Positions 1 to 64,000 of a DNA stretch of 64,000 bases are shown one piece after another. This DNA comes from a virus (Duplodnaviria; Heunggongvirae; Uroviricota; Caudoviricetes). Position numbers and translations under genes: made by a program. How positions within the stretch are numbered: position 1 is the first letter of the stretch; each line of letters begins with the position of its first letter. The stretch spans positions 2,682-66,681 of the IMG/VR virus record IMGVR_UViG_3300044295_000252; one strand, 5' to 3'. Below the pieces are notes generated by a model. That model was not told where the DNA came from. It made no database searches and saw only the letters and a list, made by a program, of their open reading frames with translations.

Positions 1-1
1 A

Positions 2-2155
2 CATGCACCCGATGCTGGCAGTGCTGGTATATATGACCGAATAACGCTTTATCCTTTAGGTAGTAATTCATATGGAGTTGGTATTGAATCTTCGTATTTG
101 TGGCTTAACACCGGCGATGGTGGTCTAGGCGTTAAGTTTTACAACCAGGGAAATTTAGCTTACGACTTTGAACCGCACGGAGTAATAATAGATGGTGTTG
201 AGGACGACAGTACCGCGGTTTTAGATTTTTTCAAAGCTGCGCAGAATAATCATAAAGTGACGTTAGCAAGCGACTGGACTTTAAAGATAAAGGCTCGAGC
301 CGATGGTACTAATCAAGGTCACCTATATCTAGAGGCAGGGCAGAATACAAAAGTTATTGTTAATGGAAGTGGTAGTACAATTAATCTAGTAGCTAGCGAT
401 GGCAACACGAACATTTCTACTTGGACCTTTGATAAATCTGGGTACTTAAGCTTGCCTAATAATTCCAATATTAACGATACCCCCGATAATGGCAGCACGC
501 CAGGCGGCATCATATTAAATGTAAATTCCAATGAAACTAAATTTGATACAGGCGGCAGAACACATTTCCCTAATGACCTTGTAATCAATTATGGTGGCAT
601 AAGTTTTTCAGATTCCACCTACCAATCTACCGCTTGGCAGGGATCTTTGGCTTTGTCAAATCTTACAGATGTTAACATAACCGGCACACCCTCCAACGGT
701 CAAGTATTAAAATATAATGCTGGGTTAGGACATTGGGCACCGGCTAGCGATCTAACTGGTGGCGGTGGCGGTGGTGGAATAAACTTAACTGACCTAAGTG
801 TAACAGTAAGCGATACTCCATCAGGCAGTGGTAATTTGTCTTATGATTCCGGCACTGGAATCTTTACTTTTACACAACCAAACTTAAGCTCATTTATTAC
901 CGCTGGAGATTTGAGCAGTTATCCAACAACGGCAAACGTTAACAGCGCAATAAACGCTGCCAGTATAGCAGCTCAGTCTGCTATTGATACTGTAAGTAAT
1001 GCGGTATCTGCGGTATCGGTGGCTGTGGCAAATGCTATAAGTATTGCCAATGCGGCTAGTGCAGCGGTCAATGTAGTAAGTAATGCTCTTAGTTCTGAGA
1101 TTTTGAATCGAATCAGTGCAGATAATGCATTAAGTTCTAACATTAATACAGTAAGCAATGCGGTATCAATCGTATCGGTCGCAGCAGCCAATGCAACCAG
1201 TATTGCCAATGCAGCTAGTAATGCGGTGTCAATTGAGATAATAAATCGTCAATCAGCCAGTGCAGTATTGGAAAGTCATATCAATACAGTAAGCAATGCG
1301 GTATCAATTGTATCGGTTGCAGCAGCAAACGCAACAAGTATTGCAAATGCGGCTAGTGCAGCGGTAAACGTAGTAAGTAACGCTTTAAGTGCAGAAATTG
1401 TGAACCGTGTCAGCGCAGATAATGCGGTTAGTGCTGCGGCATTATCAGCATTGAACACATTAAGTGCCGCGGTAGCAGGTCAGGGTTATTTGAAATCCAA
1501 CAGTCTAAGTGTTACAACTAATGCAGCAAGTGGTGGTGGATCCTTGTCGTATGCAAGCAACGTATTCACTTTCACGCCGCCCAGTAACTTAACAAATGGC
1601 ATATACACTGCCAGCTTAGGAAACACTGGTAATTTGACTGTTTCAAATGATATAATTACAACTGGTGGCAATTTAAGAACCACCGCAACCACTGCATATC
1701 TCTTTAATGCAACACCAACAACTGTTTTCATAGCAGGAAACGCCTCGGTTGGTACTACAATAGGCCACGCATCTGGTACAGTGACAATTAACGGCAACTT
1801 GCAGGGTAGCACGAATGGTTTCACAATAGGATATAAAGATATTCCGCAGCTAAGTTATACAGGCAATACCACTTTGGCTGCAACTGACGGTGGCAAGCAT
1901 TATTATTCTACCGTAGCAACCGCGACTACTTTAACCGTACCAAACAGCACAAGTGTCAGCTTTGCAGTAGGTACCGCAGTAAACGTAGTTAATCAGGGTG
2001 CCGGCACAATTACTTTAGCGCAGGGTTCGGGGGTGACATTATATCTTGCAGGAAACTCTACTGCTGGCAACAGATCCTTAAGTAGTTATGGAGTTGCTAC
2101 TATACAGAAAGTAGCTACAGATACTTGGTTTGTTGTGGGTGTAGGACTGGCTTAA
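2..2155 (+). CDS. Tail fibre protein, 5'-truncated by the window edge
   Basis: Frame is open from nt 2 (HAPDAGSAG...), so the TTG at 98 is not the true start. Contains an LSNLTDVNI...GQVLKYN fibre motif, an Ala/Ser/Val/Asn coiled-coil block (~960-1460) matching the giant fibre repeats, and a C-terminal fibre domain ending DTWFVVGVGLA. Confidence 0.8.
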   Translation, partial: HAPDAGSAGIYDRITLYPLGSNSYGVGIESSYLWLNTGDGGLGVKFYNQGNLAYDFEPHGVIIDGVEDDSTAVLDFFKAAQNNHKVTLASDWTLKIKARADGTNQGHLYLEAGQNTKVIVNGSGSTINLVASDGNTNISTWTFDKSGYLSLPNNSNINDTPDNGSTPGGIILNVNSNETKFDTGGRTHFPNDLVINYGGISFSDSTYQSTAWQGSLALSNLTDVNITGTPSNGQVLKYNAGLGHWAPASDLTGGGGGGGINLTDLSVTVSDTPSGSGNLSYDSGTGIFTFTQPNLSSFITAGDLSSYPTTANVNSAINAASIAAQSAIDTVSNAVSAVSVAVANAISIANAASAAVNVVSNALSSEILNRISADNALSSNINTVSNAVSIVSVAAANATSIANAASNAVSIEIINRQSASAVLESHINTVSNAVSIVSVAAANATSIANAASAAVNVVSNALSAEIVNRVSADNAVSAAALSALNTLSAAVAGQGYLKSNSLSVTTNAASGGGSLSYASNVFTFTPPSNLTNGIYTASLGNTGNLTVSNDIITTGGNLRTTATTAYLFNATPTTVFIAGNASVGTTIGHASGTVTINGNLQGSTNGFTIGYKDIPQLSYTGNTTLAATDGGKHYYSTVATATTLTVPNSTSVSFAVGTAVNVVNQGAGTITLAQGSGVTLYLAGNSTAGNRSLSSYGVATIQKVATDTWFVVGVGLA

Positions 2156-2156
2156 T

Positions 2157-2972
2157 ATGGGCGGTATAATGATGCCTTACATGAGTGCCTTGGGTCAAAT
2201 GGGGTATGCGCCTCCCAATACAATCCCTAGCCTTAGTTTGTGGTATAACGCAAGTGCATCTTCCACTCTGGTTAATAACGTCAGCACCGCAAACTTTGAC
2301 GTTACCGTAGTTAACGGGACTAGGATAAGCAAATGGATTGACTTGTCTGGATTGGGTCAACCGGCTAACGTAAACGGTGGTAACAGTCTTAGACCAGCTT
2401 ATGCCACACCTATTCAAAATAGTTTAGGCGCTGTAAGCTACACAGCAGGTTCTAGCTATAACTTAGACATTAATCCCTCAACTTGGTCCAACAGCTTGGC
2501 AGGATTTACTGTATATGTATTATCTAGGCCTACAAGTTTGCCTGTAACTGCTTTTCCTTTAATGGTGTCGGACCTAAGCTGTGGAATATGGTGGAACGGA
2601 ACGAACTGGAGTATTGGAATAAGTGCAGGAAACAGAGGCACAGTGTCAGTTACGAATGACACAACTAAATTCCACATGTACGGCCTGGTGTTTGATGGTA
2701 GCCAAACTGGTAATGCAAATAGATTACAGTTTAGATACGACAGATCTGCCAAAACTCTTACATTCACTGGAACAATAGGTACCACCACGCCCAGTAACAG
2801 TTACTGGTTCGTTGGCGGTGACAACAGGTCCGGAGGTAACGGCGGAGCATTATCTGGTACATACATGGACGGATATATTGGTGAAGTTTTAATTTGGACT
2901 AGAACATTGACCGCAGCCGAACTAGGTCAAGTTGAGTTGTACCTAAACACTAAGTGGAATCTAGGATATTAA
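2157..2972 (+). CDS. LamG/concanavalin-A-like lectin, probable receptor-binding tip
   Basis: LSLWYNAS...ISKWIDLSG and C-terminal MDGYIGEVLIWTRTLTAAELGQVELYLNTKW are typical of phage LamG-like proteins; starts 1 nt after the fibre stop. Confidence 0.7.
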   Translation: MGGIMMPYMSALGQMGYAPPNTIPSLSLWYNASASSTLVNNVSTANFDVTVVNGTRISKWIDLSGLGQPANVNGGNSLRPAYATPIQNSLGAVSYTAGSSYNLDINPSTWSNSLAGFTVYVLSRPTSLPVTAFPLMVSDLSCGIWWNGTNWSIGISAGNRGTVSVTNDTTKFHMYGLVFDGSQTGNANRLQFRYDRSAKTLTFTGTIGTTTPSNSYWFVGGDNRSGGNGGALSGTYMDGYIGEVLIWTRTLTAAELGQVELYLNTKWNLGY

Positions 2973-2981
2973 GGATAAAAT

Positions 2982-3521
2982 ATGTTAAATGCAAAAATAG
3001 CTGACAACGGGCACCTACAATTTGTTTTGGAAGATGGATCCATCGTAGATGCTGGCAATGTTCGCGGAGCAACTGGTCCACAAGGCACCAAGGGTATAGG
3101 TGTTAAGGGTGACCCGGGAGAACCTGGCAAACAGGGTCCAGCAGGAGTAGGCATATTAGGATTTGCCTCAGGATATGTAGATGCTGGGCAATTCGTAACA
3201 TTAGACAACATTAAATGTACAGTTACGACCGCAGGCAACAGAGGACTAAGTGTCGCTTCAGTTAGCGGCACATTCCAAGCAATGATTAGTGCTACTTTTG
3301 GATACATTAGCGGTGTTGGTGGTAGTGCCACAAATGGTGGCAGTTCTCCCACATATACAACAACACCAAGCACTAGTTTCTTTGGTTGGAATTTCCCCAA
3401 CGCGGGTGACGGTAGTACATATTTGATAAACGATATCACAAACCAGCGCTTTTACAGAGTAAATCTGATGATAGGGTACGGTTATCTTAAAAACTTTATT
3501 AGCATTGAGAGACTATATTAA
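2982..3521 (+). CDS. Structural protein with short collagen-like Gly-X-Y segment
   Basis: RGATGPQGTKG..GVKGDPGEPGKQGPAG followed by a beta-rich domain; SD-like AAGGA upstream. Confidence 0.6.
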   Translation: MLNAKIADNGHLQFVLEDGSIVDAGNVRGATGPQGTKGIGVKGDPGEPGKQGPAGVGILGFASGYVDAGQFVTLDNIKCTVTTAGNRGLSVASVSGTFQAMISATFGYISGVGGSATNGGSSPTYTTTPSTSFFGWNFPNAGDGSTYLINDITNQRFYRVNLMIGYGYLKNFISIERLY

Positions 3522-3550
3522 GTGTTTGGGATTTGGAAATAACAGTAAAG

Positions 3551-3558
3551 TATAAATA
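3551..3558 (+). promoter_or_regulatory. T4-type late promoter TATAAATA
   Basis: Exact T4 late consensus, intergenic, 7 nt before ATG 3566. Confidence 0.7.
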
Positions 3559-3565
3559 ATAAATT

Positions 3566-3784
3566 ATGACAGCTATTTACTTGCCTAATAGTCCAACAAA
3601 TGGACAAATTTATGTTGCTTCAAACGGAGTTACATATTGTTATGTGACTGATCATTGGAACACAAGTATTCCGATTCAGAACGGATCAGCTGTGTATTAT
3701 TACGAGGGTGGAGACTCAACAACTTGGGCTACTGCCAATCAAACAAATCCTGGGGATTTAGTCCTAGACGGAGGAACTTCATAA
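3566..3784 (+). CDS. Small virion protein carrying the fibre N-terminal motif
   Basis: IYLPNSPTNGQIYVASNGVTYCY resembles LNFPISPAPGDLYTYAGKTWTW at the start of the 3095-aa fibre. Confidence 0.55.
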   Translation: MTAIYLPNSPTNGQIYVASNGVTYCYVTDHWNTSIPIQNGSAVYYYEGGDSTTWATANQTNPGDLVLDGGTS

Positions 3785-5503
3785 ATGACAACGAGAATAA
3801 AAGTAAGACACGACACATCTTCAAACTGGTCAAGTAATAATCCAGTTTTAGCTCTGGGAGAACCTGGCTTTGAGACTGATTCAAATCGTGTTAAGTATGG
3901 TGATGGCACTACAACCTGGAACAGTTTACCTTATACTGGAGCCGGTGCAAATTTAACCGGTGATATCAACATTGGTGCTAATGCTGGACAATCTGGTCAA
4001 TCTCCCGAATCCATCGCTATTGGAAATGATGCGGGTAGATATAGCCAAGGTTACCACTCTATTGCTGTTGGTCAGGGTGCCGCCTATTATTGCCAAAGTT
4101 GGTTAAGTATTGCGATTGGTAGAGGAGCTGGTGCATGCTGTCAAGATCACAGCGCAGTAGCTATTGGACACATAGCGGGCGCATGCAGTCAAGGACATGG
4201 CTCCATAGCTATAGGTCGAGGTGCAGGTAGATATAGTCAATATGCAGAATCTATCGCTATTGGTCATTATGGCTGCTCACAGTACTATCAGGGATATCAT
4301 TCCATTGCTATTGGATCTGGCGCAGGTAATTGCTGCCAATCTTGGTTAGCTGTGGCGATTGGACGCGCAGCTGGGGCATATAATCAAAGTAATAGTACCG
4401 TTGCAATTGGTCACTTGGCAGGTCAATGCTGTCAAGATTACGACGCTGTTGCAGTAGGTACTAGATCCGGTCGCTGGAATCAGGCAGCTGGAGCAGTAGC
4501 AGTTGGTCACAGTGCTGGAAATTGCTATCAGCGTTGTCATGCAGTTGCGATCGGTGCTGATGCAGGTAATTATAATCAGGGTTGGGTAGCTACTGCTGTG
4601 GGCCGCAGTGCTGGCGCATGCAGCCAAAGAGGTGGTGCAACCGCAGTAGGTCACTTGGCGGGACAATGTTGCCAGGGATACGGTGCAGTTGCATTAGGTT
4701 CACATGCGGGACGTTATTATCAATCCTGCGAGTCGGTAGCAGTTGGGCATTATGCAGGTAATTGCTGCCAGGGATACCACTCGGTCGCAATTGGTGCCAG
4801 CGCGGCATGCTGTGGTCAACGAAGTTTAGCTATAGCCATAGGTCGTTCGGCTGGTGCATGTGGTCAGAACATGAGTTCTATTGCAATTGGACACATTGCT
4901 GGACAACTGCAACAGGGTCAGGGTTCGGTGGCTATTGGTACAAGAGCAGGTAGATATTACCAGCAAACGTATGCAGTTGCAGTTGGACCACGCAGCGCTC
5001 AAAATTGTCAACAGAGTTATGCTGTTGCGGTTGGACCCTATGCTGCAGAAACGCCATCAAGTTATTATACAATTCAACATGCAGACGAGGATGGTTCTAA
5101 CTATACCATTACGTTACAAAACAATTATGATATTTCACTAATTAGACCTGGCATGTATTTAGATGGCAATGGTTATAGTATGGTATTAATTACAGCCGTA
5201 AACGGATTACAAATTACTTTGGCAAGTACTCCAAATAATGGCGGTGTTTCGCAAAACGGAATCTTCTATGCTAGAGCTAAACAGGGCACATCAAGTATTG
5301 CAATAGGTGCTTATGCCGCAAGATATGTGCAGCATCCTAACAGTATTGTAATCAATGCATCCGGTGCGGAAATACAAAGCGCCGGACAAAATACTACTGT
5401 TATAAGTTCAGTTAGAACGGTAACAGGTGGTTCTGCACCAAGCGGGTTCTCACCAACCTATTATAATCCTACAACTGGTGAATTGATAGTAGTAACAGCA
5501 TAA
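3785..5503 (+). CDS. Fibre/adhesin: Mtd-N-like N-terminus plus 22 Cys-rich YadA-head-like repeats
   Basis: RIKVRHDTSSNWSSNNPVLALGEPGFETD..KYGDGTTTWNSLPY is the common tail-fibre N-terminal domain; followed by xxAGxxxQxxxSIAIG repeats at 3977-5035. Confidence 0.75.
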   Translation: MTTRIKVRHDTSSNWSSNNPVLALGEPGFETDSNRVKYGDGTTTWNSLPYTGAGANLTGDINIGANAGQSGQSPESIAIGNDAGRYSQGYHSIAVGQGAAYYCQSWLSIAIGRGAGACCQDHSAVAIGHIAGACSQGHGSIAIGRGAGRYSQYAESIAIGHYGCSQYYQGYHSIAIGSGAGNCCQSWLAVAIGRAAGAYNQSNSTVAIGHLAGQCCQDYDAVAVGTRSGRWNQAAGAVAVGHSAGNCYQRCHAVAIGADAGNYNQGWVATAVGRSAGACSQRGGATAVGHLAGQCCQGYGAVALGSHAGRYYQSCESVAVGHYAGNCCQGYHSVAIGASAACCGQRSLAIAIGRSAGACGQNMSSIAIGHIAGQLQQGQGSVAIGTRAGRYYQQTYAVAVGPRSAQNCQQSYAVAVGPYAAETPSSYYTIQHADEDGSNYTITLQNNYDISLIRPGMYLDGNGYSMVLITAVNGLQITLASTPNNGGVSQNGIFYARAKQGTSSIAIGAYAARYVQHPNSIVINASGAEIQSAGQNTTVISSVRTVTGGSAPSGFSPTYYNPTTGELIVVTA

Positions 5504-5506
5504 ATA
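5499..5506 (+). promoter_or_regulatory. Late-type promoter CATAAATA
   Basis: TAAATA core overlapping the upstream stop; SD AAGGA and ATG 5529 follow. Confidence 0.5.
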
Positions 5507-5528
5507 ACTTAAACAAGGAACAAGCAAC

Positions 5529-5729
5529 ATGGCAAATTACAACATTACAGCAACTTCTGCAAAGAAGAATCAAACAGTGAGCAACACCGACACTAAAAAA
5601 TTCCCATCACCTGCTGCGTTCAACACACAGGCTGAAGCAAATGAACAAGCTGCTAAGTATGCTAAAAATCTTAACTACGAAGATCATTTAGAGACTTGGG
5701 ATTGGGTTGGTCACGCAACCGCAGTTTAA
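5529..5729 (+). CDS. Hypothetical protein (66 aa)
   Basis: ORF with SD AAGGA downstream of a late-type promoter. Confidence 0.55.
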   Translation: MANYNITATSAKKNQTVSNTDTKKFPSPAAFNTQAEANEQAAKYAKNLNYEDHLETWDWVGHATAV

Positions 5730-5734
5730 TTACA

Positions 5735-5980
5735 TCAGGGTTTAGGACCAATATTGGCCGTGGAAGTTTCACGGTCAATTGTCATATAACCCTGGCAAGT
5801 AAAATTCCAATCATCGCCAGTTAGACCATTATTAGTAACTTCGTCCTGTACAGGGACAGATATTTTCACGTGTTTGAACAGGTACTCCTGATCGTTTTCG
5901 AAAACTCTCCATACATGATCTTTAGTGCCACGTCCTGGCTGACCTCTGGATTTATTAAATCTTATAAGGTATTTGTTCAT
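5735..5980 (-). CDS. Hypothetical protein (81 aa)
   Basis: ATGA-type overlap with the upstream minus-strand oxygenase gene; fills the intergenic gap. Confidence 0.6.
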   Translation of the reverse strand: MNKYLIRFNKSRGQPGRGTKDHVWRVFENDQEYLFKHVKISVPVQDEVTNNGLTGDDWNFTCQGYMTIDRETSTANIGPKP

Positions 5981-6618
5981 ACAATTATAGGTGAATCTGG
6001 TTTCTTTTCCACAGGTAATGGGCCCACTGTTAAGTTAAAATGAACTAACTTTGATACCGAAGTGCTGGGATTTCGCAATATACTGTGTGGCAACCACGAA
6101 TTTATAAAATACATCCTACCTGCGGTGGGAATCAAGATTGCAGATGTACTAGCTAATGTTACAACAGCAGGATCATTTTCTGGTAAATTAATTTGTTTTT
6201 TGCCAGGTCTAGGATCGTGGATAGCTACTTGACTGGAATTTTCAGGGCATTCCAAGAAATAAAAACCAGAAATTTGATCACCATAATGATGTATATGCTC
6301 GTCATGGCCCTGATATTGGTTGTGTTCCTGGCACCACATTTCTCTAAAATAAGTGCCTAAATTAGTCATGTCATGCCCCTGATCACGTAGTATATTCCAC
6401 GCAGTTTGAGCAATAAATTGAGTGAAATCAGCAAGAACAGGCTCGTGAAAGAAACCATCTGTTTGAACCGGATAAAGTGGATTCGTGGTATCTTTAACCG
6501 CTTTCACATCGGTTAAATATTTGTCGGCCACTACACTTACTGCGGGTAAAAATTCCGGTTTATCTACTATGTAAATAGGGCTAGGAAAAAAATCATGCTG
6601 TGTCAAATTAGTTGTCAT
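5977..6618 (-). CDS. 2OG-Fe(II) oxygenase (TIGR02466-like)
   Basis: HDFFPSPIY, EMWCQ..HDEHIH...ISGFYFL, HDPRP and INSWLPHS motifs of the phage/bacterial putative 2OG-Fe(II) oxygenase family. Confidence 0.75.
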   Translation of the reverse strand: MTTNLTQHDFFPSPIYIVDKPEFLPAVSVVADKYLTDVKAVKDTTNPLYPVQTDGFFHEPVLADFTQFIAQTAWNILRDQGHDMTNLGTYFREMWCQEHNQYQGHDEHIHHYGDQISGFYFLECPENSSQVAIHDPRPGKKQINLPENDPAVVTLASTSAILIPTAGRMYFINSWLPHSILRNPSTSVSKLVHFNLTVGPLPVEKKPDSPIIV

Positions 6619-6688
6619 AATAGTTTACTTATAGATGGCTGTTAATGGTCAAACATTTTATGAGGTCAAACAGTGATTTTCCATAAAG

Positions 6689-6696
6689 TATAAATA
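6689..6696 (+). promoter_or_regulatory. T4-type late promoter TATAAATA
   Basis: Exact consensus 24 nt before the giant fibre ATG. Confidence 0.7.
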
Positions 6697-6720
6697 CTAA
6701 GATTACAGTATGGAACAAAT

Positions 6721-9700
6721 ATGGCTCTAAATTTTCCGATTTCTCCGGCACCAGGCGACCTCTATACCTATGCAGGCAAAACCTGGACCTGGAACGGTAC
6801 CGGGTGGCAACTAATAGAATCTACCTCTGCATTAGACAACGTTAATACAAATTTAAATAACGAAATAAGTCAGCGCCAAGCAGCGGATCTTGTCATAAAT
6901 AATGCGATCAGTACAATAAGTGCAGCGGTTGCTAATGAAGTAAGTGCAAGACAATCAGCAAGTGCAGCACTAGAAAGCCATATTAATACTGTAAGCGCAG
7001 GACTTGCTGCTATCGATTCTGGCAATGTAAGCGTAAGTTTTACAGCAAGTAGTTATCCATTTACTGGCAATACACAATCCCTTAATACTACAACAGGTAC
7101 TATTGTTGTGACTGGTGGTGTTGGTATAAGCGGTAATCTAAATGTGGGCGGTCAATTTGCGGCAAACGGCAATATACTACCGGCACAAAATGCAACATTT
7201 AATTTGGGATCGCCTAGCTTACGTTGGAAATCACTTTATGTAACCGGCAACACAATTGATATTGATGGATTAACGATAGGCGCAGCTAACGGTCAAATTG
7301 TTATTCCTGCAGCAAATATTGGTGGCGTTGATATTAATAGCGCGATAACCACTATCAGTAATACAGTTTCCGCAGAAACATCAAATAGACAAAGTGCCAG
7401 TGCAGTTTTAGAAAGCCACATCAATACGGTAAGCAATACTGTTTCCATTGTTAATGCACAACTGGCTTCAATTGACACTAAATTGAGTAATGCTGTTAGT
7501 GCGTTGAGTGCAGATCTACGCAGCGCAATTAATGCGGTAAGCAATCAAGTATCGGTAACAAGTGCAGATTTAACTAGCGTAAAAAATAATTTGCAAAGTG
7601 CTATAAATGTTGTTTCAAATGCAGTAAGCGCAGAAACAGCCAATCGCATCAGTGCAGATAACGCGCTAAGTGTAGCGGCTCAAGCTGCGATAAACACTAT
7701 CAGTAATGCAGTTTCTATTGTATCTGTTGCAGCAGCAAATGCAGCTAGTATTGCAAATGCGGCTAGTGCGGCAGTAAATGTGGTGAGCAACGCAGTAAGT
7801 TTAGAAACAGCCAATAGAATTAGCGCCGATAATGTATTAAGTGTCAAAATTGATGCAGTTAGCAACACAGTATCTGTTGAAACGGTAAATCGACAATCAG
7901 CTAGTGCAGTATTAGAAAGCCACATCAATACCGTAAGCAATGCGGTTTCAGTGGTAAGTGCAGCGGCTGCTTCGGTAGAATCACATGTCAATACCGTGAG
8001 CAATGCGGTATCTACAGTCAGTGCAGCTTTATTGTCTGTAAGCGCACAGATTGAAAACCACGTAAATTTGGTAAGTAATGCAGTATCTCAAGTTAGTGTG
8101 GTTGCTGCTAATGCCATAAGTATGGCAAACGCAATCAGTCAAGCATTGTCAAACGAAATCAGCAACAGACTATCAGCCAGCGCGGTATTAGAAGGCCATA
8201 TTAATACAGTAAGTAATGCGGTATCCACTGTTTCGGCAGCAGTTGCTAATGCGGTTAGCATGATCAACGTAGTGAGTAATGCTGTTTCGGTAGAAACCGC
8301 AGCAAGAACATTAGCAAGCGCAAATTTAGAAACACATATAAACACGGTTAGTAACGCAGTTTCGGTGGTCAGTGCGGCAGCGGCAAATGCTATAAGCGCG
8401 ATCAATGTAGTTAGCAATACCTTATCCGCAGAAATTAATGATAGGAAATCGGTCAGCCAACTATTAGAAAGTCACATTGATACAGTAAGTGCTGCGGTTA
8501 ATACTGTAAGCAATGCTCTGAGTGTTGAAACTACAAATAGAGTATCAGCTGATAATGCATTAAGTGTACGTGTTGATTCTGTATATGGTGCCATTTCGTC
8601 AATAGTTGGTGGCGGCGCAGTGAGTGTAACCAGTGCTGACTTAATATCAGTAAGTGCCGTTTTAGAAAGCCATATTAACACAGTAAGCAACGCTGTTTCG
8701 GTTGAGGTAGCAAATAGACAATCAGCTAGTGCGGTGCTAGAAGGCCATATTAACACAGTTAGTAACGCAGTTTCAGTAGTGTCGGCGGCGGCAGCAAATG
8801 CAACTAGCATAGCCAATGCTGTAAGCAATGCAGTTTCTTTGGAAATTGCTAATCGAATCAGCGCAGACAATGCACTAAGTTCAAATATTAACACTGTAAG
8901 CAACGCAGTGTCCATTGAAATAGCAAATCGTCAATCAGCCAGTGCGGTTTTAGAAAATCATATTAATACAGTAAGCAATAGTGTTTCGGTCGTCAGTGCA
9001 GCGGTAGTGAATGAAGCAAGCATACGAGCAGCGGCAGACTTAAGCATCAATAATGGAATAAGCGTAGTAAGTGCTGCGGTAGTTAGCGTAGACAGTCATG
9101 TAAACACGGTAAGTGCGCAACTAGCTAGCGTTGATACCAAATTAAGCAACGCAATCAGTTTGGAAATAGCCAATAGGCAAAGCGCCAGTGCAGTTTTAGA
9201 AAGTCACATAAACGCAGTTAGTACAGCAGTTGACACGGTTAGTAATGCAATTAGTGCAGAAACAGCTAATAGGATTTCGTCTGAAAGCGGCCTAAGCTCA
9301 CGTGTTGATTCCGTATATAATGCTATATCTGCAATTTTTGTAGGTGGAGGAGTAAGTGTAACCAGTGCAGAACTAAACGCGGCAAGTGTAGCTTTGCAAA
9401 CTGCCATCAATACTGTAAGCACGGCAGTATCAGTTGTGTCAGTTGCAGCAGCAAACGCCACATCCATAGCTAATGCAGCTAGTAACGCGGTATCGGTTGA
9501 AGTCATTAACAGACAGTCAGCTAGTGCGGTTTTAGAGAGTCATATAAACACTGTAAGTAATGCTGCATCCGTAATTTCAGCTGCCGCCGCTTCGGTAGAG
9601 ATTCACGTTAATACGGTAAGCAATGCGGTCTCAGTAGAAATCGCTGATAGACAATCAGCTAGTGCTGCATTAGAAAGTCATATTAATACTGTAAGCAATA

Positions 9701-12700
9701 GTGTTTCGGTTGTTAGCGCAGCGGTGGCAAACGAAGCAAGTATACGTGCGGCCGCAGATGTATCAATTAATAATGAAATTAGTATTTTAAGTGCCGCTGT
9801 TGTAAGCGTTGAGAGTCACGTAAACACGGTAAGTGCAGAACTGGCCAGTGTAGACGCAAAACTAAGCAATGCAATCAGCTTAGAAATAGCAAACAGACAA
9901 AGTGCCAGTGCGGTTTTAGAAACTCACATTAATACAGTAAGTGCCGCAGTCGATACCGTGAGCAACGCTATATCTAACGAAATAAGCGTAAGGACCGCAG
10001 CAAGCGCAGCATTAGAAATCCATATAAATGCTGTCAGTGCAGCAGTCAATACTGTAAGCAATACTGTTTCAAACGAAATCAGTGTAAGACTGGCAGCAAG
10101 TGCCGCACTTGAAACTCACATAAACACAGTAAGCAACAACGTGTCGGTAGTTAGCGCAGCAATAGCTAATGAAGCAAGTATACGAGCAGCAGCAGATACT
10201 AGTATTAACAATGCGGTTAGCGTAGTAAGTGCAGCAGCGGTTTCTATTGAAACGCATGTTAATACAGTAAGTGCACAACTGGCTTCTGTTGACACCAAGT
10301 TAAGCACAGCAATTGTCAATGCAATAAGCAATGAAGCAAGTATACGAGCAGCCGCAGATATTAGCATAGACAATGCGGTTAGTGTAGTAAGTGCAGCAGC
10401 GGTTTCTATTGAAACACATGTAAACACAGTAAGTGCACAGTTGGCATCGGTAGACACAAAATTAAGCACAGCGGTTGCTAACTTAGCGTTGGATCATTTA
10501 ACTGATGTTCAAATCAGTAGCCCAGTAGCAGGTCAATTACTGACTTACAATGGAATAAATTGGATAAATGGCGCAGGTATAACAGTTTCTGGCGGTGCCG
10601 GCATCAGTTATTGGATGCAAACACCAGTCATTACCGCGGCTAGTACAGAAAACTATTTCCAAATAGACACACTGGGAGCCACACCAAATACATCTGCTCA
10701 AGTTTTGACTACCCAAACAGTTAACGGTACTACGGCAGTAGTTACAGCTTGGCAGTCTGGCGCATTGGGCAGAACAGTATTAGATGCTGGCAATTATGAA
10801 TTTAGTGTTTGGATGAGCACCAGCAATACTGGTGGCACCAATACTGCTCAATTAGATGTATACAGAATTGATCCATATTCTGGCGGCACAGTCACAATGA
10901 CTGGTACTGGTACTAGTAGAACCGTAACTGCAAGTAATGGCGCGCCCTTCGCCACAATAACTGCTAGCGGTACAATGACCAGCAGCAGTTGGTTAGAGAC
11001 ACCAAAAGGTCTTTATCAAATTACTGCAAAGACCAGTGATACGGTAGTGACTATAGCAGTGCCAGCGGCTTACACAAATGAGTCTGCGGTATCTGCTAGT
11101 GTGTGGAATCAGATATTCACTAATCCCTCATTTAATCTAACAAGTACCAACTTAATTGAGTATCCGTTCACTGCCACACAATCCAGTTTTAGTATTAACA
11201 AAACAACTAGTTTGGGTGTAATTGTATTTGCAACTACTAGCGCAAGTAGAACCATTACTTTCAGCATGGATGATGGCGTAACCGCGGCACATCTAACAAC
11301 ACCCTGGGCTGTGCTACATAATCAACTGGGCGAATTACAGGGCGGTGCTACAAACGAATATTATCACTTAACTAGTGCAGAATATGCAAATATCAATACA
11401 ACTAGTGCAAATCTAGCTAGTATAGAAAATCATTTGAGCGCGCTTGATGCTGCGGTAAGCAATGAAATAAGTGTGCGTCAAGCTGCCAGTGTAGTCTTAG
11501 AAAATCAAATCAGTGTAGTAAGTGCAGCAGTAGCAAATGAAACAAGTATACGTGCAGCACAGGATGCCAGCATCTATAATGCTGTGAGTGCGGTGAGTGC
11601 AGCAGTAGCAAACGAAGCCAGTATACGTGCGGCACAGGATGCCAGCATCTATAATGCTGTGAGTGCAGTAAGTGCGGCAGTGGCAAATGAAGCAAGTATC
11701 CGTGCCGCTGCTGACGTCAGCATCAACAATTCCATTAGTGTTGTCAGTGCTGCGTTAGTGAGTACAAATGATAGAATCAGTGGCATAAGTTCTAACGTAA
11801 CAAGTATCGATAACAAGCTCAGTAATGCAATAAGTGCAGTTAGTGTAGCAGCACAGTCAGCCATTAATACCGTAAGCTCAAATTTAGCCACTGAGATACT
11901 CAATCGTCAAAGCGCAAGTGCGGTATTAGAAGGCCATATTAACACTGTAAGTAACGCTGTATCTATAGTAAGTGCAGCAGCCGCGTCAATCGAAGCACAT
12001 GTAAACACAGTAAGCAACGCGATTAGTGCGGTAAGTGCAGCGGTTGCCAATGAAGCAAGTATACGTGCGGCAGCTGATGCATCTATCAATAATGACATTA
12101 GTATAGTAAGTGCGGCAGTGGTAAATGAAGCAAGTATCCGTGCCGCAGCAGACACAAGTATTAATAATTCTATAAGTGTAGTAAGTGCGGCATTGGTGAG
12201 TACAAATGATAGAATCAGTGGCGTAAGTTCTAACTTAACAAGTATTGATACGAAACTTAGCAATGCTATCAGTAACGTAACCAGTCAGTTACAGGCTGCA
12301 AGTGCTGCGTTAGAGAGTCATGTTAATACTGTAAGTGCTGCGGTCAATACTGTCAGCAACGCGGTAAGCGTAGAAACAGCTAATCGTATCAGTGCAGATA
12401 ATGCTTTAAGCGTAAGAATTGATTCAATAAGCAATCAAGTATCGGTCACAAGTGCAGATTTGGTCAGTGCTAAAAATAACTTGTTAAGCAACATCAATGC
12501 GGTAAGCAATGCAGTAAGTGTAGAAACTGCTAACCGAATAAGTGCAGATAACGCATTAAGTGCTAACATCAATACTGTTTCAGTTGCAGCAGCAAATGCA
12601 ACGTCAATAGCTAATGCAGCTAGTGCAGCAGTAAATGCAGTTAGTAATGCTCTCAGCGCCGAAATAGTAAATCGTATCAGTGCAGATAATGCAGTAAGTG

Positions 12701-15700
12701 CAGCAGCTCAAAGTGCAATCAATACCGTAAGTAATGCGGTATCTGTTGTTTCAGTTGCAGCGGCAAATGCAACAAGTATTGCTAATGCAGCAAGTAATGC
12801 GGTGTCGGTAGAAATTGCCAACAGACAATCAGCTAGTGCGGCATTAGAAACTCATATTAATACGGTCAGTGCGGCGGTTAACACTGTAAGCAATGCTGTA
12901 TCAGTTGAAACAGCAAATAGAATTAGTGCAGATAATGCAGTAAGTGCAGCAGCGCAAAGTGCAATCAATACCGTAAGTAATGCAGTATCTGTTGTATCGG
13001 TCGCAGCAGCAAATGCTACTTCAATTGCCAATGCAGCAAGTGCGGCAGTTAATGTAGTAAGCAATGCGTTAAGTGCCGAAATAGTAAATCGAATCAGTGC
13101 TGATAACGCATTGAGTAATGCAGTTTCGGCTACTTATGCTAAAAAAGCTGGCGACACATTTACAGGTCCTGTTGTAGTGTCTGCATCTTTAAGTGTAATT
13201 GGTGACCTTAATGTAAGCGGTATGCTACAAGTTAATGCAGCTTCGCTCTTAGAGGGTGGGCAAATTAATCTTGCGGCGGCTCCAAGTGGTTCATTAGCTG
13301 GTCCTATTGGTATAGACATATATGGAAACCGAGTTAGGATTTTTGAAACCACTGGAACCGCTCGTGGTGTTTACATTGATTTGACTAGTGCGGCAGCAGG
13401 AGTAGGTACAAACCTAATGGCAGGTGGCGGTGCAGGTAGTGTAGCCAGCGCCAACTTTGTAAGTGCGGTTAACTCACTTAGTAACGCAATATCAGTCGTA
13501 AGCGCAGCAGCGGCTTCGGTTGAATCGCATGTGAATACGGTAAGCAATGCCCTATCAAATGAAATTAGTAATAGGCAATCTGCCAGTGCTGCATTAGAAA
13601 CTCATATCAATGCAGCAAGTAATGCAGCTTCGGTAGTTAGTGCGGCTGTAGTAAGCGTTAGCGCAGTAATAGAAACTCATGTTAATACGGTCAGCAATGC
13701 GGTTAGTATTGTGAGTGTAGCCGCAGCTAATGCCATAAGCATGGCCAACGTTATAAGCAATGCATTAAGCAATGAAATATCAAACCGTATCAGTGCAGAT
13801 AATGTTTTAAGTGCAAACATAAACACGGTAAGCAATGCGGTATCAATCGTAAGTGTGGCAGCAGCAAACGCAACAAGCATAGCCAATGCAGTAAGCAATG
13901 CATTGAGCAATGAAATAAGCAATCGTCAAAGCGCCAGTGCTGCACTTGAGACTCATATCAATACAGTTAGTAATGCGGTATCAATAGTTTCAGTGGCAGC
14001 GGCCAACGCAACAAGTATTGCCAATGCAGCAAGTAATGCGGTATCAGTAGAAATAATTAATAGACAAGCAGCTAGCCAAGCATTACAGGTCAATATTGAT
14101 GCCGTAAGTCAAGCAGTTTCGGTAGTTAGTGTAGCAGTAGATCGCGTAAGCAATGCAGTTTCTAACGAAATAAGCAATAGACAATCAGCTAGTGCAGCGT
14201 TGGAAACACATATTAACACTGTAAGTGCCGCAGTTAATACGGTAAGTAATGCATTAAGTGCCGAAATAGTAAATCGTATCAGTGCTGATAACGCATTGAG
14301 CGCCAATATAAACACGGTAAGCAATGCAGTTTCAATCGTATCGGTAGCAGCAGCCAACGCAACTAGTATCGCAAATGCGGCAAGTAATGCGGTATCTGTA
14401 GAAATTGCAAACCGTATTAGCGCAGTAAATGCGGCCAGCGTCGCAGCACAATCAGCAATCAATACTGTAAGTAATGCGGTATCTATTGTATCAGTGGCAG
14501 CAGCAAATGCCATTTCAATAGCTAATGCAGCTAGTGCTGCGGTGAACGTAGTGAGTAATGCGTTAAGCAATGAAATAAGTAATCGCCAAAGTGCCAGTGC
14601 AGCACTTGAGACTCATATTAATACCGTAAGTAACGCAGTTTCGGTCGTAAGCCAAGCTGTTTCGGTCGTATCGGTTGCAGCAGCAAATGCTACAAGTATA
14701 GCCAATGCGGCTAGTATTGTTGCGGCAAATGCAACCAGTATTGCAAATGCAGCCAGTGTTGCCGCAGCAAATGCAACTAGTATTGCAAATGCGGCAAGTA
14801 ATGCGGTATCTGTAGAAATAGCAAATCGCATCAGCGCAGATAACGCAGTAAGCGCCGCAGCACAATCAGCAATCAATACCGTAAGCAATGCGGTATCTAT
14901 TGTATCAGTAGCGGCAGCAAATGCGACGTCAATAGCCAACGCGGTCAGTGCAGCGGTAAACGTAGTAAGCAACGCAGTGTCAATTGTAAGTGCTGCTCAG
15001 TTAAGTACTTGGAACGCGGTAAGCAATGAGATTTCCGTAAGAGCAGCAGCTAGTGCAGCCTTAGAAGCACACATCAATACCGTTAGTGCGGCAGCGGCAG
15101 CTGGTGGTGGTGTGGCATCTAGCAATATCAATAATAAAGTTTATACAGGATTAACAACCGCAACTACTATTATTGATACTACCGCAGTTGCCAACTACAG
15201 GGCAGTTGAATATCTTGCTACGGCCACAGACAACACCAACAGTCGTTACAAAGCAAGTAGAATAACAATTCTAACTGATAATACGAACGTTTATTACAGT
15301 GAGTATGATACTCTTTATAGTAATGCTTCTTATGAAGTAGCAACATTTACGGCAAACGTGGCTACGGGCAATATTAACCTTATTGCTCAGGGCGACAGCG
15401 CGAACGTAACAGTTCAATTACAAAAAGTGTATTTGGGTCCAGGAACCACAACTGGCGCAGCAGCTGGCATAACCAGTGTTTCTGGCGGTTCAAATACACA
15501 AGTACAATTTAACGATGCTGGAACGCTAAGTGGTAGTGCAAACTTGACCTTTGATAAAGGTACAAACGTATTAACAGTTACAGGAACAGCAACCGCAGGT
15601 AACTTAAGTACAGGTGGAACATTAACTGTAACCGGCAACACAACACAAACTGGTATATTGAAACTGGGTTCGGTAATGGTGGAAGCATATTCCAATGTAT

Positions 15701-16008
15701 CTATCAGCACAAATACGCTTACCTTGAACCTAAGCACGGCTGGTATATTTAATGTCACACTAAACTCAAATATTACTACAGTTTCACTAACCAACTACCC
15801 CAGCAGTGCTGGTCAAGCAGCTAGCTTTATATTAATGTTAACTGCTGACGGTACTGCTAGATCCATTACGTGGCCTGCTGCATTTAGGTGGCCGGGAGGA
15901 ACTGCGCCAACACCTACCAGCACGTTAAATAAAGTTGATGTGTTTGCGTTCTTCACACTGGATGGTGGTACTAACTGGCAAGCATTTATCTCAGGACAGA
16001 ATCTATAA
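6721..16008 (+). CDS. Giant long tail fibre, 3095 aa, mostly coiled coil
   Basis: Three long A/S/V/N/I-rich blocks of INTVSNAVS..EIANRQSASA.LE.H repeats separated by beta-rich inserts; C-terminal ITWPAAFRWPGGTAPT..VDVFAFFTLDGGTNW fibre domain; followed by a fibre chaperone gene. Confidence 0.8.
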   Translation: MALNFPISPAPGDLYTYAGKTWTWNGTGWQLIESTSALDNVNTNLNNEISQRQAADLVINNAISTISAAVANEVSARQSASAALESHINTVSAGLAAIDSGNVSVSFTASSYPFTGNTQSLNTTTGTIVVTGGVGISGNLNVGGQFAANGNILPAQNATFNLGSPSLRWKSLYVTGNTIDIDGLTIGAANGQIVIPAANIGGVDINSAITTISNTVSAETSNRQSASAVLESHINTVSNTVSIVNAQLASIDTKLSNAVSALSADLRSAINAVSNQVSVTSADLTSVKNNLQSAINVVSNAVSAETANRISADNALSVAAQAAINTISNAVSIVSVAAANAASIANAASAAVNVVSNAVSLETANRISADNVLSVKIDAVSNTVSVETVNRQSASAVLESHINTVSNAVSVVSAAAASVESHVNTVSNAVSTVSAALLSVSAQIENHVNLVSNAVSQVSVVAANAISMANAISQALSNEISNRLSASAVLEGHINTVSNAVSTVSAAVANAVSMINVVSNAVSVETAARTLASANLETHINTVSNAVSVVSAAAANAISAINVVSNTLSAEINDRKSVSQLLESHIDTVSAAVNTVSNALSVETTNRVSADNALSVRVDSVYGAISSIVGGGAVSVTSADLISVSAVLESHINTVSNAVSVEVANRQSASAVLEGHINTVSNAVSVVSAAAANATSIANAVSNAVSLEIANRISADNALSSNINTVSNAVSIEIANRQSASAVLENHINTVSNSVSVVSAAVVNEASIRAAADLSINNGISVVSAAVVSVDSHVNTVSAQLASVDTKLSNAISLEIANRQSASAVLESHINAVSTAVDTVSNAISAETANRISSESGLSSRVDSVYNAISAIFVGGGVSVTSAELNAASVALQTAINTVSTAVSVVSVAAANATSIANAASNAVSVEVINRQSASAVLESHINTVSNAASVISAAAASVEIHVNTVSNAVSVEIADRQSASAALESHINTVSNSVSVVSAAVANEASIRAAADVSINNEISILSAAVVSVESHVNTVSAELASVDAKLSNAISLEIANRQSASAVLETHINTVSAAVDTVSNAISNEISVRTAASAALEIHINAVSAAVNTVSNTVSNEISVRLAASAALETHINTVSNNVSVVSAAIANEASIRAAADTSINNAVSVVSAAAVSIETHVNTVSAQLASVDTKLSTAIVNAISNEASIRAAADISIDNAVSVVSAAAVSIETHVNTVSAQLASVDTKLSTAVANLALDHLTDVQISSPVAGQLLTYNGINWINGAGITVSGGAGISYWMQTPVITAASTENYFQIDTLGATPNTSAQVLTTQTVNGTTAVVTAWQSGALGRTVLDAGNYEFSVWMSTSNTGGTNTAQLDVYRIDPYSGGTVTMTGTGTSRTVTASNGAPFATITASGTMTSSSWLETPKGLYQITAKTSDTVVTIAVPAAYTNESAVSASVWNQIFTNPSFNLTSTNLIEYPFTATQSSFSINKTTSLGVIVFATTSASRTITFSMDDGVTAAHLTTPWAVLHNQLGELQGGATNEYYHLTSAEYANINTTSANLASIENHLSALDAAVSNEISVRQAASVVLENQISVVSAAVANETSIRAAQDASIYNAVSAVSAAVANEASIRAAQDASIYNAVSAVSAAVANEASIRAAADVSINNSISVVSAALVSTNDRISGISSNVTSIDNKLSNAISAVSVAAQSAINTVSSNLATEILNRQSASAVLEGHINTVSNAVSIVSAAAASIEAHVNTVSNAISAVSAAVANEASIRAAADASINNDISIVSAAVVNEASIRAAADTSINNSISVVSAALVSTNDRISGVSSNLTSIDTKLSNAISNVTSQLQAASAALESHVNTVSAAVNTVSNAVSVETANRISADNALSVRIDSISNQVSVTSADLVSAKNNLLSNINAVSNAVSVETANRISADNALSANINTVSVAAANATSIANAASAAVNAVSNALSAEIVNRISADNAVSAAAQSAINTVSNAVSVVSVAAANATSIANAASNAVSVEIANRQSASAALETHINTVSAAVNTVSNAVSVETANRISADNAVSAAAQSAINTVSNAVSVVSVAAANATSIANAASAAVNVVSNALSAEIVNRISADNALSNAVSATYAKKAGDTFTGPVVVSASLSVIGDLNVSGMLQVNAASLLEGGQINLAAAPSGSLAGPIGIDIYGNRVRIFETTGTARGVYIDLTSAAAGVGTNLMAGGGAGSVASANFVSAVNSLSNAISVVSAAAASVESHVNTVSNALSNEISNRQSASAALETHINAASNAASVVSAAVVSVSAVIETHVNTVSNAVSIVSVAAANAISMANVISNALSNEISNRISADNVLSANINTVSNAVSIVSVAAANATSIANAVSNALSNEISNRQSASAALETHINTVSNAVSIVSVAAANATSIANAASNAVSVEIINRQAASQALQVNIDAVSQAVSVVSVAVDRVSNAVSNEISNRQSASAALETHINTVSAAVNTVSNALSAEIVNRISADNALSANINTVSNAVSIVSVAAANATSIANAASNAVSVEIANRISAVNAASVAAQSAINTVSNAVSIVSVAAANAISIANAASAAVNVVSNALSNEISNRQSASAALETHINTVSNAVSVVSQAVSVVSVAAANATSIANAASIVAANATSIANAASVAAANATSIANAASNAVSVEIANRISADNAVSAAAQSAINTVSNAVSIVSVAAANATSIANAVSAAVNVVSNAVSIVSAAQLSTWNAVSNEISVRAAASAALEAHINTVSAAAAAGGGVASSNINNKVYTGLTTATTIIDTTAVANYRAVEYLATATDNTNSRYKASRITILTDNTNVYYSEYDTLYSNASYEVATFTANVATGNINLIAQGDSANVTVQLQKVYLGPGTTTGAAAGITSVSGGSNTQVQFNDAGTLSGSANLTFDKGTNVLTVTGTATAGNLSTGGTLTVTGNTTQTGILKLGSVMVEAYSNVSISTNTLTLNLSTAGIFNVTLNSNITTVSLTNYPSSAGQAASFILMLTADGTARSITWPAAFRWPGGTAPTPTSTLNKVDVFAFFTLDGGTNWQAFISGQNL
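7330..15100 (+). repeat. Coding imperfect tandem repeats built from 7- and 11-residue modules (boundaries approximate)
   Basis: A common 46-aa unit is INTVSNAVSIVSVAAANATSIANAASNAVSVEIANRQSASAALETH; an exact 35-nt repeat lies at 11557-11591 and 11632-11666. Confidence 0.85.
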
Positions 16009-16517
16009 TGGCTAACTTTGCATTAGTTGAGAATGATACTATAACAGGAATTTATGATGATCTCCCTCAAAATTGGGGGCGGGTAAGTAACCTATATCTG
16101 TTATCAAATGAAACAGACCATTTAAAAACACTGGGTTGGTATAAAATTCGTAGACAGGATCCAGAATATGATCCCAATGTAAAAATGCCGGGTAAATTGA
16201 GTTATATTTTTACTGGAACTGAGGTAATAGAAACAAATGAAATTTTAGATAGACCGCCCGAACCGCCAGCGAAAACTGCTGAACAATTGGCTGCTGAAGA
16301 ACAAGCAAGAATCGAAAATCAATGGAGTGTTGTGCGTAGACAGCGAGATCAACTAATGCGTGATAACGACTGGAGATATTTGCGTTATCAAAGGCAACAG
16401 CGAACAGGAACGGCAACTGCTGATGACTTAGCAAAGGTAGATGCTTATATGCAGGCCTTGGCTGATATAACTAGTCAAGTTGATCCCTATAACATAATTT
16501 GGCCCACATTAGAGTAA
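16008..16517 (+). CDS. Tail fibre assembly chaperone
   Basis: C-terminal WSVVRRQRDQLMRDNDW...YMQALADI..Q.DP.NIIWP matches the phage tail assembly chaperone motif; 1-nt overlap with the fibre stop. Confidence 0.8.
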   Translation: MANFALVENDTITGIYDDLPQNWGRVSNLYLLSNETDHLKTLGWYKIRRQDPEYDPNVKMPGKLSYIFTGTEVIETNEILDRPPEPPAKTAEQLAAEEQARIENQWSVVRRQRDQLMRDNDWRYLRYQRQQRTGTATADDLAKVDAYMQALADITSQVDPYNIIWPTLE

Positions 16518-16518
16518 C

Positions 16519-19500
16519 ATGTCTGTACATAAAGCGTTATTAGCAATTCAATCAACGTCAAATATAGGTCCATTATTTCAGTGGGGTCTAAATACATCTG
16601 GTCAATTGGGTGATAGTACAACTACACTGCGTTCTAGTCCCGTGCAAGTTGGCACCAGTTATTGGAGCCAAGTAGCAACTGGTGACAGTGGTACCGTTGC
16701 AGTACGTGCTGATGGCGGATTATATGCGTGGGGGTTGCTGCCGTTTGGTGTAAGCTCATCGTCTCCGGTGGTATTAGCATCGGGCAAGTGGTCTAAAGTT
16801 GCAATGGGTAATAACCATGCTTTAGCAATTAAGTCTGATGGGTCATTATGGTCCGTTGGTCTGGGCAGCAGTGGTCAATTAGGAGATACCAACACTAGTT
16901 TTAATCAAAGTTGGACACAAGTCGCGCATGGAACATCTCATGCACTGGCAATAAGAAATGACGGAGCATTATTTGTTTGGGGAAGTGATACCGATGGAGC
17001 ATTGGGAGTAAACAGCACAACCGCCAGCTATAGTAGCCCAGTTCAATTGGGCACAGCAAGTTGGATTTATGTATCTGCTGAAAACAATTTTGGTCGTTCT
17101 ATGGCAATAAGAAGTGATGGCGCATTATTTGGTTGGGGTTATAACCTTAATGGAGAGCTAGGAGACAACACTATTATAAGCAGGTCAAGTCCGGTACAAA
17201 TAGGTACCAGCAGTTGGACCGCTGTGAGTTCTGGTAGACCTATATCAGCGGCTTTGCGAATAGATGGTGCAATGTTTACCTGGGGGAGCGGGCCAATCGG
17301 GGATAATACTATCATAAGCAGATCCAGTCCAGTTCAAATAGGCACTAGCAGTTGGAGTATGGTTAGCGCAGGATTCAGCACCTTCGCTGCAATACGGATA
17401 GATGGTGCATTGTTTACTTGGGGATATAATAGATACGGGCAGATGGGCAATAACGTAGGTGGCACTCTAATAGATACATCTAGTCCAGTTCAAATAGGCA
17501 CTAGTAGCTGGACAAAAGTTTCTTCTGGAAGCACATATACAGCCGCTATTAGAAATGATGGTGCATTATTTACATGGGGCAACAATGCCAACGGCTGCCT
17601 TGGTGAATTTACTACTACCGCTGTGGCTGGTAATAGGTCAAGTCCGGTTCAAATAGGGACTAGCAGTTGGACGCAGGTAAGGGCCGGGGTAAATATCCAG
17701 TCTACTTTTGCAATAAGAAATGATGGCGGTTTGTTTGGTTGGGGCATTAATACTGTTGGGCTATTAGGTCTTAACGACACTATCAGTCGCAGCAGCCCAG
17801 TACAAATAGGCACTAGTAGTTGGACACAAATATGTAGCCTTGCATATAGAACAATGCAGGGTATACTTACAAATGGTGTAATGTATGGTTGGGGGGCGGC
17901 TTCTGTTGGAGACGGCACAGCAAGTGGATTTTCAAGTCCAGTTCAAGTAGCCGCATTGCCCGGAAGAGTCAGCCTTACGCAAATAGGCAGTAGCAGTTGG
18001 AGTCAGATATCTGCTGGGGGCAACGTAAGTGCGGGTATAACAACGGCTAACACATTATTTGTCTGGGGCGATAATTCAGTTAATCAACTGGGCGACTACA
18101 CTACTGCAAATAAAACGTATCCCATACCAGTGGCTCCATTAAGTTGGTCCAGCGTTGCAAAAGGGGCGTCACATTCCGCCGCAGTTCGCAGTGATGGCGC
18201 GTTATTTACGTGGGGTACGGCCACAACGGGGTGCTTGGGTGACAATGCCAACGTGTCGCGTAGCAGCCCGGTACAGATAGGTAATAGCAGTTGGAGCACT
18301 GTCAGTTGCGGTATTTGCCACACCATGGCCATACGTTCAGATAGTACAGCTTGGGGCTGGGGCGCTGGCACTAATGGCTGCATTGGTGATGGAACTACTA
18401 CGAACAGATCTAGTCCAGTGCAAATAGGTACCGGTTTATGGAATAAGCTGATTGCATTTGCAGCTAGTACTAGTTCTATGGGTATACGCAGTGATGGTAC
18501 CTTATATACCTGGGGTCTAAATACATCTGCACAATTAGGGCTCAATGATATAGTTAATCGCAGTAGTCCCTCACAAGTTGGAACTAGCAGTTGGACACAA
18601 ATTGCTGGTTGGACTTTATCGTCGGCGGCAATAAGAACTGATGGTGGTTTATTTACGTGGGGTGTTGGTTCAGCTGGACAATTAGGGCTAAATGATGCAC
18701 TACCCAGAAGTAGTCCAACACAAGTAGGTACCAGCAGTTGGACTCAGGTATCTATGGCTTCCAATACCATGCAAGCTATTAGAACAGATGGTGGTTTATT
18801 CACTACGGGCGCTGGTACTGGCGGATTGGGTGGAACTAATAATACTACGCAATACTCTAGTCCAGTGCAAATAGGAACCAGTAGTTGGACTTTAGTGAAA
18901 ATTACAGGTAACAATTCTTATGCCATAAGAAGCGATGGAACACTATGGGCGTGGGGTGTATCTACAATATTGGGAAATAACACAGCGTCTAATGCCAGCA
19001 GCCCTGTGCAAATAGGTAGCGCAAGTTGGACACAGCTATCCGCCAATAGCGGCGGAGTGATAGGTGTCTACAATAATGTAGTTTATCTTTGGGGCAGTAC
19101 GAACGAATCCGGCAACGGACTAACCGATACCGTAGTAACACCATACCCTTCAATAACTATTAATACCGGCCTCAATAATAGTTTCCCCTCCAGTTGGACC
19201 AACGTAGCAGTAGGCCCCAGTCATATTGTAGCAATAGATAAAACCAGTTATAACGTATATGGTTTTGGTTATAATAATAGTTCACAACTAGCTCAAACTA
19301 CGGACAGTACACAGAGTTGGTCGCAAATTGCGTTGGGCGGTGCCACAGCTGGTGAATTTGCCTTGGCACTAAGATCTGATGGTATACTATTTGCCTGGGG
19401 ATATAATGCTCAAGGTCAGTTGGGCGACAATACAATTACAACCAGGTCAAGCCCTGTACAAGTTGGTGGCTTTAGCTGGACTAAAATATCTGCTGGTGTA

Positions 19501-21870
19501 AGCAGTAGCGCAGCTATAAGATCAGATAACAAATTATTTACTTGGGGAGGTAATAGTTTTGGTCAGTTAGGACAAAATGATACTACTGCTAGATCTGCTC
19601 CTACACAAGTTGGTAATAGTAGTTGGATTCAAATTTCTACAGGCGGTGGCATCAACACTTTAAGCGATCCTGCATTTACTGGGGCATTGCGCAGCGATAA
19701 TGGGTTGTTTATGTGGGGCGGCAACACTTATGGCGTATTAGGCCTTAATGACGTCGTGGCAAGATCTAGCCCAGTGCAGGTAGGTTCCAGTAGTTGGACT
19801 GCAATTAGTGCGGGCGAACAATTTGCGGCTGGAATTAAAACAGATGGCAGCCTGTGGAGTTGGGGTTATGGCAATATTACTAACAACACTTATTCAAGTC
19901 CTGTACAGGTTGGCACAAGTAGCTGGAGCCAAATATCTGCAGGTTATGATCATGCGTTGGGTATAGATATAAATGGCCGATTATATAGCGGCGGATTCAA
20001 CCAAAATGGACAATTAGGATCTAATAACACCACACAACGCAACAACATGAGTAGTACAGTAAACAATACCGTAAGCTGGGCACAAGTTTCAGCTGGTCCG
20101 TTGATAAGTTTTGCAAAAACAACCACAGGTCAACTTTGGGCTTGGGGTACTAATGCTAATGGACAATTAGGACTTAACGATTTAAACAACAGATCTAGTC
20201 CGGTACAAGTTGGAACGAGTAGCTGGGCACAGTTAGCCAGCTCTGCTGGAACAATGGGCAATTTTTTTGCAGGGATATTAAACAATAATGCTCTCTATAT
20301 TTGGGGCGTCAATACAGTGGGAGAATTGGGCGACAATACAACTACAAGTAGATCAAGTCCGGCTCAAGTTGGTACTCAAGCTGGAACACAGACAATACAA
20401 CTAAACAGACCAACGGTAATCACTGGTAGCAGTTGGACACAAGTAGCAGCTGGTCCCAGTCACACAATGGCTATTAAAAACGATAATACATTATGGGGCT
20501 GGGGCAGCTATGCATCATCTGATACAACTAACAGTTATTTTTGGTGGACCAGTGTAAAAACAAACAACTCAAACGCTTTAGCTATTCGTAGCGATGGTGC
20601 ACTATTTGCCTTAGGCGGCGCTGGAAGTTTGGGGCAAACTGGTCTTAATACAGGAAACCCAAATTCAAGTCCTGTTCAAATAGGAACGAGTAGTTGGACA
20701 CAAATATCGGTAGGAGTTGGTCATGCTCTAGCAATAAGAAAGGACGGAGCACTATTTGCCTGGGGAGATAATAGTAACGGCCAACTGGGAGACAATACAG
20801 CGGGCAGTCTTGCAAGGAAATCTAGTCCTATACAAATAGGCACTAGCAGTTGGAGCCAAGTTGCAGCTGGTTCAAGTTATAGCTTTGCTATAAGGTCTGA
20901 TGGGGCTCTATTTTCGTGGGGCAACAACGCGCATGGAGCACTTGGGGATTCTACTACCGCAGTAGCTGGTAATAGATCTAGTCCTGTTCAAATAGGTACT
21001 AGTAGCTGGAGTTTGATTGCAACCAATACCACTGCATTTAATGCAGCCGCAATTAGAACTGACGGCGGCCTTTTTACCTGGGGATGGAATTTTGCTGGTC
21101 AATTGGCTCTAAATGATAGGACCGACCGATCCAGCCCAGTACAAATAGGTACCAGTAGTTGGAGCCAAATTTCTGTAGGTATCAGCTCTATGTCAGGAAT
21201 AAAACTTGACCAAACATTATGGTCCTGGGGAGGCAACGCTAACGGTGAATTAGGACTTAACGATATTATAAACAGATCTAGTCCTGTACAAATAGGAACC
21301 AGTAGTTGGAGTCAAATATCAGCTAATAATGTGTTTATGGCGGCTATAAGAACAGATGGTGCTTTATACACGTGGGGATCTAATGCCAACGGGCAATTGG
21401 GAGATACTGTCACCGCAGTTGCTGGTTTTAGATCTAGTCCTGTTCAAATAGGAACTAGTAGTTTTACTCAAATAAGCAACGGTGCAGGTGCTGTTAATTT
21501 ATTTGCTATAAGAATTAATGGAGCCTTGTTTGGCACGGGCCAAAATAGCTTTGGTGAGCTAGGATTAAATGATTTAAATGCAAGATCAAGTCCTGTGCAA
21601 GTTGGTTCATATCCTACTGCTCCATTTACTAGCACGGTGACACAAATGGGCGCGTTGAGCTATAAACAAGTGGCAGCTGGTCTTAATAATACCTACGCCA
21701 TAAGCAATACAAACAAATTGTATTCCTGGGGCTCTAATACTTCGGGTATGATAGGCAACAGTCCAATACCTTTTGTTGGGTTAACGGTAAGTCCAGTTCA
21801 AATTGGTACTAGCAACTGGATTACAGTAAGCGCAGGTCAAAGCCACGTGGGTGCGGTACGTTATCCATAA
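16519..21870 (+). CDS. RCC1/BLIP-II repeat protein with 35 repeats (five 7-bladed propellers)
   Basis: 35 LxxWG...GQLG...SSPVQIGTSSW...AIRxDG units counted by hand. Confidence 0.85.
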   Translation: MSVHKALLAIQSTSNIGPLFQWGLNTSGQLGDSTTTLRSSPVQVGTSYWSQVATGDSGTVAVRADGGLYAWGLLPFGVSSSSPVVLASGKWSKVAMGNNHALAIKSDGSLWSVGLGSSGQLGDTNTSFNQSWTQVAHGTSHALAIRNDGALFVWGSDTDGALGVNSTTASYSSPVQLGTASWIYVSAENNFGRSMAIRSDGALFGWGYNLNGELGDNTIISRSSPVQIGTSSWTAVSSGRPISAALRIDGAMFTWGSGPIGDNTIISRSSPVQIGTSSWSMVSAGFSTFAAIRIDGALFTWGYNRYGQMGNNVGGTLIDTSSPVQIGTSSWTKVSSGSTYTAAIRNDGALFTWGNNANGCLGEFTTTAVAGNRSSPVQIGTSSWTQVRAGVNIQSTFAIRNDGGLFGWGINTVGLLGLNDTISRSSPVQIGTSSWTQICSLAYRTMQGILTNGVMYGWGAASVGDGTASGFSSPVQVAALPGRVSLTQIGSSSWSQISAGGNVSAGITTANTLFVWGDNSVNQLGDYTTANKTYPIPVAPLSWSSVAKGASHSAAVRSDGALFTWGTATTGCLGDNANVSRSSPVQIGNSSWSTVSCGICHTMAIRSDSTAWGWGAGTNGCIGDGTTTNRSSPVQIGTGLWNKLIAFAASTSSMGIRSDGTLYTWGLNTSAQLGLNDIVNRSSPSQVGTSSWTQIAGWTLSSAAIRTDGGLFTWGVGSAGQLGLNDALPRSSPTQVGTSSWTQVSMASNTMQAIRTDGGLFTTGAGTGGLGGTNNTTQYSSPVQIGTSSWTLVKITGNNSYAIRSDGTLWAWGVSTILGNNTASNASSPVQIGSASWTQLSANSGGVIGVYNNVVYLWGSTNESGNGLTDTVVTPYPSITINTGLNNSFPSSWTNVAVGPSHIVAIDKTSYNVYGFGYNNSSQLAQTTDSTQSWSQIALGGATAGEFALALRSDGILFAWGYNAQGQLGDNTITTRSSPVQVGGFSWTKISAGVSSSAAIRSDNKLFTWGGNSFGQLGQNDTTARSAPTQVGNSSWIQISTGGGINTLSDPAFTGALRSDNGLFMWGGNTYGVLGLNDVVARSSPVQVGSSSWTAISAGEQFAAGIKTDGSLWSWGYGNITNNTYSSPVQVGTSSWSQISAGYDHALGIDINGRLYSGGFNQNGQLGSNNTTQRNNMSSTVNNTVSWAQVSAGPLISFAKTTTGQLWAWGTNANGQLGLNDLNNRSSPVQVGTSSWAQLASSAGTMGNFFAGILNNNALYIWGVNTVGELGDNTTTSRSSPAQVGTQAGTQTIQLNRPTVITGSSWTQVAAGPSHTMAIKNDNTLWGWGSYASSDTTNSYFWWTSVKTNNSNALAIRSDGALFALGGAGSLGQTGLNTGNPNSSPVQIGTSSWTQISVGVGHALAIRKDGALFAWGDNSNGQLGDNTAGSLARKSSPIQIGTSSWSQVAAGSSYSFAIRSDGALFSWGNNAHGALGDSTTAVAGNRSSPVQIGTSSWSLIATNTTAFNAAAIRTDGGLFTWGWNFAGQLALNDRTDRSSPVQIGTSSWSQISVGISSMSGIKLDQTLWSWGGNANGELGLNDIINRSSPVQIGTSSWSQISANNVFMAAIRTDGALYTWGSNANGQLGDTVTAVAGFRSSPVQIGTSSFTQISNGAGAVNLFAIRINGALFGTGQNSFGELGLNDLNARSSPVQVGSYPTAPFTSTVTQMGALSYKQVAAGLNNTYAISNTNKLYSWGSNTSGMIGNSPIPFVGLTVSPVQIGTSNWITVSAGQSHVGAVRYP

Positions 21871-21874
21871 CTGT

Positions 21875-21903
21875 TTGACAAAACAAGTTTTTTCAATTAC
21901 ATT
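21875..21903 (+). promoter_or_regulatory. Sigma70-like promoter TTGACA-N17-TACATT
   Basis: Intergenic, upstream of SD AAGGAG and ATG 21925. Confidence 0.5.
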
Positions 21904-21924
21904 TATATTATTCAAGGAGACAAG

Positions 21925-23652
21925 ATGCACGAAATAGATCAAATGTTGCAGTTGCAACTAGAAGGCCGTCATGCTGAAGCACGAGCACTGTCAGATAAAT
22001 TAGAAGCTATAGGTCCACAAAAAATACAGGATCCCAAAGGGCAAACAACCCAAGACATTTGGATGCGTCACTGTTTTAATCGCGGTTGGTTCTTAATACA
22101 GGACGGTGACTATCAAAAAGGCAGTCAACTACTAGAAAACGGACGTTTTCTTAATGTTTACGGCAATCAACCCTTGATGACTAACGCGCCAATTTATAAT
22201 CCACAACAACACGACATCAAGGGCAAAGGCATCATTATAAGTTTAGAGGGTGGTTATGGAGATGAGATTATACATGCCAGATTTGCTCAAAGCTTTAAAA
22301 AGCAAGGTGCTACAAGAGTTTATCTAGCCGCAGCACCAGAAATGGTCAGTTTGTTCAGCAGAATTGATGGCGTAGATGGTGTCATATTACGTAACCAAGC
22401 CAATACAGTGGCGCATGATTTCTGGGTACCAGGGTTCAGCGCAGGTTGGGTAGCTGGTCATACCTTTGAAGATTTCCCCAGCGATCCATATTTGACTGCT
22501 AGACCAGAATCCGTTGAAGTTTGGAAAAACATCATTAATAGTGACAAAATAAAAGTAGGTATACGCTGGGCCGGTAATCCTAAATTTGAACATCAACAGT
22601 TTAGGCGTTTCCCTACAGATTTTATCACCAACTTAACCAAATATCCAGAATTACAACTATACAGCCTACAACGCGATCACAATACTATACAGTTGCCAGA
22701 AGGTGTGCAGGATTTACAACACTTAATGTTAAGCTGGGAAGATACTGCCGCAGCAATTATGAATTTGGATCTTGTAATTACCAGTTGTACCAGTGTCGCG
22801 CATTTAAGTGCAGCATTGGGCAAACAGACTTGGGTCATTGTGCCTTGCTTGCCCTATCATACCTGGACTTGGAAAGCACCTACATCCGATACCAGTCCCT
22901 ATTACAAATGCGTTAAACTATTTAGACAACGCAAGTATGGCAGTTGGAACGATCCCTGGCAGCGCCTTTATACGGAGTTGGAATCTAAGTTCAATTTAGC
23001 ACACGTAGACATGCCCAATGCAGATCGTGAAAGCAAAAAACTTAATTTAGGTTGTGGATTTAAAAAGTTTAAGGGATATCTAAATGTTGATAAAAGCTCG
23101 ATTGTAAAGCCAGATCAAACTGTAGATCTTAATGTTACACCCTGGCCCTGGCGCGACAATGAATTTACACATATCGTAGCCAAGGACATACTGGAACATT
23201 TAGGTGAAACACAAACTGATTTTGTTAACGTGATCAAGGAAATGTATAGGATCAGTGAGAATGGTGCGATATGGGAAATTCAAGTGCCGCATTGGCGTTG
23301 TGATACAGCATTGGATGATCCTGGTCATGTAAGGTTTATTACACTAGGTATGATGCATCTGTTTAATCAACAGCGTGTAATGAACAGGATCAAACAGCGC
23401 GAAAGCGATAGTATTTTGGCATTTGAACATAATATCGACATAGAAGTTTGCGATACACAATTTGTTTATACCGAACCCTGGCAGCATAAAATACGTAACA
23501 ATGAGGTAACCTCAGATGAACTTAATTACGCATTAAATCATTTTAACAATGTGGCCCTGAGTATGATTATGTTGATACAGGTACACAAGCCCGGCAGATA
23601 TGACGCAGCAGAATTGACACAGGAACTGAACAAGGTAAACAGTGAACTATAA
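21925..23652 (+). CDS. TPR/GT9-like glycosyltransferase fused to a class I SAM methyltransferase
   Basis: EGGYGDEI, KVGIRWAGNP and DLVITSCTSVAHLSAALGK (GT-B, GT9-like); C-terminal LNLGCG...GYLNVD...DILEHL methyltransferase motifs. Confidence 0.75.
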   Translation: MHEIDQMLQLQLEGRHAEARALSDKLEAIGPQKIQDPKGQTTQDIWMRHCFNRGWFLIQDGDYQKGSQLLENGRFLNVYGNQPLMTNAPIYNPQQHDIKGKGIIISLEGGYGDEIIHARFAQSFKKQGATRVYLAAAPEMVSLFSRIDGVDGVILRNQANTVAHDFWVPGFSAGWVAGHTFEDFPSDPYLTARPESVEVWKNIINSDKIKVGIRWAGNPKFEHQQFRRFPTDFITNLTKYPELQLYSLQRDHNTIQLPEGVQDLQHLMLSWEDTAAAIMNLDLVITSCTSVAHLSAALGKQTWVIVPCLPYHTWTWKAPTSDTSPYYKCVKLFRQRKYGSWNDPWQRLYTELESKFNLAHVDMPNADRESKKLNLGCGFKKFKGYLNVDKSSIVKPDQTVDLNVTPWPWRDNEFTHIVAKDILEHLGETQTDFVNVIKEMYRISENGAIWEIQVPHWRCDTALDDPGHVRFITLGMMHLFNQQRVMNRIKQRESDSILAFEHNIDIEVCDTQFVYTEPWQHKIRNNEVTSDELNYALNHFNNVALSMIMLIQVHKPGRYDAAELTQELNKVNSEL

Positions 23653-24244
23653 ATTTACCGTAGAGTTTGATCCGGAAAATGTGCAGGCAAATATGATGCA
23701 CATTTTCAAACAATTTGGTGTGCCTAATACCGTGATAGAAATCGGCGTATATGAAGGTCGCACTACATGTTGGATGGCAGAAGTACTAACTCCACACAAC
23801 AGCGATCTTAAAATACATGCCATAGATCCACATGATCAAAGCATTGATATTCACGAGAGTATGGAGGCTGCGCATGATACATTCTTACAAAATATACAGC
23901 ATAGCCCCTGCAAAAACATAAACTATATTAGAAAGCGTTCGGAAGATGCATTAGTGGACTTAATTACACAGTCTGTATCTGCGGAATTTATATATGTAGA
24001 TGGAGATCATTTTGCCAGTAGTGTATTAACTGACCTCGTGTTAGGATACAAACTTTTAAAAGCGGGTGGCGTCATGTTGTGCGATGATGCTACAGAATGG
24101 CGCTTTACTGACAAAAACAAAGAAACTAATCCACAATACGCACCACGCATGGCTATAGAAAACTTCATTCAATGCTATTGGCACAAAGTTAAACCTATCT
24201 ACTTGCCCTGTATGACACAAACCGCATTTATAAAATTATGTTAA
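23642..24244 (+). CDS. SAM-dependent methyltransferase (Methyltransf_24-like)
   Basis: VIEIGVYEGRTT and FIYVDGDH...LLKAGGVMLCDD motifs; GTG start overlaps the previous gene. Confidence 0.75.
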   Translation: MNYKFTVEFDPENVQANMMHIFKQFGVPNTVIEIGVYEGRTTCWMAEVLTPHNSDLKIHAIDPHDQSIDIHESMEAAHDTFLQNIQHSPCKNINYIRKRSEDALVDLITQSVSAEFIYVDGDHFASSVLTDLVLGYKLLKAGGVMLCDDATEWRFTDKNKETNPQYAPRMAIENFIQCYWHKVKPIYLPCMTQTAFIKLC

Positions 24245-24942
24245 ACTTATTTCGTAGAGACAGTATAGATGTAGAAAGCGCCTACATTATTACCCTATTA
24301 GGCAATGACAGCAGTGAGCGATTTTCGCAGCGATGTCAGCAAAGTTGTAGCTCAGTTGACATGCCCTATAAGATTTGGGCTGCATACAACGGCATAGAAA
24401 ATCCTATTAAAGAACCAGATCATAGCAAAAATGCCAGTATCATGAGCATGATCAAAATAACAGATCATTACTTAACTCGTGGCGAGGTAGCATGTGCATT
24501 AAGTCACATAAGTCTATGGGCGCATTGTGCAGCTATAGACCAGCCCATAGTAATATTGGAACATGATGCGGTCATGGTACAGGCATTTAGACAACACCAA
24601 AGTTACAACAGCATAGTATATTTGGGTGGTAGTGAATGGGCCGAACAGGGTTGGAAGGTCTATCCCATACCACCGCATGCAAGTGAAGGACCCAATTATC
24701 ATTTTATTTGCAGAGCACACGCTTATAGCATTGATCCTGCAATGGCTAAAAATTTGCTGAGTTACGTATTAAAAATGGGCATCAGTGCACCACTGGACAT
24801 AATGTTACGTGCGGATCTGTTTCATATCACGCATCAGGGTTTATATGCTTATGATATCAGCACGGACAAGTCCACAACTACAATTAAAGCACGACCCAGC
24901 GAGGGCAGAACCACACGCAGGAACGACGCGCTGCGCGAATGA
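24238..24942 (+). CDS. Glycosyltransferase family 25-like
   Basis: AYIITL...GEVACALSHISLW...IVILEHDA motifs. Confidence 0.75.
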   Translation: MLNLFRRDSIDVESAYIITLLGNDSSERFSQRCQQSCSSVDMPYKIWAAYNGIENPIKEPDHSKNASIMSMIKITDHYLTRGEVACALSHISLWAHCAAIDQPIVILEHDAVMVQAFRQHQSYNSIVYLGGSEWAEQGWKVYPIPPHASEGPNYHFICRAHAYSIDPAMAKNLLSYVLKMGISAPLDIMLRADLFHITHQGLYAYDISTDKSTTTIKARPSEGRTTRRNDALRE

Positions 24943-24947
24943 TCTTA

Positions 24948-24955
24948 GCTAAATA
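24948..24955 (+). promoter_or_regulatory. Late-type promoter GCTAAATA inside a 9-bp RBS hairpin
   Basis: TCTTAGCTA (24943-51) pairs with TAGCTAGGA (24961-69). Confidence 0.55.
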
Positions 24956-24981
24956 CACAATAGCTAGGAAATTAGTAAATT

Positions 24982-25479
24982 ATGGCCAATACAAACTTCG
25001 CAGTGAAAAACGGATTAACCGTAGGTAATGTTACTATCAGTGCATCTACTGGTAATGTTACAACCACTGGTAACTTTGTAGGAACTGCGACCTCTGCACA
25101 ATACGCTGACTTGGCGGAAAAGTACACCAGTGATGCTGATTATTCTGCTGGCACCGTTGTGGTATTTGGTGGTACAGAGGAAATTACAGTAAGTTCTGTT
25201 AGCCATGATACCAAAGTAGCAGGCATTATTTCTACTAATCCCGCCTACTTAATGAATGTGCCCTGCAATGGATTGCCAGTAGCTCTAACAGGTCGTGTAC
25301 CATGTCAAGTACAGGGCCCAGTAGATAAAGGCGACATGGTGGTTAACAGCAATACAGCTGGTGTAGCTTGCAAACTGGATACAGATCAATATAAGCCAGG
25401 ATGCGTAATTGGTAAAGCATTAGCATCAATCGCCGACAACTCGGTACAAACGATAGAAGTAGTAGTAGGAAGGCTGTAA
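24982..25479 (+). CDS. Mini fibre protein consisting mainly of the 'YADLAE' fibre C-terminal domain
   Basis: ATSAQYADLAEKY..D..Y..GTVVVFGG...STNPAYLMN...VALTGRVPC..G...KGD...IGKAL, a domain usually found at the end of long fibres. Confidence 0.65.
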   Translation: MANTNFAVKNGLTVGNVTISASTGNVTTTGNFVGTATSAQYADLAEKYTSDADYSAGTVVVFGGTEEITVSSVSHDTKVAGIISTNPAYLMNVPCNGLPVALTGRVPCQVQGPVDKGDMVVNSNTAGVACKLDTDQYKPGCVIGKALASIADNSVQTIEVVVGRL

Positions 25480-25485
25480 AATTAT

Positions 25486-25514
25486 TTGATTTTGCAGCAC
25501 TGCTCTGCTAAACT
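25486..25514 (+). promoter_or_regulatory. Sigma70-like promoter TTGATT-N17-TAAACT with extended -10
   Basis: Predicted +1 falls at or near the primase ATG (25521); no SD is present. Confidence 0.5.
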
Positions 25515-25520
25515 TACTGC

Positions 25521-26558
25521 ATGCAGAACCTTGTTCAACAAACTATTTTGATGCATTTGCCTGGCAAACGTAAACATACGGCCAGTGGTTGGACATCATT
25601 TAACGCGGTATGCTGTACTCATAACGGTGAAACAGTAGATAAACATGGTCGTGGTGGCATAATGGCAACCAGCGAAGGCGGCGTAAACTATCACTGTTTT
25701 AACTGCCAATTTAAAGCTAGTTGGCGTCCTGGCATACCATTATCTCGCAAATTTAAAAATTTATTGTCTTGGCTAGGTATCAGCAATCAGGATATAGACA
25801 AACTGCGACTAGAAACACTTAAGCTAAACCAGGATAACAAAACCAGTCATACTAAAATCACAGCTATTCCGCAGTTTGCAACAGTAGAATGGCCGCCTGA
25901 AACTAGAACACTGGAAGAACTGTCCATGTGGTATCGCATGTTACCGGAAGAATTGCTTACTAAGCAAGTCGTGGATGTGGTGGATTATATTGTCAAACGT
26001 AAGATTAATATTAAGAAATATACTTTTGCCTTAAGTGAAAGTACTGAAGTAAATTTAAACAGACGAGTAATCATACCCTTCCTGTATCAAGATCGCATGG
26101 TAGGCTGGACTGCACGTATTATAGATGACAAACATAAGCTAAAATATTACAGCAGTCAGCCGCCCGGGTATGTGTTTAATTTGGATAAGCAGAAACAGGA
26201 TAACAAGTTTGTTGTGGTTTGCGAAGGACCATTTGATGCCATGAGTATTGATGGTGTGGCTACATTAAGCAACACTATAAGTGAACAACAGGCTAGGCAA
26301 ATTAAGATGCTACAGCGCCAAGTTATTGTAGTGCCAGACCACGATAGTAGTGGACTCATGCAAATAGAAGCAGCACTGGCCAATAATTGGAGTGTAAGCT
26401 TTCCAGACTGGTGGGAAACCTGTAAAGATGTGAATGATTCTGTTGTTAGATACGGCAGATTGTTTACTATCAAAAACATTTTAGATAGAACGGTTACTAG
26501 TCCAGTCAAAATAGAACTAATGAAGAAAAAACACTTTAAAAATGCCAAGGATAATTAA
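25521..26558 (+). CDS. DNA primase (T4 gp61-like)
   Basis: N-terminal zinc finger (CC.H...HCFNC) and TOPRIM motif VCEGPFDAMSIDG; DVND near the C-terminus. Confidence 0.85.
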   Translation: MQNLVQQTILMHLPGKRKHTASGWTSFNAVCCTHNGETVDKHGRGGIMATSEGGVNYHCFNCQFKASWRPGIPLSRKFKNLLSWLGISNQDIDKLRLETLKLNQDNKTSHTKITAIPQFATVEWPPETRTLEELSMWYRMLPEELLTKQVVDVVDYIVKRKINIKKYTFALSESTEVNLNRRVIIPFLYQDRMVGWTARIIDDKHKLKYYSSQPPGYVFNLDKQKQDNKFVVVCEGPFDAMSIDGVATLSNTISEQQARQIKMLQRQVIVVPDHDSSGLMQIEAALANNWSVSFPDWWETCKDVNDSVVRYGRLFTIKNILDRTVTSPVKIELMKKKHFKNAKDN

Positions 26559-26561
26559 TGT

Positions 26562-27956
26562 ATGACCAGTGATTTTAATGTGGATGTTCAAAAACTATTT
26601 TTGGAAATCATGCTCACAGACGCAGAATCCTATGTTCGTGTTCAAAACATCTACAACTCAGAGAATTTTGATAAAACGCTAAAAGCCGCAGCCAAGTTCA
26701 TAAAAGAATACAGTGATGAACATAAAGCCATGCCGGATCTGCGACAGATACATGCAGTAAGCAGAGTGCAATTGGAAATGGTGCCGGACCTAAATGATAG
26801 CCATACGGACTGGTTCTTAAAAGAGTTTGAATCTTTTACCCGTAGACGTGAACTTGAACGCGCAATTTTACAAAGTGCAGATCTCTTGGAAAAGGGCGAC
26901 TATGATCCGGTAGAAAAGCTGATCAAAGATGCGGTGCATATTAGCTTAACCAAGGACATGGGCACAGACTACTTTGCAGATCCGCGCTCACGTTTGATGG
27001 CACTTAAAGATAACAACGGGCAAGTAAGCACAGGCTGGGTGGCATTGGATCGCAAATTGTTTGGTGGCATGAATCGCGGCGAACTAAACATTTTTGCTGG
27101 CGGATCTGGTTCAGGCAAGAGCCTTTTCATGCAAAACTTAGCCATAAACTGGGTTACACAGGGTCTAAGCGGCGCATATATTACACTGGAGTTGAGTGAG
27201 GGCCTAAGCGCAATGCGACTGGACAGTATGCTAACCAATATGCCCAGCAAGGAAATCTTCCGCAATATTGATGATGTAGAAATGAAGGTTCGTATTATGG
27301 GCAAGAAGTCTGGAGTGCTGCGAATCAAATATATGCCAGCCCAAAGTAACGTAAACCATATTCGTGCATACTTAAAAGAACTACAGATCCAAACAGGGGT
27401 AAAAGTTGACTTTGTGCTGGTGGATTATTTGGATTTGATTATGCCAGTTAGTGCCAAAGTTAGCCCCAACGACTTGTTTGTCAAAGACAAATATGTCAGT
27501 GAAGAATTACGCAATTTGGCCAAAGAATTAAACGTATTGTTTGTTACAGCTTCACAGTTGAATAGAAGCGCAGTGGAAGAGATCGAATTTGATCACAGTC
27601 ACATTGCCGGTGGACTTAGTAAGATCAATACAGCTGATAACGTATTTGGTATCTTTACCAGCAGAGCAATGCGTGAGCGCGGCCGTTATCAATTACAGCT
27701 AATGAAAACTCGTAGCAGTAGCGGTGTTGGGCAAAAGATTGACTTGGAGTTCGATCTAAATAGCCTTAGAATACGAGATGTTGAGGGCGGCGAGGAATCA
27801 GCACAGTCGGAAGCGCCCAGTAGTGCGATTATGAGTCAAATTAAAGCGCGATCACAGGTGTCTGCTAGCAATTCTGATGCTGAGCCAGAAGCCACTGCTA
27901 GCATACAGACCAACAAGATCAAAGACATGTTAAAGAATCTACGTACAGTAAAATGA
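26562..27956 (+). CDS. Replicative DnaB-like helicase (T4 gp41-like)
   Basis: Walker A GGSGSGKS, VDYLD, TASQLNR and LMKTR motifs; no intein seen. Confidence 0.9.
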   Translation: MTSDFNVDVQKLFLEIMLTDAESYVRVQNIYNSENFDKTLKAAAKFIKEYSDEHKAMPDLRQIHAVSRVQLEMVPDLNDSHTDWFLKEFESFTRRRELERAILQSADLLEKGDYDPVEKLIKDAVHISLTKDMGTDYFADPRSRLMALKDNNGQVSTGWVALDRKLFGGMNRGELNIFAGGSGSGKSLFMQNLAINWVTQGLSGAYITLELSEGLSAMRLDSMLTNMPSKEIFRNIDDVEMKVRIMGKKSGVLRIKYMPAQSNVNHIRAYLKELQIQTGVKVDFVLVDYLDLIMPVSAKVSPNDLFVKDKYVSEELRNLAKELNVLFVTASQLNRSAVEEIEFDHSHIAGGLSKINTADNVFGIFTSRAMRERGRYQLQLMKTRSSSGVGQKIDLEFDLNSLRIRDVEGGEESAQSEAPSSAIMSQIKARSQVSASNSDAEPEATASIQTNKIKDMLKNLRTVK

Positions 27957-27977
27957 TTCTCCAACAGTGCATTTTTG

Positions 27978-27985
27978 GCTAAATA
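27978..27985 (+). promoter_or_regulatory. Late-type promoter GCTAAATA in the loop of an SD-occluding hairpin
   Basis: TTCTCC(AAC)AGTGCA (27957-71) pairs with TGTACTGGAGAA (27987-98). Confidence 0.5.
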
Positions 27986-28003
27986 CTGTACTGGAGAACG
28001 ATT

Positions 28004-28258
28004 TTGCAAAAACGTACCAAAAGTATTTTGGCCGAGTTAGACTCACATTTTGCGTCACGTGACACACATAATTTTGTGGAATCGCGGGCCAACAATATTA
28101 TTCAGGGTGCCATAAATCTCATACAATATATACATGAGAATTTTGATCAACCAGCTGCGGAAGATTTAGAACGGCGCATTCTAAACAGTATACGTGCTAG
28201 AGATCCGCGTAAGTTCAGCAAAGCAGTACAGCGATTAAAAGAATCAAAAAATCAATGA
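28004..28258 (+). CDS. Hypothetical late protein (84 aa)
   Basis: TTG start with SD GGAG; ATGA overlap with the next gene. Confidence 0.6.
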   Translation: MQKRTKSILAELDSHFASRDTHNFVESRANNIIQGAINLIQYIHENFDQPAAEDLERRILNSIRARDPRKFSKAVQRLKESKNQ

Positions 28259-28827
28259 TGCAGTTTATACAGGATCTACATGAAGCTAGGCTGTTTAGAT
28301 ATCAGGACAGCTTTGACGGCAAACGCATAAGTGATATGAGTACTGCACTATATCTCATGTTATTAATGATAGAAGTTCTACGTAGATACGACGACAAATA
28401 CGCGGTGCATTATTGCCAACAAACTTATACGTTGGGTAATTTTGACGGAATTCGCAGCTATGCTACCGACACTCATAACCTCATTGCAGTATTAAACAAC
28501 GAACGATATCAGAAGAAAATGCTACAGGATAAGCGTATATTCGTGCCGGAATTTGCATTACGACGCTATTTTAGGGATGTAATGTGGGGATCACGGGAGC
28601 ATTTTTTCAATAGAAGTTTTTTCATACAGTTAAGTACAGACCTAGCAGTAAGCGACAGCGGTGTAAAAACTGCAAGACGCAACATTATTGACTATAGCGA
28701 CGTAACTCAACAAGTATATTGGGATACGGCAGAGCGTATAAATCGTAAACTTAACGATTTTGCATTTAATACCGACATTCAGTGGTACTATAAAACTGAG
28801 GTCAGACAGCATATTCCACACAGTTAG
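28255..28827 (+). CDS. Hypothetical protein, possible internal head protein
   Basis: 190-aa ORF; N-terminal FIQDLHEAR contains an LxE prohead-protease-like site. Confidence 0.6.
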   Translation: MMQFIQDLHEARLFRYQDSFDGKRISDMSTALYLMLLMIEVLRRYDDKYAVHYCQQTYTLGNFDGIRSYATDTHNLIAVLNNERYQKKMLQDKRIFVPEFALRRYFRDVMWGSREHFFNRSFFIQLSTDLAVSDSGVKTARRNIIDYSDVTQQVYWDTAERINRKLNDFAFNTDIQWYYKTEVRQHIPHS

Positions 28828-28848
28828 AAGCTGTTTTTGATTGCCAGA

Positions 28849-28856
28849 CATAAATA
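28849..28856 (+). promoter_or_regulatory. Late-type promoter CATAAATA
   Basis: Intergenic; followed by a cUACGg hairpin (28864-84) and SD AAGGAG. Confidence 0.6.
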
Positions 28857-28904
28857 AAATTAAGAGCAATCTACGGATTAGCTCACAATTTAAGGAGAAA
28901 TATT

Positions 28905-29381
28905 ATGGCAATCGGAGTAACTAAAGTAAATGCAAACGCACTAGGCGTTGTAGCAGTTGATGAAAGCGCACTCAGTGCAAGTTTTTCGGCCACACGTGGT
29001 GGTGATCAGTCCAGTGCAGTAACGCACTTCACTGTTAGCCGCAACCCAACCTTCGTAGCAATCGTTATCAAGAACGGTTCCAGCGAAGCTATTGACATCA
29101 GTAACGAAATGGATGTCAATGAGTCAGTTGAAGCAGTCCTACGTGTTTGCGCAGAAAATGCAAGCATCCTGGGCTATCAAGTTGAAGCAAGTGGCGGCCA
29201 AATCAGCGTTATGCTAGAAGGTCCACACACCCAAAGCACCTATGGTGCACTGGGCACATCAAGCTTTGCAACTGATCTTCAGTCACGCATTCAAGCTTTG
29301 GGCACAGCAGTTGGTGCAAACAGCATTGACGTAAGCGGCAGCACTGTTACCAACGTTGCATTTAAATTGGCACTAAGCTAA
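28905..29381 (+). CDS. Probable abundant virion structural protein (158 aa)
   Basis: Has its own late promoter, a strong SD and its own terminator; A/S/V/G-rich. Confidence 0.6.
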   Translation: MAIGVTKVNANALGVVAVDESALSASFSATRGGDQSSAVTHFTVSRNPTFVAIVIKNGSSEAIDISNEMDVNESVEAVLRVCAENASILGYQVEASGGQISVMLEGPHTQSTYGALGTSSFATDLQSRIQALGTAVGANSIDVSGSTVTNVAFKLALS

Positions 29382-29391
29382 TTTATTTGTC

Positions 29392-29399
29392 ACTAAATA
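29392..29399 (+). promoter_or_regulatory. Late-type promoter ACTAAATA abutting a terminator
   Basis: Immediately 5' of the terminator stem. Confidence 0.45.
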
Positions 29400-29425
29400 A
29401 AAGGCAGCATACGTGCTGCCTTTTT
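29399..29425 (+). terminator. Intrinsic terminator
   Basis: AAAAGGCAGCA-TACG-TGCTGCCTTTTT: perfect stem with a U tract. Confidence 0.85.
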
Positions 29426-29432
29426 CAGCCTT

Positions 29433-29879
29433 ATGCATCTCAAAAGTCTTTGGCGCGATGACCGAATAATAGAAGTACCCATAGCCAAGTTGAGTCCAAC
29501 AACGGTACACGCCAACGACCGACACCGAACAAAAACCACACCAACTATAGCAACACAAGGACTTTATTACCCAATTTGTTGTGTGAGATTTACTGCCATG
29601 GAATGGGTGCGCCGTGTGGTGTATGGCACAAACAAAGACTCAGCATCAAGGCTATATCCACCAGTGATAAATGAAGACAATTTTATCTGGGCCGTCAAAA
29701 TGGGCTGTAATCGCTGGCATAGTGCGAGAGAACTGGGCTATACCAGTATAGATTGCATATTTTTCAACCACACAGATGGTGCAGTAAAATTGGCACGTTG
29801 GTATGAACAGTGTGATCCATTACACACGCAGGGCACTGACAAGTTTCGTCCGTATGCAGATACTTTTAGCTATATATAG
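29433..29879 (+). CDS. Hypothetical protein, possible ParB/Srx-like domain
   Basis: IIEVPIAKL...GCNRWHSARELGYTSIDC resembles the ParB-N G.xR..A..LG motif. Confidence 0.45.
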   Translation: MHLKSLWRDDRIIEVPIAKLSPTTVHANDRHRTKTTPTIATQGLYYPICCVRFTAMEWVRRVVYGTNKDSASRLYPPVINEDNFIWAVKMGCNRWHSARELGYTSIDCIFFNHTDGAVKLARWYEQCDPLHTQGTDKFRPYADTFSYI

Positions 29880-29900
29880 ATATACTGAAAGAACTGCAGG

Positions 29901-30371
29901 GTGTCACAAAATATTATTGCTTGTTTTACGTTAATTGATATCAGCCAAACGAATACGATACGACCATTTAAACACACAGTTTCTTCCTGTGTTGATGCCG
30001 TGGGCCAACCTATAAACAACACAGCCAGCTGGACTATTAGTAGGAATAAACAACGCAACTGGGAAACATTATTACAGACCATTAGTTTACGAACACAGAT
30101 AGACAATATACAGATACTGCCGGCTAATAAATGCGATATTGCCCAATATAAGTTTGGCAAAGGCTATACCGGATTACAAACGGTTTGGGCATTTAGATTT
30201 AGCGTAGAGTATGCAGAAGTATTTGATAAAAATGGTTTGAGATTGGCTGCATTAACGGAAGATGTAAATAATGTGCCCTGCATATTAGATCTCACAGAAA
30301 CAGTAAAGATTCCCAAAGCCATGTTTATAACGCAGGGCAAATATTTAAATACATACTTTGAATTTGTCTGA
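29901..30371 (+). CDS. Hypothetical protein (156 aa)
   Basis: ORF fills the gap, GTG start; no motif recognised. Confidence 0.6.
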   Translation: MSQNIIACFTLIDISQTNTIRPFKHTVSSCVDAVGQPINNTASWTISRNKQRNWETLLQTISLRTQIDNIQILPANKCDIAQYKFGKGYTGLQTVWAFRFSVEYAEVFDKNGLRLAALTEDVNNVPCILDLTETVKIPKAMFITQGKYLNTYFEFV

Positions 30372-30374
30372 AAA

Positions 30375-30382
30375 CATAAATA
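30375..30382 (+). promoter_or_regulatory. Late-type promoter CATAAATA
   Basis: Intergenic, upstream of the repeat leader. Confidence 0.55.
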
Positions 30383-30389
30383 CTAAACA

Positions 30390-30439
30390 TTGGCTCACAT
30401 ATTGGCTCTTTAGGCTCATTTTGGCACATTAGGCTCAGC
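30390..30439 (+). repeat. Five direct (T/A)GGC(T/A)C repeats at about 10-nt spacing
   Basis: TTGGCTCACA, TTGGCTCTTT, TAGGCTCATT, TTGGCACATT, TAGGCTCAGC; GGC at 30392, 30404, 30413, 30423, 30432. Confidence 0.8.
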
Positions 30440-30464
30440 AGTACTTTCACTGGGATAGGACTTT

Positions 30465-30782
30465 ATGTCTACGGAAATAGAGCGTAAAAGCCTCGAAGCA
30501 CACGTTGAATTGTGTGCGGAAAGGTACAAACAGATGCACGACAAATTAGACTCGCTAGAACAAAGAACTAGCACCATAGAGACTATTCTCAATGACATCA
30601 AGTCCAAAGTATTCAGCGCGGAAAACAAAAACACTGAACGCTTGCTGAAGTGGAGCACTGCCATTATTGCATTTTTAATTACATTAATTATTGGCTTTGG
30701 TGGCCATTATGTAAATAGACTGGAACGCAGTTTAGAACATATAGACATTAAATCCGATCAAACTCATGACGCTAAAAAGTGA
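30465..30782 (+). CDS. Coiled-coil protein with one predicted TM helix
   Basis: SLEAHVELCAERY..coiled coil..WSTAIIAFLITLIIGFGG hydrophobic stretch. Confidence 0.65.
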   Translation: MSTEIERKSLEAHVELCAERYKQMHDKLDSLEQRTSTIETILNDIKSKVFSAENKNTERLLKWSTAIIAFLITLIIGFGGHYVNRLERSLEHIDIKSDQTHDAKK

Positions 30783-31257
30783 AATTGCAGCCAGTGTAGA
30801 TAAGGTAACACGATTTGCACTTGACGAATTGAATCGTTGGCAAAGCAGTCAGTCAGAACTATTGAGTTTTAATGCGGCTAATGGTAAGGCCTTATATATT
30901 AAAGATTGGCAAATAAAAACTCATTCACCAGATACTGTATCCTGTATGAAACGACAGCTAGACCCAATAATTTTCCACAGCAAAACTTGTGCAATTATAT
31001 ACGTAGTTAATGATCTACGTGGTCACATTATGAACACTATAAAAATACAAGAATTAGACGAGCAAATCTACAGATTCAGAATAAAGTTGGATATTTTACG
31101 CATGAAAATGCAACGACAGCGTAAAAGTGGGTACACTGACAAGTTTATGATGCTACAGGATCGTTACAGTGATACAGCGGTCAAGCTCAACAATACTATT
31201 GCTAAAATCAAAAAATATTGTAACTTAACTAAATATAATAAAGGAATTTTGTTATGA
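30766..31257 (+). CDS. Hypothetical protein (163 aa)
   Basis: Overlaps both neighbours, as typical of coupled phage genes. Confidence 0.55.
   Translation: MTLKSEIAASVDKVTRFALDELNRWQSSQSELLSFNAANGKALYIKDWQIKTHSPDTVSCMKRQLDPIIFHSKTCAIIYVVNDLRGHIMNTIKIQELDEQIYRFRIKLDILRMKMQRQRKSGYTDKFMMLQDRYSDTAVKLNNTIAKIKKYCNLTKYNKGILL
31228..31235 (+). promoter_or_regulatory. Late-type promoter ACTAAATA
   Basis: Upstream of SD AAGGA and ATG 31254. Confidence 0.45.
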
Positions 31258-31943
31258 AATTAGCGGACTTAAAATCATATAGTACTGGCCACTTAAATCG
31301 TAGGCTACAACAAAAATACGGATTTGGTATCAAAACTACCAATCTCAGTGAAAGCCGTGCACGTCAGCTTTTAACCAAAGTTGAAGAAAGCATTGTAGCT
31401 TATAAAAAAACACATGGTCATCTTAATAGTGAAAAGAACAGTCACTATACAGAGCTATTGTTGATGCGCGACGGTTTAACCAATTGGTTACGTGAGAACG
31501 GCGTCAAAGTTGGACGTGTCTTGCGTGAGGGCGAGCTAGAACAAGCTCAGACCAAATTAGCCGCCAAGGATCTAGTTGATCGTATACAGAAAATGGTAGA
31601 GGAAGTCAGCAGTATGCTGAACGAAGATCTACCACCGCTAACTGATAGTATGCGCGACCAGTTGGGCGGAGATCAAGCTGCTACGTTTAACAGCACTGTA
31701 AACCAAACACTATCTGCTTTATTGGATGCCGCTAAACAAACACGTCAAGCAATTGATGATGCTGCACGTATGGCAGCAGGCGAGCAAGCTGCTCCTATGG
31801 CAATGCCTGGTGGCGCAGCTGGTGCTGAAATGCCCGCCGCTCCTGGTGCAGACTTGGGTGCAGAAGAACCTGCAGGTGATGAACAAGCTGCCGCAGATGC
31901 AGCCGCAGGCGGCGCCGCAGAGCTAGGTCGCGAAGCACGTTAA
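31254..31943 (+). CDS. Probable prohead core/scaffold-like protein
   Basis: Helical, with an acidic Ala/Pro/Gly-rich tail and several LxE sites (LSE, LRE twice); late promoter. Confidence 0.5.
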   Translation: MKLADLKSYSTGHLNRRLQQKYGFGIKTTNLSESRARQLLTKVEESIVAYKKTHGHLNSEKNSHYTELLLMRDGLTNWLRENGVKVGRVLREGELEQAQTKLAAKDLVDRIQKMVEEVSSMLNEDLPPLTDSMRDQLGGDQAATFNSTVNQTLSALLDAAKQTRQAIDDAARMAAGEQAAPMAMPGGAAGAEMPAAPGADLGAEEPAGDEQAAADAAAGGAAELGREAR

Positions 31944-31944
31944 T

Positions 31945-32325
31945 ATGCGATTTAGAGAGTTCGCAGTCCCACTGTTTGAAGACGACTCTTCAGTTGTTGC
32001 AGCGGGACTGGCCAACTTTATTCAACATAGGTGGAATGACTTTGCAGAAAAAGGTAGTATGCCCACAAGTCAGTTTATACACATGGTACAAAACTGGGAT
32101 ATACCTATTACCTTTGACATACTGCAAACCATGCGCGATGATCCAGAAAGTCCACTTAATAAACTTATAGCCAATTTGACAAAGGATACCATAACTTTTG
32201 GTGCAAAAGGCGATGAAACCGAATCAGCACCAGAGGATACAGCTCAGGCTCCAGCTGGCGATGCGGTTGCCCCGGAAATCAAAGTTGCTCAAATGGCTAA
32301 TAGGGCCTTGAATAATAGGCAATAA
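31945..32325 (+). CDS. Hypothetical, possible internal head protein
   Basis: Starts MRFREF..LFE, resembling the T4 capsid-targeting sequence. Confidence 0.55.
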   Translation: MRFREFAVPLFEDDSSVVAAGLANFIQHRWNDFAEKGSMPTSQFIHMVQNWDIPITFDILQTMRDDPESPLNKLIANLTKDTITFGAKGDETESAPEDTAQAPAGDAVAPEIKVAQMANRALNNRQ

Positions 32326-32336
32326 TCATATATAAT
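32308..32336 (+). promoter_or_regulatory. Sigma70-like promoter TTGAAT-N17-TATAAT
   Basis: Upstream of the exonuclease gene. Confidence 0.55.
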
Positions 32337-32356
32337 AACTTTTTAAGGTTATTATT

Positions 32357-33040
32357 TTGTTAATACAACGCTACGATTATAAAGCAATTTCACGCAAGAC
32401 AGAGGATGGGAAACGGCATTATTGTTTGCCGGATGGCAGCAAAGTTCCGTCAGTTACTACTATACTTGAAGCCACTAAACCAGAATCCAGCAAAAAAGCA
32501 TTGTTTGAATGGCGTCGGCGAGTAGGCGAAAAACAAGCGCAGGAAATAACTACAGAAGCGGCTAGTCGTGGTACACGTATGCATACCTACTTGGAACATT
32601 ACGTGAAAGACGGACAATTACGAGCTGCTGGAAGCAATCCCTACGCTCAACAAAGCCACAAAATGGCTGAAATAGTGATCAAAGAAGGACTAGCCAATGC
32701 CACAGAAATTTGGGGCATGGAAGTACCGCTGTATTGCTCTGGTCTTTATGCTGGTACTTCAGACTGCGTAGGACTATGGAAAACAAAACCTGCTATTTTG
32801 GATTTTAAACAAACGAATAAACCAAAAAAACGCGAATGGATTGAGGATTATTTCTTACAACTAGCGGCCTATGCCCTGGCACACAACGAAACGCACGGCA
32901 CCGATATAAAGAATGGCGTGATACTAATGTGCAGCAAGGATTTTCAGTTTCAGCAGTTTGAAATAACTGATACCGAATTCCAAAAATATATTGATGCTTG
33001 GCTAAACCGAGTAGAGCAATATTACCGCATAAATACATAG
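32357..33040 (+). CDS. PD-(D/E)XK exonuclease (MGME1/Cas4-like)
   Basis: VPSVTTIL, RGTRMH..LE and YAGTSD..ILDFKQT...DYFLQLAAYA motifs. Confidence 0.8.
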   Translation: MLIQRYDYKAISRKTEDGKRHYCLPDGSKVPSVTTILEATKPESSKKALFEWRRRVGEKQAQEITTEAASRGTRMHTYLEHYVKDGQLRAAGSNPYAQQSHKMAEIVIKEGLANATEIWGMEVPLYCSGLYAGTSDCVGLWKTKPAILDFKQTNKPKKREWIEDYFLQLAAYALAHNETHGTDIKNGVILMCSKDFQFQQFEITDTEFQKYIDAWLNRVEQYYRINT

Positions 33041-33062
33041 ATAACAGAGGATATTATCTATG
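33028..33062 (+). promoter_or_regulatory. Late promoter CATAAATA plus a perfect 9-bp hairpin covering the ATG
   Basis: CATAGATAA (33036-44) pairs with TTATCTATG (33054-62); GAGG lies in the loop. Confidence 0.65.
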
Positions 33063-34688
33063 GCCATAGTAAGTATTAGCCAAATCAAACATAGACGAGG
33101 CAGTTTAGACGATCTACCGCAATTAGCCAGCGGTGAATTAGGTTGGGCCATAGATGCTCGAAGATTGTTTATAGGCAATGGTGCAACTACAGAAGGTGCG
33201 CCCGAGATAGGCAATACGGAAATCCTAACTGAATACAGCGATGTTCTAGCCTTATTGTATACCTATACCTATAAGGGAACAAGCGCAGGTTACACCGCTA
33301 GTACTGGTATAGACGCAAATGATCCCACAGTTCGCAGTATACAACAAAAGCTGGACGACTTTGTCAGCGTAAAAGACTTTGGTGCTACGGGTGATGGTAC
33401 TACGGATGATACTGCCGCTATAAACAGAGCACTGTATGACCTTTATTGCAGAAGCGGTAACCTAATTAGTCCAACCCAAGTAAGACGCGCTTTGTATTTT
33501 CCAGCAGGTACTTATATTGTATCAGCTGAGGTTAAAATTCCTCCCTATGCGACTTTGCGTGGTGACGGTTTAGACTGCACAGTAATAAAACAAATTACGG
33601 CAGCCACAGTTGTAGCTAAAGTCAGTGACAGTTTACAGCAGGTTGACACTAATCAGGGTAATAACAGCGCAACAAAAAGTCGATATATTGAAATTAGTGG
33701 CATCACATTTAAACAAACCGACGCACTGGCAGGTGATCCTGCGTCTTACACAAACATTGAAGATGTATTTTTAATTAGTACAGGATCACAAATATCATTC
33801 ACTGATTGTAAGTTTGAAGGTCCTTTTGTTAATCATTCAACAACAAGTTATATTAACTTGCCCAATCCACAAGGTACTAGTAACAAAGCCTGCTTTAGTT
33901 TGAATTCTCCTACTGCCGCTAATGGCACAACCTATAATGTTTCATTTAAGCGTTGTGAATTTAGCAGCCATACCTATGGGGCGAGAATCAACAATACAGT
34001 CTACAACGTGGTATTTGATCAATGTTACTTTGCTTACTTGTACAGCGGTGTGCAGGTTGGAACCGATCCACGCGGAGTGAAAGTATGTGGTAGTTTGTTT
34101 GACAGTATTTATGGTCAAGCAGTTTATAGTTCGGCACCGGGTACTGCCTGTGTATACAACACATATCTTGACGTGGGAACAAACTTTTTAGGTATTAATT
34201 CGGTCACTGCGGTCACTGCCGTAGTTGAATTCAATGCGAATGATTGTTCAAGTTTAGGTGATTATTTTGCACGAGTCGATGCAGCCACCAGTACTTACCC
34301 ACGCATTCAATATAACAGTTATGTGGATTATTCTGTAATTGCAGGAAAGTTTATACAATACGGTAACTACTACGAGGAATCTGGCAAACAGGCGGTTATT
34401 GGTGACAATGCAAGTGGTACTTTGGTCAGTTTTGATTCAACCAAAGTAAGTGGCGCTTTCATTGAATATGTATTAACCAGAGGTACGACAGCAGCAAAAA
34501 CTGGCACCATATATCTAAGCGTATTTAATGGAAACCCAGCAATCAACGATGTTGCGCAAAATAATGGTACTAATCCAAATGTTACTTTTTCAACTAGCAT
34601 AGTTAGCACTACCTGTAATCTTACATATTCTTCCTCAAACAGTCTGGGTGCAACAACAATAAAATACCGAATTAAATATTTCATATAG
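33060..34688 (+). CDS. Tailspike-like protein (Mtd-N-like domain plus pectate-lyase-like beta-helix)
   Basis: QIKHRRG...LASGELGWAID..RLFIGNG followed by FVSVKDFGATGDGTTDDTAAINRAL...LYFPAGTY. Confidence 0.75.
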   Translation: MAIVSISQIKHRRGSLDDLPQLASGELGWAIDARRLFIGNGATTEGAPEIGNTEILTEYSDVLALLYTYTYKGTSAGYTASTGIDANDPTVRSIQQKLDDFVSVKDFGATGDGTTDDTAAINRALYDLYCRSGNLISPTQVRRALYFPAGTYIVSAEVKIPPYATLRGDGLDCTVIKQITAATVVAKVSDSLQQVDTNQGNNSATKSRYIEISGITFKQTDALAGDPASYTNIEDVFLISTGSQISFTDCKFEGPFVNHSTTSYINLPNPQGTSNKACFSLNSPTAANGTTYNVSFKRCEFSSHTYGARINNTVYNVVFDQCYFAYLYSGVQVGTDPRGVKVCGSLFDSIYGQAVYSSAPGTACVYNTYLDVGTNFLGINSVTAVTAVVEFNANDCSSLGDYFARVDAATSTYPRIQYNSYVDYSVIAGKFIQYGNYYEESGKQAVIGDNASGTLVSFDSTKVSGAFIEYVLTRGTTAAKTGTIYLSVFNGNPAINDVAQNNGTNPNVTFSTSIVSTTCNLTYSSSNSLGATTIKYRIKYFI

Positions 34689-34696
34689 AGGTATAG

Positions 34697-35155
34697 TTGA
34701 AGGATTTAATTTGGTATCAAAAGTCGGACCAACGACTTGCTGCGTGGCGTGAACTACGTCAAGAAATTAATACTATACCATTAGATGCAGCATTATGCCG
34801 CGTCAGTGAGTTTTGGAGTTTTGCCCCCTACGTTACATACTATCTTGATCCTGCGCGACCTCAGGATTGGCCAGACCCGTGGCTATTATTGAGCGAAAAT
34901 TACTACTGCGATCTAGCAAAAACACTGGGAATATTTTATACTATTGCCTTAACAGATCATGGCGTTAATGACTTAAAACTGCGTATTTTATATGATATCA
35001 ATCGTAAAGAACAGATCAATATAGTTGTTGTTAATAATAAACAGGTTATAAATTATCACTTTGCTGAGGTTGTAAATACAGATGTCATTGCGCAGGACAC
35101 AAGTGTAAAATACAGCTACGATGCAGCGGTTTTAAAAATTTCAGATTACAAGTAA
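34697..35155 (+). CDS. Hypothetical protein, weakly transglutaminase-like
   Basis: WPDPWLLL.ENYYCDLAKTLG resembles the catalytic-Cys region of transglutaminase-like proteases; TTG start with SD GAGG. Confidence 0.5.
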   Translation: MKDLIWYQKSDQRLAAWRELRQEINTIPLDAALCRVSEFWSFAPYVTYYLDPARPQDWPDPWLLLSENYYCDLAKTLGIFYTIALTDHGVNDLKLRILYDINRKEQINIVVVNNKQVINYHFAEVVNTDVIAQDTSVKYSYDAAVLKISDYK

Positions 35156-35167
35156 TGGAGTAAATCA

Positions 35168-36805
35168 ATGAGTCAACAAATACAAGTCACAAAAAGAAAT
35201 GGCAGTAAGGAATCACTAGAGCTAGAAAAACTTCACAAAGTAGTTTTTTGGGCAACGGAAAACCTAAATAATGTAAGCGCAAGTGAAGTTGAAATTAAAA
35301 GTCATATACAGTTTTACAACGGAATAAAAACAAGAGACATTCAGGAAACACTGATCAAAAGTGCAGCAGACTTAATTGATGAAGATCATCCTAATTACCA
35401 ATACGTAGCCGGTAGATTAATTAACTATAATTTGCGTAAGGAAGTATATGGTGATATTACTCCATGGCCACTAGTTAAACTAATAAAACGCAATGTAGAG
35501 ATAGGTTACTATGACAGCGAAATATTAGACAGTTACAGCACGGACGAACTATCAGAATTGGGCGAATACATTGATCATGAGCGTGATATGAAGTTTACGT
35601 ATGCTGCAATGGAACAATGGCGTGGCAAATACTTGGTAAAAAATCGTGTTACCAGTGAGATGTATGAAACACCACAAGTGGCATATATGTTGATCGCAGC
35701 CACACTTTTTGCAAAATATCCCAAAGAAACCAGACTGCGTTGGGTTAAAGATTATTACGATGCGGTTAGCCAACACTTTATTAGTTTGCCTACTCCCATG
35801 ATGGCAGGTCTACGTACACCACAGCGACAGTTCAGTAGTTGTGTACTAATTGAAACCGACGACAGTTTGGATAGCATCAGTGCTACTAGCGCCAGCATCG
35901 TTCGATACGTAAGCCAAAAAGCAGGGATTGGCATTGGTGGTGGTCGTATTCGAGCATTAGGATCACCAATACGCAAGGGCGATGCTTTTCACACAGGGGT
36001 AATACCATTTTACAAAGTTTTCCAAGCAGCTACTCGCAGTTGCAGTCAGGGTGGTGTACGCAATGGTGCAGCTACATTGTACTATCCAATTTGGCACTTG
36101 GAAGTTGAGGATTTGTTGGTATTGAAAAACAATAAAGGTACCGAAGACAATCGCATTCGCCACATGGATTATGGTGTTCAATTTAATAAATTGATGTATG
36201 AACGTTTGCTTACTGGTGGCGATATTACGTTATTCAGTCCACATGATGTACCTGAAATGTATGATGCTTTCTTTGCGGATCAGGAGCGATTTAAAGAACT
36301 ATATGAACGTGCCGAACGCAATACAAAACTAAAAAAGAAAACAGTTCGTGCACTAGATTTATTTTCGGCATTCATGAACGAGCGCAAGGATACAGGGCGC
36401 ATTTATTTGATGAACGTAGATCATGCCAATACTCACAGCAGTTTCCTATCCGAACATGCACCAGTTAGGATGTCCAATCTTTGCTGTGTAGATGGTGACA
36501 CTCAAGTAACGTTTATGCACGAGGACGGAAAAATAGAGCAGATGTCAGTATCAAGTGCTGTTGAAAGATTCGAATTGGGAAATTTGACAAATTCAAAGAT
36601 TAAGAGTTTTGTGGCTGGAAAAGTCTCTTGGGAAGATATTTCAGCAGCGATTAAAACGAAAACGGTTACCGAACTTTACGAGATTGCGGATGAGTGCGGA
36701 AACATTTTGAGATGCACCGGTGATCATTTAGTTTTTACCAAAAATCGAGGGTATGTTCGTGCTGATGAATTAAGAGAAACCGACGAGCTATGCGTTGAAA
36801 TTTGA
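35168..36805 (+). CDS. nrdA: Class Ia RNR alpha subunit, N-terminal half, fused to split-intein IntN
   Basis: ATP cone (IQVTKRNG), SLPTP, QFSSCVLI, GGVRNGA and SNLC; then CVDGDT begins an intein and the ORF stops. Confidence 0.92.
   Translation: MSQQIQVTKRNGSKESLELEKLHKVVFWATENLNNVSASEVEIKSHIQFYNGIKTRDIQETLIKSAADLIDEDHPNYQYVAGRLINYNLRKEVYGDITPWPLVKLIKRNVEIGYYDSEILDSYSTDELSELGEYIDHERDMKFTYAAMEQWRGKYLVKNRVTSEMYETPQVAYMLIAATLFAKYPKETRLRWVKDYYDAVSQHFISLPTPMMAGLRTPQRQFSSCVLIETDDSLDSISATSASIVRYVSQKAGIGIGGGRIRALGSPIRKGDAFHTGVIPFYKVFQAATRSCSQGGVRNGAATLYYPIWHLEVEDLLVLKNNKGTEDNRIRHMDYGVQFNKLMYERLLTGGDITLFSPHDVPEMYDAFFADQERFKELYERAERNTKLKKKTVRALDLFSAFMNERKDTGRIYLMNVDHANTHSSFLSEHAPVRMSNLCCVDGDTQVTFMHEDGKIEQMSVSSAVERFELGNLTNSKIKSFVAGKVSWEDISAAIKTKTVTELYEIADECGNILRCTGDHLVFTKNRGYVRADELRETDELCVEI
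36485..36802 (+). mobile_element. Split intein N-fragment (106 aa)
   Basis: Cys1 CVDGDT; block B CTGDHLVFTKNRGYVRADEL; no endonuclease domain; in-frame TGA at 36803-05. Confidence 0.9.
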
Positions 36806-36813
36806 TTACCAAG

Positions 36814-36846
36814 TATAAATATACATGTGGAGGAACCATATGTATA
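36814..36846 (+). promoter_or_regulatory. Late promoter TATAAATA plus an 11-bp hairpin hiding the endonuclease SD and ATG
   Basis: TATACATGTGG (36820-30) pairs with CCATATGTATA (36836-46), one G-U pair. Confidence 0.75.
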
Positions 36847-37769
36847 AACAACTTTACAAAACGATCATTGATACTGCGAAGAAAGAAAACAGAGTGAAAT
36901 ATCAGGGGATATATTACGAAAACCATCATGTTGTTCCGGAGTTTATGTTTAAGAATAGGAAACGTTCGGGGCCAAAAGGACATTTGGATGGCAATCCAGA
37001 TAGTAAGGAAAATTTAGTTTTACTTACATTTTCGGAACATCTTTTAGCTCATTATTATCTATTTGAAATATACAAAAATACTCGTTATGCTTATTCTGCT
37101 GGGTCTGCTTTGCAGTTTTTCTTTGTTAAGGCAACTGGGAAACATAAAAGACAATTAAATTTATCAGAAGTTGATCAAAAACTCCTAAAGGAGATGGAAC
37201 ATTTACGATTAATTGGGATAGAAAGTATAAGTAAAGCAAGGCGTGGGAAAATGCCAGCAATTGACGCCATTACTAGGGAAAAGAAAGGTTCGGTACCGGT
37301 AGATCATCCTAAAGTATTATCTGGAGAATGGGTACATCATAGCAAAGGTGTTCCGGGAAAATCCGGAAGAGACATGAATGGCTCAAAAAATAACAACTTC
37401 AAAGAAATGAGCAAAGAACGTAAGGAGCGGTTGTGGAGATGTGTTGTTAATTCGTGCCAAGATAATTATTTGAAGAAAAAATTACTTTTGGAAAAGATTA
37501 AGGAAGAATTCACCGAATTTAAAAAAATTTCATTAGTTTGGGTATTGAATAACTATGGTTCTTTGAAAAATTTATTGATTGAAACAAACAAAAATTTAAA
37601 CACGAATATTAAATATGAATCATATCATAGAAGTACAGAACAAAGAAAAATAGCCTCAAGAAACTCATCCAAGCATCGTTGGTATAATAACGGCATCAAA
37701 AATGTACGTGTAACAAGTGAAAAAGATTTTTGTAAAAATAACCCAGAATTTATTTCAGGAAGAATTTAA
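36840..37769 (+). CDS. Free-standing HNH homing endonuclease (MobE-like)
   Basis: YKTII..A...YYENHHVVP...NLVLLTFSEHLLAH; AT-rich. SD GGAGG at 36829-33 favours ATG 36840 over 36825. Confidence 0.8.
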   Translation: MYKQLYKTIIDTAKKENRVKYQGIYYENHHVVPEFMFKNRKRSGPKGHLDGNPDSKENLVLLTFSEHLLAHYYLFEIYKNTRYAYSAGSALQFFFVKATGKHKRQLNLSEVDQKLLKEMEHLRLIGIESISKARRGKMPAIDAITREKKGSVPVDHPKVLSGEWVHHSKGVPGKSGRDMNGSKNNNFKEMSKERKERLWRCVVNSCQDNYLKKKLLLEKIKEEFTEFKKISLVWVLNNYGSLKNLLIETNKNLNTNIKYESYHRSTEQRKIASRNSSKHRWYNNGIKNVRVTSEKDFCKNNPEFISGRI

Positions 37770-37771
37770 AA

Positions 37772-37873
37772 ATGATCAAAATTAAAAAAATTAAGGTTGC
37801 TCCCACAGATGTTTATGACATTTCGGTTCCGGAAACCAAATGTTTTTTTGCAGATAATATCTTGGTCCATAAC
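37772..37873 (+). mobile_element. Split intein C-fragment (34 aa)
   Basis: Block F VYDISV, terminal His-Asn, and +1 Cys at 37874-76. Confidence 0.9.
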
Positions 37874-38857
37874 TGCGAGATAACTCTACCCACACGACCA
37901 TTAACGGACATTAACGACGAAAATGGTCGTATCAGTCTTTGTACGTTGTCAGCAATTAATTGGGGTTTAATTGATGATCCCAAAGACTTTGAAAAATATT
38001 GTACCCTAGCAGTTCGTGGTTTAGATAGTCTACTAAGCTACCAAAATTATCCTATCAAAGCGGCACAAATTGCTACTCGTGAATTTAGACCACTGGGTGT
38101 AGGTATTGTGAACTTTGCATATTGGCTAGCCAAGCATGACCTAAAATACAGTGATGATTCAGCATTAGATCTTGTAAATGAATACGCAGAAGCATGGAGT
38201 TATTATCTTATAAAAGCCAGCGCAGATTTAGCAGCCGAATTAGGCGCTTGCGAACTAAATGCCCAAACAAAATACGCACAGGGTATACTGCCAGTTGATA
38301 CTTATAAGGACGAAGTGGATGAGTTGGTAACTGACAAATTACGTATGCCCTGGGAACAATTGCGAGCACAATTAAAAGCAACAGGTATACGCAATGCCAC
38401 CTTAATGGCTATAATGCCAGCAGAAACCTCGGCACAGATCAGCAATAGCACAAATGGTGTTGAGCCGCCACGCAGCTATGTTAGTGTAAAACAAAGCAAG
38501 GATGGCGCACTGAAACAAGTTGTCCCCAAATTTCGACGTCTAAAGAACAAATATGAACTGTTGTGGGATCAAAAAAGCCCAGAGGGATATTTGAAAATTA
38601 TGGCCGTATTGCAGAAATATATCGATCAAAGCATCAGTGTCAATACCAGCTACAATCCGCAATTCTATGAAGAAGAAAAGATCCCCATGAGCGAAATGCT
38701 GCGACACGTAATTATGTGTTACAAATATGGGTTAAAAACTCTCTATTATTTTAACACCTATGATGGCCAGGGAGAAGTAGACGTAAACAAAATGATCGCG
38801 TTAAAACAGGATGAAGTCAAGCAGGAGTCAGAAATCTGCGACAGTTGCGCCATTTAA
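37772..38857 (+). CDS. nrdA: Split-intein IntC fused to the C-terminal half of RNR alpha
   Basis: MIKIKKIK...VYDISV...FFADNILVHN then CEITLP, CTLSAINW, MPAETS, NGVEP, GLKTLYY and terminal CDSCAI. Confidence 0.92.
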   Translation: MIKIKKIKVAPTDVYDISVPETKCFFADNILVHNCEITLPTRPLTDINDENGRISLCTLSAINWGLIDDPKDFEKYCTLAVRGLDSLLSYQNYPIKAAQIATREFRPLGVGIVNFAYWLAKHDLKYSDDSALDLVNEYAEAWSYYLIKASADLAAELGACELNAQTKYAQGILPVDTYKDEVDELVTDKLRMPWEQLRAQLKATGIRNATLMAIMPAETSAQISNSTNGVEPPRSYVSVKQSKDGALKQVVPKFRRLKNKYELLWDQKSPEGYLKIMAVLQKYIDQSISVNTSYNPQFYEEEKIPMSEMLRHVIMCYKYGLKTLYYFNTYDGQGEVDVNKMIALKQDEVKQESEICDSCAI

Positions 38858-38913
38858 TTTGAGCTTTTCAATACAAACAATATATAATAAACTATCTTCT
38901 ATACGGATCAATT

Positions 38914-40059
38914 ATGACACATTCGGTATTTCCCTTAAACAAAAAGAAAAGCCATCTTGAAGCGTTGATGTTTTTAGACCCTAGTGGTCCAGTTGATATT
39001 CAGCGATATGAGGAACTCAAATATAAACAGTTCGAACGTTTGACTGAAAAACAAATAGGATTTTTTTGGCAACCAACTGAGGTCGACGTGTTGCGTGATG
39101 CAAAAGATTTTAAAGATCTTAATAAACATGAGCAACATATCTTTACAAGCAATCTCAAGCGTCAGATATTGCTAGATAGTGTACAGGGGCGCAGTCCTAA
39201 CCTAGCATTCCTTCCGCTAGCCACTATTCCAGAACTAGAAACGTGGATGGAGATTTGGAGTTTTAACGAAACTATACACAGCAGAAGTTATACACACATT
39301 ATACGTAATATCTATCCAGATCCTGGTAAGATATTTGATGAGTTAAAAGAGACCAAAGAAATAGTAGACTGTGCAGTAGACATCAGCAAGTATTATGATG
39401 ACTTAATTGATTACAGTTTGTGGTATCGGCTGTTGGGTAAAGGCACACATACTATAACAAGTGGCAAAGACACAAAAACCATAGAAATAAAAGGTAGGGA
39501 ACTAAAACGTAGATTGTGGTTAGCTATTAACAGTGTAAATGCGCTGGAGGGTATACGTTTTTATGTCAGCTTTGCTTGTAGCTGGGCATTTGCGGAGTTG
39601 AAAAAGATGGAGGGCAATGCAAAAATCATTAAACTGATTTGCCGTGACGAGAATCTACACTTGGCCAGCACACAGACCATGCTAAAACTATTGCCCAAAG
39701 ATGATCCAGTATTTGAAAAAATTGCAGAGGAAACGCAGGCCGAATGTGAGGCAATGTTTATAGCAGCAGCCGAGCAGGAAAAGGCCTGGGCACGTTATTT
39801 GTTCCGTGATGGTAGTATGATTGGTCTCAACGAACAACTGCTATGCAATTATGTAGAGTTCATTACGAATAAACGTATGAATGCAGCTGGTCTTAAATCC
39901 CCATTCAAACCGCAAAGTGACCCCTTGCCCTGGACGGCAAAGTGGATCAGCGGCAGTGAGGTTCAAGTAGCGCCACAGGAAACTGAAATCAGCAGCTACA
40001 TTATTGGTGGTACCAAGCAGGATATAACTGAAAATACTTTTAAAGGAATGAGTCTATGA
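38914..40059 (+). CDS. nrdB: Class Ia RNR beta subunit
   Basis: FFWQPTEV, QILLDSVQGR, ETIHSRSY, LEGIRFYVSFA, RDENLH and APQETEISSY. Confidence 0.95.
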   Translation: MTHSVFPLNKKKSHLEALMFLDPSGPVDIQRYEELKYKQFERLTEKQIGFFWQPTEVDVLRDAKDFKDLNKHEQHIFTSNLKRQILLDSVQGRSPNLAFLPLATIPELETWMEIWSFNETIHSRSYTHIIRNIYPDPGKIFDELKETKEIVDCAVDISKYYDDLIDYSLWYRLLGKGTHTITSGKDTKTIEIKGRELKRRLWLAINSVNALEGIRFYVSFACSWAFAELKKMEGNAKIIKLICRDENLHLASTQTMLKLLPKDDPVFEKIAEETQAECEAMFIAAAEQEKAWARYLFRDGSMIGLNEQLLCNYVEFITNKRMNAAGLKSPFKPQSDPLPWTAKWISGSEVQVAPQETEISSYIIGGTKQDITENTFKGMSL

Positions 40060-40313
40060 CATTAACAATTTACAGCAAGGCTAATTGTCCCTTTTGTGAG
40101 ATGGCCAAAAAATACTTGCAAAGCAAAAACATTAACTATCAGGAACTACGTATTGATCAAGATGCAGATGCTAGACAGTTTTTGCTAAGTGAAGGGCATC
40201 GCAGTGTACCACAGCTATATCTAGATGGCAAATTATTTGTTCAGGGCGGTTACGATGGGTTAAAAGAATTAACCGAACAGCAATTAATGGATCGGTTGAC
40301 ACCACTATGCTAA
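40056..40313 (+). CDS. Glutaredoxin (RNR electron donor)
   Basis: CPFC active site and SVPQLY...GGYDGL. Confidence 0.9.
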   Translation: MTLTIYSKANCPFCEMAKKYLQSKNINYQELRIDQDADARQFLLSEGHRSVPQLYLDGKLFVQGGYDGLKELTEQQLMDRLTPLC

Positions 40314-40615
40314 AAGAAAAACAACAACTAGAAGGACAATTAACCAGTTTTAAGTTAATAACTGGTGAGGAAATTATAGCAAGATTAGATGAACAACGTG
40401 ACAACCAATATGTCCTAAGTAGACCAGTTATTCTAGTACCCACGGAACGAGGCACTGCAATGGTGCCGTACCTTCTAACTGCCGATGTCACGGATGAGAT
40501 CGTCTTGGATTTTAGCAAAGTTATAATGATTGCTGCTAGTAAAAAGGAACTGGAAGCAGGCTATATTCAATCCACCACAGGAATCAGCACAATAAATACT
40601 GGTATAGTGAGGTAA
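40307..40615 (+). CDS. Sm-like-fold phage protein
   Basis: SFKLITGEEIIAR...P motif seen in T4-like phage Sm-like proteins. Confidence 0.55.
   Translation: MLKEKQQLEGQLTSFKLITGEEIIARLDEQRDNQYVLSRPVILVPTERGTAMVPYLLTADVTDEIVLDFSKVIMIAASKKELEAGYIQSTTGISTINTGIVR
40591..40598 (+). promoter_or_regulatory. Late-type promoter AATAAATA
   Basis: Upstream of the PAAR gene SD GAGG. Confidence 0.5.
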
Positions 40616-40621
40616 TCATGT

Positions 40622-40906
40622 ATGCCAGCAGTAGTACGACGCGGTGATATCAACAACGCAGCAGGCCCAGCAGCCAGCAATTTAGCCAATACTGTTATAA
40701 TAAACGGTGTACCCTGCGCCGTCGTGGGCACTATTATTGCATCACACGAACCATTTGGCCCACCGCATCCGCCGCATGAAGCACCGGTCATTACCAGTGG
40801 TGTTAACACAGTGATCGTAGAAGGTAGAGTTATTGCTGTAATTGGCAGCAGCAATAGTTGCGGTCATACCATGGCTCAGGGTAGCCCAGATACTATAGCG
40901 GGATAA
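40622..40906 (+). CDS. PAAR spike-tip protein (T4 gp5.4-like)
   Basis: MPAVVRRGD...VIING.P...H.P..PPH....GS..SCGH...GSP. Confidence 0.85.
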   Translation: MPAVVRRGDINNAAGPAASNLANTVIINGVPCAVVGTIIASHEPFGPPHPPHEAPVITSGVNTVIVEGRVIAVIGSSNSCGHTMAQGSPDTIAG

Positions 40907-40908
40907 TT

Positions 40909-41697
40909 ATGCCTTGTTCAGCCACTACACCCAGCATACCTAACGTTAATTTTACGCCTGCGGTCATTCCCGCTGCACCTATCATAGCACCTGGTGTACC
41001 CAGTGACCCTGCGGCCGGTACTAAACCTGATGACGCAACCGCACCTGGTAGTCCAGCTAATATTTTGGCACCACTGACTTGTGACAAGTGGCCAGTAGAC
41101 GGCTATGAAGGTCAGGATATTTATTATCAAAAGTTAAGTAACAATTTTACATTAGGTGATTTAACAATAGGAGGTGCACCAGGACCTAGGCGAATAGTTG
41201 GTGGTGCACTCAAACCCTACAAAGTAATAGCAATGCCCATGGCTGTAAGCGGAGGTCAACCCTGCCCGGTCACTGCGCAACAGGTTGCATGTCACTTAAG
41301 CATCTTGGCTACTAATCTTTTAGATCCCATAGATGAATATGTAAAAAGCCAGGGCTGGCGTTTAGAAATTAATAGTGGCTTTAGAAGTGGACCCAAGGAA
41401 GCTGACCATGGAATAGGTTTAGCAGCAGATTTAAATATTACGAGGAACAACGCAGTAATAACTGAAACGCAGCGCAGAGCGATGATGGAATGGATTCTAA
41501 GCAACTTAGGCACAAAGGTAAGACAAATATTGTTTGAAAAAACAGCATTGGCTAGTCCACTGGGCTGGATACATGTAAGTGCTACTACACCTAAAATGTC
41601 TGATCGTGGTGCTAGCAAAGTAGGTACACTTATTGGTCCCAGCTATACTTGGTTAAGCGGCTTACCAGGCACAAATGGATATACATTAATGACATGA
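40909..41697 (+). CDS. Peptidase M15-family cell-wall hydrolase with Pro-rich N-terminus
   Basis: LSNNFTLGDL, INSGFRS..H..GLAADL and GWIHVS zinc-peptidase motifs. Confidence 0.75.
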   Translation: MPCSATTPSIPNVNFTPAVIPAAPIIAPGVPSDPAAGTKPDDATAPGSPANILAPLTCDKWPVDGYEGQDIYYQKLSNNFTLGDLTIGGAPGPRRIVGGALKPYKVIAMPMAVSGGQPCPVTAQQVACHLSILATNLLDPIDEYVKSQGWRLEINSGFRSGPKEADHGIGLAADLNITRNNAVITETQRRAMMEWILSNLGTKVRQILFEKTALASPLGWIHVSATTPKMSDRGASKVGTLIGPSYTWLSGLPGTNGYTLMT

Positions 41698-43418
41698 GTT
41701 ACACACCACTTAGTACTTACGCAAGCATAGGCCTAATGCAAAACCAGGGTTTAGATTTGTCATATATTACAAATCTTTCAGCTGCATATAATGCATCGCC
41801 AATCGTCGCATCTTTTAATAATTGCATAACATTAGCTGATGCAGCAGATGGTAACCCTACCACTCCAGGTCCCAACAAGACCTTGGTAATGACTATAGGA
41901 GCAGAATCTATTCCCGGTATGTTAGGTGTTATGCCTGGCGACCACGCGGGGGCATTGGGTGCCACTAATACATTAACAGGGTCAGCATTAAGCCAAGCTG
42001 GTAAAATATTTCCCAGCGGTGATATCAGCAGTTTTGTTCAAAACTTTGGCAAGAGTAGTGCAGCAGCCAGCAGCAGCAATGATCTTTTACAGGCTGCACA
42101 GGCACTGGCAAAGAAGGGCTGGAGTGAATTTGGTGGCGGTATTACAAAATTAAGCGACGTAGCTACCTGTGGCCTAGGGCGACTCAGTCAAGTATCTGGA
42201 ACTGGTTTAAAAGAACTGGGTGAACAACTCAGTAAGTTGGGCAGTAGTGAGAATGTAGCAGAACTAACGGCCGCTAAAAATCAATTTGCATCAGACTATG
42301 CAGAATTTTCCGGCAAGATGGGTAATAGTGTTAACTCTGCAGTAAACTTTATACAAAAAGGTGCAGGGTCGGTGGGAGACTTGTCGGGTAAACTGGCAGC
42401 AGCAGGATTACCAGTTGATGAAAGATTAGCAGACTTTGCCAACAACCAATTTGCTGTCAGCAAGGTAACAGGCATCTTGGATAGTATTAACGTACCCAAG
42501 GACATAGAAAGTTTAAAAAGCAAGTTGGATGTTAATATTGATTTGCCCATAGGCAAAGCAAGTGATTTATTAGATCCCACTAAGGCTGTGCCACAGTTAA
42601 AAAACTTTCTTGATACAGAAGTATTTCAGCAGTTGCCAGGTGTATTAAATGGTATACCAGGCAGTGATGCCATACAGGACCCAGGCGTACTGGGGAAAGT
42701 TTTACAGCAATTGCGAGATGTTCCTAATTCAGCTGCATTAGATGCGTTACCTAACTTTGTACAGCCCAGTGACCTAGCAAATTTAGAAAGTTTCTTCCCC
42801 TCAATTGATGATGCTGATGCCGGAATTACCACGCAGGATCTAATAGGTGTAGTAGCTGGTGGGAAATTTGGTACGATACTAGCGGCAGCAAAAAAAGCTA
42901 ACGATGAGATAGCTAATAGTCCACAAGCTCAAGTTATTGCTACTTTACTAAGTGAATTAGCAGCAGATTTGTCTATAGCTGGTGCTGGAGACTGGACTAC
43001 TACTATTATGGATCCTACTCCGGGAAACAATCGCACCATAACAGATTACAAAACACTTATAGAAGCACAAATGACCAGTATTATTACCAGCGGCAATGGT
43101 TTGATGACGCAGTTAGCAGGTACACTGGGCGATGACTGGAGTGAGGGCGCAAGAAAGATCAGTAATCAGATTTCTGGCCTTAGTAAGATGAATATAGACC
43201 TAACACAGGTCAGCACAGGTAATAAAATGGCGCTGATTGGTTTTGGTCGAAGCCTGGGTGACCTAGCTAAACAGCCGGGAAATGAAGAAATTTTAGCTAA
43301 TTTATGCGCAGATAATGAAGTTGGGCAAGCTATTAAACTTCACGTCATTGAGAAGCAAAATTTAGAGATTTTGCAAAAATTTGGTTTAAATCCACCCAAT
43401 ATCTTTCCTTTTCCTTGA
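41694..43418 (+). CDS. Probable baseplate/tail structural protein (574 aa)
   Basis: ATGA overlap with the M15 stop favours start 41694; located in the PAAR cluster; no catalytic motif recognised. Confidence 0.55.
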   Translation: MSYTPLSTYASIGLMQNQGLDLSYITNLSAAYNASPIVASFNNCITLADAADGNPTTPGPNKTLVMTIGAESIPGMLGVMPGDHAGALGATNTLTGSALSQAGKIFPSGDISSFVQNFGKSSAAASSSNDLLQAAQALAKKGWSEFGGGITKLSDVATCGLGRLSQVSGTGLKELGEQLSKLGSSENVAELTAAKNQFASDYAEFSGKMGNSVNSAVNFIQKGAGSVGDLSGKLAAAGLPVDERLADFANNQFAVSKVTGILDSINVPKDIESLKSKLDVNIDLPIGKASDLLDPTKAVPQLKNFLDTEVFQQLPGVLNGIPGSDAIQDPGVLGKVLQQLRDVPNSAALDALPNFVQPSDLANLESFFPSIDDADAGITTQDLIGVVAGGKFGTILAAAKKANDEIANSPQAQVIATLLSELAADLSIAGAGDWTTTIMDPTPGNNRTITDYKTLIEAQMTSIITSGNGLMTQLAGTLGDDWSEGARKISNQISGLSKMNIDLTQVSTGNKMALIGFGRSLGDLAKQPGNEEILANLCADNEVGQAIKLHVIEKQNLEILQKFGLNPPNIFPFP

Positions 43419-43443
43419 CATTTAACACCAGATCGCGTAATAT
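43415..43443 (+). promoter_or_regulatory. Sigma70-like promoter TTGACA-N17-TAATAT
   Basis: Upstream of the SleB-like gene. Confidence 0.5.
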
Positions 43444-43520
43444 TGCCGTATAGTTTATAGTAGTGCTTATCTTAGTCAAGCACAAGGTATATAAATTGCA
43501 ACCTAAAGGAGAAAGCTAAA

Positions 43521-44087
43521 ATGGAAAATGTAGCCGTTTTTCATAGTGACCAAGAAGCTTTGGTGAAACTTTCAAAAGGCCTAACCAAGGCTTTGGGGTT
43601 TTTAGTAGTGATGTCAGCATTGTTTATGGTCACTTCGGCCAAACTAAATGCATTAAGACATGTGGACGAGCCATCGTTTGCATCAGCAGCAGAAAAAACC
43701 AAACAGTTGGATTGTTTGGCGCGTAATGTATATTATGAAGCAGGCAATGAGCCGTTTGAAGGCAAAGTGTTGGTGGCGCAGGTAACTATACAACGAGTAG
43801 AAACTGGCAGATTTGCCAAAGATATTTGTGGGGTAGTAAATCAACGCAACGTCATCATGGAAAAAGTGGTATGCCAATTCAGTTGGTTATGTGATGGTAC
43901 TGCTAAAATAAAACCGGTACATAATGCTGCCTACAAGGAAAGCGAAGATGTAGCCAAGCGTGTTTTATTTGAAAACTTCCGCATGCCCGGCTTTAAAGAA
44001 GCATTGTATTATCATGCCACATACGTAAATCCAAATTGGAATAGAGAACGTATTGGCACTGTGGGTCAACATATCTATTACAAATAA
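43521..44087 (+). CDS. Cell wall hydrolase (SleB/Hydrolase_2)
   Basis: N-terminal TM helix; CLARNVYYEAGNE, QFSW, ALYYHATYV.P.W and IG..GQHIYY. Confidence 0.88.
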   Translation: MENVAVFHSDQEALVKLSKGLTKALGFLVVMSALFMVTSAKLNALRHVDEPSFASAAEKTKQLDCLARNVYYEAGNEPFEGKVLVAQVTIQRVETGRFAKDICGVVNQRNVIMEKVVCQFSWLCDGTAKIKPVHNAAYKESEDVAKRVLFENFRMPGFKEALYYHATYVNPNWNRERIGTVGQHIYYK

Positions 44088-44095
44088 GGATTACC

Positions 44096-44407
44096 ATGCA
44101 TACTTTAAATGAATTCAGGCTTGCTGCTATTAAGTTTTTCACGGATCATTTCAAACGCATATCTGCTGATACGTTAGAATGGATGACAATCATTGTGTTA
44201 CATAGTGCTACTGTGCCCAGCCTAGTAGCCTTAATGTCTGCATTATCTGACAGAACGCCGCCAGTTGATGTAGTATTGTTTATTTGGGGCGGACTGGTTT
44301 TGTTATTTTGCAGAGCTATACTTTTGAAAAACAGTGTAAACATTGTCACAAATGGATTCGGCTTTATTGTTCAAGCTGTGGCAATGGCTTTAATTTTGTT
44401 CAAGTAA
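44096..44407 (+). CDS. Three-TM membrane protein, SemiSWEET-like or holin candidate
   Basis: Three hydrophobic helices with Pro in TM1, Gly in TM2, IVTN in TM3 and terminal ILFK. Confidence 0.5.
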   Translation: MHTLNEFRLAAIKFFTDHFKRISADTLEWMTIIVLHSATVPSLVALMSALSDRTPPVDVVLFIWGGLVLLFCRAILLKNSVNIVTNGFGFIVQAVAMALILFK

Positions 44408-44413
44408 CAGCTA

Positions 44414-44421
44414 AGTAAATA
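44414..44421 (+). promoter_or_regulatory. Late-type promoter AGTAAATA
   Basis: Intergenic, upstream of SD AGGAG. Confidence 0.45.
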
Positions 44422-44454
44422 TTAGTAGCAGTCGCTACATATAGGAGCAAGTCA

Positions 44455-44691
44455 ATGACCACTAAAAAACAAAAAGTTCAAGAAGAATTGCAAATTGATG
44501 TAGAAATTGACGATGATGATGAAAGCATAACAGATACTGATTATGTTTTTATTCTAAACAATGAAGGCAAAATCAAAGGTGTATTAATGCCATCAGAGGA
44601 TGCATTTGAAGTACCCAAAAGTGTGAAGAAAATCTGCAAGTTATTGGGTTTGGACGACCCCAATAGCATGGGTATACATAGTATTCACTAA
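44455..44691 (+). CDS. Acidic hypothetical protein (78 aa)
   Basis: SD AGGAG; ORF fills the gap. Confidence 0.6.
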   Translation: MTTKKQKVQEELQIDVEIDDDDESITDTDYVFILNNEGKIKGVLMPSEDAFEVPKSVKKICKLLGLDDPNSMGIHSIH

Positions 44692-44724
44692 TAGAATCAA
44701 GCAGTTAGCACTCCTTTATTTAGG

Positions 44725-44752
44725 TTGACTTTTGTCGTCAGTCGCGTATAAT
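44725..44752 (+). promoter_or_regulatory. Early promoter TTGACT-N16-TATAAT
   Basis: Heads the small-gene region; shares 17 identical nt with the promoter at 56097. Confidence 0.75.
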
Positions 44753-44782
44753 AGCGGTATAGTTAACAACAAGGAGCCAGCG

Positions 44783-45103
44783 ATGCAAAACATTGAACAG
44801 TATCTGGAACATATCCGCAATGACTATGCTGCGTGGAATACTGGTGCTGGTGTAAATGAACTCAAACAGCAGATGATCGCTGAGTTCCGTGCAGGTGTTT
44901 GCGTTAAAGAAGGCAGCAAGTATATTAAAGTCTGCTACAACAATGGTGGCACGGTTCATAGCTTCATCGTCAAGAAAGATGCTGGCAAATTCCGTGCAGG
45001 CGACGTGCTCAAAGCTGCCAGCTATGCAGCACCGGCGCTGAACTTTGCGCGTGGCAACGTGATTGCTGGTGACTGGGCTAACGTGCGCTGGACTGGAGCC
45101 TAA
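44783..45103 (+). CDS. Hypothetical early protein
   Basis: SD AAGGAG supports ATG 44783; the KYIKV...GDVLKAAS..APA..ARGN motif is familiar from T4-like phages. Confidence 0.7.
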   Translation: MQNIEQYLEHIRNDYAAWNTGAGVNELKQQMIAEFRAGVCVKEGSKYIKVCYNNGGTVHSFIVKKDAGKFRAGDVLKAASYAAPALNFARGNVIAGDWANVRWTGA

Positions 45104-45104
45104 C

Positions 45105-45290
45105 ATGAAACGCGGTACTCGAGTCAAGATTTTGAATCTCAGCGGGCATTTTGGTTCCATGGTGCGTAAGGAATTCCACGTTCTTGTGGTAGAACCTTTT
45201 GAAGGCAAAAAACTCAAGGCAGTGTTGTTTGATTACAATGATGCCAGAGCCTATGCAAAGTGGCTACGAACTACACTGGGAGGCCAGTAA
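45105..45290 (+). CDS. Hypothetical early protein
   Basis: ATG 1 nt after the previous stop. Confidence 0.55.
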   Translation: MKRGTRVKILNLSGHFGSMVRKEFHVLVVEPFEGKKLKAVLFDYNDARAYAKWLRTTLGGQ

Positions 45291-45293
45291 CCT

Positions 45294-45641
45294 ATGAAAA
45301 ACGCCAAACGACGGATGGTTCTAGATCGCAAAATTCCCCTGTCCATTCACGATTTTGATGGGCTTGATATAGATGGTGCTGTCAAACACATCGATGGCTT
45401 TCGCAGCCAAATCAAACTGGGCGAGACTGCGGTGTTTGAGGTTGACAGTTATGGCTACGATGGCGGGGTGGATATGAGCCTGCTGATCCACCGCCAAGAG
45501 ACGGATGCCGAGCTTGAGGCCCGTCTCAAAGAAGAACGCGCCCTGCGTGAACGTCAACGCCGGAATGTAAAAATGCAAGAGTCACGTGAGTTTGAACAGT
45601 ATCAACGGCTCAAAGCCAAATTTGAAAAGGCACAATCATGA
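45294..45641 (+). CDS. Hypothetical early protein
   Basis: Tandem ORF with C-terminal coiled coil. Confidence 0.6.
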   Translation: MKNAKRRMVLDRKIPLSIHDFDGLDIDGAVKHIDGFRSQIKLGETAVFEVDSYGYDGGVDMSLLIHRQETDAELEARLKEERALRERQRRNVKMQESREFEQYQRLKAKFEKAQS

Positions 45642-45814
45642 TCACGGTCAAGTTTGAAATTGACAGCCAGGAAATCCCCACTTCTGACCTGCGGACACTG
45701 TTGGCCGCGGCCTTGATGCGTGGTGCTGATGAAACCACGTCGTGGAAAGCCGAAGCAGCGGTGTGCTCGGCGGCGCGCGCCATGCGTGATGCGGAAATTA
45801 CGGAGACTGTGTGA
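45638..45814 (+). CDS. Hypothetical early protein (58 aa, not in the ORF track)
   Basis: MITVKFEIDSQ...; start and stop overlap both neighbours. Confidence 0.55.
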   Translation: MITVKFEIDSQEIPTSDLRTLLAAALMRGADETTSWKAEAAVCSAARAMRDAEITETV

Positions 45815-45993
45815 TGATCAAAAAGATGAAGCTGTTTTATATCGTGGACCACAGCGATACCACTCTAGGCGAGGTTGAAGCCGTGGCTGGTCCATTCCAC
45901 ACCTGGACTGATGCTGCCGATGCCAAACGTAAAATGGACGATGCAGAATATTTGCGCATTGGTGAATTGACCGCACATGTGGAGGTGCTATAG
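45814..45993 (+). CDS. Hypothetical early protein
   Basis: TGATG-type coupling with the previous ORF. Confidence 0.5.
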   Translation: MIKKMKLFYIVDHSDTTLGEVEAVAGPFHTWTDAADAKRKMDDAEYLRIGELTAHVEVL

Positions 45994-45994
45994 C

Positions 45995-46141
45995 ATGTTT
46001 GCTAAATTTGGACGATTTTTGTTTGTTGTAGCGTTCTTCGTGCCCATTGTATTGAACAATGTTTGGATTCACGGACGTGGTGGTTGGCGCCAGACGCTGG
46101 TTGAAGCCAAAGAATTTATCTGCAAAGGACCGGATGTATGA
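45995..46141 (+). CDS. Small membrane protein (48 aa, not in the ORF track)
   Basis: SD GGAGG; MFAKFGRFLFVVAFFVPIVLN. Confidence 0.5.
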   Translation: MFAKFGRFLFVVAFFVPIVLNNVWIHGRGGWRQTLVEAKEFICKGPDV

Positions 46142-46284
46142 AAATATCTGACTTCAACTTGTTCGTGGCAGGCTTTGCTGTGGGTGTGGCCCTGGGTGCC
46201 GTCAAACTTGAACTCTACGGTTCGGCTGTTGTGATGGCTATATTGGCTGCGTTGAACTTTTACGGTTATTGGAAATGTCGATGA
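46138..46284 (+). CDS. Small two-TM membrane protein (48 aa, not in the ORF track)
   Basis: MKISDFNLFVAGFAVGVALG...; ATGA overlaps on both sides. Confidence 0.55.
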   Translation: MKISDFNLFVAGFAVGVALGAVKLELYGSAVVMAILAALNFYGYWKCR

Positions 46285-46718
46285 TTAAATTTGACAGAAC
46301 TTGGGGTGTGATCCAGCGGCTCAACGTGGAAGCTGATACCTTGGCTGCACTGCGTGGTGCAGTCTCAATCGCTATGAGCCAACACAAAAAGGTCACACAT
46401 TTCCGCGTGGAAACACTGACTGATAAACCCCTACCCAACGATTGGAGTGATGACCACGATCCCGATTTGGCTGGATCCGCTAGGTTGACTTTATTGTGGA
46501 CTCGTGACCGCGCCACTGACAATGAACTGCCTTTTGAATTGACCACAGTAGACGAAATCGTAGCCTTTTGTCAACAGTGGTTGGAAAAGAAAGGCACGTG
46601 GCCCACTGCCGAACCCGACACTGATGGCAGCATCGTCGAGGGATTCAGGATCAGCAACGGCCGCACGTTTGAGGCTGCGTTTGATATCACACCCATTTGG
46701 ATCGTATATGGCAAATAA
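46281..46718 (+). CDS. Hypothetical early protein
   Basis: ATGA coupling supports start 46281. Confidence 0.6.
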   Translation: MIKFDRTWGVIQRLNVEADTLAALRGAVSIAMSQHKKVTHFRVETLTDKPLPNDWSDDHDPDLAGSARLTLLWTRDRATDNELPFELTTVDEIVAFCQQWLEKKGTWPTAEPDTDGSIVEGFRISNGRTFEAAFDITPIWIVYGK

Positions 46719-47091
46719 AATCAGAATCAAAATACTGGCCCATCAGGGCGAATACTGTGACGAGCATGACCATCATATTCTCCGTGGCTGCACTGACTGG
46801 GAAGAAGTGGATGCGGATACTTACCACAAGTTGGTGGGTTGGTGCGCCATGAAGAATCGTGTGGGTTCATATGATGATGTGCGCTATTGCATCTTCACGG
46901 AAGAAAAATTCAACTTCATGCAGTGTGTGCAAGAGTATGTGGATCACATAGAAGCAGAAGAGCGTAAACGTGCCAAAGTCAAACGCAAGCGCGACCAAGC
47001 TCGACGGCTCAAGGCAGCGGCCAAGAACAAATTGGCCGAAGCACAGGAACGCAAACTCTTGGACGATCTCAAGAAAAAATACGAGGCATAA
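46708..47091 (+). CDS. Hypothetical early protein with basic coiled-coil tail
   Basis: MANKIRIK start overlaps the previous stop. Confidence 0.6.
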   Translation: MANKIRIKILAHQGEYCDEHDHHILRGCTDWEEVDADTYHKLVGWCAMKNRVGSYDDVRYCIFTEEKFNFMQCVQEYVDHIEAEERKRAKVKRKRDQARRLKAAAKNKLAEAQERKLLDDLKKKYEA

Positions 47092-47093
47092 AC

Positions 47094-47426
47094 ATGAGTG
47101 AAAATCGTTTTACCACGGAAGATCGTGCCTGTGTCAACTGTCTGCATTTCCGGCGATTCTGGAACCCATTTGCCCTATTGGATGTAATTTTTGGTGATGG
47201 TGAGGAATACTATCGCTGCATCCGTGGCGGCACCGAACGTAATTTCAATCCCATCACTGGCCGTGTGAAGATAAAAGTAAGTAGTCGTAGTTGCGCATCT
47301 GCCCGAGAATATCGCAACGAATGCAACCGTGGTGAGGCATGGGAACCCAGCGAGCGATTTGCTCGACGCAAAGAAAACTCGTTCAAGGTCGTTAATCATA
47401 TCGGTGACGAGGCAGGATCAAAGTAA
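47094..47426 (+). CDS. Hypothetical Cys-containing (possible zinc-binding) protein
   Basis: CVNC.HF..C..C..C spacing. Confidence 0.55.
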   Translation: MSENRFTTEDRACVNCLHFRRFWNPFALLDVIFGDGEEYYRCIRGGTERNFNPITGRVKIKVSSRSCASAREYRNECNRGEAWEPSERFARRKENSFKVVNHIGDEAGSK

Positions 47427-47428
47427 TC

Positions 47429-47650
47429 ATGGAAGCTATGCATTTAGGTGTTCCGGTCGCGGTCACAGTGGAATTTGGTCCTCCTCACCGACTTCGTCCA
47501 CAATGGTACACTAATTATATCGCACGTGATACGACCATACCCACGACCCAACTTGAACACTCGATACATATCATTTGGAATCCAACCAGTGCAACATTTG
47601 TTTTCCCCGACGAATCGACCCATATCATGTTCCTGTTGAAATGGGGTTAA
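47429..47650 (+). CDS. Hypothetical early protein
   Basis: Tandem ORF ending FLLKWG. Confidence 0.5.
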   Translation: MEAMHLGVPVAVTVEFGPPHRLRPQWYTNYIARDTTIPTTQLEHSIHIIWNPTSATFVFPDESTHIMFLLKWG

Positions 47651-47654
47651 TGCT

Positions 47655-47924
47655 ATGGCAGAATTAGTGATCCAAGCCCAAACCAGACTGAATTTCATCA
47701 ACCATGTGCGCGAGGTTTGCGACTATCTGCATACCAATCTCAGTCCGGTCAATCCCCAATGCGTATTGAATCCCACCGCCGATGATCGTGGACGTTTGGT
47801 CATGTACAGCACCGGCATTGATGAACAAACTGTTTGGCGTGTGGAAGAAGTTTACTACACTCGAGCTAAGGTTTGGGTCTGGAACCAGGCCGCGGCCACA
47901 TTTATCGCACTGAAATGGGCTTAG
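47655..47924 (+). CDS. Hypothetical early protein
   Basis: Tandem ORF ending FIALKWA, a similar tail to the previous ORF. Confidence 0.55.
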   Translation: MAELVIQAQTRLNFINHVREVCDYLHTNLSPVNPQCVLNPTADDRGRLVMYSTGIDEQTVWRVEEVYYTRAKVWVWNQAAATFIALKWA

Positions 47925-47926
47925 AC

Positions 47927-48142
47927 ATGGATGATGCCCTGGTTGACATGGTACACGAATACGAAGCTCAACAGCGTTGGGCTCGTGGTGAGCATCCCGG
48001 GTTCAGCTCGGGTATCTGTGGCAGCATCACCGCAGGTTATGGTGAGCTAGATCCCAGTGGCTACTGGCAATTCCCCTTGTATCCGGGATCACACTATCTA
48101 GAGATATGCAGTGAACGGCGCAGATTAGAGAAAAACGGTTGA
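47927..48142 (+). CDS. Hypothetical early protein
   Basis: ATG 2 nt after the previous stop. Confidence 0.5.
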   Translation: MDDALVDMVHEYEAQQRWARGEHPGFSSGICGSITAGYGELDPSGYWQFPLYPGSHYLEICSERRRLEKNG

Positions 48143-48172
48143 CGGCTAGGGGTTGACATAGGTTAATCGGTG

Positions 48173-48202
48173 TTGACATTGTATAAATAAGAGTATACAA
48201 TG
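48173..48202 (+). promoter_or_regulatory. Overlapping sigma70 (TTGACA-N17-TACAAT) and late (TATAAATA, 48182-89) promoters in a perfect 9-bp inverted repeat
   Basis: CATTGTATA (48177-85) pairs with TATACAATG (48194-202); SD GGAG begins at 48202. Confidence 0.65.
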
Positions 48203-48212
48203 GAGATATCAA

Positions 48213-49082
48213 ATGAAGTGTCAAAACCCCAAATGCAATAAAGAAGCAGCAATAAACACCAAAGGTAAACAGCTCAAACATTGTTCCATAAAATGTAGAG
48301 GTCAGGGAAACTCATTATTGAGTCGTGAAAAAGCCAAAGATACTTGGATCAAAAAATATGGGGTTGAAAATCCGCAACAAGTTAAAGAGATCAAAGAGCG
48401 AACAAACAGAACTGTTCAAAAGATTTACGGAGTAGCTAACGTATCGCAAGCTAAGATTATCAAGGAAAAAAAGAAACAAACTACGTTCAAAAATTACGGT
48501 GTTGAGCACCCACTTCAAAGTAATATAATTAAGGACAATGTCAAAAAAACCAATCTTGAAAGATATGGATGTGAGAATGTTTTTCAAAGTGAAGAGATAA
48601 AGGATAAAATGAAGGAAACTTATCTAGCCAAATATGATGTTGAGTTTCCTGGTCAAGTGGATGCAATAAAACAGAAGATAAAAGAAACCTTGTTGGAAAA
48701 TTATGGTGTTGAAAATCCCAGTCATTCCGCAATAGTGCAAAGAAGAATCATTGCGTCTGGAGTTAAACGAAAAGAATACGTTATGCCGTCAGGGAAGATT
48801 GTTTTAGTGCAAGGATACGAAAATAAAGCTCTAGATTATCTATTACAGGAATATCAAGAAAATGACATAATCGTGGGAGAACCAGAAAAGATACCGGTTA
48901 TTGATTATGTAGATGCTGATGGTAAAGCAAGAAGATATTTTCCAGACATTTATATTCCAAAAGATAATTTGCTTGTTGAAGTGAAATCAACATATACTTA
49001 CGAAAAAGACAAACAACGCAATCTTAAGAAAAAAGCTGCATGTGAAGAATTAGGTTACAAATTCAAATTTTACATAGGATAA
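48213..49082 (+). CDS. Putative free-standing homing endonuclease (zinc finger, YGV repeats, PD-(D/E)XK domain)
   Basis: C..C...CS.KC; six YG(V/C)/YDV repeats about 23 aa apart; YFPDIY...LLVEVKS; AT-rich inside a GC-richer region. Confidence 0.7.
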   Translation: MKCQNPKCNKEAAINTKGKQLKHCSIKCRGQGNSLLSREKAKDTWIKKYGVENPQQVKEIKERTNRTVQKIYGVANVSQAKIIKEKKKQTTFKNYGVEHPLQSNIIKDNVKKTNLERYGCENVFQSEEIKDKMKETYLAKYDVEFPGQVDAIKQKIKETLLENYGVENPSHSAIVQRRIIASGVKRKEYVMPSGKIVLVQGYENKALDYLLQEYQENDIIVGEPEKIPVIDYVDADGKARRYFPDIYIPKDNLLVEVKSTYTYEKDKQRNLKKKAACEELGYKFKFYIG

Positions 49083-49085
49083 ATT

Positions 49086-50255
49086 ATGCGAACTATCGAC
49101 GCTAAGACCAAAGTTTGGGACGGCAACGGATTGCCCATGGAACAGGGAGTTTTTGAACAAACTGCCAAGTTGGTTACCTTGCCCTTTGTCAAGGGAGTTC
49201 GTCTGATGCCGGATGCTCACGTTGGCATAGGCTCCACTGTTGGATCCGTAATCGCTACGCAGAACGCAATTATCCCGGCTACCGTTTCGGTAGATATTGG
49301 CTGTGGTATGAATGCGGTTCGCACCAGCTTGCGGGCCGAGGACTTGCCGGACAGCCTGCGTGATGTTCGCCTGCAGATTGAGCGCGATGTGCCCCTGGGC
49401 GCTGGTGGTGCTCACAAAACGGACTTTGATCCGTTTCCGCAACCCCTGGGTCAACGTGCGCGCCAGCTGTTCATCAAGCATCCCGGCCTGGAGACCAAAC
49501 AATGGCATCGCCAATTGGGCACCCTGGGTTCGGGCAATCACTTTATCGAACTGTGCTTGGACGAAGCCGGTGCGGTGTGGATCATGCTGCACTCGGGCTC
49601 GCGTGGTATTGGCAACACCATTGGTCGTCATTTTATCGAACGTGCGAAACGACTCATGGAGCAATATTTTATCACGCTGCCGGATCGTGATCTCGCTTAC
49701 CTGCCGGATGGCACCCAGGACTTCAACGACTATGTTGAGGCGCTGACTTGGGCACAGGACTATGCGCGTGAAAACCGTGCGGTAATGATGACTGCGGTGA
49801 TCGCGGCGCTGCGCCGGCATATCCCTGTGGAGTTTGAACTCACTCACGAAGCCATCAACTGCCACCACAATTATTGCGAGATTGAGAATCACTTTGGACA
49901 GAACTTGTTCATCACTCGCAAGGGTGCGATCCGTGCGCGTCAGGGTGACCTGGGCATTATCCCCGGCAGCATGGGTGCGAAAAGCTACATCGTGCGTGGT
50001 CTTGGCAACACCGAGAGCTACTGCTCATGTTCGCATGGAGCAGGTCGTAAGATGTCGCGCACCGAAGCGACCCGACGTTTCACGGTGGAAGACCTCAAGC
50101 GGCAGACCGAGGGTGTGGAGTGCAACAAGACCTCGGCGGTGATCGATGAGATTCCTGGTGCTTACAAAGATATCGATGTGGTGATGGAAAATCAAAACGA
50201 CTTGGTGGAGGTTGTGCATACTCTGCGTCAAGTACTTTGTGTCAAGGGTGCGTAA
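49086..50255 (+). CDS. rtcB: RtcB RNA ligase
   Basis: MPDAH, VDIGCG, LGTLGSGNHFIE, LHSGSRG, CHHNY, RKGA, IPGSMG, SHGAGR and DEIPGAYK. Confidence 0.95.
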   Translation: MRTIDAKTKVWDGNGLPMEQGVFEQTAKLVTLPFVKGVRLMPDAHVGIGSTVGSVIATQNAIIPATVSVDIGCGMNAVRTSLRAEDLPDSLRDVRLQIERDVPLGAGGAHKTDFDPFPQPLGQRARQLFIKHPGLETKQWHRQLGTLGSGNHFIELCLDEAGAVWIMLHSGSRGIGNTIGRHFIERAKRLMEQYFITLPDRDLAYLPDGTQDFNDYVEALTWAQDYARENRAVMMTAVIAALRRHIPVEFELTHEAINCHHNYCEIENHFGQNLFITRKGAIRARQGDLGIIPGSMGAKSYIVRGLGNTESYCSCSHGAGRKMSRTEATRRFTVEDLKRQTEGVECNKTSAVIDEIPGAYKDIDVVMENQNDLVEVVHTLRQVLCVKGA

Positions 50256-50551
50256 TGACTCGAGTAAAATCCGACACACATGGGCTTTATGTGAGAACCG
50301 ACGGGTCAGTGTTTAGGCCCGTCGCCACCGACTACAGCGACCACTCCGGAGTTTCCCAGGATGATGGCACCAGCGTCTTTGCTGCGGGTTCAGAGGTTCA
50401 AGCTAGGCATATTGGTGGCTCACCCTTTGCTGTGATCCGCGATGCTGAGCATGAAGAATACTGGCACAGTCATGGTTGTTACATCGGCGGGGATGGTAGG
50501 CAACTCGTCAGCTATCAACTGTGGGAACCTAAAACGGTTGACGTAAAATAG
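50255..50551 (+). CDS. Hypothetical protein
   Basis: TAATG coupling with rtcB. Confidence 0.55.
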   Translation: MTRVKSDTHGLYVRTDGSVFRPVATDYSDHSGVSQDDGTSVFAAGSEVQARHIGGSPFAVIRDAEHEEYWHSHGCYIGGDGRQLVSYQLWEPKTVDVK

Positions 50552-50566
50552 TCTTTATTGTATACT
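50538..50566 (+). promoter_or_regulatory. Early promoter TTGACG-N17-TATACT
   Basis: Upstream of SD GGAGG and the HD gene. Confidence 0.7.
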
Positions 50567-50592
50567 GAATATACAACTAAGGGAGGTAATTG

Positions 50593-51042
50593 ATGTCCAC
50601 TAGCAAAATGCTCGCACATGCTATCGCGCTCGCAGCCACTGCGCATCGTGAACAAACCGACAAGGCAGGTCGTCCCTATATATTGCATACCCTGAAAGTC
50701 ATGCATTATCTGCGCAGTGACGATGATGAACTCAATGCCATCGCTGTGCTGCATGACATCGTGGAAGACACCCGCGTCACTTATGAGCTTTTGCGGGGTA
50801 ACGGCATGACACCGCGTGTGGTCGAAGGCATCAGGGCCATGACCAAGCAGCCCGGTCAAACGCCCGAGGAATATCTAGCACAGGTCTTGGCCAACCCCGA
50901 TGCTGTTCGGGTCAAAATGGCGGATCTTCGACACAACAGCGATATCCGCAGGCTCAAGGGTGTGACCGAAAAAGATGTGCAACGTATCGAAAAATATAAT
51001 AAAATGTATGAGGTTCTTAAAAATCATGCTTCACACTGTTAA
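50593..51042 (+). CDS. HD-domain protein, small alarmone hydrolase/Mesh1-like
   Basis: AH..Q.DKAGRPYILH, AVLHDIVEDT and VKMADLRHN motifs of the SpoT-type hydrolase domain. Confidence 0.8.
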   Translation: MSTSKMLAHAIALAATAHREQTDKAGRPYILHTLKVMHYLRSDDDELNAIAVLHDIVEDTRVTYELLRGNGMTPRVVEGIRAMTKQPGQTPEEYLAQVLANPDAVRVKMADLRHNSDIRRLKGVTEKDVQRIEKYNKMYEVLKNHASHC

Positions 51043-51080
51043 TCCCGCATAATATGCGCTGATTAGTACTTGCATTCTAG

Positions 51081-51088
51081 CTTAAATA
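51081..51088 (+). promoter_or_regulatory. Late-type promoter CTTAAATA within an SD-pairing stem
   Basis: TTCTAGC (51075-81) pairs with GCTAGGA (51122-28); inner TTGGTAT/ATACCAA stem. Confidence 0.5.
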
Positions 51089-51135
51089 GTTTGGTATAAC
51101 AATAAAAACAAAATACCAATTGCTAGGAGCTAGAT

Positions 51136-54100
51136 ATGTTCAAGATACTAAAAAGTACCTTGGCCGCCCTACTATTGCTGACCAATCTGTCGGCATGGGC
51201 GGACCAAGTGTTAATAATTGATGCGCAGTACAGCACAGTTACACAAAACGTTAAGGGCCGACTGGAAGCAGCTGGTCATACAGTCACTGTCACTACCAAT
51301 ACTTCCTTGGTTCCCACGACCACCGGCACATACCAACAGGTCTGGGATCTTAGATACAGTGCTGCACTTACCGCAGGTGAAACTACTAACTACACCGCTT
51401 TCGTCACAGCAGGTGGCTTTGCATACTTTGTAACTGAAAATCCCGGTTGCTGTATGTCAAGGAACAACAGCGTAGCCGCATTAATTACAGGACTGGGCGG
51501 TGGTTCCACACAGATTGGTCCGGGCTGGGCAAATAATATTGAGTCAAATGTTAATACCACTTATATGACAACTGGTATCACTGTTAACTATGCGGCTGTG
51601 GCAGCAATTGTGAACAGTCAGGGTATACCACTTATCAGCGATGCCAGCAATGTAGTTAGTGGTATGAGCTGGATTGGACGCGCCGGTGCGCTGGGATCTG
51701 GTGTATTAGGAACTATTGTTACCGTAGCAGATACAAATTGGTTGGACTCTACACGATTTATAGTAGGTGGAACCAGCGCACAACAACAAAACGTTCAAGC
51801 ATTAGATGACATTATTAAGGGTATCGTAGCTGGTACAGTGGGAGGTACTATTAGTGCCAGCGGTAATGGTGCAGCGGCCAGCAATGGTGCTGCTCAACAG
51901 CAACAGCAACAGCAGCAAGCGCCTTCAACTTTTGATCACACCAATGCCACAGAAAATGTGCAAACAGATAAAATGACAGCAGGCACATTTACAGGTAATG
52001 GTGGTACATTAACCGCAAATAGCAATGCATTAACCGTTAGTAACAACATAGCCTTGGATACAAATGGCATGACCTACGATGCGAATGGTCAAAATAGTTC
52101 ACTAACCGGCGTTATATCAGGATCTGGCAGCATAACCTTCACTGGCAGCGGCACTACAACACTGACCGCCACAAATACATATACTGGTGCTACTACAATT
52201 AATTCTGGCGCTACCCTAGTAAACAATGGCAGTATAGCAAGTTCTAGTGGCGTTACTAACAATGGTACCTTTACTAACAACGGTGCAGCGCCGGGCGTAA
52301 CTAATGCTGGCACATTTACTAATAGCGCCACAGGTACCGCCGCCAGTTTAACTAATAGTGGTACTGCCACCAATGCAGGTACAATTACAGGCACAGTTAC
52401 TAATACAGGCACATTTACCAATAGTGGCACTACCGGCAATTGGACTAACTCTAATACCCTAAACAATTCCGGCACAATGGGCAACGGAACTAACACCGGT
52501 ACATTCACAAATGGTGGCACTGTAGGCACTGTATCTAATAATACTGGGGGTACATTCACAAATAACGGAACCACGGGCGCAGTTACTAACAATGCAGCAT
52601 TTACTAATAACCTAGGCAAAAATACAGGTGCAGTCACTAATACTGGTACATTTGCTAATGCAGGTACAACAGGCGCAGTAACTAATTCCAGTACCGGCAC
52701 ATTTACCAATAGTGGTACAACTACTACTGTCACTAACAACGGTTCATTTACCAACAGCGGCACAACTGGTGCGGTTGCAAACAATGATACCTTTGTTAAT
52801 AACACGGGTGCTACAACTGGTGCAGTGGCAAATACTTCTACATTTACAAATAATGGCACAATAGGCAATATTACAGGCAATACTGGTACAATTACAAATG
52901 CAGGTACCGCAGGTGACTGGCTTAACAATGCTACAATCAATAACTCTGGCATCATGGGCAATGGTATAAACAATGGCAATTTCACAAATAATACAGGTGC
53001 AACAGTAGGCAATTTTACTAATGCAGGCATTTTTAATAATCAGGGCACTATTGGCAATGTAACAGACAATAGCGGTGTTCTGCAGAATGCAGGCACCGCT
53101 CAAAATATTACCAACAGCGGCACCATTAGCAATACAGGCACAGCACAAGACATCACCAATAATGCAGGTGGTATCATTGCCAATACCGGAACCGTTAGTA
53201 ATGTAACAAATGCAGGTACATTTGCTAGTACAGGTACTGTGGGTGCAGTAGTTAACACTGGTACCTTTGCTAATAGTGGCACTATGACCAGTCTTAATAA
53301 TAGTGGTACCTTTATTGCTGGTCCTACTACATTAACCACTTATACTCAAACCGCAACTGGTTTTACCGTATTGGATTATGGTACTAAGCTAACAGTAACA
53401 GGTGCGGCCAATCTTAATGGTAACCTCACATTACTGGGCGCGGTGCCAGCACTGGGTAAGTATAGTGTATTGACTGGTAATGGAGTAACTGGCACGTACA
53501 GCGGCTATATTGGTGCGGGCGTTTTACACTACACACCTACAGAAGTTCAAGTCTGGATCATGCCTGATGGCACGGTGGTACAGACTCAGGTCAATAACTT
53601 GGCCAATAGCTTATCTGGCTTAAACAATATTGCAGCGGGCAGTATGAATTCGGCGCTGGGCAACGATTGCGCATCATTTGGCGCAAAACAGGCCTGTATG
53701 AGCACCAGTTTTGGTTCAACCAAAGTTGGTAGTGGTGATTTGAATTCAGTTGGCTTAACCTTAGCCAAAGCAATATCACCAAACTGGCGCATTGGTGTGT
53801 TTGGCAACAAATCCACTTCAGATCCAGAAACAGCTGATGTAAAATACAAAAGCAATCCCGCATTTGGTGGCTTCATAGGCTGGAACAAACACCCAGATGC
53901 AATTGGTTTGGCAGTTACACTAAGTGCTGCAACAACACGTGGGACCTACACTATTGGGTCAGACAAAACTAATGCTTCAGGTAACGCTGTTCAGTTAAAG
54001 TTAAGTTATAGTCAGCCCATAAGTTTAAAAACCACTGTCACACAATATGTAGGTATAAGACAAAGTGAGTTCAATGTGTCAGGATTTACTGAATCTAATG

Positions 54101-54444
54101 CACTGTTCCCCATAACTTATGGCAATGTTCAACAAAGAACTATTGACTTATTGTTGGGTACTAGTGTCGCTCATAGATTAAGTGATAAAATCACAGGTAC
54201 ATTTAGTGCTGGTGTAGTTCAAAACCTAAAAGCCACAGCAGGTACGGTCAATGCTGTAAGTGACATGGGTAATTTTACGTCTCAACTACCGGGCAACAGC
54301 TATATTGCAGCATCAGCAGGCCTAGGCCTAAGTGTACAAGTAGCCAAAAACCAAAGACTGGGAATTAATACTGGTTGGCAACAACGTGGTCTTACCAATC
54401 CTAATATCACCAATTATGGTATTAGCTATAGCGTAGGATTTTAA
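51136..54444 (+). CDS. Type Va autotransporter/adhesin-like outer-membrane protein
   Basis: Sec signal peptide ending SAWA; passenger-associated repeat SITFTGSGTTTLTATNTYTGATTINSG; about 15-aa N/T/G beta-helix repeats; amphipathic beta-barrel ending YGISYSVGF. Confidence 0.8.
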   Translation: MFKILKSTLAALLLLTNLSAWADQVLIIDAQYSTVTQNVKGRLEAAGHTVTVTTNTSLVPTTTGTYQQVWDLRYSAALTAGETTNYTAFVTAGGFAYFVTENPGCCMSRNNSVAALITGLGGGSTQIGPGWANNIESNVNTTYMTTGITVNYAAVAAIVNSQGIPLISDASNVVSGMSWIGRAGALGSGVLGTIVTVADTNWLDSTRFIVGGTSAQQQNVQALDDIIKGIVAGTVGGTISASGNGAAASNGAAQQQQQQQQAPSTFDHTNATENVQTDKMTAGTFTGNGGTLTANSNALTVSNNIALDTNGMTYDANGQNSSLTGVISGSGSITFTGSGTTTLTATNTYTGATTINSGATLVNNGSIASSSGVTNNGTFTNNGAAPGVTNAGTFTNSATGTAASLTNSGTATNAGTITGTVTNTGTFTNSGTTGNWTNSNTLNNSGTMGNGTNTGTFTNGGTVGTVSNNTGGTFTNNGTTGAVTNNAAFTNNLGKNTGAVTNTGTFANAGTTGAVTNSSTGTFTNSGTTTTVTNNGSFTNSGTTGAVANNDTFVNNTGATTGAVANTSTFTNNGTIGNITGNTGTITNAGTAGDWLNNATINNSGIMGNGINNGNFTNNTGATVGNFTNAGIFNNQGTIGNVTDNSGVLQNAGTAQNITNSGTISNTGTAQDITNNAGGIIANTGTVSNVTNAGTFASTGTVGAVVNTGTFANSGTMTSLNNSGTFIAGPTTLTTYTQTATGFTVLDYGTKLTVTGAANLNGNLTLLGAVPALGKYSVLTGNGVTGTYSGYIGAGVLHYTPTEVQVWIMPDGTVVQTQVNNLANSLSGLNNIAAGSMNSALGNDCASFGAKQACMSTSFGSTKVGSGDLNSVGLTLAKAISPNWRIGVFGNKSTSDPETADVKYKSNPAFGGFIGWNKHPDAIGLAVTLSAATTRGTYTIGSDKTNASGNAVQLKLSYSQPISLKTTVTQYVGIRQSEFNVSGFTESNALFPITYGNVQQRTIDLLLGTSVAHRLSDKITGTFSAGVVQNLKATAGTVNAVSDMGNFTSQLPGNSYIAASAGLGLSVQVAKNQRLGINTGWQQRGLTNPNITNYGISYSVGF

Positions 54445-54451
54445 GTTAGAG

Positions 54452-54489
54452 ACTTATTGCACTCATATTAAATTATGAGTGCAGTAAGT
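54452..54489. terminator. 16-bp inverted repeat (terminator, processing site or operator)
   Basis: ACTTATTGCACTCATA-TTAAAT-TATGAGTGCAGTAAGT, one G-U pair; no clear U tract. Confidence 0.55.
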
Positions 54490-54493
54490 TGTT

Positions 54494-54501
54494 GGTAAAT
54501 A
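54494..54501 (+). promoter_or_regulatory. Late-type promoter GGTAAATA
   Basis: Ends 5 nt before ATG 54507. Confidence 0.4.
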
Positions 54502-54506
54502 TTTGC

Positions 54507-55394
54507 ATGTTAGCTGAAGAAGCAGTCAAATTAATGCGTGGTCCCAGTCAAATGCACATTATTTGCATTGATGTGACTAATAAATGTGATTTAGCCTGTA
54601 GTAATTGCACTAGATTATTAGAAAATCAAACGGGTCACTGGGATATGACGCCAGACAATTTTAGACTGGCATTGCGCAGCCTAAAAGACTATTATGGCAT
54701 AATTGCTATGATAGGTGGCAATCCCTGTATGCACAAAGATTTTGTAGAACTATGTGCTATCTTTGTTGAAGAAATTCCCAATAAACTACAGCGTGGACTT
54801 TGGACAAACAATTATTTTAAACACGAACAACTGGTACGTGAAACATTTGGCACATTTAACCTTAATGCTCATGGCGAGGTCAGAGCAGTTGATAATTTGA
54901 AACGACTAGCAGACTATGCGCAAGACAATGGTGCCATAGCTTGGAATTATGCAGGGCACAGTGACCATGCACCAATTTTAACTGCAATGCGTGACCTATA
55001 CAGCGAATCTGACATGTGGGATCGCATCACACAATGTGATATTAATCGCGAATGGAGTGCAAGTATAATCCAAAATAATGGTGAATTGCGAGCATATTTT
55101 TGCGAAGTAGCCGCAGCATTTGACCTAGCTCGTGGAACTGATAATGGACATAAGGTAGAGCCGGGCTGGTGGCGCAAGAACATAACTGAATTTTCGGATC
55201 AAATTAAGCATTTTTGCCCTGGTTGTGGTGTACCTGCCAAACAACAAGGGCACAAGGACCACGAAGAAACAGATACTTATACACAATCTAACGCAGATAT
55301 AGCTGTCAAGGCAAATAAACGCAAAATTATCATGTTAAAACCACAGGATATGCGAGATTTGCCACACAAAGTTACTCAATATAATACCTTATGA
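54507..55394 (+). CDS. Radical SAM protein
   Basis: CDLACSNC (CxxxCxxC) and GGNP; C-terminal CDIN..YFCE..C.GC cysteines. Confidence 0.8.
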   Translation: MLAEEAVKLMRGPSQMHIICIDVTNKCDLACSNCTRLLENQTGHWDMTPDNFRLALRSLKDYYGIIAMIGGNPCMHKDFVELCAIFVEEIPNKLQRGLWTNNYFKHEQLVRETFGTFNLNAHGEVRAVDNLKRLADYAQDNGAIAWNYAGHSDHAPILTAMRDLYSESDMWDRITQCDINREWSASIIQNNGELRAYFCEVAAAFDLARGTDNGHKVEPGWWRKNITEFSDQIKHFCPGCGVPAKQQGHKDHEETDTYTQSNADIAVKANKRKIIMLKPQDMRDLPHKVTQYNTL

Positions 55395-56080
55395 AAACTG
55401 TAGCAGTAATAACCAGTACCACAGGCAGATCAACCCTATCACAAACTGCTGACAGTATCGCTAAACAAACTTATCCCTGCCAACACTATGTTATTTGCGA
55501 TGGCGTATCTAGACCGCAGGATCTTAATCCGCAAATTAAAGTAGTTGAACTACCCAATCGTACCGGTGTTAATGGTATGATGAATGGTGCAATATGTGCT
55601 ATGTCTGCTTTCATAGCCACGGAAGATTATATATGTTGGATAGATGACGACAATTGGATCGAACCCAATCACATAGAATCACTAGTGGAAATAATAAATG
55701 ATGACCACTATGCGTATAGTTTGCGCAATCTTATGTCTGTATCTGGTGAATTTTGGATGCGAGACAATTGTGAAAGTATAGGTTTTCATGGCGACATGAT
55801 AGATGTAAATTGTTTTATGATTAAACGTGACTTTGCAGTTAAGTTAGCACCACTTTGGTATAATACAACTGGCACATTAATGGTTGGTGACAGATATGTA
55901 TTCAATGCATTGCGGCAAAACAAGATCCTGGGAAAGTGTACAGGTTTGTATACTGTAAATTACAGATTAAGTAATAATAGAGATCTTAGACCCTTCTTTT
56001 TCCTAAACAACATCAAAATGCAATCTCATTTTCCACAGGGGTTTCCCTGGGATAAAACTCCAATTAAATCAAGCACTTAG
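55391..56080 (+). CDS. Glycosyltransferase family 2-like
   Basis: VAVIT.T.GR...YVICDG...CWIDDDNW..HIESL (GT-A fold). Confidence 0.75.
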   Translation: MKTVAVITSTTGRSTLSQTADSIAKQTYPCQHYVICDGVSRPQDLNPQIKVVELPNRTGVNGMMNGAICAMSAFIATEDYICWIDDDNWIEPNHIESLVEIINDDHYAYSLRNLMSVSGEFWMRDNCESIGFHGDMIDVNCFMIKRDFAVKLAPLWYNTTGTLMVGDRYVFNALRQNKILGKCTGLYTVNYRLSNNRDLRPFFFLNNIKMQSHFPQGFPWDKTPIKSST

Positions 56081-56096
56081 ATGATATAAATTTCGG

Positions 56097-56124
56097 TTGA
56101 CATTTTGGCTCATAAGTGTATAAT
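56097..56124 (+). promoter_or_regulatory. Early promoter TTGACA-N16-TATAAT
   Basis: Near-copy of the 44725 promoter. Confidence 0.75.
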
Positions 56125-56156
56125 AGCGGTATAGATTAATAACACAGGAACGAAAG

Positions 56157-56492
56157 ATGCTGAAAGAACAAGAATTGAAAACGGTATCGGCGGGTTGCTA
56201 TGCGTATGCTGCGATTCGTGACGCTAATCGTTACAGTGACGAATGCCGCGTTACCTACACTGCAAAACAACAGGCATCAGCAGAAACTTTCAAAGATATC
56301 ATTGAGTTAGCTTATCACAGCAAGAAGTTTTATTTGGAATATCGCAAAACAATGATCAGCATCAAAGTAGCTGCACCTTTTATCGTGCGCGATCGCAAAA
56401 TGCTTAATGAGCTGGATGCAATCGCCGAAGAACGCGGCTACGAAAAGGTTCGCAGTGCGCAGGGTCTTCGTTATCGTATACCACGAGCCTAA
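56157..56492 (+). CDS. Hypothetical early protein
   Basis: SD AGGA after an early promoter. Confidence 0.65.
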   Translation: MLKEQELKTVSAGCYAYAAIRDANRYSDECRVTYTAKQQASAETFKDIIELAYHSKKFYLEYRKTMISIKVAAPFIVRDRKMLNELDAIAEERGYEKVRSAQGLRYRIPRA

Positions 56493-56493
56493 T

Positions 56494-56835
56494 ATGAAAC
56501 GAACCTACAGTATTTGGCATACTCGCAGCAGCGAAACCAATGAGATCACAGACTTTTGGGTCTCGGACATCACTGCCGAAGAGCAAGAGCGCAGCCAGAA
56601 ACTCTATGAAAAACTAACCTATCAAGAAGCTGTTAAGTACCGCGATCAAGAATTTATCCGCCCGCGCATCGCTACGTTCCCTGTCAGTGAGCTGTATTCT
56701 GAAGATGAACAGCGTAACCGGGCCCGTATGTTGCGCGACTACTTGAACAAGATCCAGGAAGCCAAGGAACGCGCCGAAAGTGAAACCGCATTCATTGATG
56801 TTCTGACTGCGGGTGCAAACAACACAACGCCATAA
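56494..56835 (+). CDS. Hypothetical early protein
   Basis: ATG 1 nt after the previous stop. Confidence 0.6.
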   Translation: MKRTYSIWHTRSSETNEITDFWVSDITAEEQERSQKLYEKLTYQEAVKYRDQEFIRPRIATFPVSELYSEDEQRNRARMLRDYLNKIQEAKERAESETAFIDVLTAGANNTTP

Positions 56836-56839
56836 CCGG

Positions 56840-56868
56840 TTGACACTGAACGCAAATTACGCTATTAT
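56840..56868 (+). promoter_or_regulatory. Early promoter TTGACA-N17-TATTAT
   Basis: Upstream of DNA ligase. Confidence 0.65.
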
Positions 56869-56899
56869 ACTGTTTTACTACTAAACATTTGAGGAATCA

Positions 56900-58321
56900 A
56901 TGAGCGCAAAGCTGAATCCCTGGCAAGTATTGAAAACGTTAGCGGCTACTGACAGTCGCTTGGAAAAAGAGCGCGTCATTGCAGAGCAGATGCAGGCTAA
57001 CAACAGTGCGCTCTTTGCTGGGTTTCGTTTAGCCTATGACGCTATGATTACGTTTGGCGTTAAACAAGTACCCAGCCGCAGTGGCCCTGATGGCTCAGGG
57101 CTCAGTCACGCTGCATTCGTCAAACTTGCAGATCAGCTGCAAGCTCGTGAACTCACTGGGCATGACGCTCGTGACGCCATTCAAGCGGCCATGCAGTCTG
57201 CTACTAACGCAGAGTGGAACGACTGGTACCGACTGATTCTTATCAAAGATCTTAAGTGCGGTACTTCTGATTCCACCATTAACAAAGTCGCAGCCAAGCT
57301 CAAGCATGATGAGTTTGCGATTCCGCTGTTTGAATGTCAACTGGCCAAGGACTGCACCGACGATGATGGCAACGTTGATGAAAGTTTGCTCAAGGGTCGC
57401 AAACAAGTTGACGTGAAACTGGATGGCATGCGTGTTCTGACTATCGTTCGGCCCAACGGTCAAGTGGATCAATTTAGCCGCAATGGCAAAGAGCTCCTGA
57501 ACTTTACTGTCATCAAAGACCAAATTGCTAAAACTGCAAAATATTTTAAGGTTCCTACAGTGCTGGACGGCGAAGTCATGTCCGCTAGTTTCCAGGACTT
57601 GATGAAACAAGCACGACGCAAAAGCGATGTTCAAGCTGATGACTCAGTGCTGAACTTGTTTGACATCGTTCCGCTGGATGAATTCCTGTCCGGCGAAGGT
57701 CGGCTTAAACAAAGCCAGCGCAATACTGCTCTCCAAACGTGGTATGATGCTAATGCTGACAAGCTGGATAATGTCACTGTCGTGGGTCACGAAATTGTTG
57801 ATCTGGGCACCGCAGAGGGGCAGAAAAAGCTCATGGAGATTAATGCCCGCGCACTCGCTGGCAAATATGAAGGCATCATGCTCAAAGACGTTGATGCTGT
57901 TTACGAATGCAAGCGCAGCTATAACTGGCTCAAGATGAAGCCGTTTATTGAAGAGTCCCTGCGGGTCGTAGCTGTGGAAGAAGGCAAGCCCGACAGCAAA
58001 TTTGTTGGTACCATGGGTGCATTGGTCTGCGAAGATGTAGTGGATGGCAAACCTGTTCGCGTTAACGTGGGCAGCGGCTACAGCATTCAACAACGTGCTC
58101 AGATCTGGGCTGACTATACGGGCAAACCTGTGGTGTGGCAAAAAAAGGTGGAACGCAAGTGGGTACAGGTTACTGAACAGCCTAGCGGAGAGTCTGTAGT
58201 GGGGCAAATTGCAGAAGTTCGAGCTGATGCACTGACCAAATCGCAGGATGGTGAATACTGGAGCATGCGTTTCCCGCGCTTCAAAACGTTCCGTGGATTT
58301 AAGCGTGGAGAAAAACTGTGA
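56900..58321 (+). CDS. ATP-dependent DNA ligase
   Basis: KLDG adenylation motif, VLDGEV, EGIMLK, WLKMK and RFPRF. Confidence 0.93.
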   Translation: MSAKLNPWQVLKTLAATDSRLEKERVIAEQMQANNSALFAGFRLAYDAMITFGVKQVPSRSGPDGSGLSHAAFVKLADQLQARELTGHDARDAIQAAMQSATNAEWNDWYRLILIKDLKCGTSDSTINKVAAKLKHDEFAIPLFECQLAKDCTDDDGNVDESLLKGRKQVDVKLDGMRVLTIVRPNGQVDQFSRNGKELLNFTVIKDQIAKTAKYFKVPTVLDGEVMSASFQDLMKQARRKSDVQADDSVLNLFDIVPLDEFLSGEGRLKQSQRNTALQTWYDANADKLDNVTVVGHEIVDLGTAEGQKKLMEINARALAGKYEGIMLKDVDAVYECKRSYNWLKMKPFIEESLRVVAVEEGKPDSKFVGTMGALVCEDVVDGKPVRVNVGSGYSIQQRAQIWADYTGKPVVWQKKVERKWVQVTEQPSGESVVGQIAEVRADALTKSQDGEYWSMRFPRFKTFRGFKRGEKL

Positions 58322-58587
58322 TTGAAGGCAAGTTACTTTCCCTAACTGTGGGTGCATGCAATTGCATGACCAAGACGCCAGAAGCCAGTTACCACAATGA
58401 AAACTGTCCAGTGAGAATTGTGTCTGACGCTATTTTTGAACTCACAAAATTGCGATCCAGCAATGAACGATTGTCTGGAGAAATTGGTTCCTGGGAACGG
58501 GTGTTTGATCAATGCTGCGAACGTGAGGCCAAACTTCGCATTAAGCTTAAAGAGCTCGAGGAAAAATTAGGAGAGGGTAAAAACTAA
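58318..58587 (+). CDS. Hypothetical protein
   Basis: GTGA overlap with the ligase stop. Confidence 0.5.
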   Translation: MIEGKLLSLTVGACNCMTKTPEASYHNENCPVRIVSDAIFELTKLRSSNERLSGEIGSWERVFDQCCEREAKLRIKLKELEEKLGEGKN

Positions 58588-58863
58588 ATGATCCAATTCA
58601 ACGCAGTGATCCGTAATCCGTTTAGCCATAGATTCAGCACATTTTTTTATCGTGGTGGCGAATTCCCCATTAAAAACAAATGCTGGGAAGTTCAGGGCAT
58701 GCTAACTAACGATATCTTGAACATTAACTTTTCCCTAACCACAAGAACGGATCACGCAGGCCTAAGAGTTCAACTGGGTCTATTGGGCGTAAACTTCTGC
58801 TTAGACGTTTATGATTCACGTCACTGGAACGACGATGCAGATGGCTGGCAAACATATCAATAA
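58588..58863 (+). CDS. Hypothetical protein
   Basis: Abuts the previous ORF; GAGG upstream. Confidence 0.55.
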   Translation: MIQFNAVIRNPFSHRFSTFFYRGGEFPIKNKCWEVQGMLTNDILNINFSLTTRTDHAGLRVQLGLLGVNFCLDVYDSRHWNDDADGWQTYQ

Positions 58864-58881
58864 CTAACGAAAGGAAATACC

Positions 58882-59064
58882 ATGAGGGGTTCTAGCTTCA
58901 ACTTGAAACAAACTACTAAACGCATTGCATGCATGATTTTGGATGCTCATGAGCGTGGCGAGTATCTGCGCCTAATGATTTCAGCCCAAAAGGCAGCAGA
59001 ACATCATGCCACTAGTCGTGTCAAGGAACGTCCTGCACGGACTGAGTCACAAGACTCTGAATAA
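58882..59064 (+). CDS. Hypothetical protein (60 aa)
   Basis: SD AAGGA. Confidence 0.6.
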   Translation: MRGSSFNLKQTTKRIACMILDAHERGEYLRLMISAQKAAEHHATSRVKERPARTESQDSE

Positions 59065-59070
59065 CTGTGG

Positions 59071-59099
59071 TTAGTCGCATAAATACTGAATGCGATTAA
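59071..59099 (+). promoter_or_regulatory. Late promoter CATAAATA (59078-85) within a 10-bp hairpin covering the ATG
   Basis: TTAGTCGCAT (59071-80) pairs with ATGCGATTAA (59090-99), one G-U pair. Confidence 0.65.
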
Positions 59100-59785
59100 C
59101 AGAGTTCAAAAACACATTTCAGTATCACAACAGTCTAAATCCTGTAGCTTGGTCTGGGCTAGAACTAAAGCCCGAGGTCAGGCTACATCTTTTGCGTACT
59201 GCCAAAGAATTCATTAGATATCTTGAGTTGCCTGAATTAGATGTTAGGGATATAATTTTAGTTGGCAGCAATGCCAATTATAATTGGAACCAATTCAGCG
59301 ATTTCGATGTACATGTTGTAGCCAGTTACGACAGTATTAATTGTGATGCCAGTGCTGCATTGTTTAAAGCTAAAAAAGATCTTTGGAACAGTGCACATGA
59401 TGTGACGATACAGGGTTATGATGTGGAAATGTATGTTCAGGATACTGAGGAACATCTCCGCAGCGAGGGTCAGTTCAGTTTATTAAATAATACCTGGATA
59501 ACCGAACCTACACATACTCCGCCAACCGTAAATGATGCGGCGGTGGCAACCAAGACTAAGGCCATGATTCATGAGATACGTCAAATCTTGGATGAAAAAC
59601 ATGATGCCAGCGACATAGAACGTGTTTGGGCAAAAATCAAAAATATGTGCAAATCAGGGTTAGAGTCGCGAGGTGAGTTCAGCGTGGAAAACCTAGTATT
59701 TAAAAACCTGCGCAATGCAAACTATTTGGAAATGCTGACCAAAGCTAAAAACGCTATAATAGACGATGAATTAAGTTTAAAATGA
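59090..59785 (+). CDS. Pol-beta-family nucleotidyltransferase
   Basis: ILVGSNANYNWNQFSDFDVH (GS..DxD) and a third acidic site in YDVEMY. Confidence 0.75.
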   Translation: MRLTEFKNTFQYHNSLNPVAWSGLELKPEVRLHLLRTAKEFIRYLELPELDVRDIILVGSNANYNWNQFSDFDVHVVASYDSINCDASAALFKAKKDLWNSAHDVTIQGYDVEMYVQDTEEHLRSEGQFSLLNNTWITEPTHTPPTVNDAAVATKTKAMIHEIRQILDEKHDASDIERVWAKIKNMCKSGLESRGEFSVENLVFKNLRNANYLEMLTKAKNAIIDDELSLK

Positions 59786-59808
59786 AAATGGGGCGCTAGG
59801 CCCCATTT
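59786..59808. terminator. Terminator between convergent genes
   Basis: AAATGGGGC-GCTAG-GCCCCATTT. Confidence 0.75.
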
Positions 59809-59827
59809 CCATTATAGATAAAACTAA

Positions 59828-60019
59828 TTACTTTTTAGCTTCTTCCTTTTTGGCTTCAGCTTTTGCAGGAGCGGCTTTCTTAGCTTCTTCCTTTTTAGCT
59901 TCTACCTTCTTAGCTTCTGCCTTCTTAGCTTCTGCCTTGACTTCAGGTGCCTTGGCAGGCTCGGCTGCTACTGCTGATACTGCGAACAATGCTAGAACTG
60001 CTACTAGTAGATGTTTCAT
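59828..60019 (-). CDS. Small secreted Ala/Lys/Glu-repeat protein
   Basis: Signal peptide MKHLLVAVLALFAVSAVAA followed by AEAKK-like repeats; SD AAGGAG. Confidence 0.7.
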   Translation of the reverse strand: MKHLLVAVLALFAVSAVAAEPAKAPEVKAEAKKAEAKKVEAKKEEAKKAAPAKAEAKKEEAKK

Positions 60020-60058
60020 TTACTTCTCCTTATATAATCGTTACAACAATGCGTAACG

Positions 60059-60066
60059 TATTTATT
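60059..60066 (-). promoter_or_regulatory. Late-type promoter AATAAATA (minus strand)
   Basis: Upstream of 60019; flanked by ATGCGT/ACGCAT inverted repeat. Confidence 0.45.
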
Positions 60067-60146
60067 ATAACGCATGGTACAAGTAAAAAGTATACATAAA
60101 GTCTAAAAAAGGTTAAAAAATTTGGCGAAATAGTTACCATAATGTC

Positions 60147-60174
60147 TTGATTTAATTTTGATTTTGCTTATAAT
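60147..60174 (+). promoter_or_regulatory. Sigma70-like promoter TTGATT-N16-TATAAT
   Basis: Upstream of SD AAGGAG and ATG 60208. Confidence 0.55.
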
Positions 60175-60207
60175 AGATAGTGTTGTTTTATTAAAGGAGA
60201 TAAACAA

Positions 60208-60435
60208 ATGGCATTTGCAACAATCAAAATGAGTCAAAATAAGTTTTTGGTTAAGTATCTGCGTGGTACTGGTCGTGTATTGAGTGCAGCACAAGCTGAA
60301 TCACTGTATGGGATTCAAAATCTTCGTGCTCGCATGACCGAACTTCGCAACGAAGGTTTCAAAGTTCGTACTCACAAAAACACCGAAGGCCGCACCGCGT
60401 ATGCAGTCAGCCGTCGTATGATTGGCCAGTTTTAA
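60208..60435 (+). CDS. Small winged-HTH DNA-binding protein
   Basis: LS..QA..LYGI.NLRARM.ELR..G pattern. Confidence 0.65.
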   Translation: MAFATIKMSQNKFLVKYLRGTGRVLSAAQAESLYGIQNLRARMTELRNEGFKVRTHKNTEGRTAYAVSRRMIGQF

Positions 60436-60461
60436 TCTAAACTGACAATCTTGATGTAAAT

Positions 60462-60491
60462 AATGAAGGCATGCACAAACATGCCTTCATT
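60462..60491 (+). terminator. Perfect 12-bp hairpin preceded by late-type TGTAAATA (60455-62)
   Basis: AATGAAGGCATG-CACAAA-CATGCCTTCATT. Confidence 0.7.
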
Positions 60492-60502
60492 CTTCAAATA
60501 TC

Positions 60503-60715
60503 ATGACAAACGAAATCAAACCACATCACTTGCGTCGCGGTGAAACAATCACTCGTGTTCGCAATACCATCACAGGTGACGTATTCTTTACCAGTAACCT
60601 ATATCAAAAGTATATCAACGGAGATGTTTATGTTGGAGTATTTACGAAATGCGATGAACACCATTTTAGAAAAGTCAACTGGATGCGTAAAGATCATCTA
60701 CAAAAAATTAAATAA
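60503..60715 (+). CDS. Hypothetical protein
   Basis: 70-aa ORF after the hairpin. Confidence 0.55.
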   Translation: MTNEIKPHHLRRGETITRVRNTITGDVFFTSNLYQKYINGDVYVGVFTKCDEHHFRKVNWMRKDHLQKIK

Positions 60716-60722
60716 AGACCAC

Positions 60723-61214
60723 ATGGCCACAAACGATCTTAATACTACACCCGATTCCAATATTGACAGCAGTGAGTCAACAGATCAATCAAAATGGATT
60801 GTTCATAACATGTCCAACAATTCGTTCACCACTTATTCTACCCCAATGACCACTACTACCCTCTCGATGCCCAATATGTCTACCGCTAATATAGCTTGGA
60901 ACACCACAGGAATCACAGGTGCCGGTGGTGTTGGTGGGTTCGGCGGTGGCGGTGGTACCACTTACACTTTTACTAACCCATTAACCTACACAAATGGTCT
61001 AAGCGGGGGTCTTAATTTAGATAAAGATGCAGATATTAAGATTGGTGACCGCAGCTTAAAGGAATTTATGGACACGGTGTCAGACCGACTGGCCATACTG
61101 CAACCCGATCCTGCTAAACTAGAGCAATTTGCTGCACTAAAAGCCGCTTACGAACATTACAAAATGCTAGAACGGTTAATTGGCGATGCGGAACCTGGCA
61201 ATAATGAACAATGA
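60723..61214 (+). CDS. Hypothetical protein with Thr/Gly low-complexity N-terminal half
   Basis: Start 60723 avoids overlap; C-terminal RLAILQPD...L..AYEHYK domain. Confidence 0.6.
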   Translation: MATNDLNTTPDSNIDSSESTDQSKWIVHNMSNNSFTTYSTPMTTTTLSMPNMSTANIAWNTTGITGAGGVGGFGGGGGTTYTFTNPLTYTNGLSGGLNLDKDADIKIGDRSLKEFMDTVSDRLAILQPDPAKLEQFAALKAAYEHYKMLERLIGDAEPGNNEQ

Positions 61215-61581
61215 GTTTTTAAAAAAGTACCAAATTAACGTTATTGATAGAAACAAACGGTGTGCAAAATATCGTCCCTTGGATCTCAAATTTTTTACGG
61301 ACGCAATGGACAAGGATATTGTTCAACAACATTTGTCCTACGACACCGAAGCCTTGCTTACTGTAGATATTCCTCAAAGTCAGTTGGAACGACTTGAAAA
61401 AATTGACCATGCACTGTTCAAAAAACAGGAAAACTATGGCAATCTTTTAGAGGTAATTTTTGAACAAAAATCACAAGAAAAACGTATACGTAATGCCAAC
61501 CTAGCTGTTAAACAGGCATATGAGCAATATAGTCTACTGCTACATTTAGCAGGGTATCAGGATAAAACCGGACTGGACTAA
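61204..61581 (+). CDS. Hypothetical protein
   Basis: Overlap-coupled ORF. Confidence 0.55.
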   Translation: MNNEFLKKYQINVIDRNKRCAKYRPLDLKFFTDAMDKDIVQQHLSYDTEALLTVDIPQSQLERLEKIDHALFKKQENYGNLLEVIFEQKSQEKRIRNANLAVKQAYEQYSLLLHLAGYQDKTGLD

Positions 61582-61609
61582 GTGCTTGAATTAGCAGATC
61601 TCTTTGTGA

Positions 61610-61638
61610 TTGACAAACTGAGATCAAAAACGTATAAT
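61610..61638 (+). promoter_or_regulatory. Consensus sigma70 promoter TTGACA-N17-TATAAT
   Basis: Perfect consensus; predicted +1 falls at ATG 61645. Confidence 0.8.
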
Positions 61639-61644
61639 AACAGC

Positions 61645-62106
61645 ATGGATAATACAAAATTTCAAGTTTTCCTTGACCTTGAGCAAACGGTTATCACAAA
61701 TTGGGATGACGGGTTGTTGGCCAATACTACTCAAGTTCGTGAGTTCCTAGCAGCTCAGGGAGCTCGTCAATTTACTGTGTTCAGCTTTGCAGTTTGGAAT
61801 GATCAAGATCATGAAGACTTCCAACGTAGGCATCGCAGAGTGCTAGAACGCGGGCTAGACTGTTTTTGCGCGGCCTGCCCCACAGTGCAACATTTTATGA
61901 AGGCAGACACTGAAGTCACAGGTGTTCACTTTGATAGTTTGACTGATTTTATCAGTATCCGCGGCAAAGTGGGTGCATTTACAAACTGGGTCAAATCTAA
62001 AGGCATCAGTCATGCGTTGTTGGTAGACGATGTTGTGCCCAACATTGACATCGTTGACCGAGATACTGGCAACGTCATCCGCTTTGTCAACGTAGATAGT
62101 TTATGA
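61645..62106 (+). CDS. HAD-superfamily-like protein
   Basis: VFLDLEQTV (variant DxD) and LLVDD; the promoter position favours start 61645. Confidence 0.5.
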   Translation: MDNTKFQVFLDLEQTVITNWDDGLLANTTQVREFLAAQGARQFTVFSFAVWNDQDHEDFQRRHRRVLERGLDCFCAACPTVQHFMKADTEVTGVHFDSLTDFISIRGKVGAFTNWVKSKGISHALLVDDVVPNIDIVDRDTGNVIRFVNVDSL

Positions 62107-62441
62107 GCAATACTTATATCGCTATGTGGTGTAACGAAGGGCTTGAATGTGTTCTCGGTGTCACAGACATGGAATATAGTGACCTCATGCGAACCCTGAG
62201 CACTGGCCAAATTCACACCACCACAATTGATCATTATTTAACTATGATGAAGTTTCGGGCTCGTTACAACAGTCAACGCCACTATGAAATCTATGCGTTC
62301 AATGCGCAGGAAGGTATTAGCAAAGAAGACATAGAAGGCATGTTTGCGTCAGATCCGCAGACCGCTGCTGATACAATACGTCGCATTGGCGAAGTAATAC
62401 ATAGCGATCGCGCAAAAGAAGATAAGATTGTAATTAAATAA
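62103..62441 (+). CDS. Hypothetical protein
   Basis: ATGA-type overlap. Confidence 0.6.
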   Translation: MSNTYIAMWCNEGLECVLGVTDMEYSDLMRTLSTGQIHTTTIDHYLTMMKFRARYNSQRHYEIYAFNAQEGISKEDIEGMFASDPQTAADTIRRIGEVIHSDRAKEDKIVIK

Positions 62442-62505
62442 GGAGATACTGTGGGTACAATTTATTTTGGAATAACTGGATCCTATTCACGAAGGTAAAT
62501 ACAAA

Positions 62506-62865
62506 ATGGAAATACTTTTCTATCTAGCAGGTGTTGCGGTGGCGGTGATGCTGTATGACCACTTTGTACGCGCTTCGGCCACTATAGCAGAAAATGTAGC
62601 GGACTTTCGCGAAGCCCTGCGCACTATGCTGTTTCTAAAGGTAGAGGAAGTTAGGGATCCGCAAAGTGACAAAACCATTTACCTAGCGTTTGATCTCAAA
62701 ACCAATAGGTTCATGGGGCAGGACTTTGCGGCTGACCTTTTGTATCGCAGCCTTTTTGAGCGCAGTCCAGAAGTCACTATGCTTTGGGTTCATACCAAAG
62801 ACACTGGTGACAACATGATCAGAGTAGACAAAGATCAGATACTGGTTGACACAGCGACGGTTTGA
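62506..62865 (+). CDS. Hypothetical protein with N-terminal TM helix
   Basis: ILFYLAGVAVAVMLY; GGTAAATA at 62494-501. Confidence 0.55.
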   Translation: MEILFYLAGVAVAVMLYDHFVRASATIAENVADFREALRTMLFLKVEEVRDPQSDKTIYLAFDLKTNRFMGQDFAADLLYRSLFERSPEVTMLWVHTKDTGDNMIRVDKDQILVDTATV

Positions 62866-62874
62866 TGCTATAAT
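62846..62874 (+). promoter_or_regulatory. Consensus early promoter TTGACA-N17-TATAAT with extended -10
   Basis: GGTTGACA...TGCTATAAT. Confidence 0.8.
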
Positions 62875-62907
62875 AACTGAACCAATGAAAACTCTGAGGA
62901 CTCAATC

Positions 62908-63294
62908 ATGATGCATTTGGAAGGCCCATGGCTCAGCACCACTGGTAAACGCAAGACCAAGCGTAAATTCCGTAATGCAGCCGAGGCTCAACGAGCACGT
63001 GACAACGCCAACAGCTGGCAAGAATTGCTGAAGCAGCACGAAGTAAAGCGTCAGGCCAGCCGTCGTAAACGCGCCATGACCGCCGCACCCTACGTGCCCA
63101 AGCCTCTTAGCTATCGCGGCAGTGAGCAGCCTCGTATCCCCAGCTTGCCCTTTACTGGCGATGCTTGTTCGCGTCCGCAGGACAAGGTCTATACTGGTAC
63201 TGCCATCAAGGGTATTGGTACCCTTCACAAAAGCAATGCGGTGCCAGTGTTCACTGACCAAGAAGCGGTGGATATCGCTCGCATGCGGAGATAA
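62908..63294 (+). CDS. Basic hypothetical protein of a type common in T4-like phages
   Basis: C-terminal YTG..KGIGTLHKSNAVPVF motif; SD GAGG. Confidence 0.65.
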   Translation: MMHLEGPWLSTTGKRKTKRKFRNAAEAQRARDNANSWQELLKQHEVKRQASRRKRAMTAAPYVPKPLSYRGSEQPRIPSLPFTGDACSRPQDKVYTGTAIKGIGTLHKSNAVPVFTDQEAVDIARMRR

Positions 63295-63295
63295 T

Positions 63296-63406
63296 ATGTA
63301 TTATATCGCTACTTTAATCTTGTCTGTGGTGTTGTTTCTAGGGCTAATCACATTATGTGTAGGTCTAGCACGGGTTGCTAGTTTTCTGTTTGAGAAAATG
63401 AAATAA
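63296..63406 (+). CDS. Small membrane peptide (36 aa)
   Basis: MYYIATLILSVVLFLGLITLCVG; SD GGAG. Confidence 0.5.
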   Translation: MYYIATLILSVVLFLGLITLCVGLARVASFLFEKMK

Positions 63407-63407
63407 C

Positions 63408-63593
63408 ATGGATCCATATCTCAAACATACATTATTTGCCATAGCCGCAGGGTGGTGGATCACCAGTGTACTGATATTGGATTTTTGGCCGCAGGTGTTC
63501 CTGGGCATTATTCTTGCCGTGGCAGCAAAAGTGCTAAGTTCATGGGAAGAGATGCAAACAACAAAAGAAGCAAAGGTGGAAGATGAAGAGTAA
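63408..63593 (+). CDS. Small two-TM membrane protein
   Basis: Hydrophobic stretches; 1 nt after the previous stop. Confidence 0.55.
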   Translation: MDPYLKHTLFAIAAGWWITSVLILDFWPQVFLGIILAVAAKVLSSWEEMQTTKEAKVEDEE

Positions 63594-64000
63594 ATGGGTA
63601 ATGGTGGATGTGGAAGCTGATGGCCCAGCACCGGGACTTTATAGCATGACAGAGCTGGGTGCTGTAATTGTGGAACCGGGTCTAACCCGTAGCTTTTATT
63701 CCACACTTGCGCCCATTAGTGATGAGTTTGTTCCCGGCGCGTTAGCTGTTACAGGTAAAACACGCGAACAAACTCTGGAGTTCACTAAGCCAGAAGTAGC
63801 TATGTTGCAGTTTGATCTTTGGCTACGACGTGAACTAGCGGATCAGGGCATTCGCCCCATGTTTATCAGCGACAACAATGGCTTTGACTGGCAATTTGTC
63901 AATTACTACAGTTGGCGCTTCACTAAAGGCAATAGGTTTGGGCACAGCTCAACCAATTTAGGAAGTTTGTACAAGGGTCTAAAGCGTGACTTTTTTGCTA
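63583..64000 (+). CDS. DEDD 3'-5' exonuclease, 3'-truncated (not in the ORF track)
   Basis: MKSKWVMVDVEADGP (ExoI DxE) and SDNNGFDWQF (ExoII); open to the window end. Confidence 0.75.
   Translation, partial: MKSKWVMVDVEADGPAPGLYSMTELGAVIVEPGLTRSFYSTLAPISDEFVPGALAVTGKTREQTLEFTKPEVAMLQFDLWLRRELADQGIRPMFISDNNGFDWQFVNYYSWRFTKGNRFGHSSTNLGSLYKGLKRDFFA

What the first reader, a model, noticed from the sequence alone, without database searches (positions are those of the whole stretch)
16519..21870. 'Propeller of propellers': four complete 7-repeat RCC1 blocks inserted into a fifth, scaffold propeller
Seen: the 35 repeats parse as 3 + [7] + 1 + [7] + 1 + [7] + 1 + [7] + 1. Before blocks A (16906-17964), C (19312-20391) and D (20536-21618) the host repeat is cut short and lacks its SSPVQ strand (TSFN|QSW, TDST|QSW, TTNS|YFW). 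The missing strand reappears after the block as a second copy (SSPVQV..RVSLTQIG, SSPAQV..NRPTVITG, SSPVQV..STVTQMG). Block B (18142-19173) inserts slightly later in its repeat. The seven leftover repeats make one more propeller. Known: RCC1/BLIP-II folds are 7-bladed. Inference: a hub propeller carrying four satellite propellers on consecutive loops, i.e. a multivalent receptor-binding head for the giant fibre. I do not know of this nested design being described.
Basis: partly seen in the sequence, partly recalled or inferred. Interest (0 to 1): 0.78.

Follow-up and report, generated by a model that had tools for sequence, protein, structure and literature searches.

The report
Phage protein: four propellers inside one
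A 1,783-residue protein in the tail-fibre region of an uncultured giant lake phage is very probably one seven-bladed ring whose chain leaves four times to build a complete extra ring and then returns. Two of those extra rings have been swapped as whole cassettes in a close relative, as expected for a variable host-binding device.

Summary
ORF 16519-21870 (+) encodes 35 RCC1 blades that parse as 3+[7]+1+[7]+1+[7]+1+[7]+1. Three junctions lack the innermost strand, and each is followed exactly seven blades later by a doubled copy of it (shuffle p about 1e-5).

The nested reading has three independent supports.
1. The left-over strands make exactly seven four-stranded blades, and the chain's two ends complement each other.
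2. In 118 other large RCC1 proteins the same open and close marks enclose seven blades far more often than chance. Where rings lie inside rings, each level again sums to seven.
3. In the one close relative, rings C and D are about 64% identical, while the hub blades between and around them are about 92-100% identical. The breakpoints sit at the ring edges.

Structure prediction did not confirm the hub. The protein is too long to fold whole. In the two fragment models the junction linkers are low-confidence, but single hub blades seem to attach to neighbouring rings. A split-hub co-fold gave only weak support.

Ring-in-ring has a solved WD40 precedent (Trm734). This scan has also reported nested RCC1 rings in other phage genomes. 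A role as a binding head is circumstantial.

The parts
16519..21870 (+). Whole gene: 1783-aa all-RCC1 protein with 35 blades (P0001).
   Evidence: ORF. Pfam PF00415 and PF25390. Repeat parse.
16519..16905 (+). Hub, N-terminal part (residues 1-129). It holds the lone outer strand c of hub blade 1 and hub blades 2 and 3. It ends in the blade-3 loop with no following d strand.
   Evidence: spacing 18, no d strand. 95% identical in the relative.
16906..17949 (+). Ring A (residues 130-477): strands a-b-c, then six d-a-b-c blades, then a closing d strand. This is the UVR8-type strand order.
   Evidence: pLDDT is mostly 75-93, with lower blocks near residues 311-320 and 361-370 and toward the ring's last blade and closing strand; closing strand E471-476.
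17950..18141 (+). Return linker, second d copy (residues 485-490), single blade 492-517, its loop and a d-like strand at 533-537. In the alternative register it is the first blade of ring B.
   Evidence: Low pLDDT at 478-491. HMM hit from position 2. UVR8 aligns to model 491-833, which favours the alternative register.
18142..19092 (+). Ring B blades B1-B7 (residues 542-858). The register is ambiguous: seven d-a-b-c blades over 532-858, or a ring over 492-833 with 837-858 acting as hub blade 4.
19093..19311 (+). Long junction (residues 859-890, with a d-like strand at 875-882) and hub blade 5 (891-931). It ends without a d strand.
   Evidence: Low pLDDT at 861-888. Spacings 34 then 17. 92-95% identical in the relative.
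19312..20370 (+). Ring C (residues 932-1284). The exchanged cassette is about residues 923-1278, and the closing d strand is 1279-1284.
   Evidence: 64% nt identity to L009, against 88-97% in the neighbouring parts.
20371..20541 (+). Return linker, second d copy (residues 1298-1303) and hub blade 6 (1304-1341).
   Evidence: Low pLDDT at 1288-1302 and 1331-1341. The interval from ring C's closing d strand to the end of hub blade 6 (residues 1279-1341) has 91.5% nt identity, between two 64% cassettes.
20542..21603 (+). Ring D (residues 1342-1695). The exchanged cassette is about residues 1337-1689, and the closing d strand is 1690-1695.
   Evidence: Structural matches start at model residues 468-473, which is residues 1339-1344.
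21604..21867 (+). Return linker, second d copy (residues 1705-1710), hub blade 7 (1713-1740), a spare d-like strand (1748-1753) and the terminal d-a-b strands (1758-1781). The terminal strands should join the N-terminal c strand to close the hub.
   Evidence: 100% aa identity in the relative. The split-hub co-fold score depends on this chain.
16008..16517 (+). Upstream neighbour: 169-aa phage tail assembly chaperone-like protein.
   Evidence: PF16778, 28.1 bits against a cutoff of 26.6. PHROG tail fibre assembly families.
6721..16008 (+). Upstream neighbour: 3095-aa fibre-like protein with no Pfam family. Given as context only.
   Evidence: Syntenic in L009.

Best explanation
The gene encodes a single chain folded as five seven-bladed RCC1-type rings, of which four are domain insertions in the fifth.

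A structural blade is d-a-b-c, with d (the SSPVQ strand) innermost. The proposed path of the chain is as follows.
1. It starts with the outermost strand of hub blade 1 and makes hub blades 2 and 3.
2. It leaves at the end of the blade-3 loop and builds ring A (a-b-c, six d-a-b-c blades, and a final d that closes onto the first blade, as in UVR8).
3. It returns through a 9-residue linker to the innermost strand of hub blade 4.
4. Rings B, C and D loop out in the same way at the next three hub positions. The exact strand at which B leaves is unresolved.
5. The last d-a-b strands join the N-terminal c strand to close the hub, which is the RCC1/RPGR type of closure.

The two ends of a UVR8-type ring lie side by side, so a ring can be inserted or replaced without disturbing its host. 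In nature rings C and D have been replaced as whole cassettes.

What is shown: the blade parse, the marks, the family rule of seven, and the mosaic with its breakpoints.

What is inferred: the 3D assembly of the hub, and a role as a multivalent, exchangeable host-binding module of the tail-fibre apparatus (about 55% likely).
For: 1. Strand bookkeeping. Rings A, C and D each start without a d strand and end with an extra one. What is left over is c, two d-a-b-c blades, four more single blades each with a d-like strand beside it (three of them a clear second d copy), and a final d-a-b. That makes exactly seven four-stranded blades, with complementary chain ends.

2. The three open-to-close pairs at exactly seven blades have a shuffle probability of 1.2e-5.

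3. Family grammar, in 118 other large homologs.
- Junction spacing is trimodal, with peaks at 14-17, 25-30 and about 40 residues.
- Matched open/close pairs with nothing nested inside enclose 7 blades in 47 of 81 cases, against 3.7 expected.
- Where rings lie inside, the host's own blades sum to 7 in 22 of 45 cases, against 2.4 expected. An example is 3(4(4(5(7)2)3)3)4)6.
- Some relatives show hubs with two or three satellites, for example 2(7)2(7)2(7)1.
- The junction sequences of distant members show the same missing-d and double-d motifs.

4. Control: 120 shorter RCC1 proteins of about 740 aa mostly show 13-14 uninterrupted blades with no marks. Plain tandem rings therefore do not produce the marks.

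5. Mosaic against the syntenic relative L009/P0002.
- Rings C and D have 64% nt identity, and 45-49% of identical-residue codons differ.
- Hub pieces, linkers and rings A and B have 88-97% nt identity, and 10-21% of such codons differ.
- Flanking genes have 94-98% nt identity.
- Breakpoints fall at the ring starts and just before the closing d strands.
- The 63 residues between C and D are at backbone level (91.5% nt).

6. AlphaFold2 fragments. Rings are mostly confident (pLDDT 80-97 over most of each ring; lower in parts of rings A and C). The confidence lows of more than four residues lie at the fragment ends, at the predicted junctions (478-491, 861-888, 1288-1302, 1331-1341, 1700-1710) and at the spare d-like strand 1748-1753. 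Two four-residue lows lie inside rings A and C (366-369, 1243-1246). No low falls at the boundaries a sequential parse would need. The fold matches UVR8, HERC2 RLD, RPGR and RCC1 with Z 25-34.

7. Hub blades 3, 5, 6 and the C-terminal piece resemble one another more than they resemble most satellite blades. Three of hub blade 5's four best partners are hub blades.

8. Split-hub co-fold. The N-terminal hub piece scored ipSAE 0.43 against the other hub pieces. The best control scored 0.06, and that control was the one with the C-terminal hub chain replaced.
- The tool's verdict is weak support. The mark was reached by 58 of 80 solved complexes and 2 of 110 mismatches, but at 0.60 or under by only 7 of those 80 and by both mismatches.
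- The runs agree in at least 86% of contacts, and the partner's pLDDT is at least 78.
- The pass may reflect likeness to solved propellers.

9. The gene lies in a tail-fibre module, with an Mtd_N protein, a 3095-aa fibre, a tail assembly chaperone and a Peptidase_G2 chaperone domain nearby.
Against: No model of the whole chain could be made, because the limit is 1200 residues.

In the two fragment models the hub is not seen.
- The second d copies at 1298-1303 and 1705-1710 are not strands.
- Hub blades have only moderate confidence (52-88).
- The aligned ranges suggest that lone hub blades are attached to the neighbouring ring. UVR8 aligns to 491-833. RCC1 aligns to model-2 17-334, which is hub blade 5 plus C1-C6. 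The eight-bladed propellers Rsa4 and Cdc4 align to D1-D7 plus hub blade 7.
- Coordinates and error maps were not available, so this is read from ranges only.

The co-fold support is weak, and any set of RCC1 blades might be assembled by the predictor.

Ring B lacks the clean open mark.

A spare d-like strand at 1748-1753 is unexplained.

For the function, there is no recognisable virion-attachment or trimerisation domain, no virion proteome and no known host.
Confidence: 0.8

Rival explanations
1. There are four eight-bladed rings, each made of a seven-blade block plus the adjacent single blade. The first about 129 residues and the last about 30 form a three-blade remainder. That remainder might pair with other chains.
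For: In the AlphaFold2 fragment models the single blades seem to sit in the neighbouring ring. Eight-bladed Rsa4 (4wjv) and Cdc4 (3mks) align across D1-D7 plus hub blade 7 (model-2 470-868). UVR8 aligns without gaps to 491-833. RCC1 aligns to model-2 17-334. The rmsd values of 3-6 A are high for true seven-on-seven matches. Rsa4 and Cdc4 are eight-bladed according to PMC4242840. The doubled d strands would also fit an eight-blade count.
Against: The models attach hub blade 5 to the ring after it and hub blade 7 to the ring before it, and leave hub blade 6 alone. That looks like a fragment artefact rather than a design.

Three spare blades cannot close a ring.

Solved RCC1-like domains are seven-bladed (established knowledge). 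The RCC1-like matches that lead searches agree.

In relatives, the blade after a close mark counts toward a host ring that sums to seven (22 of 45 against 2.4 expected), for example 5(7)2.

Hub blade 6 stays at 95% identity between two 64% cassettes.
Confidence: 0.08
2. There are five ordinary propellers in tandem (blades 1-7, 8-14 and so on). The odd junctions are just irregular loops.
For: 35 equals 5 x 7. Tandem RCC1 rings are common, and about 740-aa relatives show 13-14 uninterrupted blades.
Against: Tandem rings leave no missing-d or double-d marks, whereas this protein has three matched pairs.

The fragment models show no confidence dip near residues 330 or 690, where tandem boundaries would fall, and the dips lie at the nested boundaries.

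The cassette breakpoints fall at 932/1278 and 1342/1689, not at multiples of seven blades from the N-terminus.

A ring built from blades 1-7 would include a blade with no innermost strand.
Confidence: 0.03
3. The topology is nested, but the protein is not a fibre-borne receptor binder. It might be a free or cell-associated binding protein, a capsid or tail decoration, or a host-takeover factor that merely lies next to the fibre genes.
For: The chain is RCC1 blades from about residue 17 to the end, with no N-terminal anchor, collar or trimerisation domain. PHROG families for such proteins carry only a generic 'regulator of chromosome condensation' label. Glycosyl- and methyl-transferase genes follow it.
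Against: The gene follows a giant fibre and a tail assembly chaperone in both relatives. Whole-ring cassette exchange between near-identical genomes is the pattern usual for host-range determinants (general knowledge of phage tail-fibre mosaicism).
Confidence: 0.35

Closest known systems
Single seven-bladed RCC1-like domains: UVR8 (PDB 4DNW, 4NC4), HERC2 RLDs (3KCI, 7Q40), RPGR (4JHN), RCC1 (1A12), BLIP-II (1JTD)
   Same: Same repeat family (Pfam) and same fold (Z 25-34 for the eukaryotic RCC1-like domains, 16-18 for BLIP-II). The satellites use the UVR8 strand order, starting with a and closed by a last d. The hub uses the RCC1/RPGR order, starting with a lone c strand.
   Different: Those are single, contiguous rings. 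Here four rings are coded inside the loops of a fifth, and the hub's blades lie up to 1,650 residues apart in sequence.
Yeast Trm734, and by the paper's own comparison DDB1: triple WD40 propellers (PMC6847430)
   Same: It is a solved case of ring-in-ring. In Trm734 the chain leaves BPA after strand c7, builds the complete BPB and returns to supply d7 of BPA. The N-terminal strand belongs to the last ring, BPC.
   Different: It has WD40 blades, not RCC1 blades. It has one insertion rather than four. It is a eukaryotic scaffold protein, and no cassette exchange is known for it.
Large bacterial and phage RCC1 proteins from metagenomes (P0003-P0120), and nested RCC1 proteins reported earlier in this scan (e1-5414916, e1-5438190, e1-5438191, e1-5668091)
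   Same: They share the open/close junction grammar and the rule of seven. Some relatives carry two or three satellites on one hub, and some are nested four or five deep.
   Different: They are only 31-42% identical, in any register, so they are not orthologs. This protein has four satellites on consecutive hub positions and no deeper nesting. The earlier scan reports are unchecked AI notes.
Phage receptor-binding proteins that use a beta-propeller, e.g. Staphylococcus phage phi11 Gp45 (PMC4901313, title and abstract only)
   Same: A propeller domain in a phage host-recognition device.
   Different: It has one small propeller on a trimeric stalk. No stalk or anchor is visible in this protein.

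Membership tests
RCC1 / RCC1-like domain repeat family (PF00415, PF25390) | Repeat profile matches above the curated cut-off | tested here: met
   PF00415 scores 619 bits (cutoff 21.7) in 25 stretches. PF25390 scores 984 bits (cutoff 150) in 8 stretches.
RCC1 / RCC1-like domain repeat family | Propeller fold like solved RCC1-like domains | tested here: met
   The fragment models match UVR8, HERC2 RLD, RPGR and RCC1 with Z 25-34 over 305-347 residues.
RCC1 / RCC1-like domain repeat family | Seven blades per ring | tested here: inconclusive
   The sequence marks enclose exactly seven blades. The fragment models also align to eight-bladed WD40 rings across a ring plus the adjacent single blade.
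Domain-inserted (nested) propellers, as in Trm734 | A complete ring is coded between two strands or loops of a host ring, so the host strand is missing before the insert and supplied after it | tested here: met
   Shown at sequence level. There are three junctions with no d strand, each followed seven blades later by d, a linker and a second d. The same grammar holds across the family, with a rule of seven per level. It is absent from plain tandem relatives.
Domain-inserted (nested) propellers, as in Trm734 | Host segments before and after the inserts pack into one closed ring in 3D | tested here: inconclusive
   The full chain is too long to fold. The fragment models do not show the hub. The split-hub co-fold scored 0.43 against a best control of 0.06, which the tool rates as weak support.
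Phage tail-fibre / receptor-binding proteins | Encoded in the tail-fibre module | tested here: met
   The gene lies directly after a 3095-aa fibre-like ORF and a PF16778 tail assembly chaperone. An Mtd_N protein lies upstream, and a Peptidase_G2 chaperone domain lies downstream. The order is the same in L009.
Phage tail-fibre / receptor-binding proteins | Conserved attachment part with variable distal binding modules between close relatives | tested here: met
   The hub is 95-100% identical in protein sequence, while rings C and D are 63-64% identical with saturated synonymous differences. This shows the pattern only, not binding.
Phage tail-fibre / receptor-binding proteins | Recognisable N-terminal virion-attachment or trimerisation domain | tested here: not met
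   RCC1 blades run from residue 17 to 1781. No other strong family matched in Pfam or PHROGs; the only extras were marginal hits, NfeD at E 0.0095 below its cutoff and two unnamed PHROG families.
Phage tail-fibre / receptor-binding proteins | Presence in the virion and binding to a host receptor | not testable with these tools
   The phage is uncultured and known only from metagenomes.

The most novel reading that the evidence does not exclude
A 'propeller of propellers': a conserved seven-bladed RCC1 hub that displays four complete RCC1 rings as interchangeable binding cartridges. Whole rings would be swapped between phages by recombination at the conserved ring edges. Under this reading, RCC1 rings form a natural plug-in system for multivalent host recognition, part of a wider and so far undescribed family grammar of rings nested in rings.
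Probability: 0.5. Interest if true: 0.8.

Novelty: new variant of a known kind. Interest (0 to 1): 0.68.

Why it matters
Propellers are described as toroids whose blades are almost always sequential in the chain (abstract of PMC6805158). A large survey of repetitive propellers, which includes the RCC1 group, does not use the words inserted, nested or interrupted (PMC9218822).

A hub with four rings looped out of consecutive positions would be an extreme case of same-fold domain insertion. It raises a folding question, because the hub can only close after 1,780 residues have been made.

It also offers a simple sequence rule for reading the topology of very large RCC1 proteins: a missing innermost strand opens a ring, a doubled one closes it, and each level holds seven blades.

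The cassette exchange of exactly one ring at a time suggests a modular way for giant phages to change what they bind. It might also serve as a scaffold for engineered multivalent binders.

Tried and rejected
1. A megablast search of the gene against cultured phages found no match. A tblastn search found only distant RCC1 proteins; the best were Synechococcus phages at 37-46%.

2. phmmer could not align fragments collinearly to any homolog except P0002. BLASTP alignments to the others fall in arbitrary repeat registers. The alignments given to AlphaFold2 therefore carry only generic RCC1 information.

3. Model coordinates and error maps are not returned and are not in /data. Domain composition had to be guessed from aligned ranges, which proved ambiguous.

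5. I looked for versions with fewer inserts on the same hub.
- The tail-chaperone anchor found only the one known relative in viral contigs.
- A search for shorter proteins with hub residues 1-129 gave only generic RCC1 proteins, none above about 53% identity.
- So no 0-3-insert series was found for this hub. This is no proof that none exists.

6. A blade-by-blade similarity matrix showed no positional homology between rings A-D that would fix ring B's register.

7. Counts of blades between consecutive long junctions gave no clear peak at 8.

8. Literature searches for nested or inserted RCC1 propellers in phages found nothing relevant.

9. I considered and rejected an artefact of mis-parsed repeats. 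Two HMMs give the same parse, and the marks are visible directly in the sequence.
Full report
**What is there.** Window 16519-21870 (+) is one open frame of 1783 codons. It is made of RCC1 repeats from about residue 17 to the end: PF00415 in 25 stretches, and PF25390 at E 5e-297. The record is a 137-kb fragment of an uncultured virus, estimated 39% complete, and the gene is its only RCC1 gene. No cultured phage is close; the best tblastn hits are Synechococcus phages at 37-46%. The gene follows a 3095-aa fibre-like ORF and a 169-aa tail assembly chaperone (PF16778). It is followed by methyl- and glycosyl-transferase genes and a Peptidase_G2 chaperone-domain ORF.

**Checking the observation.** I built a 49-position HMM from the protein's own regular repeats and then a broader one from 1,500 repeats of homologs. 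Both give 34 complete blade cores, an N-terminal outer strand and a C-terminal three-strand piece, which makes 35 blades. I name the strands in sequence order: d (the SSPVQ strand), a (the W..V strand), b and c (ending in WG).

The d-a, a-b and b-c connections are 3-5 residues long, and the c-d connection is about 13 residues. A structural blade is therefore d-a-b-c, with d innermost. This agrees with established knowledge of the family:
- UVR8 starts with an a strand and is closed by a last d strand.
- RCC1 and RPGR start with a lone c strand.

The distance from the c-strand Gly to the next a-strand Trp is about 26 residues at regular junctions. At three junctions it is 18, 17 and 14 residues, and no d strand is present. 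Exactly seven blades later it is 35, 43 and 41 residues, where a d strand, a linker and a second d-like strand are found. The HMM recognises the second copies at residues 485-490, 1298-1303 and 1705-1710. Shuffling the marks among the 33 junctions reproduces three open-to-close pairs at distance seven in 1.2e-5 of trials.

**Strand bookkeeping.** Rings A (130-477), C (932-1284) and D (1342-1695) each read a-b-c, six d-a-b-c blades, then d. That is a complete ring with the UVR8 type of closure. The two chain ends of such a ring lie side by side, which is the geometry a domain insertion needs. What remains is:
- a lone c strand (17-23);
- two d-a-b-c blades;
- four single blades, each preceded by a second d copy or a d-like strand;
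- a terminal d-a-b.

This makes seven four-stranded blades, with the chain's two ends completing one blade as in RCC1 and RPGR. A sequential parse (blades 1-7, 8-14 and so on) would put a blade without an innermost strand inside the first ring and would leave the doubled strands unexplained.

**Family evidence.** Only one protein is a true ortholog: P0002, 81% identical and 1780 aa long. More than 4,000 other large RCC1 proteins match at 31-42% in arbitrary repeat registers. In 118 of them the junction spacing is trimodal, with peaks at 14-17, 25-30 and about 40 residues. I read a short junction without a d strand as an opening bracket and a long junction as a closing bracket.
- Matched pairs with nothing nested inside enclose seven blades in 47 of 81 cases, against 3.7 expected from shuffles.
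- Where rings lie inside, the host's own blades add up to seven in 22 of 45 cases, against 2.4 expected.
- Examples are 3(4(4(5(7)2)3)3)4)6, 3(4(2(7)5)3)3)6 and hubs with several satellites such as 2(7)2(7)2(7)1.
- The junction sequences of these distant proteins show the same missing and doubled strands.

As a control, 120 shorter relatives of about 740 aa mostly have 13-14 uninterrupted blades and no marks. Plain tandem rings therefore do not create the marks. The nested design is a family trait, and this protein is the form with one hub and four satellites on consecutive positions.

**Evolutionary evidence.** P0002 lies on a syntenic contig (L009) whose flanking genes are 94-98% identical in DNA. 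Within the RCC1 gene:
- Hub pieces, linkers and rings A and B are 88-97% identical in DNA, and 10-21% of identical-residue codons differ.
- Rings C and D are 64% identical, and 45-49% of such codons differ.
- The 63 residues between C and D (closing strand, linker, hub blade 6) are 91.5% identical.

The changes begin in the last residues of the hub loop before each ring. They end just before the closing d strand, at about residues 923-1278 and 1337-1689. Two whole rings have thus been exchanged while the hub stayed. This is hard to reconcile with contiguous propellers and fits a conserved scaffold carrying replaceable modules. A smaller divergent patch covers blades A3-A4. The exact P0001 sequence occurs on at least four contigs from several samples.

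**Structure prediction.** The chain exceeds the 1200-residue limit, and an insert-deleted hub may not be sent. I therefore folded residues 1-931 and 872-1783, using alignments of 62 sub-ranges. Mean pLDDT is 81 in both models and pTM is about 0.5.

The rings are mostly confident, although stretches of rings A and C score lower. The confidence lows of more than four residues lie at the fragment ends, at the predicted junctions (478-491, 861-888, 1288-1302, 1331-1341, 1700-1710) and at the spare d-like strand 1748-1753. Two four-residue lows lie inside rings A and C. There is no dip where sequential ring boundaries would be. The fold matches UVR8, HERC2 RLDs, RPGR and RCC1 with Z 25-34.

The hub, however, is not seen.
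- The second d copies before hub blades 6 and 7 are not modelled as strands.
- Hub blades score only 52-88.
- The aligned ranges suggest that lone hub blades are modelled as part of the neighbouring ring. UVR8 aligns without gaps to 491-833. RCC1 aligns to hub blade 5 plus C1-C6.
- Eight-bladed Rsa4 and Cdc4 align across D1-D7 plus hub blade 7. PMC4242840 confirms that both are eight-bladed.

The attachment is inconsistent: one hub blade joins the following ring, one joins the preceding ring and one joins neither. Each fragment also holds only part of the hub. I therefore read this as a fragment artefact, but I could not inspect coordinates, and I keep an eight-bladed alternative as a rival at 8%.

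I also sent a co-fold of the whole hub split at the ring boundaries, with ring D kept in place. The N-terminal hub piece scored ipSAE 0.43, and the best control scored 0.06. That control was the one in which the chain carrying the C-terminal hub part was replaced.
- The tool rates this as weak support. The mark was reached by 58 of 80 solved complexes and 2 of 110 mismatches, but at 0.60 or under by only 7 of the 80 and by both mismatches.
- The runs agree in at least 86% of contacts, and the partner's pLDDT is at least 78.
- The pass may come from likeness to solved propellers.

**Open detail.** Ring B has a d-like strand before it and only a long junction after it. Three registers fit the strand count:
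- seven d-a-b-c blades over 532-858;
- a UVR8-type ring over 492-833 with 837-858 as hub blade 4.

The fragment model favours the last. The similarity matrix and the family statistics do not decide.

**Function.** The evidence for a role in host recognition is gene position in the tail-fibre module, conserved in the relative, and whole-ring exchange between near-identical genomes. Against it, there is no anchor or trimerisation domain. Nothing here shows that the protein is in the virion or sits on the giant fibre. I put a binding-head role at about 55%.

**Comparison and novelty.** A ring inside a ring is solved for WD40. In Trm734 the chain leaves BPA after strand c7, builds BPB and returns with d7, and the N-terminal strand belongs to BPC (PMC6847430). 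I found no paper describing nested RCC1 rings or a hub with several satellite rings. These searches cover open-access text only. This scan has already reported nested RCC1 proteins in other phage genomes. Those notes gave me the Trm734 lead, which I checked. My homolog set independently shows the deep nesting and the multi-satellite hubs they describe. I class the finding as a new variant of a known kind. What it adds is four satellites on one hub and clear natural evidence that single rings are exchanged as cassettes.

Noticed in passing
window 19288-20352 and 20527-21585 (residues about 923-1278 and 1337-1689), compared with L009:10001-15343: There are two natural alleles of the gene. Rings C and D are replaced by versions 64% identical in DNA, while the rest of the gene and the flanking genes are 88-98% identical. 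The window's allele occurs unchanged on at least four contigs from several samples.
   Followed up: yes
window 17269-17478 (residues 251-320, blades A3-A4): A smaller divergent patch inside ring A between the two alleles (blades A3 and A4 are 67-71% identical, their neighbours 86-100%). It suggests partial-ring exchange or local diversification.
   Followed up: partly
window 21760-21777 (residues 1748-1753) and 18115-18129 (residues 533-537): Two d-like strands share a Pro-Ile-Pro motif. The C-terminal one is surplus to the strand count and has low confidence in the model. No explanation so far.
   Followed up: no
homologs P0003-P0120 (e.g. P0048, P0074, P0102, P0038): Many large RCC1 proteins read as rings nested four or five deep, or as hubs with two or three satellites. 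Many also have gaps of about 230-320 residues in the blade array, in proteins that carry PF13385 (LamG-like), as if other domains were looped out of blades too.
   Followed up: partly
window 3785-5503: A 572-aa protein starts with a Major tropism determinant N-terminal domain (PF18454, E 1e-12). This is a second likely host-recognition protein in the module. Whether a diversity-generating retroelement is nearby was not checked.
   Followed up: no
window 24982-25479: A 165-aa ORF consists of little more than a Peptidase_G2 intramolecular-chaperone cleavage domain (PF11962, E 6e-8). That domain normally sits at the C-terminal end of tailspikes or fibres; here it stands alone.
   Followed up: no
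window 21925-24942: A 575-aa ORF has no Pfam family and only a weak PHROG methyltransferase match. It is followed by a Methyltransf_24 protein and a family-25 glycosyltransferase, directly behind the RCC1 gene. The order is conserved in L009. They might modify virion proteins or host surface sugars.
   Followed up: partly
P0121-P0240 (shorter RCC1 proteins): About 740-aa RCC1 proteins with 13-14 uninterrupted blades are common. They look like plain tandem double rings and make a useful negative control for the nesting marks.
   Followed up: partly

Follow-up and report, generated by a model that had tools for sequence, protein, structure and literature searches.

A fractured class Ia nrdA gene with a predicted NrdJ-1-related split intein and an intervening MobE-like endonuclease gene in a metagenomic phage sequence

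This locus raises the question of how a complete ribonucleotide reductase (RNR) large subunit could be made from an nrdA gene that is divided between two open reading frames (ORFs), with an endonuclease gene between them. The locus very probably represents a fractured class Ia nrdA gene, in which a class 1 split intein related to NrdJ-1 lies between Cys439 and residue 440 and is predicted from its sequence to join the two halves by trans-splicing, with a MobE-like gene inserted between the intein parts. The anatomy of the locus, the conservation of its residues, its relatives, their horizontal distribution and an independent assembly all support this reading. The window, i.e. the whole stretch of 64,000 nucleotides that was analysed, probably derives from an uncultured freshwater phage, and probably a jumbo phage.

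The interrupted nrdA gene and its predicted product

A sequence-only reading had placed a fractured nrdA here, and the ORFs, stop codon and start codon were found as it claimed, all three ORFs being on the + strand. The first, 35168-36805 (545 aa), ends in ...MSNLC/CVDGDT...CVEI (the slash marks the intein boundary) followed by TGA, and the third, 37772-38857 (361 aa), begins with MIKIKK...ILVHN/CEITLP. The features of the locus and its surroundings are as follows.

35168..36484, + strand: nrdA N-extein, residues 1-439 (Pfam; SNLC end with the thiyl-radical Cys)
36485..36805, + strand: intein N-part, 106 aa (Pfam Intein_splicing, E 2e-7, under the curated cut-off; NrdJ-1 structure 8ubs, E 1e-11; TGA at 36803-36805)
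36814..36821, + strand: TATAAATA box, T4-type late-promoter consensus, 18 nt upstream of the endonuclease start codon (putative promoter)
36820..36846, + strand: RNA hairpin, 11 bp, its 3' arm containing the endonuclease start codon and its 5' arm overlapping the end of the TATAAATA box
36840..37769, + strand: free-standing MobE-like homing endonuclease with HNH-type motifs, 309 aa (phrog_655, tblastn, invariant residues, AF2 model)
37757..37762, + strand: AGGAAG, likely Shine-Dalgarno sequence of the nrdA C-half, within the 3' end of the endonuclease gene (read from the sequence)
37772..37873, + strand: intein C-part, 34 aa (Pfam Intein_splicing positions 122-155, under the curated cut-off; block F VYD, block G His33-Asn34)
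37874..38857, + strand: nrdA C-extein, 327 aa (Pfam barrel positions 213-523; E. coli R1 alignment from 441)
38914..40059, + strand: nrdB, RNR small subunit, in the same operon-like block (Pfam Ribonuc_red_sm, E 3.7e-45)
40056..40313, + strand: glutaredoxin-like gene with a CPFC motif (sequence; PF00462 at the equivalent position in the related contigs L005, L009 and L011)

In Pfam searches the first ORF matched the ATP-cone and the RNR all-alpha domain, and the RNR barrel was divided, its first half lying in this ORF and its second in the third ORF; together with the N437/C439/E441 loop recovered in the E. coli R1 alignments, the ATP-cone, all-alpha domain and ten-stranded barrel that define a class Ia large subunit are all present. 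Residues 340-439 of the N-extein align to E. coli R1 340-439, the last residue being Cys439, while the C-extein starts with the Cys+1 nucleophile (position 440), continues with a residue aligning to Glu441 and carries a C-terminal Cys pair; the break therefore lies between residues 439 and 440, right after the thiyl-radical Cys, as had been proposed. Joined computationally, the exteins give a NrdA of the anticipated 766 aa with the loop N-L-C-C-E. The four closest uninterrupted NrdAs, one of them from a syntenic contig, have exactly the predicted junction, SNLCCEITLPT, and the joined sequence is 88% identical, with one gap, to the 765-aa NrdA of the syntenic contig L010. Parsing the junction as SNL/CC... 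was rejected, because the product would miss one residue of the N-x-C-x-E loop.

The 106-aa and 34-aa intein parts recognized by the sequence-only reading were borne out by Pfam matches, by the canonical residues and by their likeness to NrdJ-1. All canonical splicing residues are in place: Cys1 (36485-36487, directly after the N-extein), T78-x-x-H81 of block B (T78-G-D-H81, 36716-36727), His33-Asn34 of block G (37868-37873) and Cys+1 (ILVHN/C at 37859-37876), with Cys residues at positions -1, 1 and +1. The two parts are encoded on separate ORFs (TGA at 36803, ATG at 37772), an arrangement also found in an independent contig, so that nucleophile, block B, block G, +1 residue and separate ORFs, the sequence criteria of a class 1 split intein (HINT domain), were all found. 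The Intein_splicing matches of the two halves scored 31.2 and 20.8 bits, under the curated cut-off of 35.8; among solved structures, the nearest match is the NrdJ-1 split intein from metagenomes (8ubs, E 1e-11), which occupies the homologous site.

Conservation of these positions was nearly complete. The Cys1, Thr and His of the N-part were invariant in 30 aligned relatives, as were V14, Y15, D16, H33, N34 and C35 (+1) of the C-part in 29. Among the N-halves, Cys1 was present in 116/117 and TxxH in 115/117; His-Asn-Cys was found in 78/80 C-halves, the remaining two being unparsable. Position 440 was Cys in all C-halves with the intein after the thiyl Cys (n = 68/68), versus 20/119 uninterrupted relatives. 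The intein pN was 0.09-0.14 and its pS 0.73 or higher.

The N-part is acidic, and the C-part is basic at its start. A predicted complex of the two halves scored 0.79 (best of three controls, 0.00), with at least 93% of contacts shared between runs and a partner pLDDT of at least 77; this score was reached by 58/80 solved complexes and 2/110 mismatched pairs, and solved split inteins may be remembered by the predictor. As like complexes have already been solved, the score indicates likeness to them, not binding by this copy. In this reading, the two nrdA halves are translated separately, and the intein parts would associate and trans-splice, ligating the exteins into the 766-aa NrdA, which would act with the adjacent NrdB and glutaredoxin. 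A scan for sigma-70 promoters and terminators yielded no hits beyond the chance level and did not reveal a promoter specific to the C-half.

A tight association of the halves, as predicted, would suit docking as much as splicing: the two polypeptides might associate non-covalently, through intein halves that act only as docking domains, like the NrdA-a/NrdA-b tails of Aeromonas phage Aeh1, whose split NrdA is functional without ligation and keeps its extra tails in the mature proteins (PMC3045599). The Aeh1 nrdA-a / mobE / nrdA-b locus is likewise split by a MobE-type gene, under late promoter and hairpin control; however, it shows no intein motifs, and its break lies downstream of the N-x-C-x-E loop, whereas the break here falls inside the loop, between Cys439 and Glu441. 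An intein-less split of the Aeh1 type was accordingly rejected for this gene, given its intein blocks and the split at 439/440. Docking would also make the nucleophiles and the terminal Asn unnecessary, yet they are near-invariant, and only the intein-bearing alleles have an unvarying Cys at position 440; in addition, NrdJ-1, the closest relative, is termed an ultra-fast splicer in recent papers. Docking was thus considered improbable.

We regard it as very improbable that nrdA is decaying, its function lost through the insertion, and that the phage uses another RNR or that of its host. Related inteins occur in some nrdA genes of Campylobacter phages that have been described as degenerating (PMC3653736), relatives such as that of Klebsiella phage KP13-7 are broken at several places, and a second, intact RNR gene could lie elsewhere, the genome record being about 39% complete. 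Against decay, the three ORFs are intact with all RNR and intein key residues, strong purifying selection acts on intein and exteins over many lineages, and nrdB and the glutaredoxin gene are kept next door.

The endonuclease gene and its upstream signals

The gene between the halves had been described as an HNH gene; HNH-type motifs were indeed found in it, and only its start was revised, from that of the mechanical ORF (36825-37769) to the ATG at 36840, which is preceded by a GGAGGAA Shine-Dalgarno sequence. It lies on the same strand as the nrdA halves in a frame differing from both, and its GC content is 32%, versus 40% for the exteins. The product matched phrog_655 'homing endonuclease' (E 1.7e-13) and phrog_12434 'HNH endonuclease' (E 6e-5), and tblastn matched T4-type mobE genes and the nrdA-splitting endonuclease of Yersinia phage vB_YenM_TG1. 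E27, H29, H30, N58, E66, H67 and H71 were invariant in 45 relatives, and in the AF2 model strands 26-30 and 59-63 and helix 64-78 form a strand-strand-helix around them; a His-His ... Asn ... His motif on such a core is characteristic of HNH-type enzymes. Pfam gave no significant HNH match for this protein, and related proteins yielded weak rows under the cut-off (AHH for the L009 orthologue, E 0.0012; HNH for the TG1 protein, E 0.16). A sequence search of solved structures and a Foldseek search with the full model had no match, and VIA-align of the full model returned just a weak TetR-like helix-turn-helix (residues 188-255, Z 5-6) and no HNH entry. For the model of the N-terminal domain, Foldseek listed weak, non-significant HNH-domain rows (E 1.7-8), and VIA-align nothing over Z 5 and no HNH entry.

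The TATAAATA box is kept before the orthologous endonuclease genes of L009 and L015, and reads GATAAATA in L016. It was not enriched in the 64-kb window (four found versus 5.5 expected), so its role in this phage is that of a putative promoter. The hairpin has a folding energy of -13.2 kcal/mol (z -3.7; 0/200 shuffles as good); equivalent hairpins occur in L009, L015 and L016, and, from the window to L016, both partners of two pairs are changed. A hairpin and a late-promoter-like box 5' of the endonuclease are part of the published description of fractured genes (PMC2677866). On read-through transcripts the endonuclease start codon would be buried in the hairpin, while one initiated at the TATAAATA box would be without the 5' arm, and the endonuclease would then be made only late in infection. 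For Aeh1 mobE, a late promoter and a hairpin are reported to limit the endonuclease to late infection (PMC3045599; Friedrich et al. 2007 cited there).

It is hardly credible that the interruption is an artefact, whether of assembly or of sequencing at the TGA, or that it is removed at the nucleic-acid level as an endonuclease-carrying intron: the window is a metagenome assembly, group I introns with endonuclease genes are frequent in phage RNR genes (PMC3653736) and the nrdA halves share a reading frame, but the stretch recurs in contigs of several studies, and a 1483-nt contig from an independent study covers 36454-37936, including both junctions, with zero differences. This contig speaks against the misassembly that the sequence-only reading had wanted excluded and, together with more than 100 homologous N-halves that stop at the same codon, shows that the TGA at 36803 is not the sequencing error considered there. 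A group I intron was rejected, since no Rfam family matched 36300-38100 (E up to 1) and the endonuclease ORF, with just 34 nt before it and 2 nt after it, takes up 930 of the 966 nt that separate the halves. Endonuclease-free relatives also retain two ORFs, the stop codon of one overlapping the start codon of the other, and removal at the RNA level is unlikely. No RNA data set was among the sequencing runs that contain the stretch.

Relatives, occupied sites and an empty site

The N-part was found in 117 protein clusters from public metagenomes, and related versions are carried by the GenBank phages KP13-7 and TG1. That this allele may be new was overstated, as more than 100 metagenome clusters and KP13-7 carry the intein at the same site; the arrangement class is already known and common in metagenomes, and this copy is a further example. 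Several states of the intein were observed: with an orthologous endonuclease in L009, L015 and L016 (61-70% identity), with an endonuclease remnant in L005, without endonuclease in L006-L008, and as a contiguous intein in P0085, P0072 and others. Compared with L005, L006 and L009, the intein is 76-88% identical, whereas the exteins are just 40-48% identical, which points to horizontal spread under purifying selection. Intein and endonuclease probably form one mobile unit passing between divergent phage nrdA genes.

All of the closest relatives of the N-extein were uninterrupted (n = 119/119). The protein search returned no near-identical uninterrupted NrdA (best, 91%), and megablast against phage records gave a sole match, a 117-nt nrdA segment of Serratia phage SP1. 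A 94-nt contig of one independent metagenome, reading N-L-C-C-E, has 36483 fused directly to 37874, precisely without intein and endonuclease; its depth (6.1) and that of the occupied arm (13.7) add up to about that of the common upstream contig (19.2). The empty-site allele had no exact-pattern match in viral contigs or metagenome contigs. In this natural sample, occupied and empty alleles thus seem to be present side by side. Tentatively, the unit could be still homing and part-way into a freshwater phage population, with one intein lineage occupying two adjacent codon registers, before and after the thiyl Cys, the latter open only to NrdAs with Cys440. If true, the proposed life cycle of fractured genes would be directly testable in one system, with endonuclease-bearing, remnant, endonuclease-free and contiguous relatives.

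Known systems and meaning

NrdJ-1 and the fractured genes described from ocean metagenomes (Dassa et al. 2009, PMC2677866; 8ubs, 9omb) confirm that the arrangement is a known one, as the sequence-only reading had stated: they share intein halves with a free-standing endonuclease on the same strand and, in the Dassa genes, a TATAAATA box and hairpin upstream of it. NrdJ-1 resembles this intein in its insertion directly after the thiyl Cys, its acidic N-part and the basic start of its C-part. Its site is one residue C-terminal of that of the metagenomic NrdA inteins (PMC2677866) and equals the site here, which accordingly lies one residue downstream of those NrdA inteins. The NrdJ-1 host is a class II NrdJ with Ser at +1, unlike the class Ia NrdA with Cys at +1 described here, and the endonucleases of Dassa et al. 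2009 (PMC2677866) were only GIY-YIG and Vsr-like, in contrast to the MobE-like one with HNH-type motifs.

Among phages, the nrdA of the Klebsiella jumbo phage KP13-7 (OP617745, annotated as hypothetical) carries an intein at the same site (SNLC/CVTGET ... VHN/CEI), 50% identical in the N-part and about 60% in the C-part, with a GIY-YIG-type gene between the halves; this nrdA is interrupted at more places, including a second split intein. The T4-like phage TG1 (NC_028820) has the same order of nrdA-N with intein N-part, endonuclease (33% identical) and intein C-part (ILVHN) with nrdA-C, and a TATAAATA box within a hairpin covering the ribosome-binding site. Its intein lies one codon upstream (SNL/CLSGES ... 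HN/CAEI), the thiyl Cys itself being the +1 nucleophile; its N-part was too divergent to be recovered by tblastn. The loop SNLCCEITLP of the window had been called T4-like, which holds for N-x-C-x-E, whereas TG1 reads SNLCAEI. No description of the nrdA split inteins of TG1 or KP13-7 was found in the literature. In the Pseudomonas jumbo phage MIJ3 (PMC6892783), too, a free-standing HNH endonuclease lies between the halves of a split intein, but there the host gene is DNA polymerase B (PolB) and the first intein residue is Ser.

The fractured gene is thus of an ordinary kind and an unusually complete example, and, with splicing predicted from sequence, it leaves the current view of inteins unchanged. 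As a close relative of NrdJ-1, which is among the fastest splicing tools, and with Cys at -1, 1 and +1, the intein may be of practical use. For the phage, the radical-bearing active-site loop of an essential enzyme would be complete only after the predicted protein trans-splicing. The relatives form a near-complete series, from contiguous inteins through split inteins without endonuclease, with a remnant, or with a MobE-like or GIY-YIG gene, alongside uninterrupted genes in syntenic genomes. This series supports the stepwise model of split-intein origin and spread, and ties it to Aeh1 mobE, for which an intein origin had merely been speculated.

Position and genuineness of the break in nrdA

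The window showed the arrangement described by the sequence-only reading, with a 545-aa ORF and a 361-aa ORF whose sequence ends matched that description, separated by an ORF of 309-314 aa in another frame.

35168-36805: nrdA N-half ORF, 545 aa, ending ...MSNLC, then CVDGDT...CVEI, then TGA
36814-36821: TATAAATA box, overlapping the 5' arm of an 11-bp hairpin
9 nt before the C-half ATG: AGGAAG, likely the C-half's own ribosome site
37772-38857: nrdA C-half ORF, 361 aa, with a 34-aa start ending ILVHN, then CEITLP

Pfam assigned the ATP-cone, the all-alpha domain and barrel positions 1-257 to the N-half ORF, and barrel positions 213-523 to the C-half ORF, with sub-threshold Intein_splicing matches at the correct ends of both. 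The final 100 N-extein residues aligned to E. coli R1 340-439, the terminal residue being Cys439, as had been claimed for the break, and the C-extein alignment began at Glu441; this places the intein between residues 439 and 440. Joining the exteins would give a product that reads N-L-C-C-E at this point and has 766 aa, the size previously proposed.

A search with the N-extein only returned as closest relatives 119 NrdAs of ~762-782 aa, all uninterrupted and 78-91% identical, and the exact predicted junction, SNLCCEITLPT, was found in the four closest of them. One of these four is carried by contig L010, a metagenome relative that shares with the window a set of neighbouring genes (a 545-aa pectate-lyase-like gene, a 152-aa ORF, nrdA and nrdB), and its NrdA was 88% identical to the joined window protein with a single one-residue gap. 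Residue 440 was variable among the 119 uninterrupted relatives (A 64, T 23, C 20, S 8, G 3 and Q 1), whereas it was Cys in all C-halves with an intein at the window's site (n = 68/68), which fits a role as the +1 nucleophile.

The virus record holding the window (137 kb) was rated 39% complete, and the nrdA stretch was present in freshwater metagenome runs of nine studies. One such run, X4, belongs to a study different from the likely source; in it a 1483-nt contig matched 36454-37936 with zero differences, taking in the TGA, the endonuclease gene and both junctions, and more than 100 homologous N-halves stopped at the same codon as the window N-half. A sequencing error at the TGA, named earlier as a possible refutation, and a misassembly were thus ruled out for practical purposes. 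The fractured nrdA is real, and the first reading of it was right.

The split intein

All the canonical class 1 residues of the proposed split intein were present in the window halves (Cys1, T78-x-x-H81, the block F VYD, His33-Asn34 and Cys+1), and they were near-invariant among relatives. The nearest solved structure to the 106-aa N-part was the metagenomic split intein NrdJ-1, from a class II enzyme (8ubs, E 1e-11), which the 34-aa C-part matched weakly. Dassa et al. 2009 placed their metagenomic NrdA inteins immediately before the thiyl Cys and NrdJ-1 one residue further on (PMC2677866); the window intein has the NrdJ-1 insertion position, in a class Ia host. Net charge was -8 for the N-part and +4 for the first 12 C-part residues, the polarity reported for NrdJ-1 (PMC2677866).

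A model of the two-part complex scored 0.79, and the best of its three controls scored 0.00. Among 80 solved complexes, 58 attained the model's mark, as did 2 among 110 mismatched pairs; runs of the model agreed in at least 93% of contacts, with a partner pLDDT of at least 77. Because split-intein complexes have already been solved, this score shows likeness to them, not binding of the window copy. Conservation, together with characterised relatives, makes protein splicing probable. The GC content was 32% in the C-part and the endonuclease gene and 40% in the exteins and N-part, and the two intein halves may therefore differ in history.

The endonuclease gene, its box and its hairpin

The product of the intervening gene matched PHROG 655 'homing endonuclease' (E 1.7e-13). 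In tblastn it matched the nrdA-splitting gene of Yersinia phage TG1 (33% over 87% of the length) and many T4-type genes that carry a homing-endonuclease annotation, including one with the name mobE; with an E-value limit of 0.001, the family of the window protein comprised 1063 representative clusters. Seven residues were invariant among relatives (E27, H29, H30, N58, E66, H67 and H71), located on a strand-strand-helix unit of the AF2 model (pLDDT 91). The gene had been read as HNH, and these residues are of HNH type, although neither Pfam nor fold searches recovered an HNH domain at significance; fold search gave weak support for a helix-turn-helix-like region at 188-255. Endonuclease activity is probable, given this conservation and the characterised relatives.

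The 3' arm of the 11-bp hairpin holds the endonuclease start codon at 36840 (z -3.7). The same box-hairpin design preceded the orthologues in L009, L015 and L016 (z -2.9, -3.1 and -5.3), and comparison of the window hairpin with that of L016 showed two pairs in which both partners had changed. In TG1 and Klebsiella phage KP13-7 the hairpins are longer and the box lies in the loop, whereas in the window it overlaps the 5' arm. The arrangement is that of mobE, which splits nrdA without an intein in Aeromonas phage Aeh1; experiments on mobE, as summarised in two papers, showed that the read-through RNA is translationally silent and that the late-promoter RNA lacks the 5' arm (PMC2677866, PMC3045599). 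By conservation and analogy with such relatives, the window endonuclease would be regulated for late expression.

No enrichment of TATAAATA was detected in the window; for three of the four copies there, a start codon follows 18-24 nt on, in two cases that of an endonuclease gene. A second homing-endonuclease gene (48182-49082, 289 aa; phrog_3339 and phrog_12131, E 1e-25 to 1e-27), with a box 23 nt before its start, lies directly upstream of an RtcB-like ORF at 49086.

Distribution, states and spread

The suggestion that the allele may be new did not hold, the allele being common across public data: searching with the intein end of the N-half yielded 117 clusters, on contigs of up to 363 kb, with insertion after the thiyl Cys in ~100 and one codon earlier in 15.

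States of the element in public metagenome relatives (L, loci; P, proteins)
L009, L015, L016: orthologous endonuclease, 61-70% identical
L005: 218-nt endonuclease remnant with degenerate box and endonuclease C-terminal codons
L006-L008: endonuclease-free, stop and start overlapping
P0085, P0072, P0077, P0079, P0139, P0177: contiguous intein, parts joined by a 7-12-residue linker

Four of the contiguous forms (P0077, P0079, P0139 and P0177) end ~18 residues into the C-extein in a conserved ~45-aa tail (...FKL.LD.G..ITLPGQHKVLL...), suggesting another break with an unusual, Cys-less N-fragment. One intein lineage was also seen in two adjacent codon registers, SNL/C...HN/CxE and SNLC/C...HN/CE (relatives P0102-P0117, P0144, P0176, P0184 and P0185, and TG1); the second requires Cys at residue 440.

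The contig graph of X4 forked 30 nt before the N-junction, from a shared upstream contig of depth 19.2. One arm was the occupied form (depth 13.7) and the other a 94-nt contig (depth 6.1) in which a single T links 36483 to 37874 and which reads AAT CTT TGT TGC GAG (N-L-C-C-E). A near-identical phage whose allele lacked precisely the intein and the endonuclease would give this pattern, a possibility resting on one short contig from one run; no such allele was found in the contig collections searched. In another freshwater run, X7, contig depth fell from ~30 over the exteins and intein to ~9 within the endonuclease gene (36843-37685) and rose again to 27, suggesting another endonuclease state in that sample, in which most genomes may have lost the endonuclease from between these intein halves or have another one there.

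Among deposited phages, related versions occurred in KP13-7, TG1 and CP220-like Campylobacter phages. KP13-7 shares the window's insertion site, with a GIY-YIG gene between its halves, whereas TG1 has an endonuclease homologous to the window's and its intein one codon upstream; our literature search found no paper describing either nrdA split intein. In the KP13-7 locus examined (L003, positions 2035-7565 of it) nrdA is broken into at least four pieces, most annotated as hypothetical: a 128-aa HNH-like ORF follows residue ~292, where 13 extein residues are not covered by the pieces, perhaps owing to an intron, and next come the split intein studied here with the GIY-YIG gene and a second split intein (...SHN/TSSQ) with a 323-aa HNH-like ORF. 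TG1 has a second homing endonuclease gene (4924-6483 of locus L004, 519 aa) between the nrdA C-half and nrdB.

The window intein shared 76-88% identity with its counterparts in L005, L006 and L009, whereas extein identity was only 40-48%, and intein non-synonymous differences were 0.09-0.14 per site with synonymous sites saturated. Inside the window's NrdA clade this intein occurred only in P0100 and P0087, at 70% and 67% similarity, below the inteins of the distant clade. The incongruence indicates that the element moved horizontally from one phage nrdA gene to another and that the intein is under purifying selection. For PolB of jumbo phage MIJ3, a split intein accompanied by an HNH endonuclease has been published (PMC6892783), and the window nrdA is a fresh example of the known fractured-gene class, its MobE-like endonuclease and its class Ia host at the NrdJ-type site being minor variations.
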